Both the position numbers and the translations under genes were made by a program. A DNA stretch of 64,000 nt from Solirubrobacteraceae bacterium (GTDB taxonomy: Bacteria > Actinomycetota > Thermoleophilia > Solirubrobacterales > Solirubrobacteraceae): the NCBI GenBank assembly GCA_035536715.1, contig DATLNO010000077.1:9221-73220 (forward strand). The letters run 5' to 3'. Positions 1 to 64,000 of this stretch are shown here, one piece after another. The notes below the pieces were generated by a model, which saw only the letters and a list, made by a program, of their open reading frames with translations, was not told the origin of the DNA and made no database searches. The number at the start of each line of letters is the position of its first letter. Positions within the stretch are counted from its first letter, which is position 1.

Positions 1-81
1 GCAACCGTCGGCAGGCGACGATCATTCGTCGCACCCGGCGACCCGTCGGGGGCCCGATCACCCGTGCGCTTCCCTCCGGTC

Positions 82-1347
<1,266 letters not shown>

Positions 1348-1356
1348 CGCTTGCGC

Positions 1357-2526
1357 TCAGCCTCGGATCGCGCTGGTGGCGTCGCCGGCGGCCCTGGGCC
1401 GCGGCGGTATCGGACCGCGCTTGCGCGCGAAGCGCAGCTGCGAGGACGGATCCCAGAGGCGGACCTCGAGTCCGGCAACCTCGGCCGCGACGTCGCCGAC
1501 GCTCGCCTGCCGATCCACCGCGGGCGTCTCGCCGGCAAGGTGGCCGCTGCGGTTGTCGGGGCGCGGGTTGGCGCCGTTGTCGGGCTGGCGCGCGACGTTC
1601 AGGCCGAGGTTCTCGAACATCGCCCGGTCCTCCTCGGGCGTGTTGCCGAGCGTCGTGAGGAAGTTGCCCATCATCACGCCGTTGATGCCGGCGCGAACCG
1701 CGAGCTGCTGCAGGTCACCGATGTTCTCCACGCGGCCGCCGCACAGGCGAAACAGCGCGTCGGGCAGGATCAGGCGGAAGATCGCGATCCACTTCACGGC
1801 CTCCCACGGGTCCATGTGGTCGCGGTCGCCGAACTTCGTTCCCGGGCGCGGGTTGAGCAGGTTGATCGGCACCGAGGTCGGGTCGATCTCCGAGAGCTCG
1901 AAGGCCATCTCGACGCGCTGCTCGCGTGACTCGCCGAGGTTGAGGATGCCGCCGACGCATGTCTCGAGGCCGGCTTCGCGGACGGCGTCGATCGTGTTCA
2001 GCCGGCCCTGGTAGCGGACCGTCTGCGAGACCTCCGGGTAGTAGGACTCGGCGGTCTCGACGTTGTGATGCACGCGCTGCACCCCGGCCTCCTTCAGCGC
2101 CTTGGCCCGTGTCCGCGACATGTGCCCGATCGACGCGCAGCGCTTGAGGTTCGTGTGTTCGGCGACCAGGCGCGTGCCCTCGAGCACCTTCTCGAAGTCG
2201 CGCTTGGAGAGGCCCTGGCCCTGGGTGACCATGCAGAACCGGTGTGCGCCGGCGGCCTCGGCCGCGCGGGCGTGCTCGAGAATCTGCGCGGGTTCCATCA
2301 TCGCGTGCATCGGCGTCTGCGCCTCCGCGAAGCGCGACTGGGCGCAGAAGCCGCAGTCCTGCGCGCAGCCACCGGACTTCGCGTTGACGAGCGAGCACAT
2401 GTCGGTGGCGTCGTCGAAGCGCTCGAGGCGCGCCTGCCAGGCGCGCTCGATCAGCGCCTCGATCTCTGCGGGCTCCTCGAGGTCGCCGAGCCGCAGCGCC
2501 TCCTCGCGGGTGATCAGCGGTGCCAT
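1357..2526 (-). CDS. bioB: biotin synthase (radical SAM)
   Basis: CxxxCxxC motif GGCAQDCGFCAQS, plus YHNVETAE-like and GGILNLGE motifs. ATG at 2526 (MAPLITREEALRL) is preferred over the track start at 2559. There is a C-terminal extension of about 60 aa compared with typical BioB. Confidence 0.85.
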   Translation of the reverse strand: MAPLITREEALRLGDLEEPAEIEALIERAWQARLERFDDATDMCSLVNAKSGGCAQDCGFCAQSRFAEAQTPMHAMMEPAQILEHARAAEAAGAHRFCMVTQGQGLSKRDFEKVLEGTRLVAEHTNLKRCASIGHMSRTRAKALKEAGVQRVHHNVETAESYYPEVSQTVRYQGRLNTIDAVREAGLETCVGGILNLGESREQRVEMAFELSEIDPTSVPINLLNPRPGTKFGDRDHMDPWEAVKWIAIFRLILPDALFRLCGGRVENIGDLQQLAVRAGINGVMMGNFLTTLGNTPEEDRAMFENLGLNVARQPDNGANPRPDNRSGHLAGETPAVDRQASVGDVAAEVAGLEVRLWDPSSQLRFARKRGPIPPRPRAAGDATSAIRG

Positions 2527-2614
2527 CGCGCGGCAGCGTCGCAGCCGCGCCGGACGCACGGTCTACTCCGCGGCCGGCAACTCGCGCCTCGGTTCCCTGA
2601 GTCATCATGTGGCG

Positions 2615-2806
2615 ATGCAGCGTCCGCGTACCGAGGCCGAGATCGCCGCCTGGAAGGCGAGCGATGCCGAGCGCAACGAGCGTGCGCGAGCCGAACGTCT
2701 GCGTAGCGACGGCGCCCGCAGCCCGAGCGAGAACCTCGCCGAGGGGATCGCGCTCGCCCGCTCCGCAGGGGCGTTCTTCGGCGCAGCGCTGCGCACCCGG
2801 ACATGA
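2615..2806 (+). CDS. small hypothetical protein (63 aa), possible partner of the downstream nucleotidyltransferase
   Basis: ATG at 2615 in the 3' part of track ORF 2102..2806 (MQRPRTEAEIAAWKASDAERNERARAERL...). Its stop overlaps the next ATG (ATGA at 2803-2806). Confidence 0.35.
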   Translation: MQRPRTEAEIAAWKASDAERNERARAERLRSDGARSPSENLAEGIALARSAGAFFGAALRTRT

Positions 2807-3312
2807 GCGGTCCGCTGGACCCCGTTCCGTTGCTCGGCGCGCTCGCGTCCGCAGGTGTCGAGCACGTCGTGATCGGAGGCTTCGCGGTCATTGCGCACGG
2901 TGTCGTGCGCGTTACGACGGATCTGGATATCTGTCCCGCTCCGGATCGGGGGAATCTCGCCCGGCTCGCGGAATGTCTTTCGGCACTTGCGGTGGAGCAG
3001 GTCGGCGCGAACGACTTCGGCGAAGACGAGATGCCGTTCGACCCGAGGCGAGCAGACGATCTCGCCCAGGGCGGCAACTTCCGGCTGCGTTCATCACTGG
3101 GCGCCCTGGACATCATGCAGTCGGTCGCGGGAGTCGAGGGCGAGCACGCGTACCCAGCGCTCATCACGAGCGCAATTGACGCTGACGTCGCGGGGACGGC
3201 CGTACGTATCTGCTCGCTGCACCAGCTTCGCGCAATGAAGCGTGCCGCCGGCCGCCCGCAGGACCTCCAGGATCTCGCCGACCTCGCGATCGCGCACGGC
3301 GACGACGAGTAA
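2803..3312 (+). CDS. nucleotidyltransferase-fold protein (minimal NTase / AbiEii-like)
   Basis: 169 aa. VIGGFAVIAHG...TTDLDI matches the G[GS]-x(9-12)-DxD pol-beta NTase signature. The C-terminal helical part is MKRAAGRPQDLQDLADL. Confidence 0.5.
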   Translation: MSGPLDPVPLLGALASAGVEHVVIGGFAVIAHGVVRVTTDLDICPAPDRGNLARLAECLSALAVEQVGANDFGEDEMPFDPRRADDLAQGGNFRLRSSLGALDIMQSVAGVEGEHAYPALITSAIDADVAGTAVRICSLHQLRAMKRAAGRPQDLQDLADLAIAHGDDE

Positions 3313-3459
3313 CTGCCCGTCGTCACGTCGCTGTCCGCGATCGAGTGGCCGCGGTCGGACCGCAGCTGAGTCGGCGCTTGCCGTAAGCTTGTGCACAGAA
3401 GTGGGATGAGGCGCCGGGGATCACCGGAGACTCGCCGCCTTGCCACATGGGAGGCCGTC

Positions 3460-4491
3460 ATGGCCGCAGCAGAGCAGGCGATCGTGTTGGCCCCTGAGCG
3501 CCCGTACTGGCGCGAGTCGCTGTCACCGTTCGAGGGTCCGCACCTGGGTCGCAGCATCCGCGACATCGGGACGTCGGTCGTGCCGTTCCTCGCGCTCGCG
3601 GTGCTCATGTACCTCGCGCTCGACATGTCCTACTTCCTGACGCTCGCGCTCGCGATCCCGGCGGCCGGCTTCCTCGTTCGCACGTACATCGTGTTCCACG
3701 ACTGCACGCACGGCTCGTTTCTGCCGTCCAAGCGACTGAACACGTGGCTCGGGACCGCGTTGGGGCTGCTGCTGTTCACGACCTTCGCGGCCTGGCGCCA
3801 CAACCATGCCATTCACCACGCCACCGCCGGCGACCTCGACCGGCGCGGTGTCGGCGACGTCGCGACGAAGAGCGTCGCCGAGTACGCGGCGATGACGCCG
3901 CGGGCGCGGCTGGGCTACCGGCTGTATCGCAATCCCATCGTCATGTTCGGGCTCGGGCCGATCCTCGGGATGATCGTGCAGGCGCGCCTGATCCCGCGCG
4001 GCTGCCGGCCCCGCATCAGGCGCGCGATCATCGCGACGAACGTCGCGCTCGCCGCGCTCATCACCACGCTGTGCCTATTGATCGGGCCGCTGGACTACCT
4101 GCTCGTCCAGCTTCCGCTCGTGCTGCTCACCGGTGCGGCCGGTATCTGGCTGTTCTACGTGCAGCACCAGTTCGAGGACGTCTACTGGGAGACGGGCGAG
4201 CAGTGGAGCTACGCCGAGGCCGCACTGCGCGGAAGCTCGTATCTGAAGCTGCCGAAAGTCCTGCAGTTCTTCACCGGCAACATCGGCCTGCACCATGTCC
4301 ACCATCTCAGCGCGCGGATCCCGAACTACAACCTGCAGCGCGCGCACGACGCCAATCCGATCTTCCACGACGTCCCGACGCTCACGCTCGCCGACGGCCT
4401 GCGCGCGGTCCGCCTCAAGCTCTACGACGAGGAGCAGCGGCGGATGGTCACGTACGCGCAGGCGCGCGCGGCCGGCAACTTCGGCTCGTAA
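3460..4491 (+). CDS. membrane fatty-acid desaturase (three His-box di-iron)
   Basis: His boxes HDCTHGS, HNHAIHH and HHVHHL, with several TM segments. ATG at 3460 is preceded by GGGAGG. Confidence 0.8.
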   Translation: MAAAEQAIVLAPERPYWRESLSPFEGPHLGRSIRDIGTSVVPFLALAVLMYLALDMSYFLTLALAIPAAGFLVRTYIVFHDCTHGSFLPSKRLNTWLGTALGLLLFTTFAAWRHNHAIHHATAGDLDRRGVGDVATKSVAEYAAMTPRARLGYRLYRNPIVMFGLGPILGMIVQARLIPRGCRPRIRRAIIATNVALAALITTLCLLIGPLDYLLVQLPLVLLTGAAGIWLFYVQHQFEDVYWETGEQWSYAEAALRGSSYLKLPKVLQFFTGNIGLHHVHHLSARIPNYNLQRAHDANPIFHDVPTLTLADGLRAVRLKLYDEEQRRMVTYAQARAAGNFGS

Positions 4492-4558
4492 CACGCATCC
4501 GCAAGGCCACGTGTACAAGGGCCGGCGGCGCGCGACTGCGCCGTCCGACCGCCAGTGA

Positions 4559-5347
4559 CTAGCGGCCCTTCCAGCTCGGCGTGCGCTTCTGGGTGAACGC
4601 GAGTACGCCCTCCAGCAGATCCTGGGACTCGAAGCTCGAGGTCCGCAGCGACAGCATCTCGCGCTCGACGTCGGGATCGAGCGCGCCCTCGGCGTGCAGC
4701 AGCTCACGCAGGACGCGCTTGTTGCCGGCCATCGACAGCGGCGAGTTCTGGGCCAGCTGCGTGGCGAGCTCGAACGCCGTCGTGTCGAGCTCGTCGCGCT
4801 CGACAACCCAGTTGACGAGGCCCCAGATCTCAGCCGTCGTCGCGTCGATATAGCGGCCGAGCAGAAACAGCTCGCGCGTGCGCGGCTCGCCGATCGCGTC
4901 GAGGAAGCGACGTAGGCCGGTGTGCGAGTAGATGAGGCCGAGCTTCGCGGGCGGCATGCCGAGCTTGATGTGGCCGCTTGCAAGGCGCAGGTCACAGCTG
5001 AGGGCGAGCTCCAGTCCGCCGCCGATCGCCGACCCGGACAGCACAGCGAGCGTCGGGACGTCGACGGCGTCGAGCGCTGCCAGCGCATCGCAGAACGGGT
5101 GCGCGACGAGCTTCTCCGCCTCTTCGGCGAAGTCCTCCGGCGCGATGTCGCTGATGTCGTAACCCGACGAGAACATGTTGCTCTCGCCGGTCAGGATCAC
5201 GCAGCGCGTATCAGCGTCCAGCGTCGTCAGCGCTTCCGTGATGCCGTCGAGGATCGCGTGGTCGAGCGCATTGCGCTTCGCGGGGTTGGAAATGGCCAGC
5301 CGGAGGACACCATCGGCGGGTCGATCGATGACCACTTCTCCCGGCAT
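4559..5347 (-). CDS. enoyl-CoA hydratase/isomerase (crotonase) family protein
   Basis: LRLAISNPAKRNALD...FSSGYDI...GSAIGGGLELALSCDLR is a canonical crotonase oxyanion-hole pattern. The internal ATG (MPGEVVIDRP) was chosen as start. Confidence 0.8.
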   Translation of the reverse strand: MPGEVVIDRPADGVLRLAISNPAKRNALDHAILDGITEALTTLDADTRCVILTGESNMFSSGYDISDIAPEDFAEEAEKLVAHPFCDALAALDAVDVPTLAVLSGSAIGGGLELALSCDLRLASGHIKLGMPPAKLGLIYSHTGLRRFLDAIGEPRTRELFLLGRYIDATTAEIWGLVNWVVERDELDTTAFELATQLAQNSPLSMAGNKRVLRELLHAEGALDPDVEREMLSLRTSSFESQDLLEGVLAFTQKRTPSWKGR

Positions 5348-5431
5348 AGACGGCGAAACGTAACGGTCCGCGGTGCAGTTAGCACAACGCCTATGGCGCA
5401 TTAGTCCTACGTCGATGAATGCAGCGGTCGG

Positions 5432-5644
5432 CTACTCGAGGATGACGAGCGTGTCGCCCTCGTCGACGGGCTGGCCTTCCTCGCACAGGATCTCCTTGAC
5501 GACGCCTGGGTCCTCGGCCTCGACGGGCATCTCCATCTTCATCGATTCGAGGGTGATGACGGTGTCGCCCTCCTCGATCTGGTCGCCGACCTTGCACTCG
5601 ATCTTCCACACGATGCCCGTGATGTGGGCCTCGACTTCGATCAC
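5432..5644 (-). CDS. stand-alone biotin/lipoyl attachment domain protein (BCCP-like)
   Basis: About 70 aa with the ESMKMEMPV biotinyl-lysine motif. GTG start is preceded by GAGGAGGAG. Confidence 0.75.
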   Translation of the reverse strand: MIEVEAHITGIVWKIECKVGDQIEEGDTVITLESMKMEMPVEAEDPGVVKEILCEEGQPVDEGDTLVILE

Positions 5645-5702
5645 GGCTCCTCCTCGTTCACACATCCGGGCACGTCAAGCGTCTGGCAGAGTAGCCGCCG
5701 GG

Positions 5703-6386
5703 ATGGACGCCGACACGATCGTCATCGTCACCGCGCACGATGAGGCCGATCGACTCGGCGAGACGCTCGCCGCTCTGGGCGAGGCGTTCCCGGGTGCCCG
5801 GGTGCTCGTCGCCGACGACGGATCGACCGATGACACCGCCGCCGTCGCCGCGCGAGGGGGCGCGGAGGTCGTGCGCAGCGAGCAGTCGATCGGCAAGGGC
5901 GGGGCCGCGACGCTCGCGGCCCGGCGCGTCCTCAGCCGCGCGCTGGAACCCGACCCGCCCGTCTTCGTGCTCGTAGACGGCGACCTCGCGCAGAGCGCCA
6001 GACAACTGCCCGCGCTCGCGCAAGCGGTGCGCGACGGGCGCTGCGACCTCGCCGTGGCGGTCTTCGCGAGCCGGGTCGGCGGCGGCTTCGGGTTCGCGAT
6101 CGGCGTTGCGCACAAGGCGATCCGCAGCCTGACCGGCCTTGATCTGCAGGCACCGATCTCCGGCCAGCGCGCGTTGAGCGGCCCGGCGTTCGCGACCGTC
6201 GTGCCGTTCGCGCCGCGCTTCGGCATGGAGATCGGGATGACCGTCGACGCCGCACGGGCCGGCTTTCGGATCGAGGAGATCCCGCTCGACCTCGCTCATC
6301 GCGCGACGGGGCGAACCCTGCGCGGCTTTCTGCACCGCGGCCGCCAGCTCGTCGACTTCCTCGCCGTCTACGCCAGCCGCCGCTGA
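5703..6386 (+). CDS. glycosyltransferase family 2-like protein
   Basis: IVIVTAHDEADRLGETL...VADDGSTDDT, a GT-A DxD-type N-terminus. ATG at 5703 lies inside track ORF 5373..6386. Confidence 0.7.
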   Translation: MDADTIVIVTAHDEADRLGETLAALGEAFPGARVLVADDGSTDDTAAVAARGGAEVVRSEQSIGKGGAATLAARRVLSRALEPDPPVFVLVDGDLAQSARQLPALAQAVRDGRCDLAVAVFASRVGGGFGFAIGVAHKAIRSLTGLDLQAPISGQRALSGPAFATVVPFAPRFGMEIGMTVDAARAGFRIEEIPLDLAHRATGRTLRGFLHRGRQLVDFLAVYASRR

Positions 6387-6397
6387 GGAACGCAGCC

Positions 6398-6823
6398 GTG
6401 GAGAGCGCCGGCTCGATCGTCGAGCTCTACCGCGAGCACACGCAGCGCAGCGAGCCCAGCGACGAGCTCGTCGCGCAGCTGCTGGCGCTGCTCGATCCCG
6501 GCGAGGAGGTCCTGTTCACCTGCGGGTGGGCCGACATGAGCGAGAAGTGGGGACCCCTGGCACAGCTCACGGTCACGTCGCGGCGGATCGTCGACCAGCG
6601 CTGGGCGGGACCGGGCGAGAGCGCGCCGCCGCGCACGGTCGAGCTGCGCGACGTTCTCGCCGCCGCCGACCGCCCGCGTGGCGCATCGTCGCTCTTTCAG
6701 ACGCACGCGCTCGTCCTCGCCCTGGCCGACGGCCAGACGCTGCAATGGGAGCACCTGACGAACCACCAGATCGAGCCGGCGGCGGCCGCAATCGCCACGG
6801 CGCTCGACGACCTCGGCACCTGA
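6398..6823 (+). CDS. hypothetical protein
   Basis: 141-aa ORF with good GC3 bias, 12 nt after the GT2 stop. I did not recognise a family. Confidence 0.45.
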   Translation: MESAGSIVELYREHTQRSEPSDELVAQLLALLDPGEEVLFTCGWADMSEKWGPLAQLTVTSRRIVDQRWAGPGESAPPRTVELRDVLAAADRPRGASSLFQTHALVLALADGQTLQWEHLTNHQIEPAAAAIATALDDLGT

Positions 6824-7093
6824 CGACCTTTCGACCGACGGGCGATCTACGGCGCGGCGAATTTGGACAGGCGTCGATGGGAGACCTCTGGAGCGGGCCG
6901 TACCGTCGATGCATCACCGTCGACGAGCTCTCCCGTCGCCGGCGGCGACAACCTGGCGCGCGTGATGATCGCCACGCAGCAGCGCCGCAATGCCGAGGGC
7001 AACGGCCGGGACCGTCCATCTCCCGGTCCCGGCCGGTCCTCGTCCTCGTGCTCACACCGCATCTCCGTCCCGCGGGCGGGTACGGTCCCAATC

Positions 7094-8590
7094 GTGATCC
7101 TCGCGATCGACCAGGGGACGACCGGCACGACCTGCCTCGTCTTCGACGAGTCCGCGCAGCTCGCCGGCCGCGCCTATCGGGAGTTCGGTCAGCACTTTCC
7201 GCGCCCCGGCTGGGTCGAGCATGACGCCGCTGAGATCTGGGACACGACCGTCGCCGTGGCGCAGGACGCGCTCGACGACGCCGATGTCGCCGACGGCGAG
7301 CTGCAGGCGATCGGGATCACGAACCAGCGCGAGACCGTCTGCGTCTGGGATCCCGGCACCGGAGAGCCGCTGCACCGCGCGCTCGTCTGGCAGGACCGCC
7401 GCACCGCCGCGCGCTGCGACGAGCTGCGCGCCGCCGGGCACGAGGCGCTCGTGCGCACCCGCAGCGGGCTCGTGCTCGACCCGTACTTCAGCGCCACGAA
7501 GATCGAGTGGATGCTCGACAACGTCGACGGCCTGCGCGAGAAGGCGCAGGACGGCGGCGCCGTCTTCGGCACGATCGACGCCTGGCTCGTCTTCAAGCTC
7601 ACCGGCGAGCTGCGCACGGATGCGACGAACGCGTCGCGCACGATGCTCTACGACATCAACCGCGGCGACTGGGACGACGAGCTGCTGGCGCTGTTCGGCG
7701 ACGTGCCACGCGCCGCGCTGCCCGAGGTGCTGCCGAGCATCGGCGAGTTCGGCACGCTGCGCGACGGCGCGCTGGGCGGCCACGACGGTGTCCCCGTCAG
7801 CGGCATCGCGGGCGACCAGCAGGCGGCGCTCTACGGCCAGGGCTGCCTCGAACCGGGCCTCGGCAAGAACACGTACGGCACCGGCTCCTTCGTCCTGCTC
7901 AACTCCGGCGAGAGCGTGCCCACCGCGCCGCCCGGGCTGCTCGCGACCGTCGCGTGGGAACACGGATCGCCATCCGACCGCCGGACGGTCTATGCGCTCG
8001 AAGCCGCGATCTTCGTCACCGGCGCCGCCGTGCAGTGGCTACGCGACGGCCTGGGGATCATCGAGCAGGCGGCCGAGACCGAGCAACTCGCCGGCTCGCT
8101 GGACGCCAACGACGGCGTCTATTTCGTGCCCGCGCTGACGGGCCTCGGCTCGCCGCACTGGGATCCGTATGCGCGCGGGACGATCGTCGGGCTCACGCGC
8201 GGGAGCACCAAGGCGCACATCGCGCGCGCGACGCTCGAGGCGATCGCGTACCAGACCGTCGACGCCGTCCAGGCGATGGAGTCCGCCTCCGGCCGGCCGC
8301 TCGAGGAATTACGCGCCGACGGCGGCGCGACCGAAAACGCCTGGCTCATGCAGTTTCAGTCCGACATGCTCGGCGTGCCTGTCGCGGTCGCCGAGCTGGC
8401 CGAGACGACCGCGCTCGGCGCGGCGCTGCTGGCGGGCGTCGGCGTCGGCGCGTGGACGCAGGACGATGTCGCCCGCCGCGACGCGACGGGCGCGCGCTAC
8501 GAGCCGCAGATGGGGCAGGACGAGCGCGAGGAGCTCCTGCAGCAGTGGCGCCGCGCCGTGCAGCGTTCCGGTGGATGGGCGCGGGGGTAA
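7094..8590 (+). CDS. glpK: glycerol kinase
   Basis: ILAIDQGTTGTT..., ITNQRETVCVWD, GDQQAALYGQ and GTGSFVL are FGGY kinase/GlpK signatures. GTG at 7094 gives about 498 aa; the upstream part of the track ORF is low-complexity. Confidence 0.9.
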   Translation: MILAIDQGTTGTTCLVFDESAQLAGRAYREFGQHFPRPGWVEHDAAEIWDTTVAVAQDALDDADVADGELQAIGITNQRETVCVWDPGTGEPLHRALVWQDRRTAARCDELRAAGHEALVRTRSGLVLDPYFSATKIEWMLDNVDGLREKAQDGGAVFGTIDAWLVFKLTGELRTDATNASRTMLYDINRGDWDDELLALFGDVPRAALPEVLPSIGEFGTLRDGALGGHDGVPVSGIAGDQQAALYGQGCLEPGLGKNTYGTGSFVLLNSGESVPTAPPGLLATVAWEHGSPSDRRTVYALEAAIFVTGAAVQWLRDGLGIIEQAAETEQLAGSLDANDGVYFVPALTGLGSPHWDPYARGTIVGLTRGSTKAHIARATLEAIAYQTVDAVQAMESASGRPLEELRADGGATENAWLMQFQSDMLGVPVAVAELAETTALGAALLAGVGVGAWTQDDVARRDATGARYEPQMGQDEREELLQQWRRAVQRSGGWARG

Positions 8591-8600
8591 AGTTCTTTTC

Positions 8601-9404
8601 ATGGCGAGACTGAAACGGTCCGAGCAACTCGCGGCGATGGGGTCCGGCGGCCGCGATGAGCGCCCCGCCGAGGACTTCGCCGCCTTCCACGAGCGCTCGC
8701 GCACGCAGGAGCCGGACTTCGCCTACGAGATCGTCCGGGTGCTCACCGGCCTCTGGGCGCTGACGTTCTTCCGCACGCGCACGATCTCCAGCGAGAAGGT
8801 CCCGCAGAGCGGCGCCGTGATCCTGGCCCCCAACCACGGCTCCTTCATGGACCACTTCTTCCTCGCCGCGTTCATCCGCCGCAAGGTCCGTTTCATGGCG
8901 AAGTCGCAACTCTTCCAGCCGCCGCTGCAGTACGTCTACTCGCACGGCGGCGTGTTTCCGCTGCGCCGCGGCCACCGCGACGAGGAGGCGTTCATCACGG
9001 CGCGGAAGATCCTCGAGCGCGAGGGCGCCGTCGCGATGTACTGCGAAGGGGCGCGCTCACGCGACGGCACGCTGTCCCAGCGCCCGAAGCCGGGCATCGG
9101 CAAGCTCGCGCTGCAGACCGGCGCACCCGTCGTGCCGGTCGCGATCCACGGCTCGGCGAAGGTGCGCAACTGGCGCCGCGGGCAGTTCCCGAAGGTCACC
9201 GTCCAGTACGGCGACCCGATCCACTGGGAGCGTGTCGAGGACCCGACGCGTGATCAGCAGATGGCTGTCGCGGAGGAGATCTTCGGCGAGATCAAGGTCC
9301 TCCACTCGGGCCTCGAGACGCTTGGCCGCAAGGGCGTGCTGCAGCGCCTGCGCGAGCAGCGCCGGTCCGAACGGCGCGGCAAGAAGCGCACGGCGACCGC
9401 GTAG
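8601..9404 (+). CDS. 1-acyl-sn-glycerol-3-phosphate acyltransferase family protein
   Basis: PNHGSFMDHF (the HX4D acyltransferase motif) and YCEGARSRDG (block III). ATG at 8601. Confidence 0.8.
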   Translation: MARLKRSEQLAAMGSGGRDERPAEDFAAFHERSRTQEPDFAYEIVRVLTGLWALTFFRTRTISSEKVPQSGAVILAPNHGSFMDHFFLAAFIRRKVRFMAKSQLFQPPLQYVYSHGGVFPLRRGHRDEEAFITARKILEREGAVAMYCEGARSRDGTLSQRPKPGIGKLALQTGAPVVPVAIHGSAKVRNWRRGQFPKVTVQYGDPIHWERVEDPTRDQQMAVAEEIFGEIKVLHSGLETLGRKGVLQRLREQRRSERRGKKRTATA

Positions 9405-9494
9405 CGACAGGACCCCTCAACCCGCGCGTACGCTGCGCGGAACGCCACGAACGGCGCAGCCAGCGCGCGGCAGGCCCAGGCGATGGCCGGCGGC

Positions 9495-10808
9495 TCAGGG
9501 CACCTGCGGGTGCGCGTGTGCGCGCGCGTCGGGCAGCGCGAACGGCGCGGCGGGGTCGTCGCGGCGCTCGAGCATCCGCGTCTCGCGCGGCAGCAGCCCG
9601 AGCCCCAGGGCGACGAACGCGACGGCTGCGCCGCCGAGCAGCACCTCGGTCGCGCCGAACGCCTCGGCGGCCGGGCCGGCGAGCACGTAGCCCAGCGGCA
9701 CGAGCCCGAGTGAGACCGTCCAGTCATACGACGTGACGCGCGAGAGCTTGTCCGGCGGGATCCGCTCCGCGAGCGCCGTCAGCCACAGCACGTCGAACAG
9801 CGAGGCGCCAGTGCCGGAGACGACCATCGCCGGAAGGACGACGCCCAGCGGCGCGCCGATCGCGAAGAGCGCGATCGCTCCCGGCCACAGCAGGATGCAC
9901 GTCATGGCCTGCCGCATCGGGTAGCGCGGCCGCCAGCGCAGCGAGGCGAACGAGCCGGCGACCGTGCCCGCGCCGAACGCGGCGAAGACGTAGCCGAAGA
10001 CGGCGAGGTCGCCGTACTGCTCCTTGGCGACGATCGGCCCGATCACGAACAGCGGCGCGATTGCGCAGAACAGCGCGATGCAGAACGCCGCGAGCGTCGC
10101 CCAGACCCACGCGCGCGAGCGCACCTCTGCGAAGCCGATCCGCACGTCGGCCCAGACCGACGCGGGAGCTGCCGGAGCCGTGCTCGCGGATTCGGCGGCC
10201 TTCGCGGACGCCGCGCGATCGCGCGGTGAGATCCGCACGAGCAGCGCGGCGCTGACGAGAAACGTCAGCGCGTCGATGCCGAACGCCGCCGCCGGGCTGA
10301 AGCCGAGCACGAGCACCGTCGCGAGCGCCGGGCCCGCGAACTCGGCGATGTTCGCGAACATCGTCGTGACGGCGTTGGCCTCCTGGATCTCGTCCTCGGG
10401 TACCGTCTGCGGAAGCAGGCCGCTGGCGGCCGGGCGGTAGAACGCCTCGGCCGAGCCGAACAGCACGCCGATGACGACGAGATGCCAGATGCGGACCTCG
10501 CCGGTGACGATGAGCAGCGCAAGCGCGCCGTGCAGCGCGAAGCGCACGAGGTCGGTCGTCACGACGACGAGATGGCGCGGCAGCCGGTCGGCAAAGACAC
10601 CGCCGACGAGCAGGAAGAAGATCAGCGGCAGGCTGTAGGCGGCCATGACGAAGCCGAGATCGACTGCGCTGCCCGTCAGATCGATGACGAACAGCGCGAT
10701 CGCCACAGTGACGATGCGATCCCCGACGACGCTCGCCGAGTTGCCCAGCCAGAGCAGGCGAAAATCGCGGTGGCGCAGGACGCGCATGAGCTGACGCAGG
10801 CCGGGCAT
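9495..10808 (-). CDS. MFS transporter
   Basis: About 12 hydrophobic segments with N-terminus RDFRLLWLGNSASVVGDR, typical of actinobacterial MFS exporters. ATG at 10808. Last gene of the DUF692 operon. Confidence 0.75.
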   Translation of the reverse strand: MPGLRQLMRVLRHRDFRLLWLGNSASVVGDRIVTVAIALFVIDLTGSAVDLGFVMAAYSLPLIFFLLVGGVFADRLPRHLVVVTTDLVRFALHGALALLIVTGEVRIWHLVVIGVLFGSAEAFYRPAASGLLPQTVPEDEIQEANAVTTMFANIAEFAGPALATVLVLGFSPAAAFGIDALTFLVSAALLVRISPRDRAASAKAAESASTAPAAPASVWADVRIGFAEVRSRAWVWATLAAFCIALFCAIAPLFVIGPIVAKEQYGDLAVFGYVFAAFGAGTVAGSFASLRWRPRYPMRQAMTCILLWPGAIALFAIGAPLGVVLPAMVVSGTGASLFDVLWLTALAERIPPDKLSRVTSYDWTVSLGLVPLGYVLAGPAAEAFGATEVLLGGAAVAFVALGLGLLPRETRMLERRDDPAAPFALPDARAHAHPQVP

Positions 10809-10861
10809 GGTATGCGTCAGCGTGACAGGAGGCGGGCCTGCGGCCCTGGCGGATTCGAACC

Positions 10862-11332
10862 TCAGCCAGGCTCGCCGTGCCAGTAGTCGACCGTGCTCGA
10901 CCGCTGCACGATGACGTCGTCCTCCGTGTTGCCGGTCCAGATCGCGATCTTGTCGCTGTCGGGGTAGACCGTCGCGGCCGGGTGGATGACGGTCGACCAC
11001 ATGAGGACGCGGGCGAGCTCGTCGGCGTCGTTGCGGATCTGATGTGCGCCCTCGGGCCCGAGCGCGAAGAAGACGACATCCTCGGGCTCGAGCTGGTGCG
11101 TGCCCTCGGGGTCGCGTACGGACGGCCGACCGCTGAGAACGAGCAGCCACTCCTCCTCGGCGTACTCGTAGTGGTAGGGGCAGAGCGCCTGGCCCGGTGG
11201 CAGCTCGTAGACGCTCGTGCCCGTCTGCGTGGCGCCGAGCTGCGGGCCGAAGCGAAACAGGCCCGAGCGCGAGCCCGCCGGATCGTCGTCGTCATAGGTG
11301 AATATCGGAGCGGAGATGTTGACGCGGTGCAT
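10862..11332 (-). CDS. cupin domain protein
   Basis: 156 aa. YHYEYAEEEWLLVLSG...PEDVVFFALGPEGAHQIRN matches the cupin G(X)5HxH...E / G(X)5PxG..H..N pattern. Confidence 0.7.
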   Translation of the reverse strand: MHRVNISAPIFTYDDDDPAGSRSGLFRFGPQLGATQTGTSVYELPPGQALCPYHYEYAEEEWLLVLSGRPSVRDPEGTHQLEPEDVVFFALGPEGAHQIRNDADELARVLMWSTVIHPAATVYPDSDKIAIWTGNTEDDVIVQRSSTVDYWHGEPG

Positions 11333-11344
11333 CGCGTCATCGTC

Positions 11345-11839
11345 TCAGCCCGCCCGCCGGCCTCGGCGCAGCAGGCTGCGATGCAGCGTTCCGAGCCGCG
11401 GGATCCGCGCCACGACGAGCAGCCGCGAGCGTGGCCGGCGCAACCAGGCGGCGGCGACGAACACTCCGCGGCGGCGCAGCGTCGCGCGCGCGAGCAGCAG
11501 TTCAGCGCGTGCCTCGTCGCCGAGCTCGGCCCGCGCCTGGAGCGTGCGAGCGAAGGCCAGCCCATCCTCGAGCGGCAAGCCGGACCGGGGTGCGGCGACG
11601 GCCCGCGCGAACGCGTCGAAGCGCGTCGCGAAGGTGTCGCCGAGCTCCAGCGCGAGCGCGGGCCACGCGAGCGCGACGAGGCGCCCGCGCTTGCGCCGCA
11701 GCGAGCTGCCGGCCGCACCGGCCTGCACGGCGTCGAATCCCGGCGGGGGCTCGTCGCCGCGCAGGAGCGCGTCGAGCAGCTGCGCCTGGCGCGCGGCGTA
11801 GGCCTCGCGGTCAGGCGCGGACACGGTGCTCGCTTCCAT
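11345..11839 (-). CDS. hypothetical partner protein of the DUF692 enzyme
   Basis: In-frame ATG at 11839 (MEASTVSAPDREAYAARQAQLLDALL...), or GTG at 11825. It overlaps the DUF692 stop by 15-29 nt. It is helical and Arg/Ala-rich, and I did not recognise a family with confidence. Confidence 0.5.
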   Translation of the reverse strand: MEASTVSAPDREAYAARQAQLLDALLRGDEPPPGFDAVQAGAAGSSLRRKRGRLVALAWPALALELGDTFATRFDAFARAVAAPRSGLPLEDGLAFARTLQARAELGDEARAELLLARATLRRRGVFVAAAWLRRPRSRLLVVARIPRLGTLHRSLLRRGRRAG

Positions 11840-12653
11840 GGCGCACGGCGCCGGCGATCGCCTCAAGCTCCGCGGCGAACTCGGCCTCCGGGGGAAAGTC
11901 GTCGTCGCGCTCGAGCAGCACGCCGGGCACGTCGGTGAGCGAGAACAGCTCCTCCACGAGATGCAGCACACCCGGCACGACCGGATCGGCGTGCGTGTCG
12001 TGGTAGACGCCCTCGCGGAAGCAGCCGCCGCCGACGTGCACGTAGGCGATCCGCTCCAGCGGGAAGCGCTCGAGCGACTCGAGCGCGTGGTAGCCGTGGT
12101 TGTGCGCGTTGGCATAGAGGTTGGAAAGGTCGAGCAGCAGCAGCGCGCCCGTGCGCTCGATCAGCTCGCTGACGAACGTCGCCTCGTCCATCTCGGCACC
12201 CGGCCACTGCACGAGCGTCGCGACGTGCTCGAGCGCGAGCGGCACGGGCAGCGCATCCTGGGCGATCGCGACGTTCTCGCTGAGGATGTCCAGGGCCTCG
12301 CGTGTGCGCGGGACCGGCAGCAGGTGCCCGGACTCGCGACCGTCGGCGCGCACGAACGCGATGTGCTCGCTGACGAGCGGCGCGCCGACACGCTGTGCGA
12401 CCGAAGCGAGGTGCGCCAGCCGGCCGCGATCCGGCCGCTCGGCGCCGCCGAGCGACAGGCTCACTCCGTGCGGAACGACCTGCAGGCCACGCTGCATCGC
12501 GGTCGCCACGCCGGCGGGCAGAGCGTGCGCGCCGATCGCCTCCGCGACGACCTCGATGAAGCCCAGCCCGTCGGCGCGCGCGATCGCGCCATCGAGTTGT
12601 GGGCGCCAGCCGGCGCCCTGTCCGAGCTGCCATGTCACGCGTGTCGTGTTCAT
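11811..12653 (-). CDS. DUF692 family protein (MbnB/TglH/HvfB-like multinuclear non-heme iron enzyme, TIM-barrel)
   Basis: 280 aa. GLGFIEVVAE..., VVPHGVSLSLGG, PLVSEHIAF, LALEHVA, LLLDLSNLYANAHNHG and YVHVGGG fit the DUF692/xylose-isomerase-like fold. ATG at 12653 lies 1 nt after the upstream stop. Confidence 0.8.
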   Translation of the reverse strand: MNTTRVTWQLGQGAGWRPQLDGAIARADGLGFIEVVAEAIGAHALPAGVATAMQRGLQVVPHGVSLSLGGAERPDRGRLAHLASVAQRVGAPLVSEHIAFVRADGRESGHLLPVPRTREALDILSENVAIAQDALPVPLALEHVATLVQWPGAEMDEATFVSELIERTGALLLLDLSNLYANAHNHGYHALESLERFPLERIAYVHVGGGCFREGVYHDTHADPVVPGVLHLVEELFSLTDVPGVLLERDDDFPPEAEFAAELEAIAGAVRHGSEHRVRA

Positions 12654-12654
12654 C

Positions 12655-13602
12655 TCAGCCACCTCCTCCGCCGCCGCATCCGCCGCCACCGCCGCCACCG
12701 CCGCATCCGCCGCCGCCACTGCCGCCGTCGCTCGCTGCGCCGGCGCAGCCACCCACGCCGCCACCGCCACCGCAGCCGCCGGAGCGGTGCGAGCCCCACC
12801 AGCCGTTGTTGGACTCGTCCTCACGCGGGACGCCGAGCGCCGACGCGATCGCCGGGTCGGCGAGCCACAGAGCGCCGCCGCCGAACAGCGCCACCGAGAG
12901 CGCGCCCTCGCCGGCCAGCGGGTGGCGGCGCAGCTGCTCGTTCTCCCGGCGCAGCCGGCCGAGCACGTCGCGCCCGCGGTTCGTGGCGACCGGCCGCCGG
13001 CGCAGGAGCCAGACGGTCGCGAACGCGACGACGAGCGTGATCGCGGCGGTCCAGCCGGTCGCCGCGCCGTTCTGCCATCCCGCGACGACCCGCGCGAGGC
13101 CGAGCGCCACGAGCAGCGCGCCCACGATCCACAGGCGCCGCACCCGCGCCGCCTGCTGCTCGTCGAGCAGGAGGCCCGACCGGGTCAGCCGCTCGGACAT
13201 CGACGCGAGCACGTCGTCCTCCCTGACCGCGCGGCGCAGCGCCGTGGTGCTGATGCCCGGCTCGCGGCGGACGACCTCGAAGACGGTCCGCTCGACCGGA
13301 TCGGCGCCCGGACCCAGCTCGCCGGAGACCTTCAGCGTGCCCTCGCGCCGGCGGACCCGCAGCACGTGGTCGCCGTGCAGGCACGTGAGCGCGCTCGTGA
13401 TCGCGAGCTGCGTTCCGCCGCTGAGCAGCGCCAGCTCATAGACGCCGAGGTCGGGCAACGGGTCTGCGCTGTGCTCCCTGCGCCCGATCGCCTCGTGCCA
13501 CTGCCACCAGATCGCGACCATCGCGACCAGGCAGAGCACGCCGTAGCCCGTCAGGAACTGCGTCTCGGTGATTCCCCAGGTTGTCGTCGCTGTCGTGAGC
13601 AT
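12655..13602 (-). CDS. membrane protein (TIGR04222-like) with a C-terminal Gly/Cys-only tail
   Basis: ATG at 13602 preceded by GGAG. It has 3-4 TM segments. The final 40 aa or so are SGGCGGGGGVGGCAGAASDGGSGGGGCGGGGGGGGCGGGGGG (4 Cys). Confidence 0.7.
   Translation of the reverse strand: MLTTATTTWGITETQFLTGYGVLCLVAMVAIWWQWHEAIGRREHSADPLPDLGVYELALLSGGTQLAITSALTCLHGDHVLRVRRREGTLKVSGELGPGADPVERTVFEVVRREPGISTTALRRAVREDDVLASMSERLTRSGLLLDEQQAARVRRLWIVGALLVALGLARVVAGWQNGAATGWTAAITLVVAFATVWLLRRRPVATNRGRDVLGRLRRENEQLRRHPLAGEGALSVALFGGGALWLADPAIASALGVPREDESNNGWWGSHRSGGCGGGGGVGGCAGAASDGGSGGGGCGGGGGGGGCGGGGGG
12658..12785. repeat. low-complexity GCC/GCA/CCG triplet tract encoding the Gly/Cys tail
   Basis: Plus strand reads cctcctccgccgccgcatccgccgccaccgccgccaccgccgcatccgccgccgccactgccgcc... 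The imperfect triplet repeats also supply the GGAGG-like RBS for the DUF692 gene. Confidence 0.6.
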
Positions 13603-13794
13603 GAGCACAACTCCGTTCGTTGCACTGTGAAAGGGCACGTTGTGTTGGTGTGAACGAGGCGAAGAATGGAGTGGCGATGCCCGACCCGCCACGCCTCGGA
13701 GCCTGCTCTCTCACGACCGGCGGGCGACGTTCGCGCAGTTGTCCCGTCACCCCCGACGTTGATCCGACGCGAATCCGACGCTACGGTGGCTGGC

Positions 13795-14922
13795 GTGAGC
13801 ACGCGTTCGGGTGACCTGGCGGACGAGCTCAAGCAGGTCATCCGCCTCGCCGGCCGCGACCCGGAGGCGCTCGAAACGGCGCTGCCGGTGCTGTCGGGCT
13901 TCCACCGTGCGGCGAGCGTCGACGCCCTCGACGAGCCCGCGCGTGTGCACTTCATCCTGCGCCGCCTGATCCCCGAATACCTCGACCGCCTCCCGGCCGG
14001 CCGCGATTGCAGAGCGATCCGCGAGCTGATGACCTGGGAGGACGAGGACGGTGAGTCGCAGTCGCTCACGACGCGCTACCACAAAGCCGCCGCGCATCTC
14101 GTCAACGCGGCGTCCGATTTCGGGCGCCGCCAGGAGCCGCGGCTGCTGGCCGAATGCGCCCGGCGCTTCATCGCCTTCGACCACGAGGACCGGCTCGGCG
14201 CCGGCGCCCCGGCAGGAGAGGTCGCGGCAGCCCTGCCGAGCGCGCCGGTCGTCATGGGGGCCGATCGGGGACACGCGCCGCCGCCCCTGCCACCGGTCCA
14301 ATCCGACGCCGTTGCCGGCGCGGTCGCAGTCGACGCCGGGATCGTCCAGGTGCACAAGAACCTCGACTACCACCTGCTCGTCGACCTGATGGTCGACGCC
14401 GAGGAGATCGTGATCCTCAACACGTGGATCCCGGAGCTGAACATCCTCGACGACGCGCTCGTCGACGCGCTCGCGCGCGGCACGTACGTCTCGATCCTCA
14501 TGCTCTATCCCGACTCGCACATCGCCCAGTTGCGCAGCGAGGCGCTGCAGGGCGTCAACCAGGCGCGCGTCCGGGAGGACCGCGTCAAGCCCGGCGTGCG
14601 TCACTGCCTCGAGGTGCTCGCAGCGATCGCTCGCACCGCCGGCGACGAGGGGCGCCGCCGCCTGCGGGTCAGGCTCTACCATTCGCTCCCGTCGATCTCT
14701 GTCTACGGCGTCGACGACCGGGCGTTCTTCAGCGTCTTCCTGCACGGTCAGCTCGCCGTCAAGTCGCCGCAGATCGAGGTCCTGGGACAGGAGTCGCTGA
14801 TGGGTCGGCTCGTCTTCCGCGAGCTTGAGACGCTCTGGGAGACCGGACATGAATTCGAGGATCTGGAGCAATGGCAGACGGAGCTGGAGGACATGGGCCG
14901 GAAGTTCGGGTTCGGTTCCTGA
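13795..14922 (+). CDS. hypothetical protein; the C-terminal half resembles a PLD-like/DUF5919-type domain
   Basis: The ORF is open from 13666; GTG at 13795 is an alternative start. C-terminal pattern: IVILNTWIP...YVSILMLYPDS...LYHSLPSISVYGVDDRAFFSVFLHG. It is divergent from the DUF692 operon. Confidence 0.45.
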   Translation: MSTRSGDLADELKQVIRLAGRDPEALETALPVLSGFHRAASVDALDEPARVHFILRRLIPEYLDRLPAGRDCRAIRELMTWEDEDGESQSLTTRYHKAAAHLVNAASDFGRRQEPRLLAECARRFIAFDHEDRLGAGAPAGEVAAALPSAPVVMGADRGHAPPPLPPVQSDAVAGAVAVDAGIVQVHKNLDYHLLVDLMVDAEEIVILNTWIPELNILDDALVDALARGTYVSILMLYPDSHIAQLRSEALQGVNQARVREDRVKPGVRHCLEVLAAIARTAGDEGRRRLRVRLYHSLPSISVYGVDDRAFFSVFLHGQLAVKSPQIEVLGQESLMGRLVFRELETLWETGHEFEDLEQWQTELEDMGRKFGFGS

Positions 14923-15620
14923 GCGCCGACGCCGCTGAGGCCGAGCTGCTGGCCGAGTTCACCGGGCACCCGCTGTTCGCGGCGATCGACGGACTCGACG
15001 GGGCTGCGTTCCGCGAGGTCCTGCTGCAGCGCCGCTTCCTGTCGCTGCTGTTTCCCGTCGTCTACGACATCGGCATCGACGGGCTTGCCGACGCGGCGTC
15101 GACGCGGCTCGTACGGGAGATCCTGCGCGAGGAGTACCCGGACCCGACCGGGGCAACGCCGTCGCATCGCGAGGACCTCGTCGGCGACCTCCTCGCACTG
15201 GGAGCGACGCGCGAGCAGATCATGGATGCGCGGCCGAGCGCCGTCACCGCGAGCGTCGTGCAGGAGACGCTCGCGCTGATGCTCGACGCTGCGGCGGCGC
15301 CTGGCGACGCGGCCGTGCTGGCGATCCTGCGCTTTTGGGGCGAGGTGCTGGTGTCGGTCGAGTACGGCGAGTTCTGGCGCCGGATGGAGGGCGAGCTCGA
15401 GGCGGCCGGCGCGACCTCACGCTTCTACCACCCGCATCACCACCACGACGGCCGGGAGCCGCTCGCAGCGGCGTCGGACGACTCGGCGACCCACTCGGGG
15501 CGGCTCGGCGCGTGCCTGGTGCGATCGCTGGAGCATGAAAGCGGTGCGGTGGAGGAGCACGCGCGCGTCGAGCGCGCGGTGCTCGCGGCGCGGATGCGTT
15601 TCTACGACCAGTTCTGCTGA
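14871..15620 (+). CDS. heme-oxygenase-like fold protein (TenA/PqqC/iron-containing redox enzyme family), putative di-iron oxidase
   Basis: All-helical. Acidic/His clusters LREEYPD...SHREDL, FWGEVLVSVEYGEFW and FYHPHHHHDGRE. The first 10 codons or so have poor GC3, so the true start is probably a little downstream of 14871. Confidence 0.45.
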   Translation: MADGAGGHGPEVRVRFLSADAAEAELLAEFTGHPLFAAIDGLDGAAFREVLLQRRFLSLLFPVVYDIGIDGLADAASTRLVREILREEYPDPTGATPSHREDLVGDLLALGATREQIMDARPSAVTASVVQETLALMLDAAAAPGDAAVLAILRFWGEVLVSVEYGEFWRRMEGELEAAGATSRFYHPHHHHDGREPLAAASDDSATHSGRLGACLVRSLEHESGAVEEHARVERAVLAARMRFYDQFC

Positions 15621-16090
15621 TGAGCGGCGGCGTCAGGGCCGGTGTCGTGGTCTTCGCGGTCGGGCTGTTGTTCATCTGGTTGATCCGGCCGATCGGCAAC
15701 GCCTGCTCGGACCTCGACAAGCTGCCGAGCGGCAGCGTGGCCTCTTCCGCACCGTCGTTCGCGCCCCCGTTTACGCGCACGTGCACGTACACGACGCCGG
15801 AGGGCACGAAGGCACGCAGGCGCTACGTACCGGCGCTCGACCTGCTCGCGCTGCTGCTCGTGGCCGTGATCGTCGGCGGCGCGATCGGGCTCGCCGGCCC
15901 GGGAGGGCGGGAGCGAGCATCCAAGCCACCGCACAAGCCGAAGCCGCCGGAGCCCGAGCGGTCAGAGCAGTGGGAGACGCCGCTCGATGCGCAGCCGCCG
16001 GCCGCGGACGAGGAGCAGGCGCGGCGCGATCGCGACGCGGCCGAGCGTGAGCGCGCCCGCCTGGAGCGCGAGGCGCGGCGGCAGAGCTGA
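15620..16090 (+). CDS. hypothetical membrane protein (2 TM, charged Pro/Arg/Glu-rich tail)
   Basis: The ATG overlaps the upstream stop (TGATGA at 15618-15623). Two hydrophobic helices are followed by KPPHKPKPPEPERSEQ...RERARLEREARR. Confidence 0.5.
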   Translation: MSGGVRAGVVVFAVGLLFIWLIRPIGNACSDLDKLPSGSVASSAPSFAPPFTRTCTYTTPEGTKARRRYVPALDLLALLLVAVIVGGAIGLAGPGGRERASKPPHKPKPPEPERSEQWETPLDAQPPAADEEQARRDRDAAERERARLEREARRQS

Positions 16091-16104
16091 AGGCGGAGGC
16101 GCGC

Positions 16105-16476
16105 TCAGCGCGCCCAGGGAACTTCGACCGAGTCCTCCTGTGGCGCGTCGCGTGCGACGACGTACTCGGCAGCCTCGGTCTCGGAGGGGTTGTCGAGCTG
16201 GTGCGTCTCGCGCGGCGGGACGTACACCATGTCGCCGGGCTCGAGCGTGAGCGAGTGCTCGAGCTCCTCGCCCCAGCGCACGTTCAGGCGGCCGTGCAGC
16301 ATGTAGACGGCCGACTCGCACTCGGCGTGGTAGTGCGGTCGCGACTGCGCGCCGGCCGGCACCCGGAAGACGCCCATGTAGATGTGCGACGCGCCGGTCG
16401 TGGCCTGCGACACCTCCGCGCCGCCGACGACGCCGCGCGGCACGACATGGTCTGGACCTGGCTTGACGACCTGCAC
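16105..16476 (-). CDS. cupin domain protein
   Basis: 123 aa with RPHYHAECESAVYMLHG...GDMVYVPPRETHQ, the two cupin motifs. GTG start. Confidence 0.7.
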   Translation of the reverse strand: MQVVKPGPDHVVPRGVVGGAEVSQATTGASHIYMGVFRVPAGAQSRPHYHAECESAVYMLHGRLNVRWGEELEHSLTLEPGDMVYVPPRETHQLDNPSETEAAEYVVARDAPQEDSVEVPWAR

Positions 16477-16589
16477 GCCGCGAAGACTACTCCCAGATCC
16501 GATTGTCGGAAACCCGCAGAACGGAAACTCGACGTTCTGACGGTCGCGTGTTCAGTTCGGCTCATTTGCAGGGACCCGCCAGGCGGTGA

Positions 16590-17423
16590 TTACGTCGTCA
16601 TGCCCGTGAACTGGCCGCCGGTGATGTTGAGCGTCTGGCCATGGACGTAGTTCGACCACGGCGAGCAGAGGAAGAAGACGCCGCCCGCCGCCTCCTCGGG
16701 CGTTCCCGGCCGGCCGAGCGGGATGACGTAGGACGCCATGCCGCGCAATTGCTCGGGGATGCCGAGCTGCACGGTCTCGCCGCCGATCTGCATCGTGTTG
16801 TCCTCGACCTTCGCCGCCGTGAGGCGGGTCTCGATGAAGCCGAACGCGACCGCGTTGACGTTGATCTTGAATTGCCCCCACTCCTTGGCCAGCGTCTTCG
16901 TCAGGCCCACGACGGCAGCCTTCCCGGCGGCGTAGTTCGCCTGACCGGCATTGCCCATCGTTCCGGAGATCGAGGAGACGTTGACGATCTTGCGAAAGAC
17001 CTCGATGCCCTCGTCGCGTTCCTTCTTGGCCGGCTCGCGCAGGTGCGGCGCGGCGGCACGGATGACGCGGAAGGGGACGATCGTATGGATGTCGAGCATC
17101 CGCTGGAAGGCCTCGTCGGTCATCTTGTGGACCGCGCCGTCGATCGTGTAGCCGGCATTGTTGACGATGATGTCGATCTTGCCCCACGCGTCGATCGCGG
17201 TCTGCACGAGCTCGTCGCACGCGCCGGGGGCGGTCAGGTCGCCGCCGTGGACGACGGTCTCGCCGGCGATCTCGCTTGCCGTCTGCTCCGCGACGTCGGC
17301 ATCGAGGTCGTTGATGAGGACCTTCGCGCCCTGCTCGGAGAGCAGTTCGGCGGTTGCGCGGCCGATGCCTCGTGCCGAGCCGGTGACGATCGCGACCCTG
17401 CCGTCGAGTACTCCCATTCGCAT
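16590..17423 (-). CDS. SDR family oxidoreductase (3-oxoacyl-ACP reductase-like)
   Basis: VAIVTGSARGIGRA (TGxxxGxG), NNAG, and YAAGKAA (YxxxK). ATG at 17423. Confidence 0.8.
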   Translation of the reverse strand: MRMGVLDGRVAIVTGSARGIGRATAELLSEQGAKVLINDLDADVAEQTASEIAGETVVHGGDLTAPGACDELVQTAIDAWGKIDIIVNNAGYTIDGAVHKMTDEAFQRMLDIHTIVPFRVIRAAAPHLREPAKKERDEGIEVFRKIVNVSSISGTMGNAGQANYAAGKAAVVGLTKTLAKEWGQFKINVNAVAFGFIETRLTAAKVEDNTMQIGGETVQLGIPEQLRGMASYVIPLGRPGTPEEAAGGVFFLCSPWSNYVHGQTLNITGGQFTGMTT

Positions 17424-17467
17424 GCGCTCCTGTTCGTGGTTGCGGCCGGCCACGATATCGACTGGTT

Positions 17468-17479
17468 GACTGGCCAGTC
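17468..17479. promoter_or_regulatory. perfect 12-bp palindrome GACTGGCCAGTC upstream of the SDR gene (candidate operator)
   Basis: Located about 45 bp upstream of ATG 17423. It is preceded by a half-site copy, GACTGGTT. Confidence 0.2.
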
Positions 17480-17708
17480 GGTATGCGTTGCGCGTGCGCG
17501 AGCCGCACCGGAGGGAAGCGGGTCGCCAAAGTGTTCTGTGCCAGCAGTTTCCCGACACGCCTCGGCGGGGGCGGCCGGGGGCGGCGTCTCGGGCAACCGT
17601 GGCCGGTCCGACCGATCTTCCTCATCGACGCAGTTCAGTCGGCGCCACACCCGCCTCACGCAGGCGTGCTGAACGCCAGGCGCGGATCACGGCGCGGCCC
17701 TCTCAGGC

Positions 17709-19943
17709 TCAGACGGGCGGCTTCGCGCCGCGCGCGCGGTAGGCCTTCTGCAGCGCCGCCGTGACCCCGTCGAACGAGGACGTGCGCGCCGGCGGGCGCC
17801 ACGTGATCCGCAGCTCACCCGCACGACCGGGCAGCCGCACCGCCCCGGCGCCGACGGGAAAGCCCGCCACGCGGACGCCGCGGGCGCGCGCCGGCACGCG
17901 CCACCACAGCGGCGTGCCCTCGGCAACCGCGGCGTTCCAGCGCAACACGGCCCCGCCGCGAACGGGATGCAGCGACACGTCGACGCGACCGCGCTTGGTC
18001 GGCGCGTCGCGCACGACGGTCGGGCGCCCCGGCACGAGCCAACGGCCCGGCACCGCCGACAGCAGCTCCAGCCCGCCGTCGCGCTCGCGCACGAGCATGT
18101 TGCGCAGCAGCGCCACGAGCTCGGCCGCGAACCAGCCGTGCGGCGCGAGGTTGTCGTCGACCGAGCGCCGCGCATAGGGCCGCACGCCGGTTTCGAAGCC
18201 TCCGTGCGTGTTCGTCGTATGCGCGAGCGCGTCGTACATGCCCTGCACCACCCGCGCCTGCTCGTCGCGCAGCAGCTCGGTCTGCCAGACGCGGAAGCCG
18301 AGGTAGTGATGGAGGTTGTGAAACTCGCCGTACGTCGCCAGGCCTTCGCGGAAGTTGCGCCGCGCGCGGGCGAGCGTCGCCGTCACGATCGCCGACGCCG
18401 GGTCGAACACCGGCTCGGGCCAGGCTGCCCAGAGGTTGCCCCAATCGCGGCCACCGGGCCGGTCCAGCACGGCTGGGATCGCGCCGCTGTTGCGCGCCGC
18501 GGCCTCGCCGACGCGCCGGCGCACCGCCACGCGCAGCGTCTCGAGCTCCGTGCTCCAGCCTGCGGCACGCTCGGTCTCGCCCAGCATGCGCGCCGCGTCG
18601 ACCACCGCCGCAAGCCCCGCCACGGCCCAGAAGTCGTCGCCCGCCAGGTGCCCCGCGACGAGCTCGTTGTCGCGCGGGTCGGACTCCGGGACGAGCCCGA
18701 GCGGATCGTTGCGCCGCGCCTCGCGCAGCCACTCGAACGCCGCGTCCAGGCGCGGCAGCATCGCTCGCGCAAACGAACTGTCGCCGGTGCGCAGCACGTG
18801 CTCGCCGATCGCCCAGAGCGCCTGGCCATGGCCGTCGAGCTGGCCGACGCGGGAGATGAACTGGCCGCTCGGGCGCTGCCACTCGGCGAAGAACCCGAGG
18901 TTCTCGCGGGCCTCGGCGTGCAGGCCCGCGAGATCGAGCGCCTGCGTCATGACCGCCCCGTCGCGCAGCCAGAAGCCGTGGTAGCGCAGCTTGTTGACGG
19001 GCTGCACCCAACGGCCGTCGGCGAGCCGGTAGCGCGGCAGGAGGATGTGCATGAGGCTCGCGTAGTAGGCCTCCTGCACGCGGCGCTCGGGCAGCTGCAG
19101 TGACATCGCGCGGGCGAATGTCGCGCGCCACGCCCGCAGCAACGCCGTGCGGCTGACCAGGTGCGACGCCGCACGCAGCTCGGCGACGACCGGCGACCCG
19201 ACGGGAACGGGTGCCACCGGCATGCGGAAGTCGAGCGTGCGGCGCGCGCCCGGGCCGAGCGGGATGCCGTACTCGACGAGCCCGAACGTCGTCGCCGCGC
19301 GGACCGGGCCGGCACCCTCGCGGCGCTGCAGTTCCACCGTGGCGGCGGCGGGCGCGGGTGGGAAGGTCGCCAGGACGCTGCCGTCGCGGACGATCGTGCC
19401 GTCGCCGAAGCCGTAGCCCCAACCGAGATCGAAGGCCGCGCCGGGCTGCATGAACAGGCCGGGCAGCAGGGGCGCAACCGGGCGCGGAAAGCGAAAGCGC
19501 CGCACGCCGTTGGCCTTCAGCGCGCCGCCGGAGTAGCGCATGCCGATCGCCCACCGCGCGCGCAGCCGGTGCGCCGACGTGTTGTGCATCGTCACGCGCA
19601 CGAACGCGACCGGCTGGCCACCGACCGGCGTCGCGAAGACGTCGAGCTCGTAACGCACACCGCCGAAGCGCTGGCCGTAGCGCATCACCGGGTAACGGCC
19701 GCCGTCGAGCGTTCGCACCGGCGCGCGCAGGCCGACGAGCCGCGGCCCCGCGCGAAACACGAGCTCACCGTGGCCGGCGTACAGAAAGCCCTCGGGCGTG
19801 ATCTCGAAGCCGGCGATGTGGCCGGGCACGGCGAGCTGGTCGGTCGGGGTCGCGAGGAAGCCGTAAGACCGGGCGTGCGCGGGAGCGGCGCCGATGAGCA
19901 GGGCGGTGAGCGCGGCAGCAAGAAGGTGAAGGCGCGACCGCAT
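17709..19943 (-). CDS. secreted (alpha/alpha)6-barrel glycoside-hydrolase-like protein (GH15-like)
   Basis: Signal peptide MRSRLHLLAAALTALLIGAAPAHA. YHGFWLRDGAVMTQAL is similar to the GH15 WxRD motif. The C-terminal half is long and helix-rich. Confidence 0.55.
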   Translation of the reverse strand: MRSRLHLLAAALTALLIGAAPAHARSYGFLATPTDQLAVPGHIAGFEITPEGFLYAGHGELVFRAGPRLVGLRAPVRTLDGGRYPVMRYGQRFGGVRYELDVFATPVGGQPVAFVRVTMHNTSAHRLRARWAIGMRYSGGALKANGVRRFRFPRPVAPLLPGLFMQPGAAFDLGWGYGFGDGTIVRDGSVLATFPPAPAAATVELQRREGAGPVRAATTFGLVEYGIPLGPGARRTLDFRMPVAPVPVGSPVVAELRAASHLVSRTALLRAWRATFARAMSLQLPERRVQEAYYASLMHILLPRYRLADGRWVQPVNKLRYHGFWLRDGAVMTQALDLAGLHAEARENLGFFAEWQRPSGQFISRVGQLDGHGQALWAIGEHVLRTGDSSFARAMLPRLDAAFEWLREARRNDPLGLVPESDPRDNELVAGHLAGDDFWAVAGLAAVVDAARMLGETERAAGWSTELETLRVAVRRRVGEAAARNSGAIPAVLDRPGGRDWGNLWAAWPEPVFDPASAIVTATLARARRNFREGLATYGEFHNLHHYLGFRVWQTELLRDEQARVVQGMYDALAHTTNTHGGFETGVRPYARRSVDDNLAPHGWFAAELVALLRNMLVRERDGGLELLSAVPGRWLVPGRPTVVRDAPTKRGRVDVSLHPVRGGAVLRWNAAVAEGTPLWWRVPARARGVRVAGFPVGAGAVRLPGRAGELRITWRPPARTSSFDGVTAALQKAYRARGAKPPV

Positions 19944-20002
19944 GCCGTTGGGACGTGGCGCGCACCTCGATGTTGCGCGGCAGACCACGTAGCCTGCTGC
20001 GC

Positions 20003-20788
20003 GTGATCGCCCTCGTGACCGGAGCCTCGAGCGGGATCGGGGAGGCGACCGCCCGGCGGATTTCCCGCGAGCCGGGTGCACGCTTGATCCTCGTCGCACG
20101 CCGCGAGGAGCGCCTGCGCGCGCTGGCGCTCGAGCTCGGCGGCGCGCCGATGGTGATCGCGGCCGACCTGACCGACGCGGACGCGCCGGCGAAGATCGCC
20201 ACCGCCGTCGACACGTGGGAGGGCGGCCTGGACCTGCTCGTCAACAACGCCGGCGCCGCCTGGCGCGGGACGTTCGGCGAGACCGGCTGGGCGAACGTGC
20301 GCCGTCACATGGAGCTGAACTTCGACGCGCAGGTGCGGCTCACGGAGGCACTGCTGCCGCTGCTGCGGCGCAATGCGCCGAGCGCGATCGTCAACGTCTC
20401 GAGCACCGCCGGCCGCGTCAGCCGCGCGCACTCCGGCGCCTATTCGGCGAGCAAGTTCGCGCTCGCCGGCTGGACCGACGCGTTGCATCTGGAGGAGCGC
20501 GAGCACGGCGTCCACGTCGGCATGGTGCTGCCGGGCTTCGTGGCGACGGAGGGCTTTCCGCAGCGCCAGCTCGTCGACCGGCGGCTCACGCGCTGGATCG
20601 TCTCGACGCCCGAGAAGGTCGCCGAGGCGGTCATGGACGCTGGGCCCGGCGGTCGCGCCGAGCGCTACGTGCCCCGGCCCTACTGGCTGGGCGCGGCCGC
20701 GCGGATCGTCCTGCCGCGCGCGACCCGCCGCGCGCTCACGCCGGTCGCAGCGAGGCGTCGCGGCCGGCGGCGCCCCACGCTGCAGTGA
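20003..20788 (+). CDS. SDR family oxidoreductase
   Basis: IALVTGASSGIGEA, NNAG and YSASKFA. GTG at 20003 is preferred; the track start 19955 would nearly abut the divergent gene. Confidence 0.75.
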   Translation: MIALVTGASSGIGEATARRISREPGARLILVARREERLRALALELGGAPMVIAADLTDADAPAKIATAVDTWEGGLDLLVNNAGAAWRGTFGETGWANVRRHMELNFDAQVRLTEALLPLLRRNAPSAIVNVSSTAGRVSRAHSGAYSASKFALAGWTDALHLEEREHGVHVGMVLPGFVATEGFPQRQLVDRRLTRWIVSTPEKVAEAVMDAGPGGRAERYVPRPYWLGAAARIVLPRATRRALTPVAARRRGRRRPTLQ

Positions 20789-23630
20789 GCTGCGTGCGCG
20801 ATCGCACGCCCAGCTTGGAGTAGGCGCGCGACAGGTGGTGCTCGACGGTCTTCTCGCTGAGAAAGAGGGTCGCCGCGACCTGCTTGTTCGAGCGGCCCTG
20901 GGCGACGAGCGCGGCGATCTCGCGCTCGCGCTCGGTGAGCGGGGTCAGCGCGGACGGCGCCGGCGCGGCGCGAGCCGCCCCGACCGGCGCCAGCCGCACG
21001 CCGAGGCGGCGCAGCTCGCTGCCCGCCGCGTCGCGCAGCCGCCACGCCTGCGCGCGGCCGGCCTCGTCGGCGACGCGCTGCAGCTCGTCGTGTGCCTCGG
21101 CGCGGCGTCCGGCCGTCGCGAGGGCGCGCCCCGCGCACAGCCGCGACGGCAGGGCGTCCAGCCGCGCACCGAGGCGTTCCTGCTCGTCGGCGGCCGCCTG
21201 GGCGAGCCGCACGGCGCGTTGCGGATCGCCCTCGGCGAGCGCGATCTCGGCGCGGGCGGCCAGCGCGCGCGTGACGCCGACCGGCAGCTCGTACGTGATC
21301 GCGCGCCGCTCGGTGAGCGCGGCAAAGCGGCGCGCCTCGTCGACGTCCCCCGTCGCGATCGCGGCGCGCACGAGCACGAGCGCCAGCCACAGCGACCGTG
21401 TCGGGTCGATCCGCTCGAGCTCGGGTCCGGCGGCGTCGACCATCTCGCGCAGGGCGAGCGCCGGATCCTCCTCGGCACGGTGCGCCGCCAGGTTGCAGCG
21501 CCCGATCGGCTTGAAGATGTCGCCGGGCTCGAGATCGTCGAGCAGCGGACGGCACTCGGCCTCCAGCCGTGCGACCTCGCGCACGTCGCCCTGCAGCCAA
21601 GCGACGAACGAGTGCGACGACAGCGCCCACTGCAGCTGGTAGCTCAGGCCCTGCAGTCGGGCCGTCTCCTCCGCGGCTTCCGCGAGCTGCAGGCTCTCGG
21701 CCAGGTCGAGCGTGTCGGTCAGCCCCAGCGCCAGCAACGTCGTCAGCGGTGCGACGAGGTGGCCGATCCGTTCGGCGCGGGCGATCCGCAGGCCGCGTCG
21801 CATGACCTCCTGGCTCTCGCCGTGGCGCTCGAGCAGCAGCAGCGTGTGACCGAGGACCCAGGCGGACTCGGGCCAGGTGGCGACGGCGTGGTCCGGGAGC
21901 CGCGTGAACCCGCGCAGGGCCAGGTCGACGTGCCAGCGCGAGCGGGTCGGATCACCGCTCAACAGCAGGCCGAGCGATTGCAGCGCGTTCCCCAGCACCA
22001 TCGCGCCGGCCAGCGGCGAGCCGGATGGCGGCTGCGCCGTGGTCTGCAGCGCGCGGCCCGCCCAGCGCGTGACGGCGGCGGCATCGGCCGCGAAGAACGC
22101 GGTGAGCGCGAGCTGCGTCTCCAACGCGGCCCGCAGCTCGGCCGCAGCGCCGTCCGGCAGCGAGGCCAGCGCGCGCTCGAGCCGTCCGCGAGCGGCGCCG
22201 TGCAGCCCGAGGACGTTCTCCAGCGTCGCGCAGCGGGCGACGAGCATGATGCGCTCGGGCGCTCCGGGCGCGAGCAGCTCCGCGGCGCGCTCGAACGCCT
22301 CCCTGCTCTCGTTGAGGTGGCCGGCCGACGCGAGCGCCGCGGCACGCGGTGCGAGCACCGCCGCGTGCCGCGCCGCGTCGCCGCCGGGCAGCAGCCGCTG
22401 CGCGGACTCGTAGAGGCGCGCAGCCGTCGCGGGAGCGGTCTCGGCAGACTCCGCGGCGGCCCGCGTGAGCAGCGCCACGGCGTCGTCGTCCCCCGGCCGG
22501 GCGCACTGCTCGACGTGGTAGGCGCGCACCGCGAGTGCCGCGCCGCGACGCGTGAGCTCCTCCGCCACCCGCTCGTGCGCGGCCAGGCGCCAGGCGGGCG
22601 GGGCGGCGTCGTAGACGGCGCGGCGCGCAAGCGGATGACGAAAGCGAAATCCGCGCGCTGACTCGGCGCGATGCACGAGGTCGGCGGCCACGAGCTGGTC
22701 GAGCAACGCCAGGGCATCCTCGGCCTGCCCGGCGGCACGCGCGGCGAGCTCGGGGTCGAAGGGCTCGCCGGCCACGGCGGCTCCTTCGAGCAGCACGCGC
22801 GCGGGGGCCGGGAGTGCCGCGACCTCCTGCTGCACGGCCGCGACCAGCGAGGACGGCAGCGACGCCTCCGCGCGCCCCGCGGCGAGCGCGAGCTCCTCGA
22901 GATACAGCGGGTTGCCGGCGGCCTCGCGCAGGAGCCGCGCGCGCAGCGCCTCGTCGCCGACGTCGTGCAGCAGCACGGCGGCGTCGGCGTCGGCGAGCGG
23001 CCGCAGCTCGACATGCTCGCCGCACGGCGCGCCACGCAGCGCGTCGAGCAGTCGCAGCGCCGGCCCGACGCGCCGGCCGGCGAAGACCAGCAGGTGCGCC
23101 CCTCGCGGCGGGCGCCGGATGAGGTGCAGGATGAGCTCCAGCGAGGCGTCGTCGGCCCAGTGCACGTCGTCGAGAACGAGCACCAGCGGGCGCTCGCGGC
23201 CGAGCCGCTCGAGCAGGGCCCGCAGCGCGCGGTGGTAGCGAAATCGCTCTGCGCCGCTCGCCGGCTCGGTCGCCTCGACATGCTGGGCGACAGCGGGAAG
23301 CACCGCGGCGAGCTCGGCTTCGCGGACAGGCCCGAGCGTTTGGAGCTGGCGCGGGTGCAGCGTCGACACGTGATCGTCGAGGGCGTCCACGGCGAGGCCG
23401 AACGCGAGATCGCGCTCGTGCTCGGCGGCGCTCCCCGAGAGGACGAGCAGCCCTGATGTCGCGGCGCTTGCGCTCAGCTCGCGCAGCAGCGCGGTCTTGC
23501 CGATGCCCGGCTCGCCGAAGACGCCGATCGAACGGGTTGCGCCGCCGCGCACCGCCGCGACGGCGTCCCGGAGCAGTTCGAGCTCGGGGTCGCGGCCGAT
23601 CAACTTGTCTCTCCCGGCGCGTTCGTGCAT
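20736..23630 (-). CDS. LAL-type (large ATP-binding LuxR family) transcriptional regulator
   Basis: 964 aa. N-terminal Walker A GEPGIGKT, a long helical/TPR-like middle, and C-terminal LuxR HTH LTEREREIAALVAQGRSNKQVAATLFLSEKTVEHHLSRAYSKLGV. Confidence 0.85.
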   Translation of the reverse strand: MHERAGRDKLIGRDPELELLRDAVAAVRGGATRSIGVFGEPGIGKTALLRELSASAATSGLLVLSGSAAEHERDLAFGLAVDALDDHVSTLHPRQLQTLGPVREAELAAVLPAVAQHVEATEPASGAERFRYHRALRALLERLGRERPLVLVLDDVHWADDASLELILHLIRRPPRGAHLLVFAGRRVGPALRLLDALRGAPCGEHVELRPLADADAAVLLHDVGDEALRARLLREAAGNPLYLEELALAAGRAEASLPSSLVAAVQQEVAALPAPARVLLEGAAVAGEPFDPELAARAAGQAEDALALLDQLVAADLVHRAESARGFRFRHPLARRAVYDAAPPAWRLAAHERVAEELTRRGAALAVRAYHVEQCARPGDDDAVALLTRAAAESAETAPATAARLYESAQRLLPGGDAARHAAVLAPRAAALASAGHLNESREAFERAAELLAPGAPERIMLVARCATLENVLGLHGAARGRLERALASLPDGAAAELRAALETQLALTAFFAADAAAVTRWAGRALQTTAQPPSGSPLAGAMVLGNALQSLGLLLSGDPTRSRWHVDLALRGFTRLPDHAVATWPESAWVLGHTLLLLERHGESQEVMRRGLRIARAERIGHLVAPLTTLLALGLTDTLDLAESLQLAEAAEETARLQGLSYQLQWALSSHSFVAWLQGDVREVARLEAECRPLLDDLEPGDIFKPIGRCNLAAHRAEEDPALALREMVDAAGPELERIDPTRSLWLALVLVRAAIATGDVDEARRFAALTERRAITYELPVGVTRALAARAEIALAEGDPQRAVRLAQAAADEQERLGARLDALPSRLCAGRALATAGRRAEAHDELQRVADEAGRAQAWRLRDAAGSELRRLGVRLAPVGAARAAPAPSALTPLTEREREIAALVAQGRSNKQVAATLFLSEKTVEHHLSRAYSKLGVRSRTQLTAAWGAAGRDASLRPA

Positions 23631-23642
23631 CCAGCCGCGATC

Positions 23643-23664
23643 TTAAGGGTTGATGCACCCTTAA
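23643..23664. promoter_or_regulatory. 22-bp inverted repeat TTAAGGGT-N6-ACCCTTAA in the LuxR/cupredoxin divergent intergenic region
   Basis: Perfect 8-bp arms that are AT-rich relative to their surroundings. It lies 13 bp upstream of the LuxR ATG (23630) and about 115 bp upstream of the cupredoxin ATG (23778). Confidence 0.3.
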
Positions 23665-23777
23665 CCAGGGTTTGGACTGGACGATCGAGGGGTTTCCCCG
23701 ATGCGTCGTGGACCCCTCGCCTGAGAGCCTCGCGGCCACCATTCCCCGCGGTCGCGGCTGACAAGGAGACGAAAGCA

Positions 23778-24353
23778 ATGAGGACTCGACGTTCGACGGC
23801 ACTGCGGGGCCTGCTCGCCGCGGGCGCCACGGCCGGCCTGGTGGCAGCGCTGGGCAGCGGATCGCCCGCGTCGGCCGACGGCGGGGCGCAGGTGCCCGCT
23901 TCCACCGCGAAGACGATCTCCATGAGGTCCACGCCCGTGCTGCAGTTCACCGGGTCGACGTCGGTCGCCTCGGGCCAGCCACTGCGCATCCGCAACCTCA
24001 GCAATCCGCGCGAGCACGGGCCGCACACCTTCACGCTCGTCGCGTCCAACGTCGTGCCGCAGAGCCCCAAGGCGATGAAGGACTGCTTCACCCCCGGCAA
24101 GATCTGCCTGATCGCGGCGACCGCGCACGAGTTCGACCCGAAGACGGAGAAGCTCGACCGCCCGCTCGTCGAGGCCGGCAAGATCGGCTGGGACAAGCGC
24201 TTCTCGCGCGTCTCCAGGAAGGGCGACTCCTGGTACAGCGAGAAGAAGAACGAGGAGTTCTCGCAGGTCGTCAGCTCGGCTCCGGGGACGATCCTGCGCT
24301 ACATGTGCATCGTGCATCCGGAGATGCAGGGCAAGATCAGGGTCACCGGTTAG
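23778..24353 (+). CDS. secreted cupredoxin (type 1 blue copper, amicyanin-like loop)
   Basis: RBS AAGGAG, then signal peptide MRTRRSTALRGLLAAGATAGLVAALG. Cu ligand set GPHTF ... CIVHPEM (C-x2-H-x2-M). Confidence 0.7.
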   Translation: MRTRRSTALRGLLAAGATAGLVAALGSGSPASADGGAQVPASTAKTISMRSTPVLQFTGSTSVASGQPLRIRNLSNPREHGPHTFTLVASNVVPQSPKAMKDCFTPGKICLIAATAHEFDPKTEKLDRPLVEAGKIGWDKRFSRVSRKGDSWYSEKKNEEFSQVVSSAPGTILRYMCIVHPEMQGKIRVTG

Positions 24354-24406
24354 GCCCACGTGCCCCGGCGGGCGGGAGCAACGCTTCCCGCCCGCCGACG
24401 CGTCCC

Positions 24407-25999
24407 TTGCACGAGCAATCGGAGCCTCCTGCGATCGACGGCATCAGCCGTCGATCGCTGCTGTCCGCCGCGGCGGCCGGTGCACTCGTGCTGACGCTTC
24501 CGGTCGCCGTGCGCGCGCCTGCTTCGCCGGGGCGCGTGCGGATCCGGCGCGCCGTGCGGCCGTACTCCACGCCGCTGCCGATCCCCGAGGTCCTGACGCG
24601 CGCCGACCTGACGATCCCGATGCGCGAGGCCGAGGTCGCGATCCTGCCGGGGCGCAAGACGCAGATGTGGACCTACGGTGGCAGCTTTCCGGGTCCGACG
24701 ATCCGCCGCCCCGCGGGCGTCACCACGAGGGTGCGCTTCCAGCACCGGCTACCGGCGCAGGCCGGCGAGCTCACCGTCCACCTGCACGGCGGGCACAACC
24801 GCTGCACGGAGGACGGCCAGCCGGGCGGGCTGACCGACGCGCAGCCGCAGTCGCTGTACTGCGACATCTCGTCCGCCGTGCCGGCCGCGCAGTCGGGCAA
24901 CGACCTGCTGATCGGTCCCGGCGGCGCGCGCACGTACAGCTACGAGCAGATCGAGGACGGGGTGCCGGAGCGCTCCGCGTTTCAGTGGTACCACGACCAT
25001 CGCCTCGACCGCACGGCGCGCAACGTCTGGCGCGGGCTCGCCGGGATGTGGATCGTCGACGACGAGCTCGACGCATCGCTGCCGCTGCCACGCGGGCACC
25101 GCGACATCCCGCTGATGCTCGCCGATCGCTCGTTGGACGCGAACAACCAGCTCACCGATCCGTTCGCGGCGCAGCGGCGCCCGCCCGACGACGGGGTCAC
25201 GGGCCGGCACGTGCTCGTCAACGGCGCGGTCCTGCCCTACCACCGCGTGTCGGCGCAGCGCTACCGCTTGCGGATGCTGAACGCGTCGCACTTCCGCGCC
25301 TACGAGCTGCAGCTCAGCGGCGGGCTGCCGATGGTCCAGATCGCAACCGACGCCGGCCTCATGCCCCGCCCGCTGCGCCGCAGCCGCGTCCTGCTCGGCC
25401 CCGGCGAGCGCGTGGAGGTCATCGTCGACTTCGCCGCGGCACGTGGCGAGCACGTGCACCTGCGCAGCGCCAGGCGGTCGCACGGACCGCAGGGCCTGGG
25501 CTCTACGACGTACGCCGGGACGCTCATGCAGTTCCGCGTCGGGACGCGGCGCGCAGCGGACCGCAGCTCCGTTCCGCGGCAGTTGCGCGCGCTGCCGGCG
25601 TGGGTCGCCGAGGCGGCCGCCACGCCGTCACACGTCTGGCGCTTCACCGTCGGCGGCGGCTTGCGGCCGCGCTGGCTCGTCAACGGCCGATCCTTCGATC
25701 CGACGTACGCCGACGTCACCGCGCGGCTCGGCGACACGGTGACCTGGGAGCTGCACAACCGGACCGCTGTGGCCCACCTCATCCACCTGCACCACACCGA
25801 CTGGTACGTGCTCTCGCGCAACGGCAGGCCGCCGCCGCCGTGGGAGGCCTGCCTGAAGGACACGTTCTTCCTCGACGGCGGCGAGCGCGTCGTCATCGCC
25901 GGGCGCATGAGCGACTACACGGGCAAGTACGTCATGCACTGCCACATGCTCGACCATGAGGATCACGGCCTGATGTCGCAATTCGAAGTCGTCGCCTAG
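24407..25999 (+). CDS. three-domain multicopper oxidase, Tat-exported
   Basis: Twin-arginine signal SRRSLLSAAAAGALVL. Copper motifs HLHGGH, WYHDH, HLIHLHH and HCHMLDHEDHGLM. The start is uncertain; TTG at 24407 is proposed inside track ORF 24305..25999. Confidence 0.8.
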   Translation: MHEQSEPPAIDGISRRSLLSAAAAGALVLTLPVAVRAPASPGRVRIRRAVRPYSTPLPIPEVLTRADLTIPMREAEVAILPGRKTQMWTYGGSFPGPTIRRPAGVTTRVRFQHRLPAQAGELTVHLHGGHNRCTEDGQPGGLTDAQPQSLYCDISSAVPAAQSGNDLLIGPGGARTYSYEQIEDGVPERSAFQWYHDHRLDRTARNVWRGLAGMWIVDDELDASLPLPRGHRDIPLMLADRSLDANNQLTDPFAAQRRPPDDGVTGRHVLVNGAVLPYHRVSAQRYRLRMLNASHFRAYELQLSGGLPMVQIATDAGLMPRPLRRSRVLLGPGERVEVIVDFAAARGEHVHLRSARRSHGPQGLGSTTYAGTLMQFRVGTRRAADRSSVPRQLRALPAWVAEAAATPSHVWRFTVGGGLRPRWLVNGRSFDPTYADVTARLGDTVTWELHNRTAVAHLIHLHHTDWYVLSRNGRPPPPWEACLKDTFFLDGGERVVIAGRMSDYTGKYVMHCHMLDHEDHGLMSQFEVVA

Positions 26000-26041
26000 C
26001 CCGGCGAGCCGCACGGCCACGACGCCGCGCCGGGCGCCGGA

Positions 26042-26959
26042 TCAGTCGTCGTGCCTCGCGGGCGCTCGCACCCGGCCGATCCGCAGGATCCGGCTCGTCG
26101 CGAGCGCCGTCGCGCCGTCGGCGAGGGTGTAGCGCACGCGGGCGCGCCGCAGCCGCGTGCGCAGCGTGAACGTCGCACCCGAGCGCTTGTCGAGCACGGC
26201 CGTGCGAACGGGCCACCAGCCGAAGCGCTCGGGCAGGAAGAGCTGCAGCACCACCCGACCGCCGCGCGCGGGCGGCGTCACGTTCGCGCGCAGCCGGACG
26301 CGGCCGAGCATCGTCGTGCGCGCCGTCAGGCTGATGCGGTGATCGAGGACGAGCAGCTTCACGCTCGAGCTCGTCGCGGCGCCCGCCACCGCACGCAGCG
26401 TCGTGCTCGCGGCCGGGACGATGCGTGCGGCAAACCGGCCGTCTTCGCCGATCGTGCTCGACGCGATGGGGGCGAAGCCGGTGCCGCTGTCAGCCTCGAT
26501 CGAGACCGGCGTGCCCGCAGGCAGGGCGGCGCGGCCCGACAGCGGGAACGGGCGGTTGGGCGCGGCGGCCTGGCCCGGGTTGTCGAGCAGCAGGTCGTGC
26601 ACGGCTACGAGCCCGCGCATCGACGGGTGCAGCCTGCAGAAGTACCGCGCCTCGCCGGCGGTGCCGAACCGGCGGCGATAGGCCTCTGACGACGCCAGGC
26701 GCCCCGAGTCGAAGCTGCCGTCCTCTGCCGTCACCGTGTGCATGCGCACGCTCTCGTTCGTCCACCTCACGGACTCCCCCGCGACGAGGTCCAGCCGGGG
26801 CGGCAGCATCGCGTCGAAGCTGATGCGCGCGGCGAGCGTCATCCCCGCAGGCGCGGTAGCGCCTCCCGAGGCGTCGTCGCTCGAAGGATGCTGCGACGCG
26901 GCGGGGGCGGCGTAGGCGACAGCGCCCAGCAGCGCGGCAAGGAGCGCCGCCCGCCTCAT
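26042..26959 (-). CDS. secreted cupredoxin domain protein with a C-terminal beta-rich extension
   Basis: Signal peptide MRRAALLAALLGAVAYAAPA. RMHTVTAEDGSF ... CRLHPSMRG gives the type 1 Cu ligands. The ATG overlaps the upstream stop (ATGA). Confidence 0.65.
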   Translation of the reverse strand: MRRAALLAALLGAVAYAAPAASQHPSSDDASGGATAPAGMTLAARISFDAMLPPRLDLVAGESVRWTNESVRMHTVTAEDGSFDSGRLASSEAYRRRFGTAGEARYFCRLHPSMRGLVAVHDLLLDNPGQAAAPNRPFPLSGRAALPAGTPVSIEADSGTGFAPIASSTIGEDGRFAARIVPAASTTLRAVAGAATSSSVKLLVLDHRISLTARTTMLGRVRLRANVTPPARGGRVVLQLFLPERFGWWPVRTAVLDKRSGATFTLRTRLRRARVRYTLADGATALATSRILRIGRVRAPARHDD

Positions 26960-27888
26960 CGGCGGCTCGCGCGGTAGGTGCCGATCATGCCGCGCTCCAT
27001 GTGCTGCTCGACGTGACAGTGGTACAGCCAGACCCCGGGGGCGTTCTCGCGGTAGCGGAAGCGGAACGACTCGGCGGGGCCCACCGTACGCGTGTCGCGC
27101 GAGATGCCGCCGGCCTCCAGCCAGCGGTGGCCGTGGACGTGGAAGGTGTGGTGCTCGGAGCCCATCGCCATGACGTCCCACTGCACGAGGTCGCCGACCT
27201 TCGTCTGAAACACCGGCGTGTTGCCGACGAAGGCGCGGCCGTCGATCGTCTGGAAGTCGCCCATCGGCGCGAACACGACGACGAACTCCTTGTCGGGCAG
27301 CTTCTCACCGCGGCCGCGGATCGAGAGCATCCCGTACATCCCGCCCGCGATCGACTCGTGCATCGACGACGAGTGGTCGTGGTAGGGCCAGACGCCGGCC
27401 GACTGGCGGCCCGCGGTGAGCCGGTAGGTCCAGGTCTTGCCGGGCAGGACGTTGCCGTCGGGGCCCGACACGCCCGGTACGAAGGCACCGTCTGAGCTCG
27501 GCTTGTACTCGACGCCGTGGAAGTGCATCGAGTGGCCGTTCATGCGCCTGAAGTCCATGTTCTTGAAGTGGATGACGAGCTTGTCGCCGACGCGGGCGCG
27601 CATGAGCGGCCCCGGGATGAGGTCCTGGTTGCCCGACATCGGCGAGTTGCTGAGCGGACGGCGCCAGTTGCGCGAGTAGCGCCGGTAGACCGTCGTCGGC
27701 ATGACGGTCTGCGCCGGATCCAGGCGCGTCCCGGTGATGTGGTCGCCCCCGTTGGGCGCCATGTTCCAGATGACCGGCGTCGCGGCCACCCAGAACTCGC
27801 GGGTCGCGGCTCCGGCGGCCGGCGCGGCGGCGAGCACCGCCGCGCCGGTCATAACGAGGGCCGCGAGAGCGACTCTGCCATCTGTCAC
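26956..27888 (-). CDS. two-domain multicopper oxidase (SLAC-like small laccase)
   Basis: 310 aa. HSMHFHG, WPYHDH, HTFHVHGH and LYHCHVEQHMERGM (HCH-x3-H-x4-M). N-terminal signal peptide. The GTG start overlaps the upstream stop (GTGA). Confidence 0.8.
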   Translation of the reverse strand: MTDGRVALAALVMTGAAVLAAAPAAGAATREFWVAATPVIWNMAPNGGDHITGTRLDPAQTVMPTTVYRRYSRNWRRPLSNSPMSGNQDLIPGPLMRARVGDKLVIHFKNMDFRRMNGHSMHFHGVEYKPSSDGAFVPGVSGPDGNVLPGKTWTYRLTAGRQSAGVWPYHDHSSSMHESIAGGMYGMLSIRGRGEKLPDKEFVVVFAPMGDFQTIDGRAFVGNTPVFQTKVGDLVQWDVMAMGSEHHTFHVHGHRWLEAGGISRDTRTVGPAESFRFRYRENAPGVWLYHCHVEQHMERGMIGTYRASRR

Positions 27889-28955
27889 TGCGCGGTGACC
27901 GTCGCGTGCATGAACGGGTGGATCACGCAGTAGAACTCATACGTCCCGGGGGCGGCGAACTGCACCGTGTTCGCCGGCGCAAACGGCGACGCTGAGATCG
28001 CGTCCAGCTCGCCGGAGTTCCAGAAGCCGTTGCCGTGCAGCAGCGGCGTCAGCGCCGCGACCGCCGGCGGCTGCTCGCTGGGATACGTCGCCCGAGGATC
28101 GACTCCCGTCGGCCCCTGATAGCTGCCGGAGATCGTGCCCAGATAGGACTTCGGGTCGGTCATCGGGTTCCCGGGCCCCGTCGTCGCCGTATGCGCCTCG
28201 GTCGACCGCGCCGGCATCGCGAAGCGCACGCTCGTGCCGACCGCCACCGTGAGCTTGGCGGGCAGGAAGCCCATGTGCTCGACCCCGCGCCCGCCGGCAG
28301 CGCCCACGCTGACGACGTTCGCCGGCGGCTTCGTGGCGGCGAGGCTCTTGGCCGTCGTCAGCGCCGACGCGGTCTGCCTCCTGACGCTGAGGGCAATCGC
28401 CCTCGGCGACTGCGCGGGCCGGTTCCTCGCGACGACGCGCACCGTGCCGCGCATGCCGGGGTGGACGTCGCAGAAGTACGTGAACAGCCCGGTGCGCCCG
28501 AAGCGGACGTTCATCGGCTTCGGCTTGTCGGCGAGCGGCAGGCCGCTCTCCACGCGCCCAGCGCCCTTCGTGACCGTCTTGCCGAAGTTCGACCTGAACA
28601 TCAGCGGATTGAAGGCGAGCTTGTCGCGCCCGTTGAACCAGAACGGCGCTCCCGCCGCGTCCGTGACACCGGTGACCTTTCCTGTCGGCACGTAGAAGGG
28701 CACGGCCCTGCCGCCGCGCGGTGGGAAGTCGACGGTGTGGAAGCCGACCGGCGTGAACGCGACCGTGTCGCCCCTGTGGATCCTGATGTTGCTCGGGAAG
28801 AACGCGTTGACCTCGCTCGCGCGCTTCTGGAATGAATCCTGGCTTGCCGGCGGCGCTCCCATGAAGACCGTCCGCTTGGCCGCCTGCGCCGCGGCCGGCA
28901 TGACCAGGGCGGCCATGATGGCGGTCGTCAGCGTGTACATCGTGGGTCGTGACAT
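27885..28955 (-). CDS. secreted tandem cupredoxin protein (two type 1 Cu domains)
   Basis: Signal peptide, then two ligand sets: GFHTVDF...CDVHPGM and EAHTATT...CVIHPFM. RBS GGAGGAG lies before ATG 28955. Confidence 0.7.
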   Translation of the reverse strand: MSRPTMYTLTTAIMAALVMPAAAQAAKRTVFMGAPPASQDSFQKRASEVNAFFPSNIRIHRGDTVAFTPVGFHTVDFPPRGGRAVPFYVPTGKVTGVTDAAGAPFWFNGRDKLAFNPLMFRSNFGKTVTKGAGRVESGLPLADKPKPMNVRFGRTGLFTYFCDVHPGMRGTVRVVARNRPAQSPRAIALSVRRQTASALTTAKSLAATKPPANVVSVGAAGGRGVEHMGFLPAKLTVAVGTSVRFAMPARSTEAHTATTGPGNPMTDPKSYLGTISGSYQGPTGVDPRATYPSEQPPAVAALTPLLHGNGFWNSGELDAISASPFAPANTVQFAAPGTYEFYCVIHPFMHATVTAQ

Positions 28956-29040
28956 CGTACTCCTCCGATGCGAGTCACCAAGCTGTGGACTGTCGTGCGA
29001 CCATAACCTTCGGGCCTGCGCCGAGGGGAAAATTTTGACC

Positions 29041-29695
29041 TCACAGCCCGTAGCTGCGCCCGATCACGTCGAGCATGATCTCGTCGGTGCCGGCGCCGAT
29101 GCGGTTCAGGCGCAGGTCGCGCCAGACGCGCTCGATGCCGTACTCGGTCATGTAGCCCGCGCCGCCGCGGATCTGGATGCACTCGTCGGCGACCTCGACC
29201 GCCATCCGCGACCCGTGCAGCTTCGCCATCGAGATCTCGCGCACGGGGTATGCCCCGTTGCCGTGGCGCCAGGCCGTCGTGTGGCCCTGGTCCGGACGGT
29301 CTTCGTGACGAGCACGATTGCGTCGGCGCGGTCGCCGTGGGTGATGTGTCGGCGCGGTGGCCGTTGGTGATGTAGGTCGATGACGTAATGGTCGCCGTCG
29401 CGGACAGCACGGGTCGTGATGGCGGCGACATCCGAGCCGGCATCGGGCTCGGTGATCCCGAGGCAGAGGATCTTCGTGCCAGCGATGGCAGGCACGACCC
29501 ACTCCTGCTTCTGCTCCTCGGTGCCGAACGCGAGGATCGGCCGAAGGAAACCGAGTTCGCCCATCCGCGTGAGGATCCAGTCGGGGAACGTCGTCTGCTC
29601 CCACTCGCCGGCGTGCGGGGCGAGCTCCTTGCCGACGAACGCGCGCATCGACTCGCGCAGCGCGTCGTGTCGTCGGTGAAGATGAAATGCCGGCG
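29041..29695 (-). pseudogene. decayed acyl-CoA dehydrogenase gene (multiple frameshifts and internal deletions)
   Basis: ACAD-like pieces lie in three frames: FIFTDD / DALRESMRAFVGKELAPHAGEWE...FGTEEQKQEWV...GITEPDAGSD...DGDHYVI / YITNGHRAD / AIVLVTKT / ...ISMAKLHGSRMAVEVADECIQIRGGAGYMTEYGIERVWRDLRLNRIGAGTDEI. Only about 220 of the expected 380 or so residues remain. Confidence 0.6.
29322..29373. repeat. imperfect 26-bp tandem duplication inside the ACAD pseudogene
   Basis: Unit 29322-29347 is gtcggcgcggtcgccgtgggtgatgt and unit 29348-29373 is gtcggcgcggtggccgttggtgatgt (24/26 identical). It duplicates the ITNG-xRAD motif and shifts the frame. Confidence 0.7.
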
Positions 29696-29837
29696 CCCGG
29701 CGGCGTGATCGGGCCTGCGGACGTCGTCGGTCGTGGCCGTCGCCGGTCCGTAGCGCGCGCTGCACCGGACGTGAACAGTGGCACGTCTTGCTTCCTGCTC
29801 TGACGCCACGTGCGTGCGCGCGAAGTAGATTGCGCCC

Positions 29838-30620
29838 GTGTCCTACGAGACCCTGAACTACGACGTGGCCGACGCCGTGGCCACGATCGCGCTCGACCAG
29901 CCCGAGTCGCGCAACGCGCTCTCGAACGCGCTGCTCGAGGAGCTGCTCGACGCGCTGACCGCGGCGCGCGACGACGGCGTGGTCCGCTGTATCGTGCTCG
30001 CCTCCACGCACGAGACGGTCTTCTCGAGCGGCGGCGACCTGGCGGGCTTCGCCGCCGCCGTCCCGCTCGTCCACAAACACGTCGCCAACGACCGCTTCCC
30101 GCGGCTGTTCGAGCTGATCGGCACGCTCGGTAAGCCCGTGCTGTGCGCCGCGCGCGGCCACGTGCTCGCGGGCGCGCTCGGCCTCGCGCTCGCCGGCGAC
30201 CTCGTGATCGCAAGCGAGCGCGCGACGTTCGGCACGCCCGAGATCAACGTCGGCCTCTTTCCCTTCATGATCGGCGCGCTCATCAGCCGCAACGTCGGGC
30301 GCAAGAACATGACCGAGCTGTTGCTGCTCGGTCACCGCATCGACGCGCACGAGGCGCAGCGGCTCGGGATCGTCAACCGCGTCGTCGCGCCCGCCGACTT
30401 CGACGGCGCCGTCGCCGACTGGGCGGCGCAGCTCGCCGCGAAGTCGCCGCTGCTCATGAAGCTCGGCAAGGACGCGCTCTTCGCGCAGCAGGACATGGCG
30501 TTCGGCGAGGCGCTGGAGTACCTGCGCGGGCAGCTCACGCTCGCGCTGTCGACCGACGATGCTCGTGAGGGCGTCGCGGCCTTCCTCGAGCGCCGCGAGC
30601 CACGGTGGATCGGCAGCTGA
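29838..30620 (+). CDS. enoyl-CoA hydratase/isomerase family protein
   Basis: IALDQPESRNALS...FSSGGDL...GHVLAGALGLALAGDL. GTG start at 29838. Confidence 0.8.
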   Translation: MSYETLNYDVADAVATIALDQPESRNALSNALLEELLDALTAARDDGVVRCIVLASTHETVFSSGGDLAGFAAAVPLVHKHVANDRFPRLFELIGTLGKPVLCAARGHVLAGALGLALAGDLVIASERATFGTPEINVGLFPFMIGALISRNVGRKNMTELLLLGHRIDAHEAQRLGIVNRVVAPADFDGAVADWAAQLAAKSPLLMKLGKDALFAQQDMAFGEALEYLRGQLTLALSTDDAREGVAAFLERREPRWIGS

Positions 30621-31348
30621 CCGCGCTGCTGTGCCGGACGTCCGACCGCGGTCCCCATGCCGCGGCCGGCACCCGTGAGCTCGGCGAGTTGCTGGGCGCG
30701 CGGATCATCGGCGAGCCGGGCGCGCCGCGCATCGCGGGCTGGGAGGACGATCTGCGCGACTCACACGGCTGCCTGATGGAGGCCGGCGGGCAGATCGACG
30801 ACGCGTTCGAGGCGGGTCTCGCGCCGGTACTGCTCGCGGCGGAGTGCTCGATCAGCGTGGCGACGCTCCCCGTCGTCGTGCGCCACCACCCGGACGTGCG
30901 CGTGCTGTGGCTCGACGCGCACGGTGACTTCAACACGCCCGCGACGACGAGCAGCGGCTTTCTCGGCGGGATGTGCCTGGCCGGGGCGTGCGGGCTGTGG
31001 GACACCGGCTTCGGCGCCGGCCTCGACCCGGCGCGCGTGATCATGCACGGCGTACGCGACGTCGAGGGCGCCGAGCGGGTGGCGCTCGATCGCTGTGGCG
31101 TCTACCGCATCGAAGACGCGGCTTCGCTCGAAGGGATGACGCTCTTCGTGCACGTCGATCTCGACGTGCTCGACCCCGACCTCTTCCCGGTGAGCTTCCC
31201 GGCGCCGGGAGGCCTCTCGCCGCTGGGACTGCACGAATTTCTCGACGAAGTGGGCCGGCTGGCGGACATCGTCGGCGCGGAGGTCACGTCCGCGGCGCCG
31301 GGTTATGGTCGGCTCGTTGCCGACGCGATCGAGCCGTTGCTGGCATGA
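30605..31348 (+). CDS. arginase/agmatinase/formiminoglutamase (ureohydrolase) family protein, atypical
   Basis: WLDAHGDFNTP (DAHxD) and HVDLDVLDP (DxDxxDP) are present. The usual GGDHS position reads AAECS. At 247 aa it is short for the family. Confidence 0.65.
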   Translation: MDRQLTALLCRTSDRGPHAAAGTRELGELLGARIIGEPGAPRIAGWEDDLRDSHGCLMEAGGQIDDAFEAGLAPVLLAAECSISVATLPVVVRHHPDVRVLWLDAHGDFNTPATTSSGFLGGMCLAGACGLWDTGFGAGLDPARVIMHGVRDVEGAERVALDRCGVYRIEDAASLEGMTLFVHVDLDVLDPDLFPVSFPAPGGLSPLGLHEFLDEVGRLADIVGAEVTSAAPGYGRLVADAIEPLLA

Positions 31349-31730
31349 GCATCATCGAGCTGCTCGATGCGATGAACGAGCTCGGCATCCGGCCCGAGCA
31401 CGAGTGCTTCGACATCGGCCACGTCGGCTCGCTCGCGCCGCTGATCGACATGGGCCTGCTGCGCTCGCCGCTGCACGTCGACTGCGTCATGGGCGTCACC
31501 GGCGGCATCCCGGCGACGGCGCGCAACCTCGCGGCGATAGTCGACAACGTCCCAGCGGGCGCGCATTGGGGCGTCATCGGGATCGGGCGCGCGCAGTGGA
31601 TGCTCGACGGACGATGGCGCGCTCCAACGGCGAGCTCGGCGCGCGTGCGCGGCGGATGACCGAGGACGCGGGGCGGCACGCCGCCACCGTCGCCGAGGCG
31701 CGCAAGATGCTCGGGGTGGTGCGCGCATGA
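31345..31730 (+). pseudogene. remnant of a BKACE (3-keto-5-aminohexanoate cleavage enzyme, DUF849) gene
   Basis: Only the C-terminal half is present: ELGIRPEHECFDIGHVG...PLHVDCVMGVTGGIPA...WGVIGIGRAQW. Then comes a frame change to RSNGELGARARRMTEDAGRHAATVAEARKMLGV. The GGHVRVGLED block and the whole N-terminal half are absent. Its stop overlaps the CoA-transferase ATG. Confidence 0.5.
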
Positions 31731-32965
31731 CCAGCCTGCCGCTCGAAGGCGTGCGCGTGCTCGACCTCAGCCGGCTGCTGCCCGGCGGCTTCTGCTCGCT
31801 GCTGCTCGCCGACTACGGCGCCGACGTGCTGAAGGTCGAGGACACCGGCCTGGGCGACTACATCCGCTGGGCGCCGCCGTACCTCGCAGGCGCCGCGGAC
31901 AGCGCGAAGTCGGCGCCGTTTCTGGCGCTGAACCGCAACAAGCGCTCGATCCGGATCGACCTCAAGCACCGGGACGGCCGCACGGTGCTGCTCGACCTCG
32001 CCCGCCGGCACGATGTCGTGCTCGAGTCCTTCCGGCCGGGCGTGCTGGACCGCCTCGGCGTCGGCTACGAGGCGATGCGCGCCGTCAACCGGAAGATCGT
32101 GCTGTGCTCGATCACCGGCTACGGCCAGGATGGTCCGCTGCGTGACCGCCCCGGCCACGACATGAACTATCTCGCGCTCATCGGCCTGCTCGGCCTGACC
32201 GGTTCGGCGGGCGGTCCGCCGGTGCAGCCGGCAGGGCAGATCGCCGACATCGGCGGCGGCGCGCTGATGGCCGCATTCGGGATCCTCGCCGCGCTGCGCG
32301 AGGCCGATCGGACCGGGGATGGCCAGATCGTCGACGTCTCGATGGCCGACGGGGCGCTGTCCTGGCTGGCGATGGTCGCCGCGCGCTACTTCGCCGACGG
32401 CGAGGTGCCGGCGCGCGGGGCGCTCGAGCTGTCCGGGGGCCTCATCTGTTATTGCCCTTACGCCTGCGCGGACGGCGGCTGGGTGACGCTGGGCGCACTG
32501 GAGCCGAAGTTCTGGCAGGCGTGGTGTCGCGGGGTGCAACGCGAGGATCTGGTCGCCGCGCAGTTCGCCGCGCCCGGCAGCGACGCCCACGCACAGGTCG
32601 AGGCGATCTTCGCGACGCGCACGCGCGCGCAGTGGGAGGCGTTCGCCGCCGAGCACGAGTGCTGTCTCGAGCCGGTCCTCGACCTCGGCGAGGCGCTGGA
32701 GTCCGGGCTTGTGTGCGCACGCGAGATGGTCGTCGGCCTCGACCAGCCCGGGGTGGCCGAGCCGGTACGCCTGCTCGGGGCGCCGGTCAAGCTCTCGCGC
32801 ACGCCGGCGGACTGCAACCGGCTACCGGGGCCGGAACTGGGCGAGCATGCCGCGGACGTCCTGCGGGCGGCCGGCTACGACGAGGCGCGGATCGCCGGCC
32901 TCATGGAGTCCGGTGCCGTCGCAGGCCCGCCGGCGGCGGGGTCCGGAGGCTCGTTCCTCGCCTGA
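31727..32965 (+). CDS. family III CoA-transferase (CaiB/BaiF / alpha-methylacyl-CoA racemase-like)
   Basis: LEGVRVLDLSRLLPGGFCSLLLADYGADVLKVE, LNRNKRSI, FRPGVLDRLG and GHDMNY are canonical family III motifs. Confidence 0.85.
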   Translation: MTSLPLEGVRVLDLSRLLPGGFCSLLLADYGADVLKVEDTGLGDYIRWAPPYLAGAADSAKSAPFLALNRNKRSIRIDLKHRDGRTVLLDLARRHDVVLESFRPGVLDRLGVGYEAMRAVNRKIVLCSITGYGQDGPLRDRPGHDMNYLALIGLLGLTGSAGGPPVQPAGQIADIGGGALMAAFGILAALREADRTGDGQIVDVSMADGALSWLAMVAARYFADGEVPARGALELSGGLICYCPYACADGGWVTLGALEPKFWQAWCRGVQREDLVAAQFAAPGSDAHAQVEAIFATRTRAQWEAFAAEHECCLEPVLDLGEALESGLVCAREMVVGLDQPGVAEPVRLLGAPVKLSRTPADCNRLPGPELGEHAADVLRAAGYDEARIAGLMESGAVAGPPAAGSGGSFLA

Positions 32966-33222
32966 GCGCCGGTGTCGGCTTCGTCCTTCCAGGAATCGAG
33001 CTCGGCACGTGCCCACGGGGGTAGGTCGCCCGAGGCCTTGAAGTGCTCGGCGGCGGCAACCATGCGCACGGCTGCCTTACGGAACTCGTGCGTGACGGCG
33101 GCTTCGGGGTCCATCAAGGCCCATCATCGCGCATGGCGCGTGCACAGAACAAGACGATCATCGTCGTATCGTGGTCGAGCAGAACTTCTGCGCCCCTTAT
33201 GACCGTCGGGTAGCCTCGCGTC

Positions 33223-33414
33223 ATGAGCGCGATACCAGGTGAGCCACTGAAGCAGAAGCCGCACGAGCTGATCCTGAAGGACGGAACGAAGCTGAAGCTC
33301 AAGTTTCCCGGCATGCCGCCGCGTATGGAACCGCTCGCAACGGAGGAGCGCGGCCCGGCCGAGCCTCCGCGCGACAACCCCGCGCCCGCGCACAACCCGA
33401 ACCACGGGTTCTGA
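33223..33414 (+). CDS. small hypothetical protein (63 aa)
   Basis: ATG ORF with reasonable GC3 bias following a lower-GC, promoter-like stretch (33120-33220). I did not recognise a family. Confidence 0.3.
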   Translation: MSAIPGEPLKQKPHELILKDGTKLKLKFPGMPPRMEPLATEERGPAEPPRDNPAPAHNPNHGF

Positions 33415-33435
33415 CGGAGCGCTCGTGGGCCGGCG

Positions 33436-33663
33436 TCACTCCGGCCGGGGCGCGTTTTCGAGCTTCTCCCAGGTCACCGGTCCGACGATGCCGTCGGGCA
33501 GATCGATCTGCGCCCACCGCTGAAACGACTTCACGGCGCTCTCGGTGTAGACGCCGAACACGCCGTCGACCTCGCCCGGCTTGAAGTCGAGCTCGATCAG
33601 GGCCGCCTGTAGGTCGTTGACGTCCTGGCCCTCGGATCCTCGCTGCACCGTCGGTCTTGCCAT
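33436..33663 (-). CDS. peptidoglycan-binding (PG_binding_1-like) domain protein
   Basis: About 75 aa: GSEGQDVNDLQAALIELDFKPGEVDGVFGVYTESAVKSFQ... matches the PGB1 repeat pattern. ATG at 33663. Confidence 0.6.
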   Translation of the reverse strand: MARPTVQRGSEGQDVNDLQAALIELDFKPGEVDGVFGVYTESAVKSFQRWAQIDLPDGIVGPVTWEKLENAPRPE

Positions 33664-33694
33664 GAATGTGCTCCTTGTCTGAGACGTGGGCGGC

Positions 33695-34228
33695 TCACGG
33701 TATCCGCGGCTCGCCATCGCCGCCGTCCCGTCGCAGGGTGAAGAAGAGCTGCTCTGCGCCCCACACGTGGCGCAGGCCGTGCTCGCGGAAGCCGAGCTTC
33801 CTCAGTACCCGGCGCGAGCCGAAGTTCGCCTCGCGCGTGATCGCCACGAGGCGGTCCATGGCGAGCGTGGCGAACGCCTCGGCGATTACCGCGCGGGCGG
33901 CCTCCGTGGCGTAGCCGCGACCCCAGTAGGCCGAGCCGAACGCGTAGCCGAGGGCGACGTCGGGCCCGTCGGGGGCGAGCGGAAACAGCCCGGCCTCGCC
34001 GCACATGAGGCCGCTCTCGCGCTCGATCACCGGCCAGAACGAGAAGCCGCCTGTCTCCTGCTGCTTCATCGTGCGCTCGAGCGCGGCGCGCGTTCCCGGC
34101 AGATCGCGTGGCCCGCCCAGCAGCGCCATCGCCGCCTCGTCGCTGTAGAGGACTGCGTGCAGCTGCGGCAGGTCATCCGCCTCGTACGGGCGCAGCACGA
34201 GGCGCTCGGTGACGATCGGAAGCGGCAT
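33695..34228 (-). CDS. GNAT family N-acetyltransferase (RimJ/RimL-like)
   Basis: TERLVLRPYEADDLPQLHAV..., WGRGYATEAARAVIAEAF, NFGSRRVLRKLGF. Confidence 0.8.
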   Translation of the reverse strand: MPLPIVTERLVLRPYEADDLPQLHAVLYSDEAAMALLGGPRDLPGTRAALERTMKQQETGGFSFWPVIERESGLMCGEAGLFPLAPDGPDVALGYAFGSAYWGRGYATEAARAVIAEAFATLAMDRLVAITREANFGSRRVLRKLGFREHGLRHVWGAEQLFFTLRRDGGDGEPRIP

Positions 34229-34299
34229 CGCCGTCGATGGTGACGGGTCCGGTCCCGCGCTGTCTCCGCGGTCGTGGTCGGCCCACTAGGGTCGGACGA

Positions 34300-35223
34300 A
34301 TGCGGACCGGTGTGATCGTCCCCGTCCACGGCTGGCCCTCGCTGCTGGCCGAGACGCTCGACGGGATCCTCGCGCAGGACCCGCGGCCCGAGGTCGTGCT
34401 CGTCGTCGACGACGGGTCGACCGAGCCGGTCGCGCTGCTTCCCGACCACACGGGGCACTGCCGTGTCGTCCGCCACCCCGAGCGCCGCGGCCTGGCGTAC
34501 GCGCGTGCGACGGGTCTGGCGCAGCTCGAGGGCTGCGAGCTCGTCGCCTTCTGCGACGCAGATGACGTCTGGGAACCCGGCAAGCACGCTGCGCAGCTCG
34601 CGGCGCTCGCCGCTCATCCGAGGGCGGCGGCCTGCTTTGGCAGCGCGTCGATCGTCGGCCTCGACGGGCGCCCGACGGGTGAGCAGTGGGACGAGCTCGC
34701 GGCGGGCTGCCATACGGCGGACGCGCTTTTGCCGCTGCTCTACGAGCGCAACCCGCTCTGCGTCTCCAGCGTGCTGCTGCGGCGCGACGCGGTGGTCGAG
34801 GCAGGCGGTCTCGAGTTCGAGCTGCCGCGCGCCGAGGACTGGGATCTCTGGCTGCGCCTGCTCGCGCTTGGCCACGCGTTCGTGGTGGAGCCGGCCGCCA
34901 GGGTCCGCTACCGCCGCTCTCCGGGCGCGCTGTCGGGCGACATCGCCGGGCTCGCGAGCGCGCAGCTGCACGTGCACGCGGCGCATGCCGGGCTCGTCGA
35001 CGAGGTCGTCCGCCGCCGCGTCGAGGCCGCCGATCGCGTGGCGCATGCGCGTGGGCTCGTGCGCCGGCGCGAGTACGACGCGGCGCGTGAGGAGCTGCAG
35101 CGCGCGTTCGAGCTGCGCCCGCCCGATCGGAGCGAGCGCGCTCTTGCGGCGCTGCTGGCCGTCCCGGGGCTGCGGTCGGCGCTCGGTCGCCGCGATCCGT
35201 ACTCGGCGGGCGCGCGTCCCTAG
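34300..35223 (+). CDS. glycosyltransferase family 2 protein
   Basis: GVIVPVHGWPSLLAETLDGILAQD...VVDDGSTEP...FCDADD (GT-A, DxD). ATG at 34300. Confidence 0.75.
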   Translation: MRTGVIVPVHGWPSLLAETLDGILAQDPRPEVVLVVDDGSTEPVALLPDHTGHCRVVRHPERRGLAYARATGLAQLEGCELVAFCDADDVWEPGKHAAQLAALAAHPRAAACFGSASIVGLDGRPTGEQWDELAAGCHTADALLPLLYERNPLCVSSVLLRRDAVVEAGGLEFELPRAEDWDLWLRLLALGHAFVVEPAARVRYRRSPGALSGDIAGLASAQLHVHAAHAGLVDEVVRRRVEAADRVAHARGLVRRREYDAAREELQRAFELRPPDRSERALAALLAVPGLRSALGRRDPYSAGARP

Positions 35224-37283
35224 ATCGCGGCGGGCGGCACGAGCACGCGCAGGCGCTCGGTCAGCGAGATCGTGCGCCAGCCGGCGTTGATCGCCCACTG
35301 CTGCGCCGGGGTGTTCTGGCGCGCGATGTCGCTTCTGCCGATGACGAGCACGTCGTAGTCGCCGTGCGACAGCGCCTCGCGAAAGCTCGCCTCGTCGCGG
35401 TACGGCGTGAGGAAGCCGTCGACGAACTCACCGACGAACTCGACCTCGTTGTCGATCCGCGTCCCGAATGCCGGCCACACGGGGGACAGATCGCCGAGCG
35501 ACCAGTACGTGGCGAACTCGAGACCGACGCGCTTGTCGGCCGGCGCCGCACGCAACAGCGCGTTGAGCCCGGGGTCGAAGTGGCTGTAGCGGTCGGCGTT
35601 GATGCGGTCCTGCATGCGATCGGCGAGAGCAAGCCCGACGACTGCCGCCCCGAGCGTGGCGGCGACGAGCACGACGCGGCGCTCGCGCAGGCGCCAGAGC
35701 AGGTACGCGGCGCCTGCGATCGCAGCGAGCGCGACCGTGGTGGCGACGAGGTCACGGCCCACGACTTGGTAGCCGTCGTAGGCGCCGAACAGCACGGCGA
35801 GCGTGAGCAGCGCCTCCAGCGCAAGGCCCGCGAGCGGCCGCACTCGACCCGCGACCCAGGCGAGCGCCGGCAGCGCGAGCATGAGCGCAGGGATCGCGTA
35901 GCGCGTGTTGGCGTGGGCAAGCGACGGGGTATCGCGCAGACCGAGCGCCGTCGCCGGGGTCAGGGTGTAGAGCGCGGCGAGCACCGCCGCGCCGGCGGCG
36001 AGGACAAGGACGCGCGGCTCGGCCGCGCGACGACCGGGCCGCGCGAGCACGACCGCCGCGACGAGCGCGAGAGCGCAGATGACCGGCACGCCGCCGAGCC
36101 CCTCGACGATCTTGATCGCGACCTTTGCGAGCACGTCGGGCTGGCCGGAGTAGTCGGCGATCGAGAATCCGACCTCGTCGCGGATGACGTCGCGCGGGGC
36201 GGAGAAGATCGTCACGCCGAACGGCTTGACGTTGAGCGGGAACACGGGATTGCCCGACTCGGCGAGATTGCGGGCGAGCCACGGCAGCATCCCGAGGAAC
36301 GCGAGGACGCCCACGAGCACGCCATCGCGCAGGACCGGACCCGCGTCGCCGCCGCCCGCCCGTCGCGCGGCCAGCAGCCGCGCCCCGAGCCAGATCGCGA
36401 CGACGACGGGCACCGAGCTGACGCCATACCACTTCGTCCCGGCCGCGATCCCGAGCGCGACGCCGGCGAGCACGAGGTCCGAGCGCAGGTTCGTCCGCGC
36501 ATGGCGCAGGAGGTACAGCACGCCGCAGGCGTACGTCGTCCACATGATCGCGTCGGGCAGGGCGCGCGGAATCGTCACAAAGCCGACGACCGGCAGCGAT
36601 ACGACGGCCGCGGCAGCGATCAGCGACGCCGCGGGCGGCGCGCGCAGCTCGCGCGCGACCGCGAAGGCGGCGACCGCGGTCGTCGCGAGGAAGAACACGC
36701 TCGGCAGGCGGGTGAGGAAGTCGTTGTGCCACGGCAGGATCGTGCTGAGCAGCACGACGTCGCCGTTGTTGGGGTAGTTGCCCTGGGCCAGCAGCGGGAC
36801 GAACTGGTCGATCTTCCACATCGTCCCGTCCTGGATCCAGCGGCCGATCCCCGGCAGGTGAAACGACGTCGGGTCGTCGCCGATGACCTCGTCGCCGCCC
36901 CAGCGGCCGAGGTTGGCGAGCGCGGCCACCGCCGTGAAGCCGCAGGCCAGCGCGGCCATGGCCCTGGAGGCGCGGCTGCTCGGGGGCGACGGTGGCCGCG
37001 GTTCCGGGTCCCCGGCGATGGCCGCGGGTCGGACGAGCGCCGCAAGGCCGACGGCGAGCGCGGCGGCGGCGATCACCGTGCCGCGCGAGAGGACGCCCAG
37101 CATCAGCGGCACGAGGTGCACGCCGATCAGGACGCCCGTGCCGGTCACGACGCTCGCAAGCACGGTCTCGAGCGGGTCGAGATGGCGCAGCCGGCGGCGC
37201 ACGACGAGCGCCGTCGCCACGATGACCGCGGCGAGCATGACGACGAAGAGAGCCGCCCCGGCGAGAAAGTCCTGCAAGGGCAT
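35220..37283 (-). CDS. polytopic membrane protein, GT-C-like (ArnT/PMT-type glycosyltransferase) candidate
   Basis: 687 aa. At least 12 hydrophobic segments are followed by a soluble C-terminal domain of about 130 aa. The family assignment is by architecture only. Confidence 0.5.
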   Translation of the reverse strand: MPLQDFLAGAALFVVMLAAVIVATALVVRRRLRHLDPLETVLASVVTGTGVLIGVHLVPLMLGVLSRGTVIAAAALAVGLAALVRPAAIAGDPEPRPPSPPSSRASRAMAALACGFTAVAALANLGRWGGDEVIGDDPTSFHLPGIGRWIQDGTMWKIDQFVPLLAQGNYPNNGDVVLLSTILPWHNDFLTRLPSVFFLATTAVAAFAVARELRAPPAASLIAAAAVVSLPVVGFVTIPRALPDAIMWTTYACGVLYLLRHARTNLRSDLVLAGVALGIAAGTKWYGVSSVPVVVAIWLGARLLAARRAGGGDAGPVLRDGVLVGVLAFLGMLPWLARNLAESGNPVFPLNVKPFGVTIFSAPRDVIRDEVGFSIADYSGQPDVLAKVAIKIVEGLGGVPVICALALVAAVVLARPGRRAAEPRVLVLAAGAAVLAALYTLTPATALGLRDTPSLAHANTRYAIPALMLALPALAWVAGRVRPLAGLALEALLTLAVLFGAYDGYQVVGRDLVATTVALAAIAGAAYLLWRLRERRVVLVAATLGAAVVGLALADRMQDRINADRYSHFDPGLNALLRAAPADKRVGLEFATYWSLGDLSPVWPAFGTRIDNEVEFVGEFVDGFLTPYRDEASFREALSHGDYDVLVIGRSDIARQNTPAQQWAINAGWRTISLTERLRVLVPPAAI

Positions 37284-37370
37284 CAGTGGCCCGTGAGCCT
37301 AATCCACGCGCAGCGGCCGTCCTCCACATGATTCCGGTGCCCATGAGCGGCGCTGATAGCCTCGCAACCG

Positions 37371-38033
37371 ATGGCGCGATCGACCCTTGCGCGGCTGCGA
37401 GGCAGGCTGCGCCCCCGATCCAAGGGCGATGCCGAGATGGGCTACTGGAACGAGCGTGCGGCGATCGAGGGGGTGCTCGGCAACGGCCACTACGAGCGCG
37501 TCTTCACGGCCCAGTTCGGCCTCGAGACGCGGTTCTTCGACGGCAAGCGCGTGCTCGACGTCGGCTGCGGCCCGCGCGGCAGCCTCGAATGGGCGGCCGG
37601 CGCAGCGCAGCGGGTCGGCCTCGACCCGCTCGTCGACCGCTACCGCGAGCTCGGGATCGACCGCCACGCGATGCGGTACGTCGGCGCGCCCGCCGAGACA
37701 ATCCCGTTCGAGGACGCCTCGTTCGACATCGTCGCGAGCCTCAACTCGCTCGACCATGTCGACGACGTCGAGCGCGCCGTCGCCGAGATCACGCGCGTCG
37801 CGGCACCCGGCGCGACGTGGCTGCTGACCGTCGAGGTCGGGCACGCGCCGACGGCGACGGAGCCGCACTCACTCTCGTGGGACGTCGCCGAGGGCTTCGC
37901 GGGCTGGACGGTGCAGTGGTCGGCGCGCAACGGGCTGCGCGAGGACCACGACATCTACGCGAGCATCGACGAGGACCGGCCGCACACGGGCGACGGGCCG
38001 GGCCTCCTCCGCGCTCGGCTGACGAGGACCTAG
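37371..38033 (+). CDS. class I SAM-dependent methyltransferase
   Basis: VLDVGCGPRGSLEW (motif I) and DIVASLNSLDHV (motif II/III region). Confidence 0.75.
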   Translation: MARSTLARLRGRLRPRSKGDAEMGYWNERAAIEGVLGNGHYERVFTAQFGLETRFFDGKRVLDVGCGPRGSLEWAAGAAQRVGLDPLVDRYRELGIDRHAMRYVGAPAETIPFEDASFDIVASLNSLDHVDDVERAVAEITRVAAPGATWLLTVEVGHAPTATEPHSLSWDVAEGFAGWTVQWSARNGLREDHDIYASIDEDRPHTGDGPGLLRARLTRT

Positions 38034-38081
38034 TGGATCCGTCCGGAACTTCGGCCCGCAGAACTTGCGGACGGATCCACT
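38032..38081 (+). terminator. strong hairpin immediately after the methyltransferase stop (14-bp perfect stem)
   Basis: AGTGGATCCGTCCG (38032-38045) pairs with CGGACGGATCCACT (38068-38081). The 22-nt loop contains GAACTT twice. There is no U-tract. Confidence 0.4.
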
Positions 38082-38133
38082 GGTGAGCCTGACCGCTCGG
38101 TCGTGGCGCGCGGGTCTGCGCCGGTACCCGACA

Positions 38134-40206
38134 ATGCGGTCGATGGACGTCAGGACCGACGACCCTGCGCCGACGGAGCTCGATGAGGAGATCAGCTCCG
38201 GCGAGACCGGCCCGCCCGGTCGCGGCGAGCCTGACGGCGCGGGCGATATGACGCCGGGCGACGGCCCGCCGGGGCTGTCGCAGCGTTCCAACCGGATATG
38301 GGCATGGGTCGCGCTCGCCACCGCGAGCGTGTCCGCGGTCGCGCTGGCGCGGTACACCGGCGTCGTCGGCAAGGGCGGGCTGAACGAGGTCGCGCGCGCC
38401 GGCGCGGCGACCGTCGCGGTGTTCGGCATCGTTGGCTTCGGGCCGACGCGGCTGCTGCTGCCGCCCGGCCTGCGCCGCTTCGAGTTGCTGTGGGTGCTGC
38501 CGGTCGGCGCGGTCGCGACGGCGCTCGAGCTGACGCTCCTGACCTACGCGCACGTGCCATTCGATGCTGCGCTGCCGATCGTCCTGCTCGCCGGCGTGGC
38601 GCTCGCGGGGTTCGGCTGGCGGCGCGACCCGGGACTCCCCACGGCGCGCTCGGCACCGGCGGCCGGATTGGACGGGTTGGACGCGGCGTCATGGCGCACG
38701 CTGCTCGTGCCGCTGTACATCGCGCTGCTGATCGCGATGGTCGCGCTGCTGCCAATGTTCCGCGCGGGCTTTGCGACCGTCATCGGCAACGGCTCGGACG
38801 CGCACCTCGCGGTCGGCACCGGGATGTTCCTGCAGGAGAACCGCGCGGGCACGGTCAACATCGATGCGCCGGTCGACCACGTGCCGCTCGTGTGGAACTC
38901 CAAGCCGCCGATCTACCTCGCCTTCGGGGCCGTGGCGAAGGTCGCCGGGATGGAGCCGTACGCGGTGATCGCGACGATGGCGGGGGTGCTGCTGGCGCTC
39001 GCCGCGCTCGGCTTCTGGCTGCTGGCGCGCGAGCTGCTCGGCGCGGGCGCGTGGGCGGCGGGCGCCGCGATGGCGCTCATCGGCCTGAACCGGATGGCGC
39101 TGTTCACGACGATGCACCCGTACTTCAACCAGATCTGGGCCTTCATGGCGATGCCCTTCGCGATCGTGCTCGCATGGCACGTGGTGCGCCGCGGGACGTT
39201 CGGCGGCTGGATCATGCTGGGGTCGTTTCTCGCCCTGCTCGGGTTCGCCTATCCGCTGGCGCTGCCCGTGCCGCTCATGTCGATCGTCGTCTTCATCGCG
39301 TTCGAGCGCCGCCGGCGCGGGCTGCGGCTCATCTGGCTGCCGCGCCTGCGCAGCCGCAAGGACCTCATCTGGATCGTGCCGCTGGCGCTGCTTTTGCTGT
39401 CGGGCCCCGTCAAGGGCGTCTTCGAGAAGGCCGGCTCCGTGTTGAGCCTGCTCAACTACGGCGGCTCGCTGGCCAACTGGGGCGGCGACCTGCCGGGCTT
39501 CATCCCGGAGCGCTACTTCCTCGGCCTCGGTGACTCGGGCGGTGCGGCGATCGCGCTGGGGCTGCTGCTCGTCGGGCTTGTGATCGGGCTGCGCCACGCG
39601 CCGCGCGACGTGCGCTGGGGCCTGGGCATCGTGCTCGTGTTCGGCGTCCTGGCGGCGCTCTTCTTCCGCCCGCGCGAATACGGCTGGTACTTCCATTTCA
39701 AGGCGCTGGCGTTCGTCGCGCCGATCGGGATCGCGATCGCCGCCGTCGGGCTGGCGCGCTTCAGGCACGCCTGGGTCAGCGCGATCGCGCTGATCCTCGT
39801 GATCGGCGCGGCTCGCACGAGCGCCGCCGACGAGATCGGTCAGACGTTCGATCAGCTGCCCAAGAGCCTGCTCGAGCTGCGCTCGGTGGACGCGAGGCTG
39901 CCGCCCGACGCGTCGGTTCGGCTCGACATCCCGGCTGACGGGCGGATGCTGTGGGCCGGGATCCTGCTCGGCGGCCAGCCGCTGTGCTCGCAGAAGCCGG
40001 TGATGGAGACGAGCTATCCGCACGTTCCTGTCTCACGTGCCGCCGACTACGTGCTCGTCGACGACGACTGGCGCAAGCCGTTCGATGCCGTCGGCGACCC
40101 GGTCATGACACTCGACCGCTACCGGCTGTTCCGCCTCGAGCCGGGGCTGGCGGGTGGCGACCGCTGCTCGCGCGAGATGGTGCAGAACGTGGAGTCGCTG
40201 CAGTGA
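38134..40206 (+). CDS. polytopic membrane protein (second GT-C-like candidate)
   Basis: About 690 aa with an acidic/Pro-rich N-terminus, then at least 13 hydrophobic segments and a C-terminal soluble part. ATG at 38134 was chosen because the track start 38065 lies inside the upstream hairpin. Confidence 0.5.
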   Translation: MRSMDVRTDDPAPTELDEEISSGETGPPGRGEPDGAGDMTPGDGPPGLSQRSNRIWAWVALATASVSAVALARYTGVVGKGGLNEVARAGAATVAVFGIVGFGPTRLLLPPGLRRFELLWVLPVGAVATALELTLLTYAHVPFDAALPIVLLAGVALAGFGWRRDPGLPTARSAPAAGLDGLDAASWRTLLVPLYIALLIAMVALLPMFRAGFATVIGNGSDAHLAVGTGMFLQENRAGTVNIDAPVDHVPLVWNSKPPIYLAFGAVAKVAGMEPYAVIATMAGVLLALAALGFWLLARELLGAGAWAAGAAMALIGLNRMALFTTMHPYFNQIWAFMAMPFAIVLAWHVVRRGTFGGWIMLGSFLALLGFAYPLALPVPLMSIVVFIAFERRRRGLRLIWLPRLRSRKDLIWIVPLALLLLSGPVKGVFEKAGSVLSLLNYGGSLANWGGDLPGFIPERYFLGLGDSGGAAIALGLLLVGLVIGLRHAPRDVRWGLGIVLVFGVLAALFFRPREYGWYFHFKALAFVAPIGIAIAAVGLARFRHAWVSAIALILVIGAARTSAADEIGQTFDQLPKSLLELRSVDARLPPDASVRLDIPADGRMLWAGILLGGQPLCSQKPVMETSYPHVPVSRAADYVLVDDDWRKPFDAVGDPVMTLDRYRLFRLEPGLAGGDRCSREMVQNVESLQ

Positions 40207-40217
40207 GAATACGCGGC

Positions 40218-41477
40218 ATGCTGTTGTGCGCTCTCGCGATGCTGGCCGCTGCTGGCAGCGCGGCGCCGGCGTTCGCGCAGGAGCCGGCGACCGCGTTCGC
40301 CGCGGACTCGACGCAGATCGGCGTCATCAGCCTCCTGTTCTTCGGTGCCCAGGGCGGCGAGGTGCAGTACTACGAGCGCGTCAGTGATCGCCTGAAGGCG
40401 CTCGGCCGGGCGCGCGCCGCCCCAGGCGCGGTGACGACGCTGAAGGACGCCACGACCTGGTCGTGTGATCGCCTCGAGCGCCGCTTCGAGGCGCGCGCCG
40501 TCCTGCCCGACGGCAGCACCGCGACGGGCGCATACGGCGTGCGGACCGCGTCGTGCGCGCAGCGCTTCCGGGTCGAGGCGCCGCGTCGCGTCGCCGCGGG
40601 AAAGCTGGCCCGCGTCCGCGTGATCGACCGCTGGAACATCGGCGGCATCAAGCCGATGCTCTGCATCACGCCGCCGGCGGGCCGGCGGGAGTGCAGGACG
40701 CTGGCCTTCGCGCGGGCAGTCGCCGTCGCGACGCGCCGCTTCCGCGCCGAGCAGCGCGGGCGCTGGCGTGTCGAGCTACGGGTCCGCGATCACCGCGTGC
40801 GGCGCGACGTCGCCGTCGGCGGCGACACGACGGTCAGACAGGTCGTGCTGCCGAGCGTGCTCGCGACCGGAGACTCGACAATGCAGGGCATCGACAGCTA
40901 CCTGTCCGACGAGCTGGCCGACGACGCTGCGCTGCGCAGCGACATCCAGCTCGGCAGCGCGATCAGCCGCGGCGACTTCTGGGCGACGTACGCGGCGACG
41001 CAGACCAAGCGCCTGCACCAGCGCGTCAGCGTGATGTCGATCGGCGCGGCGTTCGACGGCTATCCGCTGACGCCGCCCGGCGGCGCTCCGGTCGAGTGCT
41101 GCGAGGAGCCGTGGGTTGCGCTGTACGCCGAGCGCGTCCGGGCGATCATGGGGACCTACCTGCGGCGCGGGCGCGGGCGCGTGTTCTGGCTGACGCCGCC
41201 GCTGCCTCGCGACCCGGTGCGGCTGAAGATCACGACCGCGATCACGTTGGCGATCGAGCGTGCCGCGACGGGACTTCTGGGCGTGAGGGTCGTCCGCGTC
41301 GACCAGCTCTTCGCGCCGGCAGGGGTCTACACGGAGGTCATCCGCTACCGCGGCCGCGACGTCCGCGTGCGCGATCCCGACGGCGTGCACCTCAACATCT
41401 CGGGCACCGCGATCATGGCCCAGCTGCTGGCCCCGCAGATCCGGGCGGCGCTGGCGCAGACGAAGCCCGCGGGCTGA
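40218..41477 (+). CDS. secreted protein with a C-terminal SGNH/GDSL hydrolase domain
   Basis: Signal peptide MLLCALAMLAAAGSAAPAFA. Block I is VLATGDSTMQG and block V is DPDGVHLN (DxxH). I did not recognise the N-terminal 220 aa or so. Confidence 0.6.
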   Translation: MLLCALAMLAAAGSAAPAFAQEPATAFAADSTQIGVISLLFFGAQGGEVQYYERVSDRLKALGRARAAPGAVTTLKDATTWSCDRLERRFEARAVLPDGSTATGAYGVRTASCAQRFRVEAPRRVAAGKLARVRVIDRWNIGGIKPMLCITPPAGRRECRTLAFARAVAVATRRFRAEQRGRWRVELRVRDHRVRRDVAVGGDTTVRQVVLPSVLATGDSTMQGIDSYLSDELADDAALRSDIQLGSAISRGDFWATYAATQTKRLHQRVSVMSIGAAFDGYPLTPPGGAPVECCEEPWVALYAERVRAIMGTYLRRGRGRVFWLTPPLPRDPVRLKITTAITLAIERAATGLLGVRVVRVDQLFAPAGVYTEVIRYRGRDVRVRDPDGVHLNISGTAIMAQLLAPQIRAALAQTKPAG

Positions 41478-41543
41478 CGGGCGGTCCTGGGTGGTTGGCT
41501 CGCTGCGTTCGTGCGGTGCCCCGCATGCGTACGGTTGGGTCGC

Positions 41544-41645
41544 GTGGCACCTCAGGTGCGGATATCGCCCTTCGGGTGCCACGAGCACCCTGGCTGATGC
41601 GGTTGTGGCACGACAGGTGCGGATATCGCTCCTCGGGTGCCACGA
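41544..41645. repeat. two copies of a 41-bp hairpin-forming repeat upstream of the PPTase-PKS operon
   Basis: R1 (41544-41584) is gtggcacctcaggtgcggatatcgcccttcgggtgccacga. R2 (41605-41645) is gtggcacgacaggtgcggatatcgctcctcgggtgccacga. They are 38/41 identical. Each has GTGGCAC...GTGCCAC arms around a GATATC core. Confidence 0.65.
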
Positions 41646-41832
41646 CCCTCGCCGCACGGGCCTGGGGCCACCCGTCCTTCACCGATGTTGTTCGCAAGCG
41701 CGAGCACCCGCCCGGACGCACCGGCTCGACCCTGGTGCCCAACGCCCACGGCCTGCGCCGGCGCCGTGAGACAATCCGTCGCGTCTTGGAGGATGCATCG
41801 ACAACGCAAGCAGAGCCGGCCGTGAGGCGCCT

Positions 41833-42462
41833 GTGATCGAGGAGCTGGTGCCCGCGACCGTCACCGTGGTCGCGACGCGCGCCGACCTCGGAACCGAGTT
41901 GTTCGCGGATGAGCTGCGCGCGCTGGGATCCGCGGTCCATTCGCGTCGCCGCGAGTTCGAGACGGGTCGCGCATGCGCCCGCCGAGCGCTCGCCGAACTC
42001 GGTCTGCGCGAAGCTGTCGCGGTCGGGAGCGGGACGCGCGGCGAGCCGCTCTGGCCGGCCGGCGTGGTCGGCAGCATCACGCACTGCGCGCGCTACAGGG
42101 CCTGCGCCGTCGCACGCGACCACGACGTGCTCGCGGTCGGCATCGACGCCGAGCTCGACGCCCCGCTGCCTGCCGGCGTGCTCGCGACGATCGCGAGCCG
42201 CGTCGAACAGCGCGCGCTGGCGGCGCACGGCGCCGGCGCCTGCTGGGACCGCGTGCTGTTCAGCGCCAAGGAGGCGGTCTTCAAGGCGTGGTATCCGCTG
42301 ACCGGGCAGGCGCTCGCGTTCGAGGACGCCGACGTGCGGATCGACCCCGACCACGGCACGTTCACGGCGCGGCTGCTCGTCGACGGCCCGCTGCGCGAGC
42401 TGCACGGGCGCTGGGCTGTTGCCGGCGGGATCGTCGCGACCAGCGTGGCGGTGGCGCGATGA
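41833..42462 (+). CDS. 4'-phosphopantetheinyl transferase (Sfp/EntD type)
   Basis: GSITHC, GIDAE and FSAKEAVFKAW motifs. GTG start. Its stop overlaps the PKS ATG (ATGA at 42459-42462). Confidence 0.8.
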   Translation: MIEELVPATVTVVATRADLGTELFADELRALGSAVHSRRREFETGRACARRALAELGLREAVAVGSGTRGEPLWPAGVVGSITHCARYRACAVARDHDVLAVGIDAELDAPLPAGVLATIASRVEQRALAAHGAGACWDRVLFSAKEAVFKAWYPLTGQALAFEDADVRIDPDHGTFTARLLVDGPLRELHGRWAVAGGIVATSVAVAR

Positions 42463-45400
42463 GACAGCGAACCGTGGCGCTGCCCTGGGTCCTCTCCGCG
42501 CAAGATGAGCCCGCGCTGCGCGAGCAGGCGACCCGGCTGAAGGCACACCTCGAGGCGCACCCGCAGCTGCACACCGCCGACGTCGGCTGGTCGCTCGTCG
42601 CCGGCGGCGCCCATCTTGAGCGTCGCGCGGTCGCGATCGGGGAGGACCGCAAGGCGTTGCTCGGCGGGCTCGAGGCAATCGCATCGGGCGCGCCCGCGCA
42701 GGGCGTCGCACGCGGTATCGCGCACGCAACGACCGCGCACCGGCTTGCCTTCGTCTTCCCCGGCCAGGGCTCGCAGTGGCCGGGCATGGCGCTCGAGCTC
42801 GCGGCGCAGTCGCCGCTGTTCGCCGCCAGGTTGCAGGCCTGCGAGGACGCGCTCTCCCCGCACATCGACTGGAAGCTCGACGACGTCCTGCGCGCCGCGC
42901 CCGACGACGAGCTCTGGGACCGCTCGGACATCGTCCAGCCGTCGCTGTTCTGCGTGATGGTCTCGCTCGCCACCCTGTGGCGCTCCTTCGGCGTCCGTCC
43001 CGACGCGGTCGTCGGCCACTCGCTCGGGGAGATCTCGGCCGCCTGTGTCGCGGGGATCCTGTCGCTCGAGGATGCCGCTCGCGTCGCGGCGCTGACGAGC
43101 CGCGCCCTGCACGAGCTCGGCGGGGACGACGGGATGGTCCTCGTCGACCTCGGCGCCGAGCAGCTCGAGGAACGGACCGCGCAGATCGACGGCCGGCTGA
43201 CGCTCGCCGCGTTCAACGGTCCCCACGCGATCGTCGTCTCCGGCGAGCAGCCCGCGCTCGACGAGCTGCTGGCCGGCTGCGAGGCCGACGGGATCCGGGC
43301 GCGCCGGATTCGCGTGGACGGCACCTCTTCGGTCGCGCACTCGAGCCAGATCGAGGCGATCCGCGAGCGCCTCGCGCGCGATCTCGCGCCCGTCGAGCCG
43401 CGCCCGAGCGGCGTGACGTTCTACTCGTCGGTCACCGGCGAGCCGATCGACTACACCGAGCTCGGCCCCGAGTATTGGTACCGCAGCCTGCGTGAGCCGG
43501 TGCGCTTCGAGCAGGCGACGGCCGCGCTCGTGCGCGACGGCGCGACGGCCTTCGTCGAGTCCAGCCCGCACCCGGTGCTGACGTTCGCGGTGGAGGGGAC
43601 GATCGAGTCGGCTGCAGCGGCGGGCACGGGATTGGCCACGCCGATCGGCGATGTACCTCACGCGGTGATCGGGTCGCTGCGCCGCGACGGCGGGCTCGCA
43701 CGCTTTCTCGTCTCGGTCGGGGAGGCGCACGCCACCGGGATCGAGCTTGACTGGACGCCCGCCTTCGCCGCGGCGCGGCCGACGCGCATCGACCTGCCGC
43801 TGCGCGAAACCGCTTCGGCGGCGGTCGCCGATGTGCCGGTCGCGGCGGCCGCGGACTCGCTGCTGGCCGACGACCAGCGCACCGACGCCGGACTGCTCGC
43901 CCTCGTGCGCGAGCACGCCGCCGCGGTGCTCGCGCTCGGGTCTGCCGACGCCATCGCGCCGCGCCGCGCGTTCAAGGAAATGGGTATGGAGTCGCTGCAG
44001 GGCGTCGAGCTGCGCAACCGCCTCGCCCAGGTGACCGGGCTGCGCCTGCCGTCGACCCTCGTCTACGACCATCCCACGCCGGCCGCCGTCGCCGACCGGC
44101 TCGCCACGATCCTGTCGGGGGCGCAGCGCGCCTCCCGAGCGACCGTCCGCCTGAGCGCCCACCACGACGAGCCGATCGCGATCGTCGGGATGAGCTGCCG
44201 CTACCCCGGCGGCGTGCGGTCCGCGCAGGACCTCTGGGATCTCGTCGCTGCCGGCACCGACGCGATCGGCCCGTTCCCCGAGGACCGCGGCTGGGACCTC
44301 GACGGCCTCTACGACGAAGATCCAGATGTAACCGGCACGAGCTACGTGCGCAGCGGCGGCTTTCTCTACGACGCCCCGGACTTCGACGCGGCGTTCTTCC
44401 AGATCGCGCCCCGCGAGGCGTCGGTGATGGACCCCCAGCAGCGGATCGTGCTCGAGACGTCGTGGGCGGCGCTCGAGGACGCCGCCATCGACCCCGAGCG
44501 GCTCGCGGGCTCTGCGGCCGGCGTCTTCCTCGGCGTCAGCTCACAGGACTACGGCTCGTTCCTGCCGGGCTTCGCGACCGAGTACGAGGGCCTGAGGATG
44601 ACCGGGTCGCTGACGAGCGTCGTCTCGGGCCGCGTTTCCTACGCGCTCGGGCTGGAAGGCCCCGGGGTCACCGTCGACACGGCCTGCTCCTCCTCGCTCG
44701 TGGCGCTGCACCTCGCCTGCCAGTCGCTGCGCACTGGCGAGTGCTCGCTCGCGCTTGCCGGCGGCGTCACCGTGCTCTCGTCGCCGGGGATGTTCATCGA
44801 GTTCAGCCGCCAGCGCGGCCTCGCGCCGGACGGGCGCAGCAAGGCGTTCGCCGCGAGCGCCGACGGCGCCAGCTGGGCCGAGGGCGCGGGCGTGCTCGTC
44901 ATCGAGCGGCTGTCGGACGCGCGCCGCAACGGCCATCGCGTGCTCGGCCTCGTGCGCGGCACGGCGACCAATCAGGACGGCGCGAGCAACGGGCTGTCGG
45001 CGCCCAGCGGGCCGTCCCAGGAGCAGGTCATCCGCCAGGCGCTCGCGAACGCCGGCGTGTCGCCGGCCGACGTGGACGCCGTCGAGGCGCACGGGACGGG
45101 CACGACGCTCGGTGATCCGATCGAGGCCGGAGCGCTGCTTGCGACCTACGGCCAGGACCGCGTGGACGGGCCGCTCTGGCTGGGCTCGATCAAGTCGAAC
45201 ATCGGCCACTCGCATGCGGCGGCGGGCGTCGCCGGCGTGATCAAGATGCTCATGGCGATGCGCGCCGGCGTCCTGCCGCGCACCCTGCACGTCGACGCGC
45301 CGACGCCGCACGCCGACTGGTCAGGGGGGCGGGTCGAGCTCCTGACCGAGCAGCGCGACTGGCCGCGGGCGGGCCATCCAGTCCGTCCTCGGCGCGCGGG

Positions 45401-48400
45401 CGTCTCGGGCTTCGGGATCAGCGGGACGAACGCGCACGTCGTGCTCGAAGAGGCGCCGGCGGCGGAGTCCCACACCACGGCAGCGGACCTTCCCGCGGTG
45501 CCGCTCATCCTGTCGGCGAAGTCGCGGGGCGCGCTGCGGGAGCAGGCTCGGGCGCTGCACGAGCACATGGTGCGGCGGCCGCAGGTCGTGCCGGCCGACG
45601 TCGGCTGGTCGCTCGCGACCGGGCGTGCGCGCTTCGCGCACCGCGCCGCGGTCGTCGGCACCGACCGCGCGCGGCTGCTCGCGGGCCTCGACGCCGTCGC
45701 GAGTGGGATGCCCGCCGACGGCGTCGCCGCCGGCAACGCCCGCGACGCCGCGAGGGTCGCGTTCGTGTTCCCGGGCCAGGGCTCGCAGTGGCTCGGCATG
45801 GCGCTCGACCTGTGGGACACCGCCGACGCGTTCGGGGCGCAGATGCAGGCTTGTGCCGACGCGCTGCGCCCGCACACCGGCTGGGAGCTGCGCGACGTCA
45901 TCGCGGGAGCGCCCGGGGCACCGGCGCTCGAGCGCATGGACGTCGTCCAGCCGGCGTCGTTTGCCGTGTTCGTCTCGCTCGCCGCGCTGTGGCGCTCCTA
46001 CGGTGTCGAGCCGGCGGTCGTCGTCGGCCACTCGCAGGGCGAGATCGCCGCCGCGTACGTCGCCGGCGCCCTGACATTGCAGGACGCCGCGCGCGTCACG
46101 GCGCTGCGCAGCGCCGCGCTCGTCGACCTCGCCGGCGCGGGCGGGATGATGTCGGTCTTCCTGCCCGCGAGCGAGGTGCTCGAGCGGATCGAGCGCTTCG
46201 ACGGCCGGATCTCGCTGGCCTCCTACAACAGCCCGCGCTCGACGGTCGTCGCGGGCGAGCCGCAGGCGCTGCGCGAGCTGCTCGCGGAGTGCGAGGCCGC
46301 CGGCGCGCGCGCGCGGATGATCGCCGTCGACTACGCGTCGCACTCCCAGCAGATCGAGTCGATCCGCGCGCGCCTGCTCGAGGACCTGCGGCCGATCGCG
46401 CCGGTCAGCACGCAGATCCCGCTCTACTCGACGACGACCGCCGGGCTGATCGACGGCACCCGGCTCGACGCCGAGCACTGGTATCGCAACCTGCGCGAGC
46501 CGGTCCGCTTCGAGCAGGCCACGCGTGCGCTCGTCGACGACGGCGTGACGGCGTTCATCGAATCGAGCCCGCACCCGGTCCTGACGTGGGCCGTGCAGGA
46601 GACCGTCGACGATGCGGCGACCGATGGCGGGCGCGATCGGATCGCCGTCGTCGGCTCGCTGCGCCGCGACGAGGGCACGCTCGCGTGCTTTCTCTCGTCC
46701 GCGGGGGAAGCCTTCGCCGGCGGTGTCGAGGTCGACTGGGAGGCCGCGTTCGCCGGCGCCGGTGCGCGCCGCGTCGGCCTGCCGACCTACCCCTTCCAGC
46801 GCACCCGCTTCTGGTTCGAGCAGCGCGCGGGAGCAGGCGGGGGAGACGGGTCGCTCGCTGCGGCCGGCATCGGCGCGGCCGAGCACCCGCTGCTCGGCGC
46901 GGCGGTCGAGCTCGCCGGCGGCGACGGCTGCCTGCTGACCGGCCGCATCGCCTCGTCCGGCCATTCCTGGCTCAACGATCACGAGCTGTTCGAGCAGGTC
47001 ACGCTCGCGCAGTCGGCCTTCGCCGAGATGGCGCTGCGAGCGGGCGCCGAGGTTGGCTGCGACACCGTGGAGCAGCTGACCCTGGAGGCGCCGCTCGTGC
47101 TGCCCGCGGTGGGCGGCGTGCGGCTGCAGGTGACCGTGAGCGGCGCGGACGACAGCGGCCGCCGGACGCTCGCGATGCACGCCCGGCCCGACGCGGACGG
47201 ACTGGCCGACGCCGCCTGGGTGCGCCACGCGACGGGCACGCTCAGCGAGGCCGCGACCGCCGACCACGAACCGCTGCCCGCGCAGTGGCCGCCTTCCGGT
47301 GCGGTCGCGCTCGACCTCGACGAGCTCTACGACCGCCTCGCCGCCAACGGGCGCACGTACGGCGCGGAGCTCCAGGTGGTGCGCGCCTGGCGGCTCGGCG
47401 ACGAGCTGTTCAGCGAGGTCGGGCTTTCCGAGAAGGAGCTCGTCGACGGGGCGCGCTTCGCGATCCACCCGGTGCTCCTCGACGCGGCGCTGCATCCGGC
47501 GATCGCGGCGCGCGACCCGGCGAGTGTCTCGCCGGCGCTCGAGTGCAACGGCCTGCGCGTGCAGCAGCCCGGCACGCTCGCGCTGCGTGTGCGTCTCTCG
47601 CCCGGGGAAGGCGACACCCTGCGGTTGACGGCGACGGACGAGCGCGGGGCGCTCGCCCTGACCATCGACGCCGTCGCCATGGCGCCGCCGCAGGACGGCC
47701 GCGCGGCAGCCGGTCGCGACGCGGCCCTCGAGGCGCTCTACCGCATCCGCTGGACGCCGCTCGCCGCGTCCGCCTCCTCGAGCGGCGGCGCGACGGCGCA
47801 GCTCGACGCCGTCGACATCGTCGCCCCACGGACCGTCACCGAGGCGCTCGCGCTCGTGCAGGGCTGGCTCGTCGAGGACCGTCCGCCGGACGCTCGCCTC
47901 GCCGTGCTCGTGCCCGGCGCGGGCGCGGTACTCGACGGCGAGTCGCCCGACCCCGAGGCGTCGGCGATCCGCGGCCTGCTGCGCAGCGTGCAGTCCGAGC
48001 ATCCTGACCGCGTCGTCACGCTCGACGTACACGAGGCCAGTCCCCGGGAGATCGCCGCCGCGGTCGCGACGGGCGCGGCCGAGGTCGCGCTGCGCGATGG
48101 CGCGGTCCTCGTGCGCCGGCTCGCGCGCGCGCCTGCCGACACGGCGCCATCCGGCACCTGGCGGCTCGCGCCCGAGCGCGCCGGTGCGCTCGTCGCGGCG
48201 GCGCCCGACCACGGCGACGGCGACCGTCCGCTGCGCAGCGGCGAGGTGCGGTTGGCCGTCCGCGCCGCCGGCGTGAACTTCCGCGACGTGCTGATCGCGA
48301 TCGGCGTCCACGGGGCTCAGCTCGGCGCCGAGGCCGCCGGCGTCATCGCGGAGGTCGGGCCCGACGTGGACCGCCTGCGTCCCGGCGATCGCGTCATGGG

Positions 48401-51137
48401 GATCGTCCCCGGCGCCTTCGGTCCGCTGGCCGTCGCCGACGCCCGCACGCTCGTTCCGATCCCCGCCGAGTGGTCGTTCGCGCAGGCGGCCACCGTCCCG
48501 GTCGCCCACGCCACGGCATACCTCGCGCTGCACGACATCGCGCGGCTGCAGCCGGGGGAGCGCGTGCTGATCCACGCCGCCGCGGGCGGCGTCGGGATGG
48601 CCGCCGTCGCGCTCGCTCAGCGGACCGGAGCGGAGGTCTTCGCGACGGCGAGCCCGGCGAAGTGGGACGCGCTTGGAGCGCTCGGGATCGACGGCGAGCA
48701 TCTCGCCAGCTCGCGCACGACGGACTTCGCCGCGAAGTTCGAGCGGGTCGACGTCGTCCTGAACTGCCTGACGGGCGAGCTGACCGATGCCTCGCTCGCG
48801 ATCCTGGCGCACGGTGGGCGCTTCGTCGAGCTTGGCAGCGCCGACGTTCGGGATCCCGCGGCGATCGCCGCCGCATTCCCTGGCGCGACGTACGAGACCG
48901 TCGACCTCTTCGGCACGAAGCCGAAATCGCTCGGCAAGATCCTGCGTGCGGCCGCCGCGCAGGCCCAGCCGCTGCCGATCACGGCCTGGGACGTGCGCGA
49001 CGGCTCACAGGCGCTGGCGTTCATGAGCCAGGCCCGCCACATCGGCAAGGTCGTGCTGACCGTGCCGCACGCGCTCAATCCCGAGGGGACGGTGCTCGTC
49101 ACCGGTGCAACGGGCGGCCTCGGCGCCGTCGTCGCCGAGCACCTCGCGCGCGAGCACGGCGCCCGCCGCCTGCTGCTTGTCAGCCGCCGCGGTCCGGACG
49201 CGCCGGGGGTCGACTCCCTGTGCGAGCGCCTGGGTCAGCTCGGCTGCGAGGCAACCGTCGTCGCCTGCGACGTCGGAGACCGCGCCGCGCTCGCCGCGCT
49301 GCTCGAGACGATCGACACGGGCAACCCGCTGACGGCGATCGTCCACGCCGCGGGAACGCTCGACAACGGCATGGTCGAGTCGATCGACGAGGCGCGCCTT
49401 GCTGGCGTCATGCGCCCGAAGGCGACCGCCGCTCGCTGGCTCGACGAGCTCACGCGCGGCGAGGACCTCGCGGCGTTCGTGCTGTTCTCGTCGGTAGCGG
49501 CGACGTTCAGTCACCCCGGTCAGGGCAACTACGCCGCCGCAAACGCCTACCTCGACGCGCTTGCCCAGCAGCGCCGCACCAATGGGTTGCCCGCGACCGC
49601 TGTCGCCTGGGGACTGTGGGGCACGGGCAGCGGGATGTCGACGCGCCTGAGCAAGGAGGACATCGAGGTGCTGGCGGCCGACACGGGTCAGCGCGAGTTG
49701 CCCGTCGCGCAGGCGCTGGCGCTGCTCGACGTCGCCATCGGCCATCGTGAGGCGCTGCTCGTCGCCACGACGCTCGACCACGCATCGCTGCGCGCGCAGG
49801 CGCGGTCGGGCGTGCTGCCGGCGCTGCTGAGCGACCTCGTGCGCGCAACCAAGCGGACCACGGCCCGCGGGGGCGCTGCTGCTCGCGCGGGCGCGACCGG
49901 CGGCTCGCTGGCACAGCAGCTCGCCGCTGCCGCACCGCAGCAGCGCGACGAGCTCGTGCTCGAGCTCGTCCGCGCCCAGGCCGCCGCCGTGCTCGGTCAC
50001 GCGTCGGGAGGCGACGTGCCGCCCGACCGCCCGTTCAAGGAGCTCGGCTTCGACTCGCTCGGGTCGGTCGTGCTGCGCAACCGCCTCGGGCAGATCACCG
50101 GCCTGCGCCTGCCGTCGACGCTTGTCTTCGATCACCCGACGCCGCTGGCGATGGCGGCCTTCATGCGCGCGCTGGCCGAGCAGGACGAGCACGCCCAGGA
50201 GGGCGCGCAACCCACGGCGCCGGTCACCGTGCCGGCTTCCGAGCCGCTCCCCGCGATCGGGATGGCGCTGCTCGCCGAGCCGATCCGCCAGGAGGTCGCG
50301 CCGAGCGCCAACGGCCACGGCCCGCACGCGTCGTTGCCGGCCGGTGCGGCGCACGACGGGTCCCACGTCGCCGTAGGCGGCTACCGTGGCGCCGTGCTCA
50401 GCTCACTCGCCGGCGCCGTGCGGACCCTGCGCTTGCGCGCCTGGATCCTGGCGACGCGGGCACGCCTTGCGCGGCTGGGTTGCACGTTCGTCGTCGAGAT
50501 CGACGGGACGCCGCGCTTCGACGAGCTGCCGCGGATCGTGACCGACGCCGTCGGCGCGGGCGGCGGCTCGCTGACGATCAGGATCGGTCGTGGGTGCCGC
50601 TTCGGCCGCGGGCTGACGCTCGACCTCTGGACGCACGCCGACAGTGTCCTGGAGATCGGCGACCGCTGCCAGTTCCAGGACCGCATTCGCCTGCAGCCGT
50701 GGGGCGGCGCGATCCGCTTCGGCGCGCAGGTGCGCGTGCGCGACGGCGCCGAGCTGAAGTCCAAGGGCGAGCTGCTCGTCGGCGCCGACTCGTTCATCGG
50801 GCGCAACACGGCCGTGCACTGCCACGAGCGCATCGAGTTCGCCGATCACGTGAACCTCGCCGAGGGCGTGAACGTCATGGACTCCGACCACACGCACGAC
50901 GGCAGCGATACGTACGTCGCGCGTCAGAAGATCGTGTCGGCGCCGGTCGTGGTGCAGAGCAACGTCTTCGTCGGGACCAACGCGCTGATCCTGCGCGGCT
51001 CCCACGTCGGGCGCAACGTGATGATCGCGACCGGCGCGGTGCTCACGGGCGGCGAGTATCCGGAGTGCTATCTGCTGGCGGGGGCGCCGGCGCAGCCGCT
51101 GCGGCCGCTGGAGCCCGACGACCCCATACCGTCCTGA
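42459..51137 (+). CDS. type I polyketide synthase: AT-ACP loading didomain + KS-AT-DH-ER-KR-ACP + C-terminal hexapeptide-repeat acyltransferase domain
   Basis: Single open frame of 2892 aa. The motifs are listed under the domain features below. ATG at 42459 was chosen rather than track start 41973, whose first 162 codons overlap the PPTase gene. Confidence 0.9.
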   Translation: MRQRTVALPWVLSAQDEPALREQATRLKAHLEAHPQLHTADVGWSLVAGGAHLERRAVAIGEDRKALLGGLEAIASGAPAQGVARGIAHATTAHRLAFVFPGQGSQWPGMALELAAQSPLFAARLQACEDALSPHIDWKLDDVLRAAPDDELWDRSDIVQPSLFCVMVSLATLWRSFGVRPDAVVGHSLGEISAACVAGILSLEDAARVAALTSRALHELGGDDGMVLVDLGAEQLEERTAQIDGRLTLAAFNGPHAIVVSGEQPALDELLAGCEADGIRARRIRVDGTSSVAHSSQIEAIRERLARDLAPVEPRPSGVTFYSSVTGEPIDYTELGPEYWYRSLREPVRFEQATAALVRDGATAFVESSPHPVLTFAVEGTIESAAAAGTGLATPIGDVPHAVIGSLRRDGGLARFLVSVGEAHATGIELDWTPAFAAARPTRIDLPLRETASAAVADVPVAAAADSLLADDQRTDAGLLALVREHAAAVLALGSADAIAPRRAFKEMGMESLQGVELRNRLAQVTGLRLPSTLVYDHPTPAAVADRLATILSGAQRASRATVRLSAHHDEPIAIVGMSCRYPGGVRSAQDLWDLVAAGTDAIGPFPEDRGWDLDGLYDEDPDVTGTSYVRSGGFLYDAPDFDAAFFQIAPREASVMDPQQRIVLETSWAALEDAAIDPERLAGSAAGVFLGVSSQDYGSFLPGFATEYEGLRMTGSLTSVVSGRVSYALGLEGPGVTVDTACSSSLVALHLACQSLRTGECSLALAGGVTVLSSPGMFIEFSRQRGLAPDGRSKAFAASADGASWAEGAGVLVIERLSDARRNGHRVLGLVRGTATNQDGASNGLSAPSGPSQEQVIRQALANAGVSPADVDAVEAHGTGTTLGDPIEAGALLATYGQDRVDGPLWLGSIKSNIGHSHAAAGVAGVIKMLMAMRAGVLPRTLHVDAPTPHADWSGGRVELLTEQRDWPRAGHPVRPRRAGVSGFGISGTNAHVVLEEAPAAESHTTAADLPAVPLILSAKSRGALREQARALHEHMVRRPQVVPADVGWSLATGRARFAHRAAVVGTDRARLLAGLDAVASGMPADGVAAGNARDAARVAFVFPGQGSQWLGMALDLWDTADAFGAQMQACADALRPHTGWELRDVIAGAPGAPALERMDVVQPASFAVFVSLAALWRSYGVEPAVVVGHSQGEIAAAYVAGALTLQDAARVTALRSAALVDLAGAGGMMSVFLPASEVLERIERFDGRISLASYNSPRSTVVAGEPQALRELLAECEAAGARARMIAVDYASHSQQIESIRARLLEDLRPIAPVSTQIPLYSTTTAGLIDGTRLDAEHWYRNLREPVRFEQATRALVDDGVTAFIESSPHPVLTWAVQETVDDAATDGGRDRIAVVGSLRRDEGTLACFLSSAGEAFAGGVEVDWEAAFAGAGARRVGLPTYPFQRTRFWFEQRAGAGGGDGSLAAAGIGAAEHPLLGAAVELAGGDGCLLTGRIASSGHSWLNDHELFEQVTLAQSAFAEMALRAGAEVGCDTVEQLTLEAPLVLPAVGGVRLQVTVSGADDSGRRTLAMHARPDADGLADAAWVRHATGTLSEAATADHEPLPAQWPPSGAVALDLDELYDRLAANGRTYGAELQVVRAWRLGDELFSEVGLSEKELVDGARFAIHPVLLDAALHPAIAARDPASVSPALECNGLRVQQPGTLALRVRLSPGEGDTLRLTATDERGALALTIDAVAMAPPQDGRAAAGRDAALEALYRIRWTPLAASASSSGGATAQLDAVDIVAPRTVTEALALVQGWLVEDRPPDARLAVLVPGAGAVLDGESPDPEASAIRGLLRSVQSEHPDRVVTLDVHEASPREIAAAVATGAAEVALRDGAVLVRRLARAPADTAPSGTWRLAPERAGALVAAAPDHGDGDRPLRSGEVRLAVRAAGVNFRDVLIAIGVHGAQLGAEAAGVIAEVGPDVDRLRPGDRVMGIVPGAFGPLAVADARTLVPIPAEWSFAQAATVPVAHATAYLALHDIARLQPGERVLIHAAAGGVGMAAVALAQRTGAEVFATASPAKWDALGALGIDGEHLASSRTTDFAAKFERVDVVLNCLTGELTDASLAILAHGGRFVELGSADVRDPAAIAAAFPGATYETVDLFGTKPKSLGKILRAAAAQAQPLPITAWDVRDGSQALAFMSQARHIGKVVLTVPHALNPEGTVLVTGATGGLGAVVAEHLAREHGARRLLLVSRRGPDAPGVDSLCERLGQLGCEATVVACDVGDRAALAALLETIDTGNPLTAIVHAAGTLDNGMVESIDEARLAGVMRPKATAARWLDELTRGEDLAAFVLFSSVAATFSHPGQGNYAAANAYLDALAQQRRTNGLPATAVAWGLWGTGSGMSTRLSKEDIEVLAADTGQRELPVAQALALLDVAIGHREALLVATTLDHASLRAQARSGVLPALLSDLVRATKRTTARGGAAARAGATGGSLAQQLAAAAPQQRDELVLELVRAQAAAVLGHASGGDVPPDRPFKELGFDSLGSVVLRNRLGQITGLRLPSTLVFDHPTPLAMAAFMRALAEQDEHAQEGAQPTAPVTVPASEPLPAIGMALLAEPIRQEVAPSANGHGPHASLPAGAAHDGSHVAVGGYRGAVLSSLAGAVRTLRLRAWILATRARLARLGCTFVVEIDGTPRFDELPRIVTDAVGAGGGSLTIRIGRGCRFGRGLTLDLWTHADSVLEIGDRCQFQDRIRLQPWGGAIRFGAQVRVRDGAELKSKGELLVGADSFIGRNTAVHCHERIEFADHVNLAEGVNVMDSDHTHDGSDTYVARQKIVSAPVVVQSNVFVGTNALILRGSHVGRNVMIATGAVLTGGEYPECYLLAGAPAQPLRPLEPDDPIPS
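42744..43610 (+). other. PKS domain: loading acyltransferase (AT1)
   Basis: FVFPGQGSQWPGM, and GHSLGE (Ser codon about 43020). The specificity position reads SVAHS rather than HAFH or YASH. It is preceded by a KS-AT-linker-like segment of about 95 aa but no KS. Confidence 0.75.
43890..44115 (+). other. PKS domain: ACP1
   Basis: FKEMGMESLQGVELRNRL (Ser codon 43991-43993). Confidence 0.7.
44166..45455 (+). other. PKS domain: ketosynthase
   Basis: PIAIVGMSCRYPGG, DTACSSS (Cys codon 44684-44686), EAHGTGT, and NIGHS. It ends at GTNAHVVLEEAP. Confidence 0.85.
45755..46610 (+). other. PKS domain: extender acyltransferase (AT2), methylmalonyl-type signature
   Basis: FVFPGQGSQWLGM, GHSQGE, and VDYASHS (YASH motif). 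Confidence 0.8.
46880..47690 (+). other. PKS domain: dehydratase (divergent active-site motif)
   Basis: HPLLG start, then WLNDHELFEQVTLAQSAF where the consensus is HxxxGxxxxP. The His is kept; the Gly and Pro are replaced. Confidence 0.6.
48155..49070 (+). other. PKS domain: enoylreductase
   Basis: VRAAGVNFRDVLIAIG and HAAAGGVGMAAVALAQ (NADPH site). Confidence 0.8.
49085..49650 (+). other. PKS domain: ketoreductase (catalytic subdomain)
   Basis: GTVLVTGATGGLG, LDN at the LDD position, and GQGNYAAANAYLD. The structural psi-KR region lies at about 47700-48150. Confidence 0.8.
49950..50175 (+). other. PKS domain: ACP2
   Basis: FKELGFDSLGSVVLRNRL (Ser codon 50055-50057). Confidence 0.75.
50385..51134 (+). 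other. PKS C-terminal domain: left-handed beta-helix (hexapeptide-repeat) O-acyltransferase-like, in the place of a TE
   Basis: IGDRCQFQDRIRLQP.., VGADSFIGRNTAVHCHERIEFADHVNLAEGVNVMDSDHTHD, PVVVQSNVFVGTNALILRGSHVGRNVMIATGAVLTGG, LLAGAPAQPL. This is the LacA/WcaF/NodL-type pattern with a candidate catalytic His in SDHTH. Confidence 0.6.
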
Positions 51138-52107
51138 CCGGGGTCAGCAGCGGTGGCGGCCCGCCCGGCAGCCCCAGGCCGCCGAGGATCCCGCGCACCT
51201 CGCGCGGGTCCTCGCGGCGGGCGAGGCACAGCGCCGCGCCGGCGAGCGCGTCGGCGAGCAGCGCGACGGTGAGCCCGGCCCGCTGCGGCCGGCTCCAATG
51301 CAGCGCCGCGTAGCGGCGCAGCGACGCGACCCACTCGGCCCGCATCCGCGCCGGGTCGGCGCGCTGGGCGCGACCGACGCTCGTCCCGTAGCCGTGTGCT
51401 GCGGTCGCGGCGGGCACGATCTCGATGCCGCGGCCGGCGTCGGTCAGGCGGCGACAGAGGTCGCCGTCGTTGAAGAACAGCGCAAAGCGCTCGTCCAGCG
51501 GACGCGGCTGCAGATCACTGCGCCGCGCCATGATGCAGGCCGCGGCCGGGCAGAACACGGCGACGGGGTCGCTCGGCGGGCCGCCGGCCCAGAGGTCCTC
51601 GTAGCGGCGCGTCGCCGCCGCGCGGCCGCCGCGCAGCGCCGCGTCGGCGCGCCGGCCCACGGTCGTGTAGGCCCACAGCACCCCGGCGAGGCCGATGTCG
51701 CGGCGCGCGTGCAACTGCGGCGTGCCGTCGGGATCGTGCAGCAGCGCGGCGGCGATCGCGACCTGCGGCCGCGTGGCGAGGTGGTCGCGCAGCGCGCGGG
51801 CGCAGCCGGCGTCCATCACGCAGTCGGGGTTGAGGAGCAGCACGTGCTCGCCGGCCGAGGCGTCGAACGCCGCGTTGACCGCTGCGGCGAAGCCCGTGTT
51901 GGAGCCCATCTGCAGCAGCTGCACGCCGTCGGCCGCCCGCGCCGCGACGCGCGCGACGGTGTCGTCGCGTGACGCGTTGTCGGCGACGGTCACGTCCACC
52001 GTCAGATCCTCGCCGGCCTGCGCCAGGGCCGCGTCGAGGCACGCTGCGATCTCGTCGCCGTGCTCGTAGGTGACGATCAGGACCGATAAGCCGGGTGCGC
52101 TGGGCAC
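51043..52107 (-). CDS. glycosyltransferase family 2 protein (rhamnosyltransferase-like)
   Basis: LSVLIVTYEHGDEIAACLDA..., ADNASRDDT, NTGFAAAVNA and LLLNPDCV. GTG start. Its 3' end overlaps the PKS 3' end by 95 nt (convergent). Confidence 0.75.
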   Translation of the reverse strand: MPSAPGLSVLIVTYEHGDEIAACLDAALAQAGEDLTVDVTVADNASRDDTVARVAARAADGVQLLQMGSNTGFAAAVNAAFDASAGEHVLLLNPDCVMDAGCARALRDHLATRPQVAIAAALLHDPDGTPQLHARRDIGLAGVLWAYTTVGRRADAALRGGRAAATRRYEDLWAGGPPSDPVAVFCPAAACIMARRSDLQPRPLDERFALFFNDGDLCRRLTDAGRGIEIVPAATAAHGYGTSVGRAQRADPARMRAEWVASLRRYAALHWSRPQRAGLTVALLADALAGAALCLARREDPREVRGILGGLGLPGGPPPLLTPVRTVWGRRAPAAAAAAPAPPPADSTPDTRRP

Positions 52108-52158
52108 GGCCTCACCCTACGGAGCCGCGGCGATCTGCCGATCGCTGCCGTCCGCGGC

Positions 52159-52184
52159 GGCGGCGACCCCGCAGGGTCGCCGCC
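52159..52184 (-). terminator. GC-rich hairpin downstream of the 52197..52826 gene
   Basis: GGCGGCGACCC (52159-52169), CGCA loop, GGGTCGCCGCC (52174-52184): an 11-bp perfect stem with no clear U-tract. Confidence 0.35.
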
Positions 52185-52196
52185 CCGGACATCCTG

Positions 52197-52826
52197 CTAC
52201 GGAGTGTTGGTCAGCGTGATGCCACCGATGGGCGTCGCGATGATCGACGACTCCGATAGGCGGAAGCTCGTGCCCGCGCTGCATTCGAGGAAGAACTCCG
52301 ATGGCGTGGCGACGGTGCGGGTGCTCTGCATGAACAGCGTCGCCGGTGCCGTCTTGCTGCTGACGACGACGTTCTGCAGTGACTCCGTGGCGTCGCCCGC
52401 GAGGTCGAGCCGGCAGCGGCCCTCGGGGCTGCTGCGCTCCGGAAGCAGCGGGTTCTGCGCCGCTGGCAGCGCGGTCATGACGGTCGACGCGGTCACCGCG
52501 TAGGCGCCCGGCGGGACCGTCAGCGACAGGACCCTCGCCGCGATGTTCGGAGGCTGGCCCTCGGGGCCCGCCTTGCGGGCACCGTGATAGACGGTGGCGG
52601 CCCCGCCACCGCCCGAGGCGGTCTTCAGCTTGTCCGCCGTGATGGTGCCGTTCTTGATGTCCCTGCCCTGGAGCGAGCCATCCTTGATGTCGGCAGAAAG
52701 GATGATGTTGTTCTTGATCTGCTTGCTCGACGTGATCATCGTCGCCGCGTATGCGGTCCCGGCAAGGGCCGCGAAGAGCGCGATGCCCGAGATGACGAGT
52801 GCTGGGCTGGGCCGTCGAAGCTTCAT
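52197..52826 (-). CDS. hypothetical secreted/anchored protein
   Basis: RBS GGGGAGAA, then signal/anchor MKLRRPSPALVISGIALFAALAGTAYA and a short repeated motif IKDGSLQGRDIKNGTITADKLK. It is visibly less GC-rich than its neighbours. Confidence 0.5.
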   Translation of the reverse strand: MKLRRPSPALVISGIALFAALAGTAYAATMITSSKQIKNNIILSADIKDGSLQGRDIKNGTITADKLKTASGGGGAATVYHGARKAGPEGQPPNIAARVLSLTVPPGAYAVTASTVMTALPAAQNPLLPERSSPEGRCRLDLAGDATESLQNVVVSSKTAPATLFMQSTRTVATPSEFFLECSAGTSFRLSESSIIATPIGGITLTNTP

Positions 52827-52925
52827 GAGGTTTCTCCCCTGATGTTTGGATGCCGGTCTTCCGTTGACCGGACCTTAGTCTTCCTGCTGCTGAGAAGGAA
52901 CACGCGGCCCGGGCGAGAGCTTCGC

Positions 52926-53636
52926 TCAAGCCTTTGTGCAGAAGTGCACGACTTCCTCCTCGAGCACGCCGTAACGCCGCGTCGTCTCGGGCCCGAGCCG
53001 CTCGGCGTAACGATCCAGCCGCACCTCGAAGCCGGCCTCGCGCAGCCGGTCGGCGTAGTCCGGGCCGTACGCGCGGACATGATCGCGCTGCGCGAAGCGG
53101 CGCAGGCGCTCCTCGGGATCGGTCAGCGTCGGGTCCTCGTCGGTGCGCTCGAGCAGGATCGGCACCTGCAGGATCGCCCAGCCCGTCGGTCGCAGCACGC
53201 GGCACAGCTCGCGCATCGCGCGCCGGTCGTCGGGCACGTGCTCGAACACGTGGCTGCAGTAGATGACGTCGAAGGAGTCAGCCGGGAAGTCGATCGCCGT
53301 GATGTCCATCTGGACATCGGCGAGGCCCGGCTCGAGGTCGGCGCTCAGGTAGTCGATGAGCGGCTCGCCGACCAGCCGCTCATGCAGGGCGGGCTCGGGC
53401 GCGATGTGCAGCATCCGCTTGCGCTCGGTTGCGGTGAAGAGGTCGGTCTCGTCGCGCAGGTAGAGCCAGATCAGGCGGTGGCGCTCGAGCGACTCGCAGT
53501 GCGGGCACTGCGCGTTGGGGCGCTTGATGGTGCCGCCGCCGAACGGGCGAAACCGGCGCGCCGTCTTCTCGCAGAGCGGGCAGAGCACGCGCGTGAACAC
53601 GGTGCGAGGGTAGATGCATTCGTGCACCGCCGTCAC
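52926..53636 (-). CDS. class I SAM-dependent methyltransferase with an N-terminal Cys4 zinc-ribbon
   Basis: CPLC...CPHC ribbon, then HIAPEP..., SFDVIYCSHVFEHV and LRPTGWAILQVP. GTG start at about 53627-53636. Confidence 0.7.
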   Translation of the reverse strand: MTAVHECIYPRTVFTRVLCPLCEKTARRFRPFGGGTIKRPNAQCPHCESLERHRLIWLYLRDETDLFTATERKRMLHIAPEPALHERLVGEPLIDYLSADLEPGLADVQMDITAIDFPADSFDVIYCSHVFEHVPDDRRAMRELCRVLRPTGWAILQVPILLERTDEDPTLTDPEERLRRFAQRDHVRAYGPDYADRLREAGFEVRLDRYAERLGPETTRRYGVLEEEVVHFCTKA

Positions 53637-54273
53637 CAGCGAGCGCGGTGGTGCTCCATCACGCCGAGGCCGTCCGCGAGCTCCCCGGCGCCCGGCAGCC
53701 TCCCCGTGAAGGTGCCGAACGGCTGGCGGTACTCCGACTCGACGATCAGCAGCCGGTCGTGACGGGCGCGGACCGCCTCGGCCTCGAACCGCAACCGCTC
53801 TCCGGTCGCAAAGCAGACCGCCGAGAGATCGGCCTCGAAGCGCACGGCCTCGACCTCGTGAGCGGCGCCGGCGACCCACACCGAGCGCTCGCTTTCCACC
53901 GGCCCGTCGTTGACGCCGGCGACGAGGTTCCAGCCGACGGGCGAGCCGTCCGCGGCGCGCCCGACGCCCGCCGACCACCACCACTCGGTCGCCCGCGCGT
54001 GGGAGCCGGCTGTGTCGTCGACGATCGACAGCGCCTTGCCGGAGCCGATCTCGATCAGGGGCCACCCGGCAGCGACACGCGCCCGATGACCGGTCGCGCA
54101 CCGACACGCGGCCGCCGTGATCGAAGCGCGCGAGCGCCGGGCCAGCGCTTCAGCGTCCGCCCGCCGCGCACCGGCGCCAACCGCGCGGGCGGGACCGCGA
54201 CCGTCAGCCCGGCGGGCGGCGTGGCCGTGGTCCAGCGCAACGGGGCGGCGAGTCGGCGCATCGGCGGTAGCAT
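53633..54273 (-). pseudogene. DUF2804-like gene, apparently truncated or frameshifted in its N-terminal half
   Basis: The C-terminal 130 aa or so are well formed: IVDDTAGSHARATEWWWSAGVG...WNLVAGVND...SERSVW...YRQPFGTFTGRLP...GVMEHHRARW. The only upstream start (54273, ...RGGRTLKRW) is in another frame, and about 100 aa expected between the two parts are missing. Confidence 0.4.
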
Positions 54274-54319
54274 CCCCCTGTGTTGACTGACCAGTCAACC
54301 CGGGGAGAGCGGCCTCAGC

Positions 54320-55150
54320 ATGCGGGTAGCAGCAGTTCAGTTGACCTCCACAGCAGACTTCGACGGCAATCTTCAGACCGCCGATCGGTTGACGCGTGCG
54401 GCCGCGCGCGACGGCGCCCGGCTCGTGGTCCTGCCGGAGAAGTGGAACGCCCTCGGCCGCGGCGATGCGCTCGTCGCCGGCGCCCAGGCAATCGACGGGC
54501 CCGCGATCAGCTGGGCCCGCGCCGCCGCGCGCGAGCTCGGCATCGAGCTCGTCGCGGGCTCGATCGCCGAGCGCGTCGAGAGCGAGCAGCGCCTGCGCAA
54601 CACATCGGTCCACATCGGCGCAGACGGCGCGCTGCGAGCGACATACCGCAAGGTCCACATGTTCGATGTCATCGTCGAGGGCGTCGTCTACAACGAGTCC
54701 GAGCACGAGGAGCCAGGCGAGGAGCTCGTCGTCTCGCCCACCGCGGACGGCGTCGAGCTCGGGCTGAGCATCTGCTACGACGTGCGCTTTCCCGAGATGT
54801 ATCGGATCTTGGCGCTCCGGGGCGCCCGCGTCTTCACCGTCCCGGCCGCCTTCACCGTCCCGACGACGCGCGACCACTGGGAGATCCTGCTGCGCGCCCG
54901 CGCGATCGAGGACCAGGCGTTCGTCGTCGCCGCCAACCAGATCGGCGAGCACGCCCCGGGGCTGCGCTCCGGCGGGCGCTCGATGATCGTCGACCCCTGG
55001 GGGATCGTGCTCGCGCACGCCCCGGACCGCGAGTGCCACATCCTCGCCGACCTCGACCTCGAGGCCCAGGGGCGCATGCGTCGCGACCTGCCCGCGCTCG
55101 CCAACCGCCGCCCGGGCGCCTACAGCTGGCCGGTCGAGGTGAAGGCCTGA
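54320..55150 (+). CDS. carbon-nitrogen hydrolase (nitrilase superfamily) protein
   Basis: RVAAVQL..., LVVLPEKWN (catalytic Glu), YRKVHMFD (Lys) and LSICYDVRFPE (Cys). Confidence 0.85.
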   Translation: MRVAAVQLTSTADFDGNLQTADRLTRAAARDGARLVVLPEKWNALGRGDALVAGAQAIDGPAISWARAAARELGIELVAGSIAERVESEQRLRNTSVHIGADGALRATYRKVHMFDVIVEGVVYNESEHEEPGEELVVSPTADGVELGLSICYDVRFPEMYRILALRGARVFTVPAAFTVPTTRDHWEILLRARAIEDQAFVVAANQIGEHAPGLRSGGRSMIVDPWGIVLAHAPDRECHILADLDLEAQGRMRRDLPALANRRPGAYSWPVEVKA

Positions 55151-55806
55151 TGGCCTCCGCGCATGACAGCGAGGCCGGCGCCACGCCGGACAAACCGGCC
55201 GGGCTCGACAAGCGCCGCATGATCCTCGACGCGGCCGTCATCGCGTTCGCGAAGCGGGGCTTTCACGCGTGTCGGGTGTCGGACATCGCCGACGAGGCGA
55301 ACGTCGCGTACGGCCTCGTCTACCACTACTTCCGCTCCAAGGACGAGGTCCTCGACACGCTGTTTCTCGAGCGCTGGAACGTGCTGCTGGAGGTCATCAC
55401 GGAGATCGACCGCCAGGCGCTGCCGGCGCGCGACAAGCTCTACGCGATCACCTCGTTCATCGTCGACTCCTACCGTTACGACCCGGACCTGATGAAGGTC
55501 ATCATCGTCGAGGTCACGCGGGCGGCGAACTCGTTCGGCCGCACCCACCTCAAGACGATCCGCGAGGCGTACGCGCTGATCGCGGGCATCGTCGAGAAGG
55601 CGCAGGCCGACGGCACGTTCCGCGACGCGGTCACGCCGGGCTTCGCCGCGCTCGCCTTCTACGGCGCGATCGAGCAGGTCCTCACCGGCTGGATCTTCGA
55701 CATGCTGCCGCGCGGCGAGGAGGAGTTCGACCAGGCGAAGGCCTTCATCGTCGAAACGATCTGTGGTGGACTCGATGCAGATCCGTCGTCCGCCCGAGCC
55801 GTCTGA
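55150..55806 (+). CDS. TetR family transcriptional regulator
   Basis: RRMILDAAVIAFAKRGFHACRVSDIADEANVAYGLVYHYFRSKDEVL (TetR HTH). The ATG overlaps the nitrilase stop (TGATG). Confidence 0.85.
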   Translation: MASAHDSEAGATPDKPAGLDKRRMILDAAVIAFAKRGFHACRVSDIADEANVAYGLVYHYFRSKDEVLDTLFLERWNVLLEVITEIDRQALPARDKLYAITSFIVDSYRYDPDLMKVIIVEVTRAANSFGRTHLKTIREAYALIAGIVEKAQADGTFRDAVTPGFAALAFYGAIEQVLTGWIFDMLPRGEEEFDQAKAFIVETICGGLDADPSSARAV

Positions 55807-55819
55807 GAGGATTGGGCGC

Positions 55820-55957
55820 ATGCAGAGCAACGAAATGGTCAAGCGCCTCGTCTGGTCGGGCCTGCTCGCGGGCATCGGCGCGATCGCGTCGATCGCGACC
55901 ACGCGCCTCGCCGCGGTGATTTGGCGGCGGATGTACGGGGAAGACCCGCCGGAATGA
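55820..55957 (+). CDS. small membrane protein (DUF4235-like)
   Basis: 45 aa: MQSNEMVKRLVWSGLLAGIGAIASIATTRLAAVIWRRMYGEDPPE. Confidence 0.5.
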   Translation: MQSNEMVKRLVWSGLLAGIGAIASIATTRLAAVIWRRMYGEDPPE

Positions 55958-56541
55958 AGTTCGGCAAGCGCCGCCAAGAATTCCAGGTGCCCGGTGTGCC
56001 GGGCGTCACGATCCCCGTCTCGAAGCCCAAGGGCAGCGGACGGCGCCGCGGAGGGGGCATTTCGGATGCGCCCCCCGCGTCGGCCCCGGTCACCGACAGC
56101 TGGACGGGTACGCCTGCCGAGACGGCGCCGCCGACCGCGGCGCTGCCGACGGAACAGCCCGCTGAGCCGACGGCTGCGCCGCTCGGGTACGCCGAGCCCG
56201 TCGTCGAGGGCGAGGCCGTCGAGCTTCCCCCCGTCGAGCCCGCCGCCCCGATCTACGAGCCGCCGTTGCCGCTGACCCAGCAGGGCACGGTGGCAACGCC
56301 CCGGGTGGCCGACCAGCCGATCTCCGCGGTCGAGGCCGGCGGCCCCGTCGCGGGCGGCGCCGGGGTCAGCTCGCTCAGCGACAGCGGCGCGGCCTTTGCC
56401 TCCGGCCATGCGGCCGCGCCGGGCCCATCCTGGCAGGAGCCCCTGATGGCGCTTGCCGACGAGCGTCCCGAGCTCGTGGTGGGCGCCGCGTTCGCCGGCG
56501 GGATCCTCGCGGCCATGATCCTGAGACGCCTTGGCAACTGA
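55954..56541 (+). CDS. hypothetical Pro/Ala-rich protein with a C-terminal TM helix
   Basis: The ATG overlaps the upstream stop (ATGA). It is largely disordered and ends ELVVGAAFAGGILAAMILRRLGN. Confidence 0.45.
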   Translation: MKFGKRRQEFQVPGVPGVTIPVSKPKGSGRRRGGGISDAPPASAPVTDSWTGTPAETAPPTAALPTEQPAEPTAAPLGYAEPVVEGEAVELPPVEPAAPIYEPPLPLTQQGTVATPRVADQPISAVEAGGPVAGGAGVSSLSDSGAAFASGHAAAPGPSWQEPLMALADERPELVVGAAFAGGILAAMILRRLGN

Positions 56542-56947
56542 CAGCCCCACACACGACCTGGCGCAGACCGTCCAGGACATCAGCGAGCGCGTCACGCTGC
56601 TCGTGCACGAGGAGATCGAGCTCGCGAAGGCCGAGGTCACCGGCAAGGTCACCAAGCTCCTGCGCGGAATCGTCATCGGCCTGGCGGCCGGCATCTTCGT
56701 CGTCATCGGCCTGCTCTTCCTGCTGCACGGGCTGGCCTGGCTGGCGTGGTACGCGCTGCCGGTCGGCAACGGCTCGTTCTTCTGGGGCTTCTTCGTGGTC
56801 GCGGGCCTGCTGTTCCTGCTGGGCGGCATCTCGGGCTATCTCGCGGCGAGGTTCTTCAAGGACAGCACCCCGCCCGTGCCCGAGATGGCGATCGACGAGG
56901 CCGGCAAGATCAAGCGGACCCTGCTGCGCAAGAGGAAGAAGTCGTGA
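56531..56947 (+). CDS. holin-X / phage-holin-3_6-like membrane protein (actinobacterial)
   Basis: N-terminal amphipathic helix (VQDISERVTLLVHEEIELAKAEV), then two TM helices. TTG start overlaps the upstream stop. Confidence 0.55.
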   Translation: MATDSPTHDLAQTVQDISERVTLLVHEEIELAKAEVTGKVTKLLRGIVIGLAAGIFVVIGLLFLLHGLAWLAWYALPVGNGSFFWGFFVVAGLLFLLGGISGYLAARFFKDSTPPVPEMAIDEAGKIKRTLLRKRKKS

Positions 56948-56954
56948 TCTGCTG

Positions 56955-57185
56955 ATGGCGACCCATGCGCGCACCCCCGAGCAGATCCGCCAGTCGATCG
57001 AAGAGAACCGCCGCCAGCTCGGAACCTCCGTGGAGCGGCTGCATAACGAGATCGCGGTGCTCACCGACTGGCGCGGTCAGCTCGTCAAGCACCAGAAGAA
57101 CGCCGTGATCGGCGCCGCCATCGCCGGTTTCGTCATCGGTGGCGGGATCGCCGCCTTCGGCGGGTTGTTCCGCCGCAAGCGCTAG
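56955..57185 (+). CDS. DUF3618-like small membrane protein
   Basis: RTPEQIRQSIEENRRQLGTSVERLHNEI... followed by a C-terminal TM (VIGAAIAGFVIGGGIAAFG). Confidence 0.6.
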   Translation: MATHARTPEQIRQSIEENRRQLGTSVERLHNEIAVLTDWRGQLVKHQKNAVIGAAIAGFVIGGGIAAFGGLFRRKR

Positions 57186-57769
57186 CGAGCGAGCCTGATA
57201 CCGCCGAGTGTCGGGCGCGGTGTCGTCGATGCTGGCGCGTGCCGGGTCTGCGGCCGGTGCGTCGGTGGTCAGCCGGCGCTTGCGAACTGCATCGATGAGG
57301 GGATCGGCCGAGCCAGTCTGATTGACGCGACACATCGCGGCGTTCGGAGCGTGTCGCGGAAGTGTTCGCACAGAGCGGTTACGCGACTCGCTGGCCTGCT
57401 GGCGAGGCCGCGTCGCGCGACGGCGCAACGGGTTGTCACGACCATCAACGATGACTCGTGTGTGCAGCGGCTGAGGACCAAGCGCAGCTAGAGGGCGTTC
57501 CGCGCCCGCTACCCGTCGGCCTTGCGTGGGCCGGAAATCGCGAGGGAGCGGAGGGGTCTGGCGTGGGTTGGTCGTCGGATTCACCCTGTATGGCGGGGTC
57601 ATTCCGACATTTCGACCCTGGGTGCGTGGGCTCTGGCGCGAAATCCGCTCCTACAGCGGTTACTCGACATAGCGCTCCCGGAGCCCCAGGGAGCATCGGC
57701 TCCCTACCTTCACAGAAGGCACCGCGGGGTCGTCGCCGCGTCGTCCGGTGCGCTGCATACCCTCGCAGC

Positions 57770-58930
57770 GTGTCCGTCTGGGATGCCCTGAACACGCGAC
57801 AGATCGCGCGCATCCTCTTCACGACAGTGGGCTTCCTGGCGCTGCTGTACCTGCTCGTGCAGATCCGCGGCACGCTGCTGCTGCTGGCGATCGCGGTGTT
57901 CTTCGCCGTCGCGCTCGGCCCGGCGGTCGACTTCTTCGCGCGCGGGAGGCTGCCCCGTGCCGCGGCCATCCTGATCGTGTACCTCCTCATCTTCTGCGTC
58001 TTCTCCGGCGTGCTGTCGCTCATCGTGCCGCCCGTGATCAACGGCGCGACGGACCTCTCGCGCGATGTCCCGGGCTACGTCGACGAGCTGCGCGACAACG
58101 CCGCGATCCGCGAGTTCGACAACAAGTACGACATCACGTCGAAGCTGCGCGACGAGGCCGAGAAGCTGCCCAACCGGCTCGGCGACGCTGCCGGTGCGCT
58201 GCAGAGCATCGCCGCCGGCGTCGTGAACGCCGCCTTCCAGCTGCTGACGATCCTCACGATGACGTTCTTCCTGCTGCTCGACGGCCGGCGCATCACGAAC
58301 TTCCTGATCACGCGCTTCGGCCGCCACCGCGAGGAGCGGCTGCGCGGCATCGCCGAGCGCATCTACAAGTCGACGTCGGGCTACGTCGCGGGCGCGCTGA
58401 CGATCACGTCGATCAACGGGATCCTGACGTTCATCGTGCTGACGATCCTCGGCGTCCCGTTCGCGGTCCCGCTCGCCGTCATGATGTCCTTCTTCGGCCT
58501 GATCCCCCTCGTCGGCGCGACGATCGGCGGCGTGCTGATCCTCATCGTCACGCTGTTCACGGACTTCACGAGCGCGGCGATCTACGCGGCGTTCCTGATC
58601 CTCTACCAGCAGGTCGAGAACAACGTGCTGCAGCCGTTCATCTTCAAACGCACGGTCAACGTGCCGCCGCTTGCCGTGATCGTGGCGATCCTTGCCGGAT
58701 CGGCGCTGCTCGGCGTCGTCGGCGCACTCGTCGCGATCCCGATCGCGGCAGCGCTGCAGATCATCCTCAAGGAGTTCTTCGGCGACCGCACGACCACCTC
58801 GGGCACGGTGATCCTGCCCGACGACGTCGCGCCGCCCGACGACGATCCGCCGCCGCCGACGCTCATCGTCGAGCAACCTCCGCCGGGTCCGAAGCCCAGG
58901 CCGCCGAAGCCCAGGCCCAAGCCCACGTAG
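57770..58930 (+). CDS. AI-2E family transporter (PerM/YdiK-like)
   Basis: 8 TM-like segments and a pattern typical of UPF0118 (...VINAAFQLLTILTMTFFLLLDG..., FGLIPLVGATIGGVL). Pro-rich tail. GTG at 57770. Confidence 0.8.
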   Translation: MSVWDALNTRQIARILFTTVGFLALLYLLVQIRGTLLLLAIAVFFAVALGPAVDFFARGRLPRAAAILIVYLLIFCVFSGVLSLIVPPVINGATDLSRDVPGYVDELRDNAAIREFDNKYDITSKLRDEAEKLPNRLGDAAGALQSIAAGVVNAAFQLLTILTMTFFLLLDGRRITNFLITRFGRHREERLRGIAERIYKSTSGYVAGALTITSINGILTFIVLTILGVPFAVPLAVMMSFFGLIPLVGATIGGVLILIVTLFTDFTSAAIYAAFLILYQQVENNVLQPFIFKRTVNVPPLAVIVAILAGSALLGVVGALVAIPIAAALQIILKEFFGDRTTTSGTVILPDDVAPPDDDPPPPTLIVEQPPPGPKPRPPKPRPKPT

Positions 58931-59084
58931 TCAAGACTCCGCCGTTCGGGCCGATTGCGGGCGCATCCCCCGGGCCCGACACGGACCGATCGGGGGTTCC
59001 AGCCCCGGTCAAAGGATTCGGCAATGTCAAAACGCAACCTGCTTGCGGTTCTCGGCGCAATGAGAGCGCTCGCCGCGCGCGCCC

Positions 59085-59951
59085 TCAGTTGAGCAGCAGC
59101 GACTGCGCCATCGCGCCGACGCCGATCATCCCCGGCCCGGCGTGGACGCCGATCACGGGGCCGACCTCGCTGACGAAGAGCGGCTCGCAACCGAAGATCT
59201 CGCGCCCGCGCCCGACGAGCCGCTGGGCGTCGTCGGCGGCTTGGATGTGCTGCACGACCCAGGCGTCAGCACCGTCTCCGTGCAGCTCGCGCATGTATTC
59301 GACCATCCGCTCGAAGGCGCGACGGCTCGTGCGAACCCGCTCGACGGGCGTGATCTGGGACTCCAGCGAGAGGATCGGCTTGATCTTCAGTGCGCCGCCG
59401 AGCCACGCCTGGGCACCGCCGACGCGTCCGCCCCGGCGCAGGTACTCGAGCGTGTCCAGGCAGAACCAGATCCGTATTCCGTCACGAGCTTGCAGCGCAT
59501 GATGCGCGACCTCGCCGAGGCTGCCACCGGCACCCGCCCGCGCCGCGGCGGCGAACAGCATGAGCCCCAGGCCGCCACAGACCGTGCGCGAGTCGAGCAC
59601 CTCGATGCGCCCGTCGTGGCCGCGCTCGGCGAGCTGGGCGCGTGCCTGCAGCGCCGAGTCGTACGTGCCCGAGACGCCGGCCGACAGATGGATCGAGACG
59701 ATGTCGTGCCCGGCTTCCAGCAGCGGCTCGTAGCACTCGAGAAAGTCGCCGATCGACGGCTGCGAGGTCGTCGGCATGTCCGCGGCGGCAGACCGTAGAC
59801 GCCGGTAGAAGTCGTCCAGGTCGGTCATTTCGCTCTCGCGTGACTGCACGTCGCGAAAGCGGACGTAGAGCGGGACGGCGTGCAGCTGCTTCGCCGCGAC
59901 GAGGTCGTCGGGCAGATAGTGCGTGCTGTCCGTCACGATGGCCACCGGCAT
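59085..59951 (-). CDS. DegV family fatty-acid-binding protein
   Basis: VAIVTDSTHYLP..., TTSQPSIGDF, HLSAGVSGTY. Confidence 0.85.
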   Translation of the reverse strand: MPVAIVTDSTHYLPDDLVAAKQLHAVPLYVRFRDVQSRESEMTDLDDFYRRLRSAAADMPTTSQPSIGDFLECYEPLLEAGHDIVSIHLSAGVSGTYDSALQARAQLAERGHDGRIEVLDSRTVCGGLGLMLFAAAARAGAGGSLGEVAHHALQARDGIRIWFCLDTLEYLRRGGRVGGAQAWLGGALKIKPILSLESQITPVERVRTSRRAFERMVEYMRELHGDGADAWVVQHIQAADDAQRLVGRGREIFGCEPLFVSEVGPVIGVHAGPGMIGVGAMAQSLLLN

Positions 59952-59974
59952 AGGGCGCGCAGGCTAGTGGACCG

Positions 59975-60919
59975 CTAGCGATGCGGGTCGACGACGAGCT
60001 TGCGTGCCTCACCGTCGGACGGTCGCAACAGCGCCTCGCGCAGCTCGTCGAGGCCGATCGTCGGGCCCGCGAGCGCGCGCCAGTCCACCTCGCCCGTCGC
60101 GAGGAGCGCGAGCGCCTCGTCGACTTCGGCGGGGGTATGGTGAAATGCCCCGCGAACGTCGAGCTCGGCGTAGTGCAGCGGTGCCGCCGGCAGCGTGACC
60201 TCACTGCCCGACGGGCAGCCGCCGACGAGCACGACCGTCGCGCCGGGTGCCGCCGCCTCGATCGCGGCGCGCCAGGCCTGCGGGCGCCCGACGGCCTCCA
60301 TGACGAGGTCGTAGCCGCCCTGGTCCAGCTCGTGCACGCCCTGTGCGCCGAGGGCCCGTGCCTGCGCGCGGCGCTCCTCGTGGCGGTCTGCAAGCGTCAC
60401 GTCGCAGCCGGCGAGGACGAGCAGCCGGGCGAGCATGAGCCCCATCGTGCCGCCGCCGAGCACCGCGGGGCAGCCACCCGCGTGCGCCGCGTCGCCCGCG
60501 CGCGCCACCGCGTGCACCGCCGCCGCCAGCGGCTCCGCCATCGCGGCGCCGGCCGCTGCCAGCCCCGCCGGCACGGCGTGCAGCGCGCCGGCCGGGGCGG
60601 CGATCCGCTGCGCGAAGCCGCCGAGCACCCAGGTCATGCGCTCGCACAGCTGCGTCTGGCCGGCGACGCAGAGGCGGCACGTGCGGCACGGCACGGAGTC
60701 GCCGACGAGCACGCGCTCGCCGGTGTCCTCGCGCACGCCGGCCGTCTCGTGGCCGAAGCGCGCGGGGTAGGGGCCGAGGATCAGATGGCCGTGGCGCAGG
60801 CACTTGACGTCGGTCGCGCACGCGGTGGCCGCTTCGACGGTCACGAGCACCTCGCCGGCCGGCTCGTCGACCTCATCGATGCGCAGGTCGTCCGGCCCGT
60901 GCAGGCGTGCCGCCTTCAC
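59975..60919 (-). CDS. zinc-binding alcohol dehydrogenase (MDR) family protein
   Basis: GHETAG, and GGTMGLM in the Rossmann region. The GTG start overlaps the upstream stop (GTGA). Confidence 0.8.
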   Translation of the reverse strand: MKAARLHGPDDLRIDEVDEPAGEVLVTVEAATACATDVKCLRHGHLILGPYPARFGHETAGVREDTGERVLVGDSVPCRTCRLCVAGQTQLCERMTWVLGGFAQRIAAPAGALHAVPAGLAAAGAAMAEPLAAAVHAVARAGDAAHAGGCPAVLGGGTMGLMLARLLVLAGCDVTLADRHEERRAQARALGAQGVHELDQGGYDLVMEAVGRPQAWRAAIEAAAPGATVVLVGGCPSGSEVTLPAAPLHYAELDVRGAFHHTPAEVDEALALLATGEVDWRALAGPTIGLDELREALLRPSDGEARKLVVDPHR

Positions 60920-61881
60920 GGCACGACCACGGCCTTGATGGCCGCACCGCGGCGCTGCAGGCTCAGCGCGTGCGCGGTCCCGTCGAGGCCGACGCGGTGC
61001 GTGACCAGGGAGAGCGGCTCGATCTGCCCGGTCGCGATCAGGCCGTGGGCCGCGCGCATGTCGGCCGGCCCCGCCGACCAGCTCGTGAGCACCGTGATCT
61101 CGCGCAGGAAGAGCTGCTCGGCGTCGAGGCCGAGCGTGGCGCCGGGCTTCGTCGTCGCGTAGAGGCAGAGCGTTCCGCCGATACCGAGCGCGTCCGCCGC
61201 GTCGGCGATCGCGTCGGGCTGGGCGGTCGTCACGAACGCCACGTCGACGGGCTCGCCGTCATGCGCCACCGCGCCCCAGTCCTGCGCGAGGCGGCGGCGC
61301 TCGTCGCGCGGCTCGCGGATCCAGACCGGCTCGGCGCCGCGCGCCCGCGCGGCGGCGACCGCGAGCAGCCCGTTCGAGCCGGCACCCACGACAAGCAGCG
61401 AGTCGCCCGCGACGAGCCGTGAGCGGTCGAGCGCGCGCAGGACGCAGCCAAGCGGCTCGACGAACGTGCCGGCGATCGGATCGAGGTCGCCGAGCGCGAG
61501 CAATTCGGGCACGAGCGGCGCCTCCACCCGCACCTGCTCGGCGAAGCCCCCCGGATGGATCGCCGTCGACCGAAACTGGTCGCAGAGCGTCTCGTGCCCG
61601 CGGCGACAGTGCCGGCAGTCCCCGCAGGGCGCGTGGTGGTGGATGACCACGCGGTCGCCGGCGGCGACCGTCGTCACGCCCGGACCGGTCTCCAAGACCT
61701 GTCCGACGACCTCATGGCCCAGCACTGCGGGCAGCTTGCGCGCGACGTAGGCGTCGCTGACGTCAGAGCCGCAGACGCCACAGGCGAGCACGCGGCAGAC
61801 GACCTCCCCCGGTCCCGCCACCGGATCGGGCAGCTCCTCGACGATGACGTCATCCAAGCTCGTAGACCGCGCGGCCAGCAC
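60916..61881 (-). CDS. zinc-binding alcohol dehydrogenase (MDR) family protein
   Basis: CGVCGSDV, GHEVVG, CGDCRHCRRG (structural Zn) and VVGAGSNGLL. GTG at 61881 overlaps the mtnA stop by 1 nt. The track start 61995 lies inside mtnA. Confidence 0.75.
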   Translation of the reverse strand: MLAARSTSLDDVIVEELPDPVAGPGEVVCRVLACGVCGSDVSDAYVARKLPAVLGHEVVGQVLETGPGVTTVAAGDRVVIHHHAPCGDCRHCRRGHETLCDQFRSTAIHPGGFAEQVRVEAPLVPELLALGDLDPIAGTFVEPLGCVLRALDRSRLVAGDSLLVVGAGSNGLLAVAAARARGAEPVWIREPRDERRRLAQDWGAVAHDGEPVDVAFVTTAQPDAIADAADALGIGGTLCLYATTKPGATLGLDAEQLFLREITVLTSWSAGPADMRAAHGLIATGQIEPLSLVTHRVGLDGTAHALSLQRRGAAIKAVVVP

Positions 61882-62909
61882 TACGCCAACAAGGCCAGGA
61901 CCGACGCGGTCGTCGGCGGCGATGCGATCCCGCGCTCGGTGACGAGCGCCGTCACGAGCTCGGCGGGCGTCACGTCGAAGGCCGGATTGCGACACGGAGT
62001 GTCGGCGCCGGTCAGCAGCGCGCCGCCGGCATGGCGGACCTCGTCGGCTGAACGCTCCTCGATGACGATTTCGTCGCCGCTGGCGATCGAGGCATCGATC
62101 GTCGAGGTCGGCCCGGCGACGATGAAGGGGATCCCGGCCGCGCGCGCGGCGAGCGCGTGGGCGTACGTGCCGACCTTGTTGGCCGTATCGCCGTTGGCGG
62201 CGACGCGGTCACAGCCGACGATCACCGCGTCGACCTCGCCGCGGCGCATGAGCCCGGCGGCGGCGCCGTCTACGAGCAGCTCGTGCGAGATACCCGCGCG
62301 TTGGAGCTCCCAGATCGTCAGCCGCGCGCCCTGAAGCAGCGGCCGCGTCTCGCAGGCGAGGACGGTGACGTCCTTTTCGCGCGCGGCGAGCTCGATCGCG
62401 ACCGCAAGCGCCGAGCCCGTGCCGCCGCACGCAAGCGCGCCGGTGTTGCAGTGCGTGAGGATCCGCCGCGAGCCGGCGAGCAGGTCCGCGCCCGCGAGCG
62501 CGATCGCGAGGCTCGCGGCGTCCTCGCCCGCATGGATCGCCTCGGCCTCGGCGCGCGCCGCAGCGGCGCGCTGCTCGGGCGCGACCGCGAGCGCGGCGGC
62601 CTGCACGCGGTCGACGGCCCAGGCGAGGTTGACCGCCGTCGGCCGTGCCTCTCGCAGGACGGCGGCGGCGTCGCGGACCTCGTCGTCGCCCGGCGCCTGC
62701 GCGATCGCCATCGTCAGCCCGTAGGCCGCGGCGATGCCGATGTTCGGCGCGCCGCGCACCGCCAGCCGAGCGATCGCCTCGGCGGTGTCGGCGGCGCCTT
62801 GCAGCCCGATCCAGGCCTCCTCGCCGGGCAGCAGCGTCTGGTCGAGCAGGCGCAGGACGCCGCCGTCCCAGGCGAGCGCGAGCGTCGCGGTCGTTGTGTC
62901 GGGTGCCAT
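61881..62909 (-). CDS. mtnA: S-methyl-5-thioribose-1-phosphate isomerase
   Basis: LRLLDQTLLPGEE, VRGAPNIGIAAAYG, THCNTGALA and VGCDRVAANGDTANKVGTY (eIF-2B/MtnA family). Confidence 0.85.
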   Translation of the reverse strand: MAPDTTTATLALAWDGGVLRLLDQTLLPGEEAWIGLQGAADTAEAIARLAVRGAPNIGIAAAYGLTMAIAQAPGDDEVRDAAAVLREARPTAVNLAWAVDRVQAAALAVAPEQRAAAARAEAEAIHAGEDAASLAIALAGADLLAGSRRILTHCNTGALACGGTGSALAVAIELAAREKDVTVLACETRPLLQGARLTIWELQRAGISHELLVDGAAAGLMRRGEVDAVIVGCDRVAANGDTANKVGTYAHALAARAAGIPFIVAGPTSTIDASIASGDEIVIEERSADEVRHAGGALLTGADTPCRNPAFDVTPAELVTALVTERGIASPPTTASVLALLA

Positions 62910-62959
62910 CGCGCCGATGCTAATGGTCGAGCCGGGGTGCGGCTGCTACCGTCGCCCCC

Positions 62960-64000
62960 TTGCGCCGCCTGCTCCTCGTCGCTCTCGCGGCCCTGCTCGT
63001 GGCACCGGCGCCCGCTCGAGCGGCCGATCCGATCATGCCGCTCGCCGACGTGCAGCCTGGCTTGCGCTGCACGGGCCTGAGCGTGGTGCGCGGCCTGGAC
63101 ATCGCATCGTTCGACGCCGAGGTCCTCGACGTCCTCGACCGCCGGCGCCCGAGCTCCGCGCGGATCATCGTCCGCGTGTCCGGCGGTGCGGTCGACGCGA
63201 CCGGCGTGGGCCCGGGCTTCTCGGGATCGCCGATCATCTGCACCGGCACCGACGGCGTCGCTCGCAACATCGGCGCGATCTCCGAGACGATCGGCGAGTT
63301 CGGCGGCCGCACGGTGCTTGCCACACCGATCGAGGCGATCCTCGCCCAGCCGGTGCTGCCGCCCGCGGCGACCCGCTCGTCGATCGCGCCCGGGCGCACG
63401 TCGATCATCGGCGCGCGCCGCCTGGCGGGACCGCTGACGATCGCCGGCCTGCGCTCCTCGCTGGCGCGTGGCTTCATCCGCGCAGCGCGCAAGGCGGGCC
63501 GCGTGCTGATCGCCTCGCCCGCCGGGACGCGCGCCGCGTTCCCGCCGCAGCCGCTCGTACCCGGCGCCGCGGTCTCCGTCGGCCTGACATCGGGCGACAT
63601 CTCGATCGGCGAGGCGGGCACCGTCGCCTACGCCGACGGCCTGAACGTCTGGCTGTACGGCCACCCGCTGGACGGCGCCGGCAGGCGTTCGCTGTTCCTG
63701 CAGGACGCCTACATCCACACCGTCGTCAACAACCCGGTCGCGGCGCCGGAGATCGCGACCTACAAGCTTGCGACGCCGGGCAACGACGTCGGCACGGTCA
63801 GCTCGGATGGCCCCTCCGCCGTCGTCGGCATGCTCGGCGCGCTGCCACCGAGCTTCCCCCTGCGCGTCACGGTGAAGGATCTCGACAGTGGCAAGGTGCG
63901 CAGCTCGCTCACGAACATCGCCGACGAGGGCGACGTCGGCCTACCGACCGGCGGCTCACCGCTCGGGCTCGCGGCCGCGGCCGCCGCCGCCGAGTCCGCC
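62960..64000 (+). CDS. secreted serine-peptidase-like protein (SpoIVB/S55-like?), 3' partial at the window edge
   Basis: Not in the ORF track because there is no stop before the window end. I translated by hand from TTG 62960: LRRLLLVALAALLVAPAPARA (signal), ...VDATGVGPGFSGSPIIC... (GxSGSP serine-protease-like motif). GC3 is high throughout. Confidence 0.45.
   Translation, partial: MRRLLLVALAALLVAPAPARAADPIMPLADVQPGLRCTGLSVVRGLDIASFDAEVLDVLDRRRPSSARIIVRVSGGAVDATGVGPGFSGSPIICTGTDGVARNIGAISETIGEFGGRTVLATPIEAILAQPVLPPAATRSSIAPGRTSIIGARRLAGPLTIAGLRSSLARGFIRAARKAGRVLIASPAGTRAAFPPQPLVPGAAVSVGLTSGDISIGEAGTVAYADGLNVWLYGHPLDGAGRRSLFLQDAYIHTVVNNPVAAPEIATYKLATPGNDVGTVSSDGPSAVVGMLGALPPSFPLRVTVKDLDSGKVRSSLTNIADEGDVGLPTGGSPLGLAAAAAAAESA

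Follow-up and report, generated by a model that had tools for sequence, protein, structure and literature searches.

Reducing PKSs that lack a thioesterase (TE) can be off-loaded by dedicated acyltransferases, as in the pairs MAS/PapA5 and LovF/LovD, by the fungal cAT domain, or by the KAS III-like ChlB6. The logic of these systems, in which the acyl chain is passed straight from the ACP to an acceptor with a hydroxyl, is the one that we consider here for another TE-less reducing PKS, and LovF (KS-AT-DH-MT-ER-KR-ACP) likewise yields a short 2-methyl-branched acyl chain. However, PapA5, LovD, cAT, and ChlB6 have condensation-like, beta-lactamase-like, carnitine-acyltransferase, and thiolase folds, respectively, none of them that of the hexapeptide-repeat (left-handed beta-helix, LbH) acyltransferases, and such transferases are mostly discrete proteins, whereas the LbH domain described below is fused to its PKS. 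LbH enzymes are trimeric, unlike PKS modules, which are dimeric. In the lipid A pathway, the LbH acyltransferases LpxA and LpxD use an acyl-ACP donor to acylate a sugar hydroxyl or amine, with a His as general base. They are a mechanistic precedent for an LbH enzyme that takes its acyl group from the phosphopantetheinyl thioester of a carrier protein, but they use a discrete type II FAS ACP and long 3-hydroxyacyl chains, are not fused to a synthase, and resemble our domain weakly (LpxD 1.6e-5; LpxA 7e-3). The sugar O-acetyltransferases of the MAT/GAT/WbbJ/WcaF type (3ect/3nz2, 1kqa, 1ocx; OatWY, 2wlc; NeuO, 3jqy) have the LbH fold in common with it and acylate sugar hydroxyls; they are free-standing and use acetyl-CoA, whereas our domain is covalently tethered to the ACP of a PKS.

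The Pls/PosA enzymes (A-PCP-terminal domain; TIGR02353) are, like the protein studied here, megasynthases in which the domain after the carrier protein, the terminal one, is not a TE. This PCP-linked domain has been modelled as a beta-helix pseudo-trimer responsible for acyl transfer and release, its beta-helices packed like those of trimeric sugar-nucleotide acyltransferases (PMC10522769). Pls/PosA differ in being NRPSs, in the size of the terminal domain (~730 aa, with three beta-helices per chain and six TM helices), and in their acceptor, the amine of the growing polymer; the match of our LbH tail to TIGR02353 is weak (E 7e-4; 18 bits, cutoff 423). LbH regions accompanied by ACP domains also occur in algal PKSs (Karenia brevis, Chrysophaeum taylorii), at or near the C-terminus, with no function proposed (PMC5725682, PMC10366177). 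These are eukaryotic transcripts or genes that need not be homologous to the clade described here, and no algal-type protein appeared among the best 150 matches to our domain in an exhaustive search. We found no LbH release route for bacterial PKSs in the literature searched; the statement of a preliminary description of this locus, that such off-loading was undescribed, holds for bacteria in that literature, with the algal LbH regions, LpxA/LpxD, and Pls/PosA as three qualifications.

Domain Organization of the PKS-LbH Protein

The window, that is, the whole stretch of 64,000 nucleotides analysed, from a soil actinobacterium of the Solirubrobacteraceae, contains by frame scan an open frame from 41973 to the stop codon at 51135-51137 in which the PKS-LbH gene lies. 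The product from ATG 42459 (2892 aa) is identical to GenBank HVF77732.1, whose name there, "SDR family oxidoreductase," is a misnomer. A loading AT-ACP is followed by KS-AT(methylmalonyl)-DH-ER-KR-ACP, after which a Pro/Ala linker (67 aa) leads to an LbH acyltransferase domain (250 aa):

42459..51137, + strand: PKS-LbH, single ORF, 2892 aa (HVF77732.1)
42480..43793, + strand: loading acyltransferase, GHSLGE (Pfam and motifs)
43884..44102, + strand: loading ACP, GMESL (Pfam PP-binding in two stretches; motif)
44169..45293, + strand: ketosynthase (KS), Cys-His-His triad intact (DTACSS, HGTG, NIGH)
45762..46730, + strand: extender acyltransferase, GHSQGE...YASH, a methylmalonyl-type signature
46884..47678, + strand: dehydratase (Pfam PKS_DH_N 2e-24, PS-DH 1.3e-10)
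48237..49058, + strand: enoylreductase, LIHAAAGGVG
49086..49622, + strand: ketoreductase, YAAAN (Pfam KR 1.2e-56)
49965..50162, + strand: terminal ACP (ACP2), GFDSL, Ser codon 50055-50057
50193..50393, + strand: Pro/Ala-rich flexible linker following ACP2, 67 aa
50385..51134, + strand: LbH acyltransferase domain, stop codon 51135-51137
50388..50474, + strand: Arg-rich N-terminal helix of the LbH domain (AF2 helix, residues 2-30, pLDDT 80-95)
50880..50900, + strand: DSDHTHD loop (HMM alignment to 3ect; motif census)

The catalytic motifs of the PKS are all intact, and that of ACP2 reads ELGFDSLGS in translation; in the loading AT, the carboxylate-binding Arg is replaced by Thr and YASH by VDGTSSVAHS. 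A Pfam scan of the protein found no TE, R, or C domain, and no gene for one occurs among those scanned between ~16.6 and 63 kb of the window. The preliminary description had read an uninterrupted frame at 42459-51137, with ACP2, linker, and LbH domain in this order and with no TE, R, or C domain; translation and Pfam bear it out on each of these points, and a search for a TE or R gene elsewhere in the locus found none.

The ACP2-LbH Junction

The fusion is genuine and not an artefact, since the same in-frame ACP-linker-LbH end is present in 17 further Thermoleophilia MAGs (L004-L019, L040) and in about eight metagenome fragments (P0001, P0004, P0006, P0007, P0115-P0117, P0119), no stop separating ACP2 from LbH in these orthologues. 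The fusion is kept even where the PKS lacks ER (P0117, L040). The linker (~69% P/A/G/S/T/E/Q; AF2 pLDDT 29-39) contains two conserved islands, S-x-N-G-x-G and [RG]-Y-R-G, and its orthologues are 51-106 aa long and in frame in every case; its dN/dS of 0.55-1.18 is near neutral, yet the frame is never broken. Across the junction, GC3 in the PKS frame is 0.90-1.0, with no frame switch.

It is highly improbable that a missed stop or frameshift has created the fusion, or that the locus functionally makes two proteins with the LbH domain coming mainly from an internal GTG at 50394. Stand-alone homologues do begin exactly at this GTG, in frame, a TAG in the +1 frame lies at 50374, 20 nt upstream of it, and the homologues in L001-L003 are split by gene callers, with an in-frame stop in L003. 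But the L001-L003 assemblies are frameshift-ridden, a start scan revealed no obvious RBS upstream of 50394, GC3 exceeds 0.9 in the PKS frame throughout the linker, and the frame is single in the 17 independent MAGs and several Illumina-type fragments despite the linker indels. Additional internal initiation at GTG 50394 may occur beside the fused product.

Fold, Constraint, and Origin of the LbH Domain

The LbH translation contains the block DSDHTHDG...VFVGTNALILRGSHVGRNVMIATGAVL; an HMM alignment to 3ect sets its DSDH against the motif of MAT-like acetyltransferases that holds the catalytic His. On the LbH tail alone, Pfam Hexapep reaches 30.8 bits (cutoff 27), but a scan of the full-length protein lowers this to 22.1 bits. 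The LacA/WcaF-type affinity proposed earlier is matched by the NCBIfam models WbbJ (3e-13), WcaF (4e-11), and MAT (1e-9), the scores lying far under all equivalog cutoffs, and a profile of the LbH family finds MAT/GAT-type acetyltransferases in the PDB with E up to 3.5e-17. The C-terminal coils and DSDH loop of our domain align with the catalytic-His motif of the MAT-type enzymes; our domain differs in being without the Mac capping motif and in having its own long Arg-rich N-terminal helix. HMMs and structure model agree on a beta-helix: the AF2 model (pLDDT 79, pTM 0.70) consists of an N-terminal helix followed by beta coils, and its 50 best Foldseek matches in the PDB are all LbH proteins, none with E<=1e-3 (best 1.2e-3). 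Among the top matches are the sugar acylators AntD, NeuO, and OatWY, the first of which was crystallised with 3-hydroxybutyryl-CoA; many others are structural gamma-CA-like subunits. An ACP-LbH tridomain model gave no informative arrangement.

With dN of 0.06-0.08 and dN/dS of 0.21-0.27, values equal to those of the KS, the LbH domain is under purifying selection as strong as that on the KS. A simple neighbour-joining tree places the fused LbH domains in one clade, consistent with one fusion event, retained since; this clade is derived from stand-alone LbH genes of PALP-ThiS operons. Of the stand-alone proteins, those closest to it (46-59% identity) are in every case encoded in PALP(CysM-like)-ThiS-(Cupin)-LbH operons. 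Fused domains and stand-alone, non-PKS sisters have 55 conserved positions in common and only four fixed differences (A19, S62, C95, G161). Both clades conserve D166, S167, D168, D172, N193, and N199, and His171 is present without exception in the fused proteins, whereas the MAT-equivalent His has become Arg in one fused subclade (L013-L016, L040, P0006, P0007, P0009), a change that took place once.

A Conserved Cassette in a Glycan Locus

Three genes near PKS-LbH bear on its context:

35220..37283, - strand: PMT_2-type GT-C membrane glycosyltransferase, 14 TM-like segments
41833..42462, + strand: Sfp-type 4'-phosphopantetheinyl transferase (PPTase; Pfam 4PPT_N 3.2e-23, ACPS 2.1e-13)
51043..52107, - strand: GT2 glycosyltransferase, HVF77733.1 (Pfam Glycos_transf_2 1.5e-17)

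The conserved cassette consists of PPTase, PKS-LbH, and GT2, within a GT2/GT-C (PMT_2) glycan locus. The PPTase stop overlaps the PKS start (ATGA), and a PPTase gene lies upstream of the PKS in 13 related loci. The GT2 gene is convergent with the PKS, their 3' ends overlapping by 95 nt; it adjoins PKS-LbH, in two arrangements, in 18 of the 19 fused-type loci and likewise in L040, and has been kept through an inversion while other neighbours change. The PALP-ThiS context is wholly lost in the fused clade and a conserved GT2 neighbour gained. GT2 also occurs without the PKS, in locus L039, where its orthologue abuts that of PMT_2; in our window, the PKS cassette lies between these two genes. GT2-LbH fusion proteins occur in polysaccharide loci, and their GT2 halves match the GT2 at 44-48% identity (E down to 2e-82); their LbH parts are distant relatives, only 25-30% identical to the PKS-fused LbH.

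A Possible Route of Chain Release

That the C-terminal LbH domain works in cis as a terminal acyltransferase and off-loads what the PKS makes has, in our estimate, about even chances, and we infer donor, acceptor, and chemistry as follows. The loading AT-ACP would be primed with a non-carboxylated acyl starter, and the single KS-AT(methylmalonyl)-DH-ER-KR module would extend it with full reduction, giving a saturated 2-methyl-branched acyl-S-ACP2; a single round by the module would make this a short chain. Carried on a flexible linker of ~70 aa, ACP2 would use its phosphopantetheine arm to bring the thioester to the pantetheine groove of the LbH domain, where LbH acetyltransferases ordinarily bind acyl-CoA. 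There a His of the DSDHTHD loop would deprotonate a bound acceptor at a hydroxyl (or amine), and this group would then attack the thioester, leaving holo-ACP and the ester (or amide). As acceptor we consider most likely a sugar of a glycoconjugate intermediate made by the adjacent conserved GT2 of the GT2/PMT_2 (GT-C) envelope-glycan locus, and the end product would be a cell-envelope glycan or glycolipid acylated with the polyketide. Release through a fused LbH domain, unannotated until now, would be a new variant of PKS off-loading in which this domain would probably transfer the completed acyl chain straight to its acceptor, for instance a sugar of the cell envelope.

The preliminary description had already cast the LbH domain as the release catalyst. 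In favour of this are its position after the terminal ACP, the lack of another release enzyme in the protein and scanned locus, the KS-like selection, the glycan-locus context, and the precedents of LpxA/LpxD and the Pls/PosA terminal domain. It is weakened by an active site almost the same as in the stand-alone sisters, the shared positions and few fixed differences indicating no clear remodelling for a new donor, by the Arg in place of the canonical His in one subclade, by the contrast between trimeric LbH enzymes and dimeric PKS modules, and by the weak Foldseek E-values and uninformative tridomain model; the low identity of the GT2-fused LbHs and the existence of GT2 without a PKS also tell against the explanation. 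The closest solved or curated relatives (MAT, GAT, WbbJ, WcaF), moreover, take acetyl-CoA and not acyl-ACP. This and the near identity of conserved residues to sisters without an ACP partner would suit a tailoring O-acetyltransferase that is merely fused to the PKS, acylates a pathway intermediate or the final glycoconjugate from acetyl-CoA or a short acyl-CoA, and leaves the PKS chain to be freed by an enzyme elsewhere or by hydrolysis. Fusions within one pathway without substrate channelling are common, and the GT2-LbH fusions and stand-alone LbHs of polysaccharide loci presumably acetylate glycans. We regard such tailoring as possible but on the unlikely side, since neither the conserved cassette nor the scanned part of the window holds another release enzyme, the LbH domain, on its flexible tether after the terminal ACP, occupies exactly the place of a PKS release domain and keeps it across PKS variants, and KS-level constraint is not expected of a passenger domain.

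The preliminary description's "probably a sugar" is better put as plausible: it is favoured by the adjacent, conserved GT2 and by the GT2/PMT_2 locus, whereas the ancestry of the domain lies in PALP-ThiS operons and not in glycan loci. That ancestry, at 46-59% identity and with the 55 positions in common, would agree with release onto a small metabolite with a hydroxyl or amine group, such as a hydroxy-amino acid, the acyl ester or amide being used later by other enzymes of the locus; but the PALP-ThiS context has given way to the conserved GT2 in its glycan locus, and the stand-alone proteins offer no established function to argue from, so that a non-sugar acceptor seems rather improbable. 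Less credible still is a non-catalytic module for oligomerisation, scaffolding, or membrane/partner docking, comparable to the gamma-carbonic-anhydrase-like LbH subunits of respiratory complex I. The many structural gamma-CA-like matches in the Foldseek and PDB searches, the His to Arg subclade, and the Arg-rich helix, which could form an interaction surface, point that way; the conserved Asp, Ser, and Asn residues of both clades, the invariant His171, and a dN as low as that of the KS speak against it, and the Arg change arose once.

Other Genes of the Locus

Between PMT_2 and PPTase lie three further genes:

37371..38033, + strand: SAM-dependent methyltransferase (Pfam Methyltransf_11 1.5e-16)
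38065..40206, + strand: membrane protein, 12 TM-like segments, not in any Pfam family, widespread in Solirubrobacteraceae
39951..41477, + strand: DUF459 (SGNH-like) protein, one TM-like segment (Pfam DUF459 4.4e-22)

The DUF459 protein has a weak resemblance to PatB (NCBIfam PatB 9e-6), and its true start is probably downstream of 40206.

Organization of the Synthase

In a window whose G+C content is 70-75%, an open frame runs uninterrupted from 41973 to the stop codon at 51135-51137, and from the ATG at 42459, which shares bases with the stop codon of an Sfp-type PPTase gene, it encodes a type I PKS of 2892 aa that we call PKS-LbH after its C-terminal left-handed beta-helix (LbH) domain. The elements of the locus discussed below are the following.

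35220-37283, - strand, PMT_2, a GT-C membrane glycosyltransferase
41833-42462, + strand, Sfp-type PPTase
42459-51137, + strand, PKS-LbH
42480-43793, + strand, loading AT of PKS-LbH, with Thr at the carboxylate-binding Arg position
50193-50393, + strand, linker of PKS-LbH
50385-51134, + strand, LbH acyltransferase domain of PKS-LbH
50880-50900, + strand, DSDHTHD loop of the LbH domain
51043-52107, - strand, GT2, a glycosyltransferase

By Pfam, the domain order is AT-ACP-KS-AT-DH-ER-KR-ACP, followed by a Hexapep match at aa 2830-2864. The motifs of the KS (DTACSS/HGTG/NIGH, giving Cys-His-His), the ER (LIHAAAGGVG), the KR (YAAAN) and the second ACP (GFDSL) are all intact, and the extender AT carries GHSQGE...YASH, which is of the methylmalonyl type. 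Judged by its Pfam domains and motifs (KS triad, AT GHSxG, ACP DSL, DH/ER/KR), the protein is a cis-AT type I modular PKS. Its closest relatives in the PDB are the DEBS/Lsd14 modules (1316 bits), with mycocerosic acid synthase (MAS) at 882 bits. The extender AT keeps the Arg that is replaced by Thr in the loading AT, a substitution that fits a starter-unit AT. In place of the YASH or HAFH of extender ATs, the loading AT also has VDGTSSVAHS, which includes a 3-aa insertion.

The preliminary description had reported a PKS that lacks a thioesterase (TE), a terminal reductase (R) and a condensation-like (C) domain. The Pfam scan agrees, since no TE (alpha/beta-hydrolase), R (NAD_binding_4) or condensation domain was detected in the protein; outside the two ATs it contains no GHSxG motif. 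Among the scanned ORFs neighboring PKS-LbH, there is likewise no thioesterase, reductase or condensation-type gene. Every sequence feature quoted in that description is present in the translation.

Identity of the C-Terminal Domain

Scanned alone, the tail of PKS-LbH passes the Pfam Hexapep (PF00132) cutoff of 27 with 30.8 bits, whereas a scan of the full-length protein gives 22.1, which is under it. A profile of the family matches solved acetyltransferases of the MAT/GAT type in the PDB (3ect at 3.5e-17, 1kqa, 1ocx and OatWY), and the DSDH motif of the tail aligns with the catalytic T-A-S-H of such enzymes, so that His169 (LbH-domain numbering) is opposite the His of the 3ect T-A-S-H. The NCBIfam matches of the tail include WbbJ (3e-13), WcaF (4e-11), MAT (1e-9) and others, all of them far under the equivalog cutoffs (49.7 vs 243, 42.9 vs 192 and 38.5 vs 314 for the three named), and the Mac N-terminal capping motif (PF12464) has no match in the PKS-LbH protein. 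The PKS-fused LbH is therefore a relative of the MAT/GAT (Maa/LacA/NodL) and WbbJ/WcaF groups and not a member of them. The scores for LpxD (24.0 vs 242.5) and LpxA (15.6 vs 231) are likewise under their NCBIfam cutoffs, and the Pls/PosA terminal domain (TIGR02353) scores 18 bits against a cutoff of 423. The latter domain differs in its construction as well: it spans ~700 aa, with six TM helices besides its three beta-helix segments, whereas the 250-aa tail of PKS-LbH has one beta-helix and is devoid of TM segments.

The AF2 monomer model of the tail (pLDDT 79.4, pTM 0.70) begins at its N-terminus with a long helix and continues in short, regular strands. The best 50 Foldseek matches of this model in the PDB are all LbH proteins, among them AntD, NeuO, OatWY, MAT, GAT, QdtC and gamma-carbonic anhydrases, with probabilities of ~1.0; the best E value is 1.2e-3, none being <=1e-3, and OatWY gives the highest TM-score, 0.47/0.55. 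On sequence profiles and predicted structure together, the assignment of the tail to the LbH fold is sound, but its assignment to any named subfamily is not.

Conservation of the Fusion

Across the ACP-LbH junction of the window, GC3 in the PKS frame is 0.90-1.0 and there is no frame switch. When the LbH part alone was used as query, 114 relatives were recovered, and four of these (P0001, P0004, P0006 and P0007; 73-92% identity) continue upstream into a homologous ACP and linker. Three others, P0008-P0010, were considered as separate LbH genes and ruled out, since the collinear PKS on their contigs (L001-L003) shifts frame every few hundred bases. Gene calls on these contigs (ENA ERZ25039516 / ERZ25039530) are unreliable, and this includes their "stand-alone" LbH proteins; in L003, an in-frame stop is present and the conserved R-Y-R-G motif lies between this stop and the called LbH start.

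A scan of the GTDB species representatives with an alignment of 11 sequences found 23 loci, all in Thermoleophilia. At 16 of them (L004-L019; LbH identity >=69%), the LbH is in one open frame with the ACP serine motif and the PKS, for proteins of up to 3561 aa; the remaining seven (46-54% identity) are stand-alone LbH genes of ~240 aa. A seventeenth fused example beyond the window, L040, was found after the scan, and an exhaustive HMMER search added the ...KR-ACP-LbH fragments P0115-P0117 and P0119. Both P0117 and L040:11186-20116 are PKS-LbH proteins that have no ER domain (AT-DH-KR-ACP-LbH). Such variants imply that the LbH terminus serves PKSs making differently reduced chains.

The linkers that precede the LbH vary from 51 to 106 aa among the orthologues, with ~70% P/A/G/S/T/E/Q, and the linker is predicted by AF2 to be disordered. 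In per-domain Nei-Gojobori comparisons of the closest orthologues, the LbH has a dN of 0.06-0.08 and a dN/dS of 0.21-0.27, the same as the KS, whereas the linker has a dN/dS of 0.55-1.18. A near-neutral linker that nonetheless stays free of stops and frameshifts, followed by a domain constrained at the level of the KS, marks the fusion as genuine and translated. Two short segments stand out in the linkers of the window protein and its orthologues: an S-x-N-G-x-G island that is kept mid-linker in otherwise near-neutral surroundings, and a conserved R-[RG]-Y-[RGV]-G motif immediately before the LbH helix. The AF2 model of ACP-linker-LbH (pLDDT 61) is too poor for docking inference.

Origin of the Domain and Its Active-Site Residues

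The PKS-fused LbHs are monophyletic in a neighbor-joining tree, and their nearest relatives are stand-alone genes with 46-59% identity. In every case examined, the latter reside in an operon of the form PALP (CysM-like)-ThiS-(Cupin_2)-LbH-(response regulator)-LigD.

L020, L022-L025, L030, L032-L038 (e.g. L030:491-5147): PALP-ThiS-LbH operons whose genes overlap at their stops and starts

We considered whether the ~90-aa ORF that precedes the stand-alone LbH gene might be a discrete ACP, but the ORF follows PALP, encodes a sulfur carrier of the ThiS family and ends in ...AVAGG*, which refutes that identification. From this gene neighborhood, the stand-alone LbH might be a Ser/Hse O-acyltransferase that feeds a sulfur-carrier pathway.

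The fused and stand-alone clades have in common 55 positions conserved at >=90% and show only four fixed differences. Of these, G161 of the fused clade is the most notable: at this position, eight residues ahead of the DSDHTHD loop, 88% of the stand-alone proteins have Arg. The His169 codon lies at window 50889-50891. Of 108 family members, 11 have Arg or Lys instead of this residue, among them a monophyletic fused subclade in which it is Arg (L013-L016, L040, P0006, P0007, P0009 and P0115). His171, in turn, is invariant across the fused proteins, whereas in the stand-alone sisters it is His169 that is invariant and position 171 that varies (H/N/F). This reciprocal pattern may reflect a shift of the catalytic base.

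Genomic Surroundings

The conserved cassette consists of the PPTase, PKS-LbH and GT2. An orthologue of GT2 (73-85% identity) is present in 18 of the 19 fused-type loci, where it is either convergent with and abutting the PKS gene or co-directional and ~720-755 nt downstream (L001, L017, L019); the genes beyond GT2 differ between these loci. The three loci with a co-directional GT2 have a small extra gene between it and PKS-LbH, which in L001 is a 137-aa ORF (L001:11012-11425) with a weak Hexapep match. This gene was compared with the small hexapeptide gene of L027, a locus with a GT2-LbH protein, as a possible shared third component; the idea was rejected, since their common part is only a generic 36-aa hexapeptide match. 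In the window, the 3' ends of PKS-LbH and GT2 overlap by 95 nt (51043-51137); the GT2 ORF finishes with ~24 aa of low-complexity Ala/Pro sequence to which the homologue alignment does not extend, so the true end of GT2 is uncertain.

Upstream of the PPTase are genes for a GNAT protein, a second GT2, the PMT_2/GT-C protein (14 TM-like segments), a methyltransferase, a 12-TM protein and a DUF459/SGNH-like protein. The 12-TM protein (38065-40206; 713 aa, ~12 TM-like segments) belongs to no Pfam or NCBIfam family, and its relatives are hypothetical proteins found throughout the Solirubrobacteraceae, with at least 391 matches at E<=1e-10. The adjoining DUF459/SGNH-like protein weakly resembles PatB, and the pair might constitute a two-component glycan O-acylation system. 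As a release route of the PatA/PatB or DltB/DltD kind, the pair is unsupported, the 12-TM family being without a Pfam entry and far more widespread than the cassette.

A 3.2-Mb contig that has no PKS (L039:7917-10942) carries a GT2 orthologue (73%) only 57 nt from a PMT_2 orthologue (62% over its full length), whereas in the window ~14 kb, with the methyltransferase, the 12-TM protein, DUF459, the PPTase and PKS-LbH, separate the two genes. Comparison of these gene orders gives the appearance that the PKS cassette was inserted into a glycan locus. The stand-alone hexapeptide gene of L039 was rejected as a member of the fused-LbH family (no tblastn match at 1e-5) and appears to be of a different hexapeptide type.

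The exhaustive search also revealed three GT2-LbH fusions (P0212, P0235 and P0248), whose GT2 halves share 44-48% identity with the window GT2 (E values of 2e-82, 4e-80 and 2e-47, against 2e-4 for the other GT2 of the window as a control). Fusion proteins of this kind (L027:1977-3656 and L028:2029-3804) lie in Wzz / Wzm-Wzt / Wzy surface-polysaccharide loci; their LbH halves have no more than 25-30% identity to the window LbH. The GT2 family is ~10x as abundant as PKS-LbH, and the GT2 homology search returned close unfused orthologues only, hence it yields no frequency for GT2-LbH fusion. Judged from these gene associations, the glycan link of PKS-LbH is real but indirect.

A Proposed Release Role and Its Rival

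The best-supported reading, to which we would give roughly even chances, sees the LbH as a terminal acyltransferase that is tethered to the PKS and off-loads its chain. Its canonical release-domain position, its persistence across PKS variants and its KS-level constraint all argue for this role, as does the failure to find any other release function. LpxA and LpxD are acyl-ACP-dependent LbH enzymes; carrier-protein-dependent LbH chemistry is known, and acyl-transfer release is likewise a known kind of PKS termination. These enzymes provide precedents, together with AntD, which is among the top Foldseek matches of the tail and was crystallized with 3-hydroxybutyryl-CoA, and with the PCP-linked terminal domain of Pls/PosA, which has been modeled as a beta-helix pseudo-trimer (PMC10522769). 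The main rival, which we regard as rather unlikely, is that the LbH is a tailoring enzyme that still uses acetyl-CoA and is merely fused to the PKS. Its strongest point is that the conserved residues are near-identical to those of the stand-alone sisters, which have no connection with a PKS; the strongest counterpoint is that no alternative release enzyme was found in the protein or in the neighboring ORFs scanned.

If the LbH is indeed the release catalyst, the pantetheine arm of the second ACP would bring a fully reduced, 2-methyl-branched acyl thioester into the groove in which LbH enzymes bind acyl-CoA. One of the His residues in the DSDHTHD loop would then activate the hydroxyl or amine of an acceptor, and the chain would depart as an ester or amide. 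The affinity with DEBS and the loading didomain suggest a module that acts once, which would generate a short branched acyl group; a group of this size would fit a pocket of the MAT/WbbJ type, and the logic would resemble that of LovF/LovD. With regard to the acceptor, the GT2/PMT_2 locus favors a sugar, whereas the ancestry of the LbH favors a small metabolite. A fuller scenario, which we advance more tentatively than the release role itself, is that an LbH of the sugar-acetyltransferase type was captured once by a Thermoleophilia PKS, that it now takes a tethered acyl-S-ACP rather than acyl-CoA, and that it esterifies a lipid-linked or envelope glycan with a methyl-branched chain, which would constitute a new off-loading class. 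On this scenario, abundant soil Actinomycetota would make polyketide-acylated glycoconjugates of the cell envelope that belong to a class not known so far. Since stand-alone, GT2-fused and PKS-fused forms of the LbH all exist in nature, this hypothesis of a donor switch is directly testable.

Novelty and Significance

In full-text literature searches with several vocabularies, neither a bacterial PKS-LbH nor PKS off-loading by an LbH was found described. In Karenia brevis (PMC5725682) and Chrysophaeum taylorii (PMC10366177), LbH regions have been noted at PKS C-termini or close to them, with their function unstated. What is new here is a conserved, currently unannotated LbH domain of release type on a bacterial type I PKS. 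Were it the release catalyst, a new fold would be added to the TE, R, C/PapA5, LovD, cAT and KAS III-like terminations, in the form of a small, portable and tethered domain that couples polyketide synthesis to the acylation of hydroxyl acceptors and would be attractive for the engineering of acylated sugars. It would also imply that the envelopes of the Solirubrobacteraceae and other Thermoleophilia contain an unrecognized family of glycoconjugates with methyl-branched acyl groups. These soil bacteria are abundant but have hardly been cultured, and little is known of their lipids and glycans. Because the window protein is misnamed in GenBank and the Pfam-based scan gave it domain names that convey no release function, such clusters are probably overlooked. 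The GenBank entry for PKS-LbH itself (HVF77732.1) is named "SDR family NAD(P)-dependent oxidoreductase", and its annotation includes neither the PKS nature of the protein nor its LbH end.
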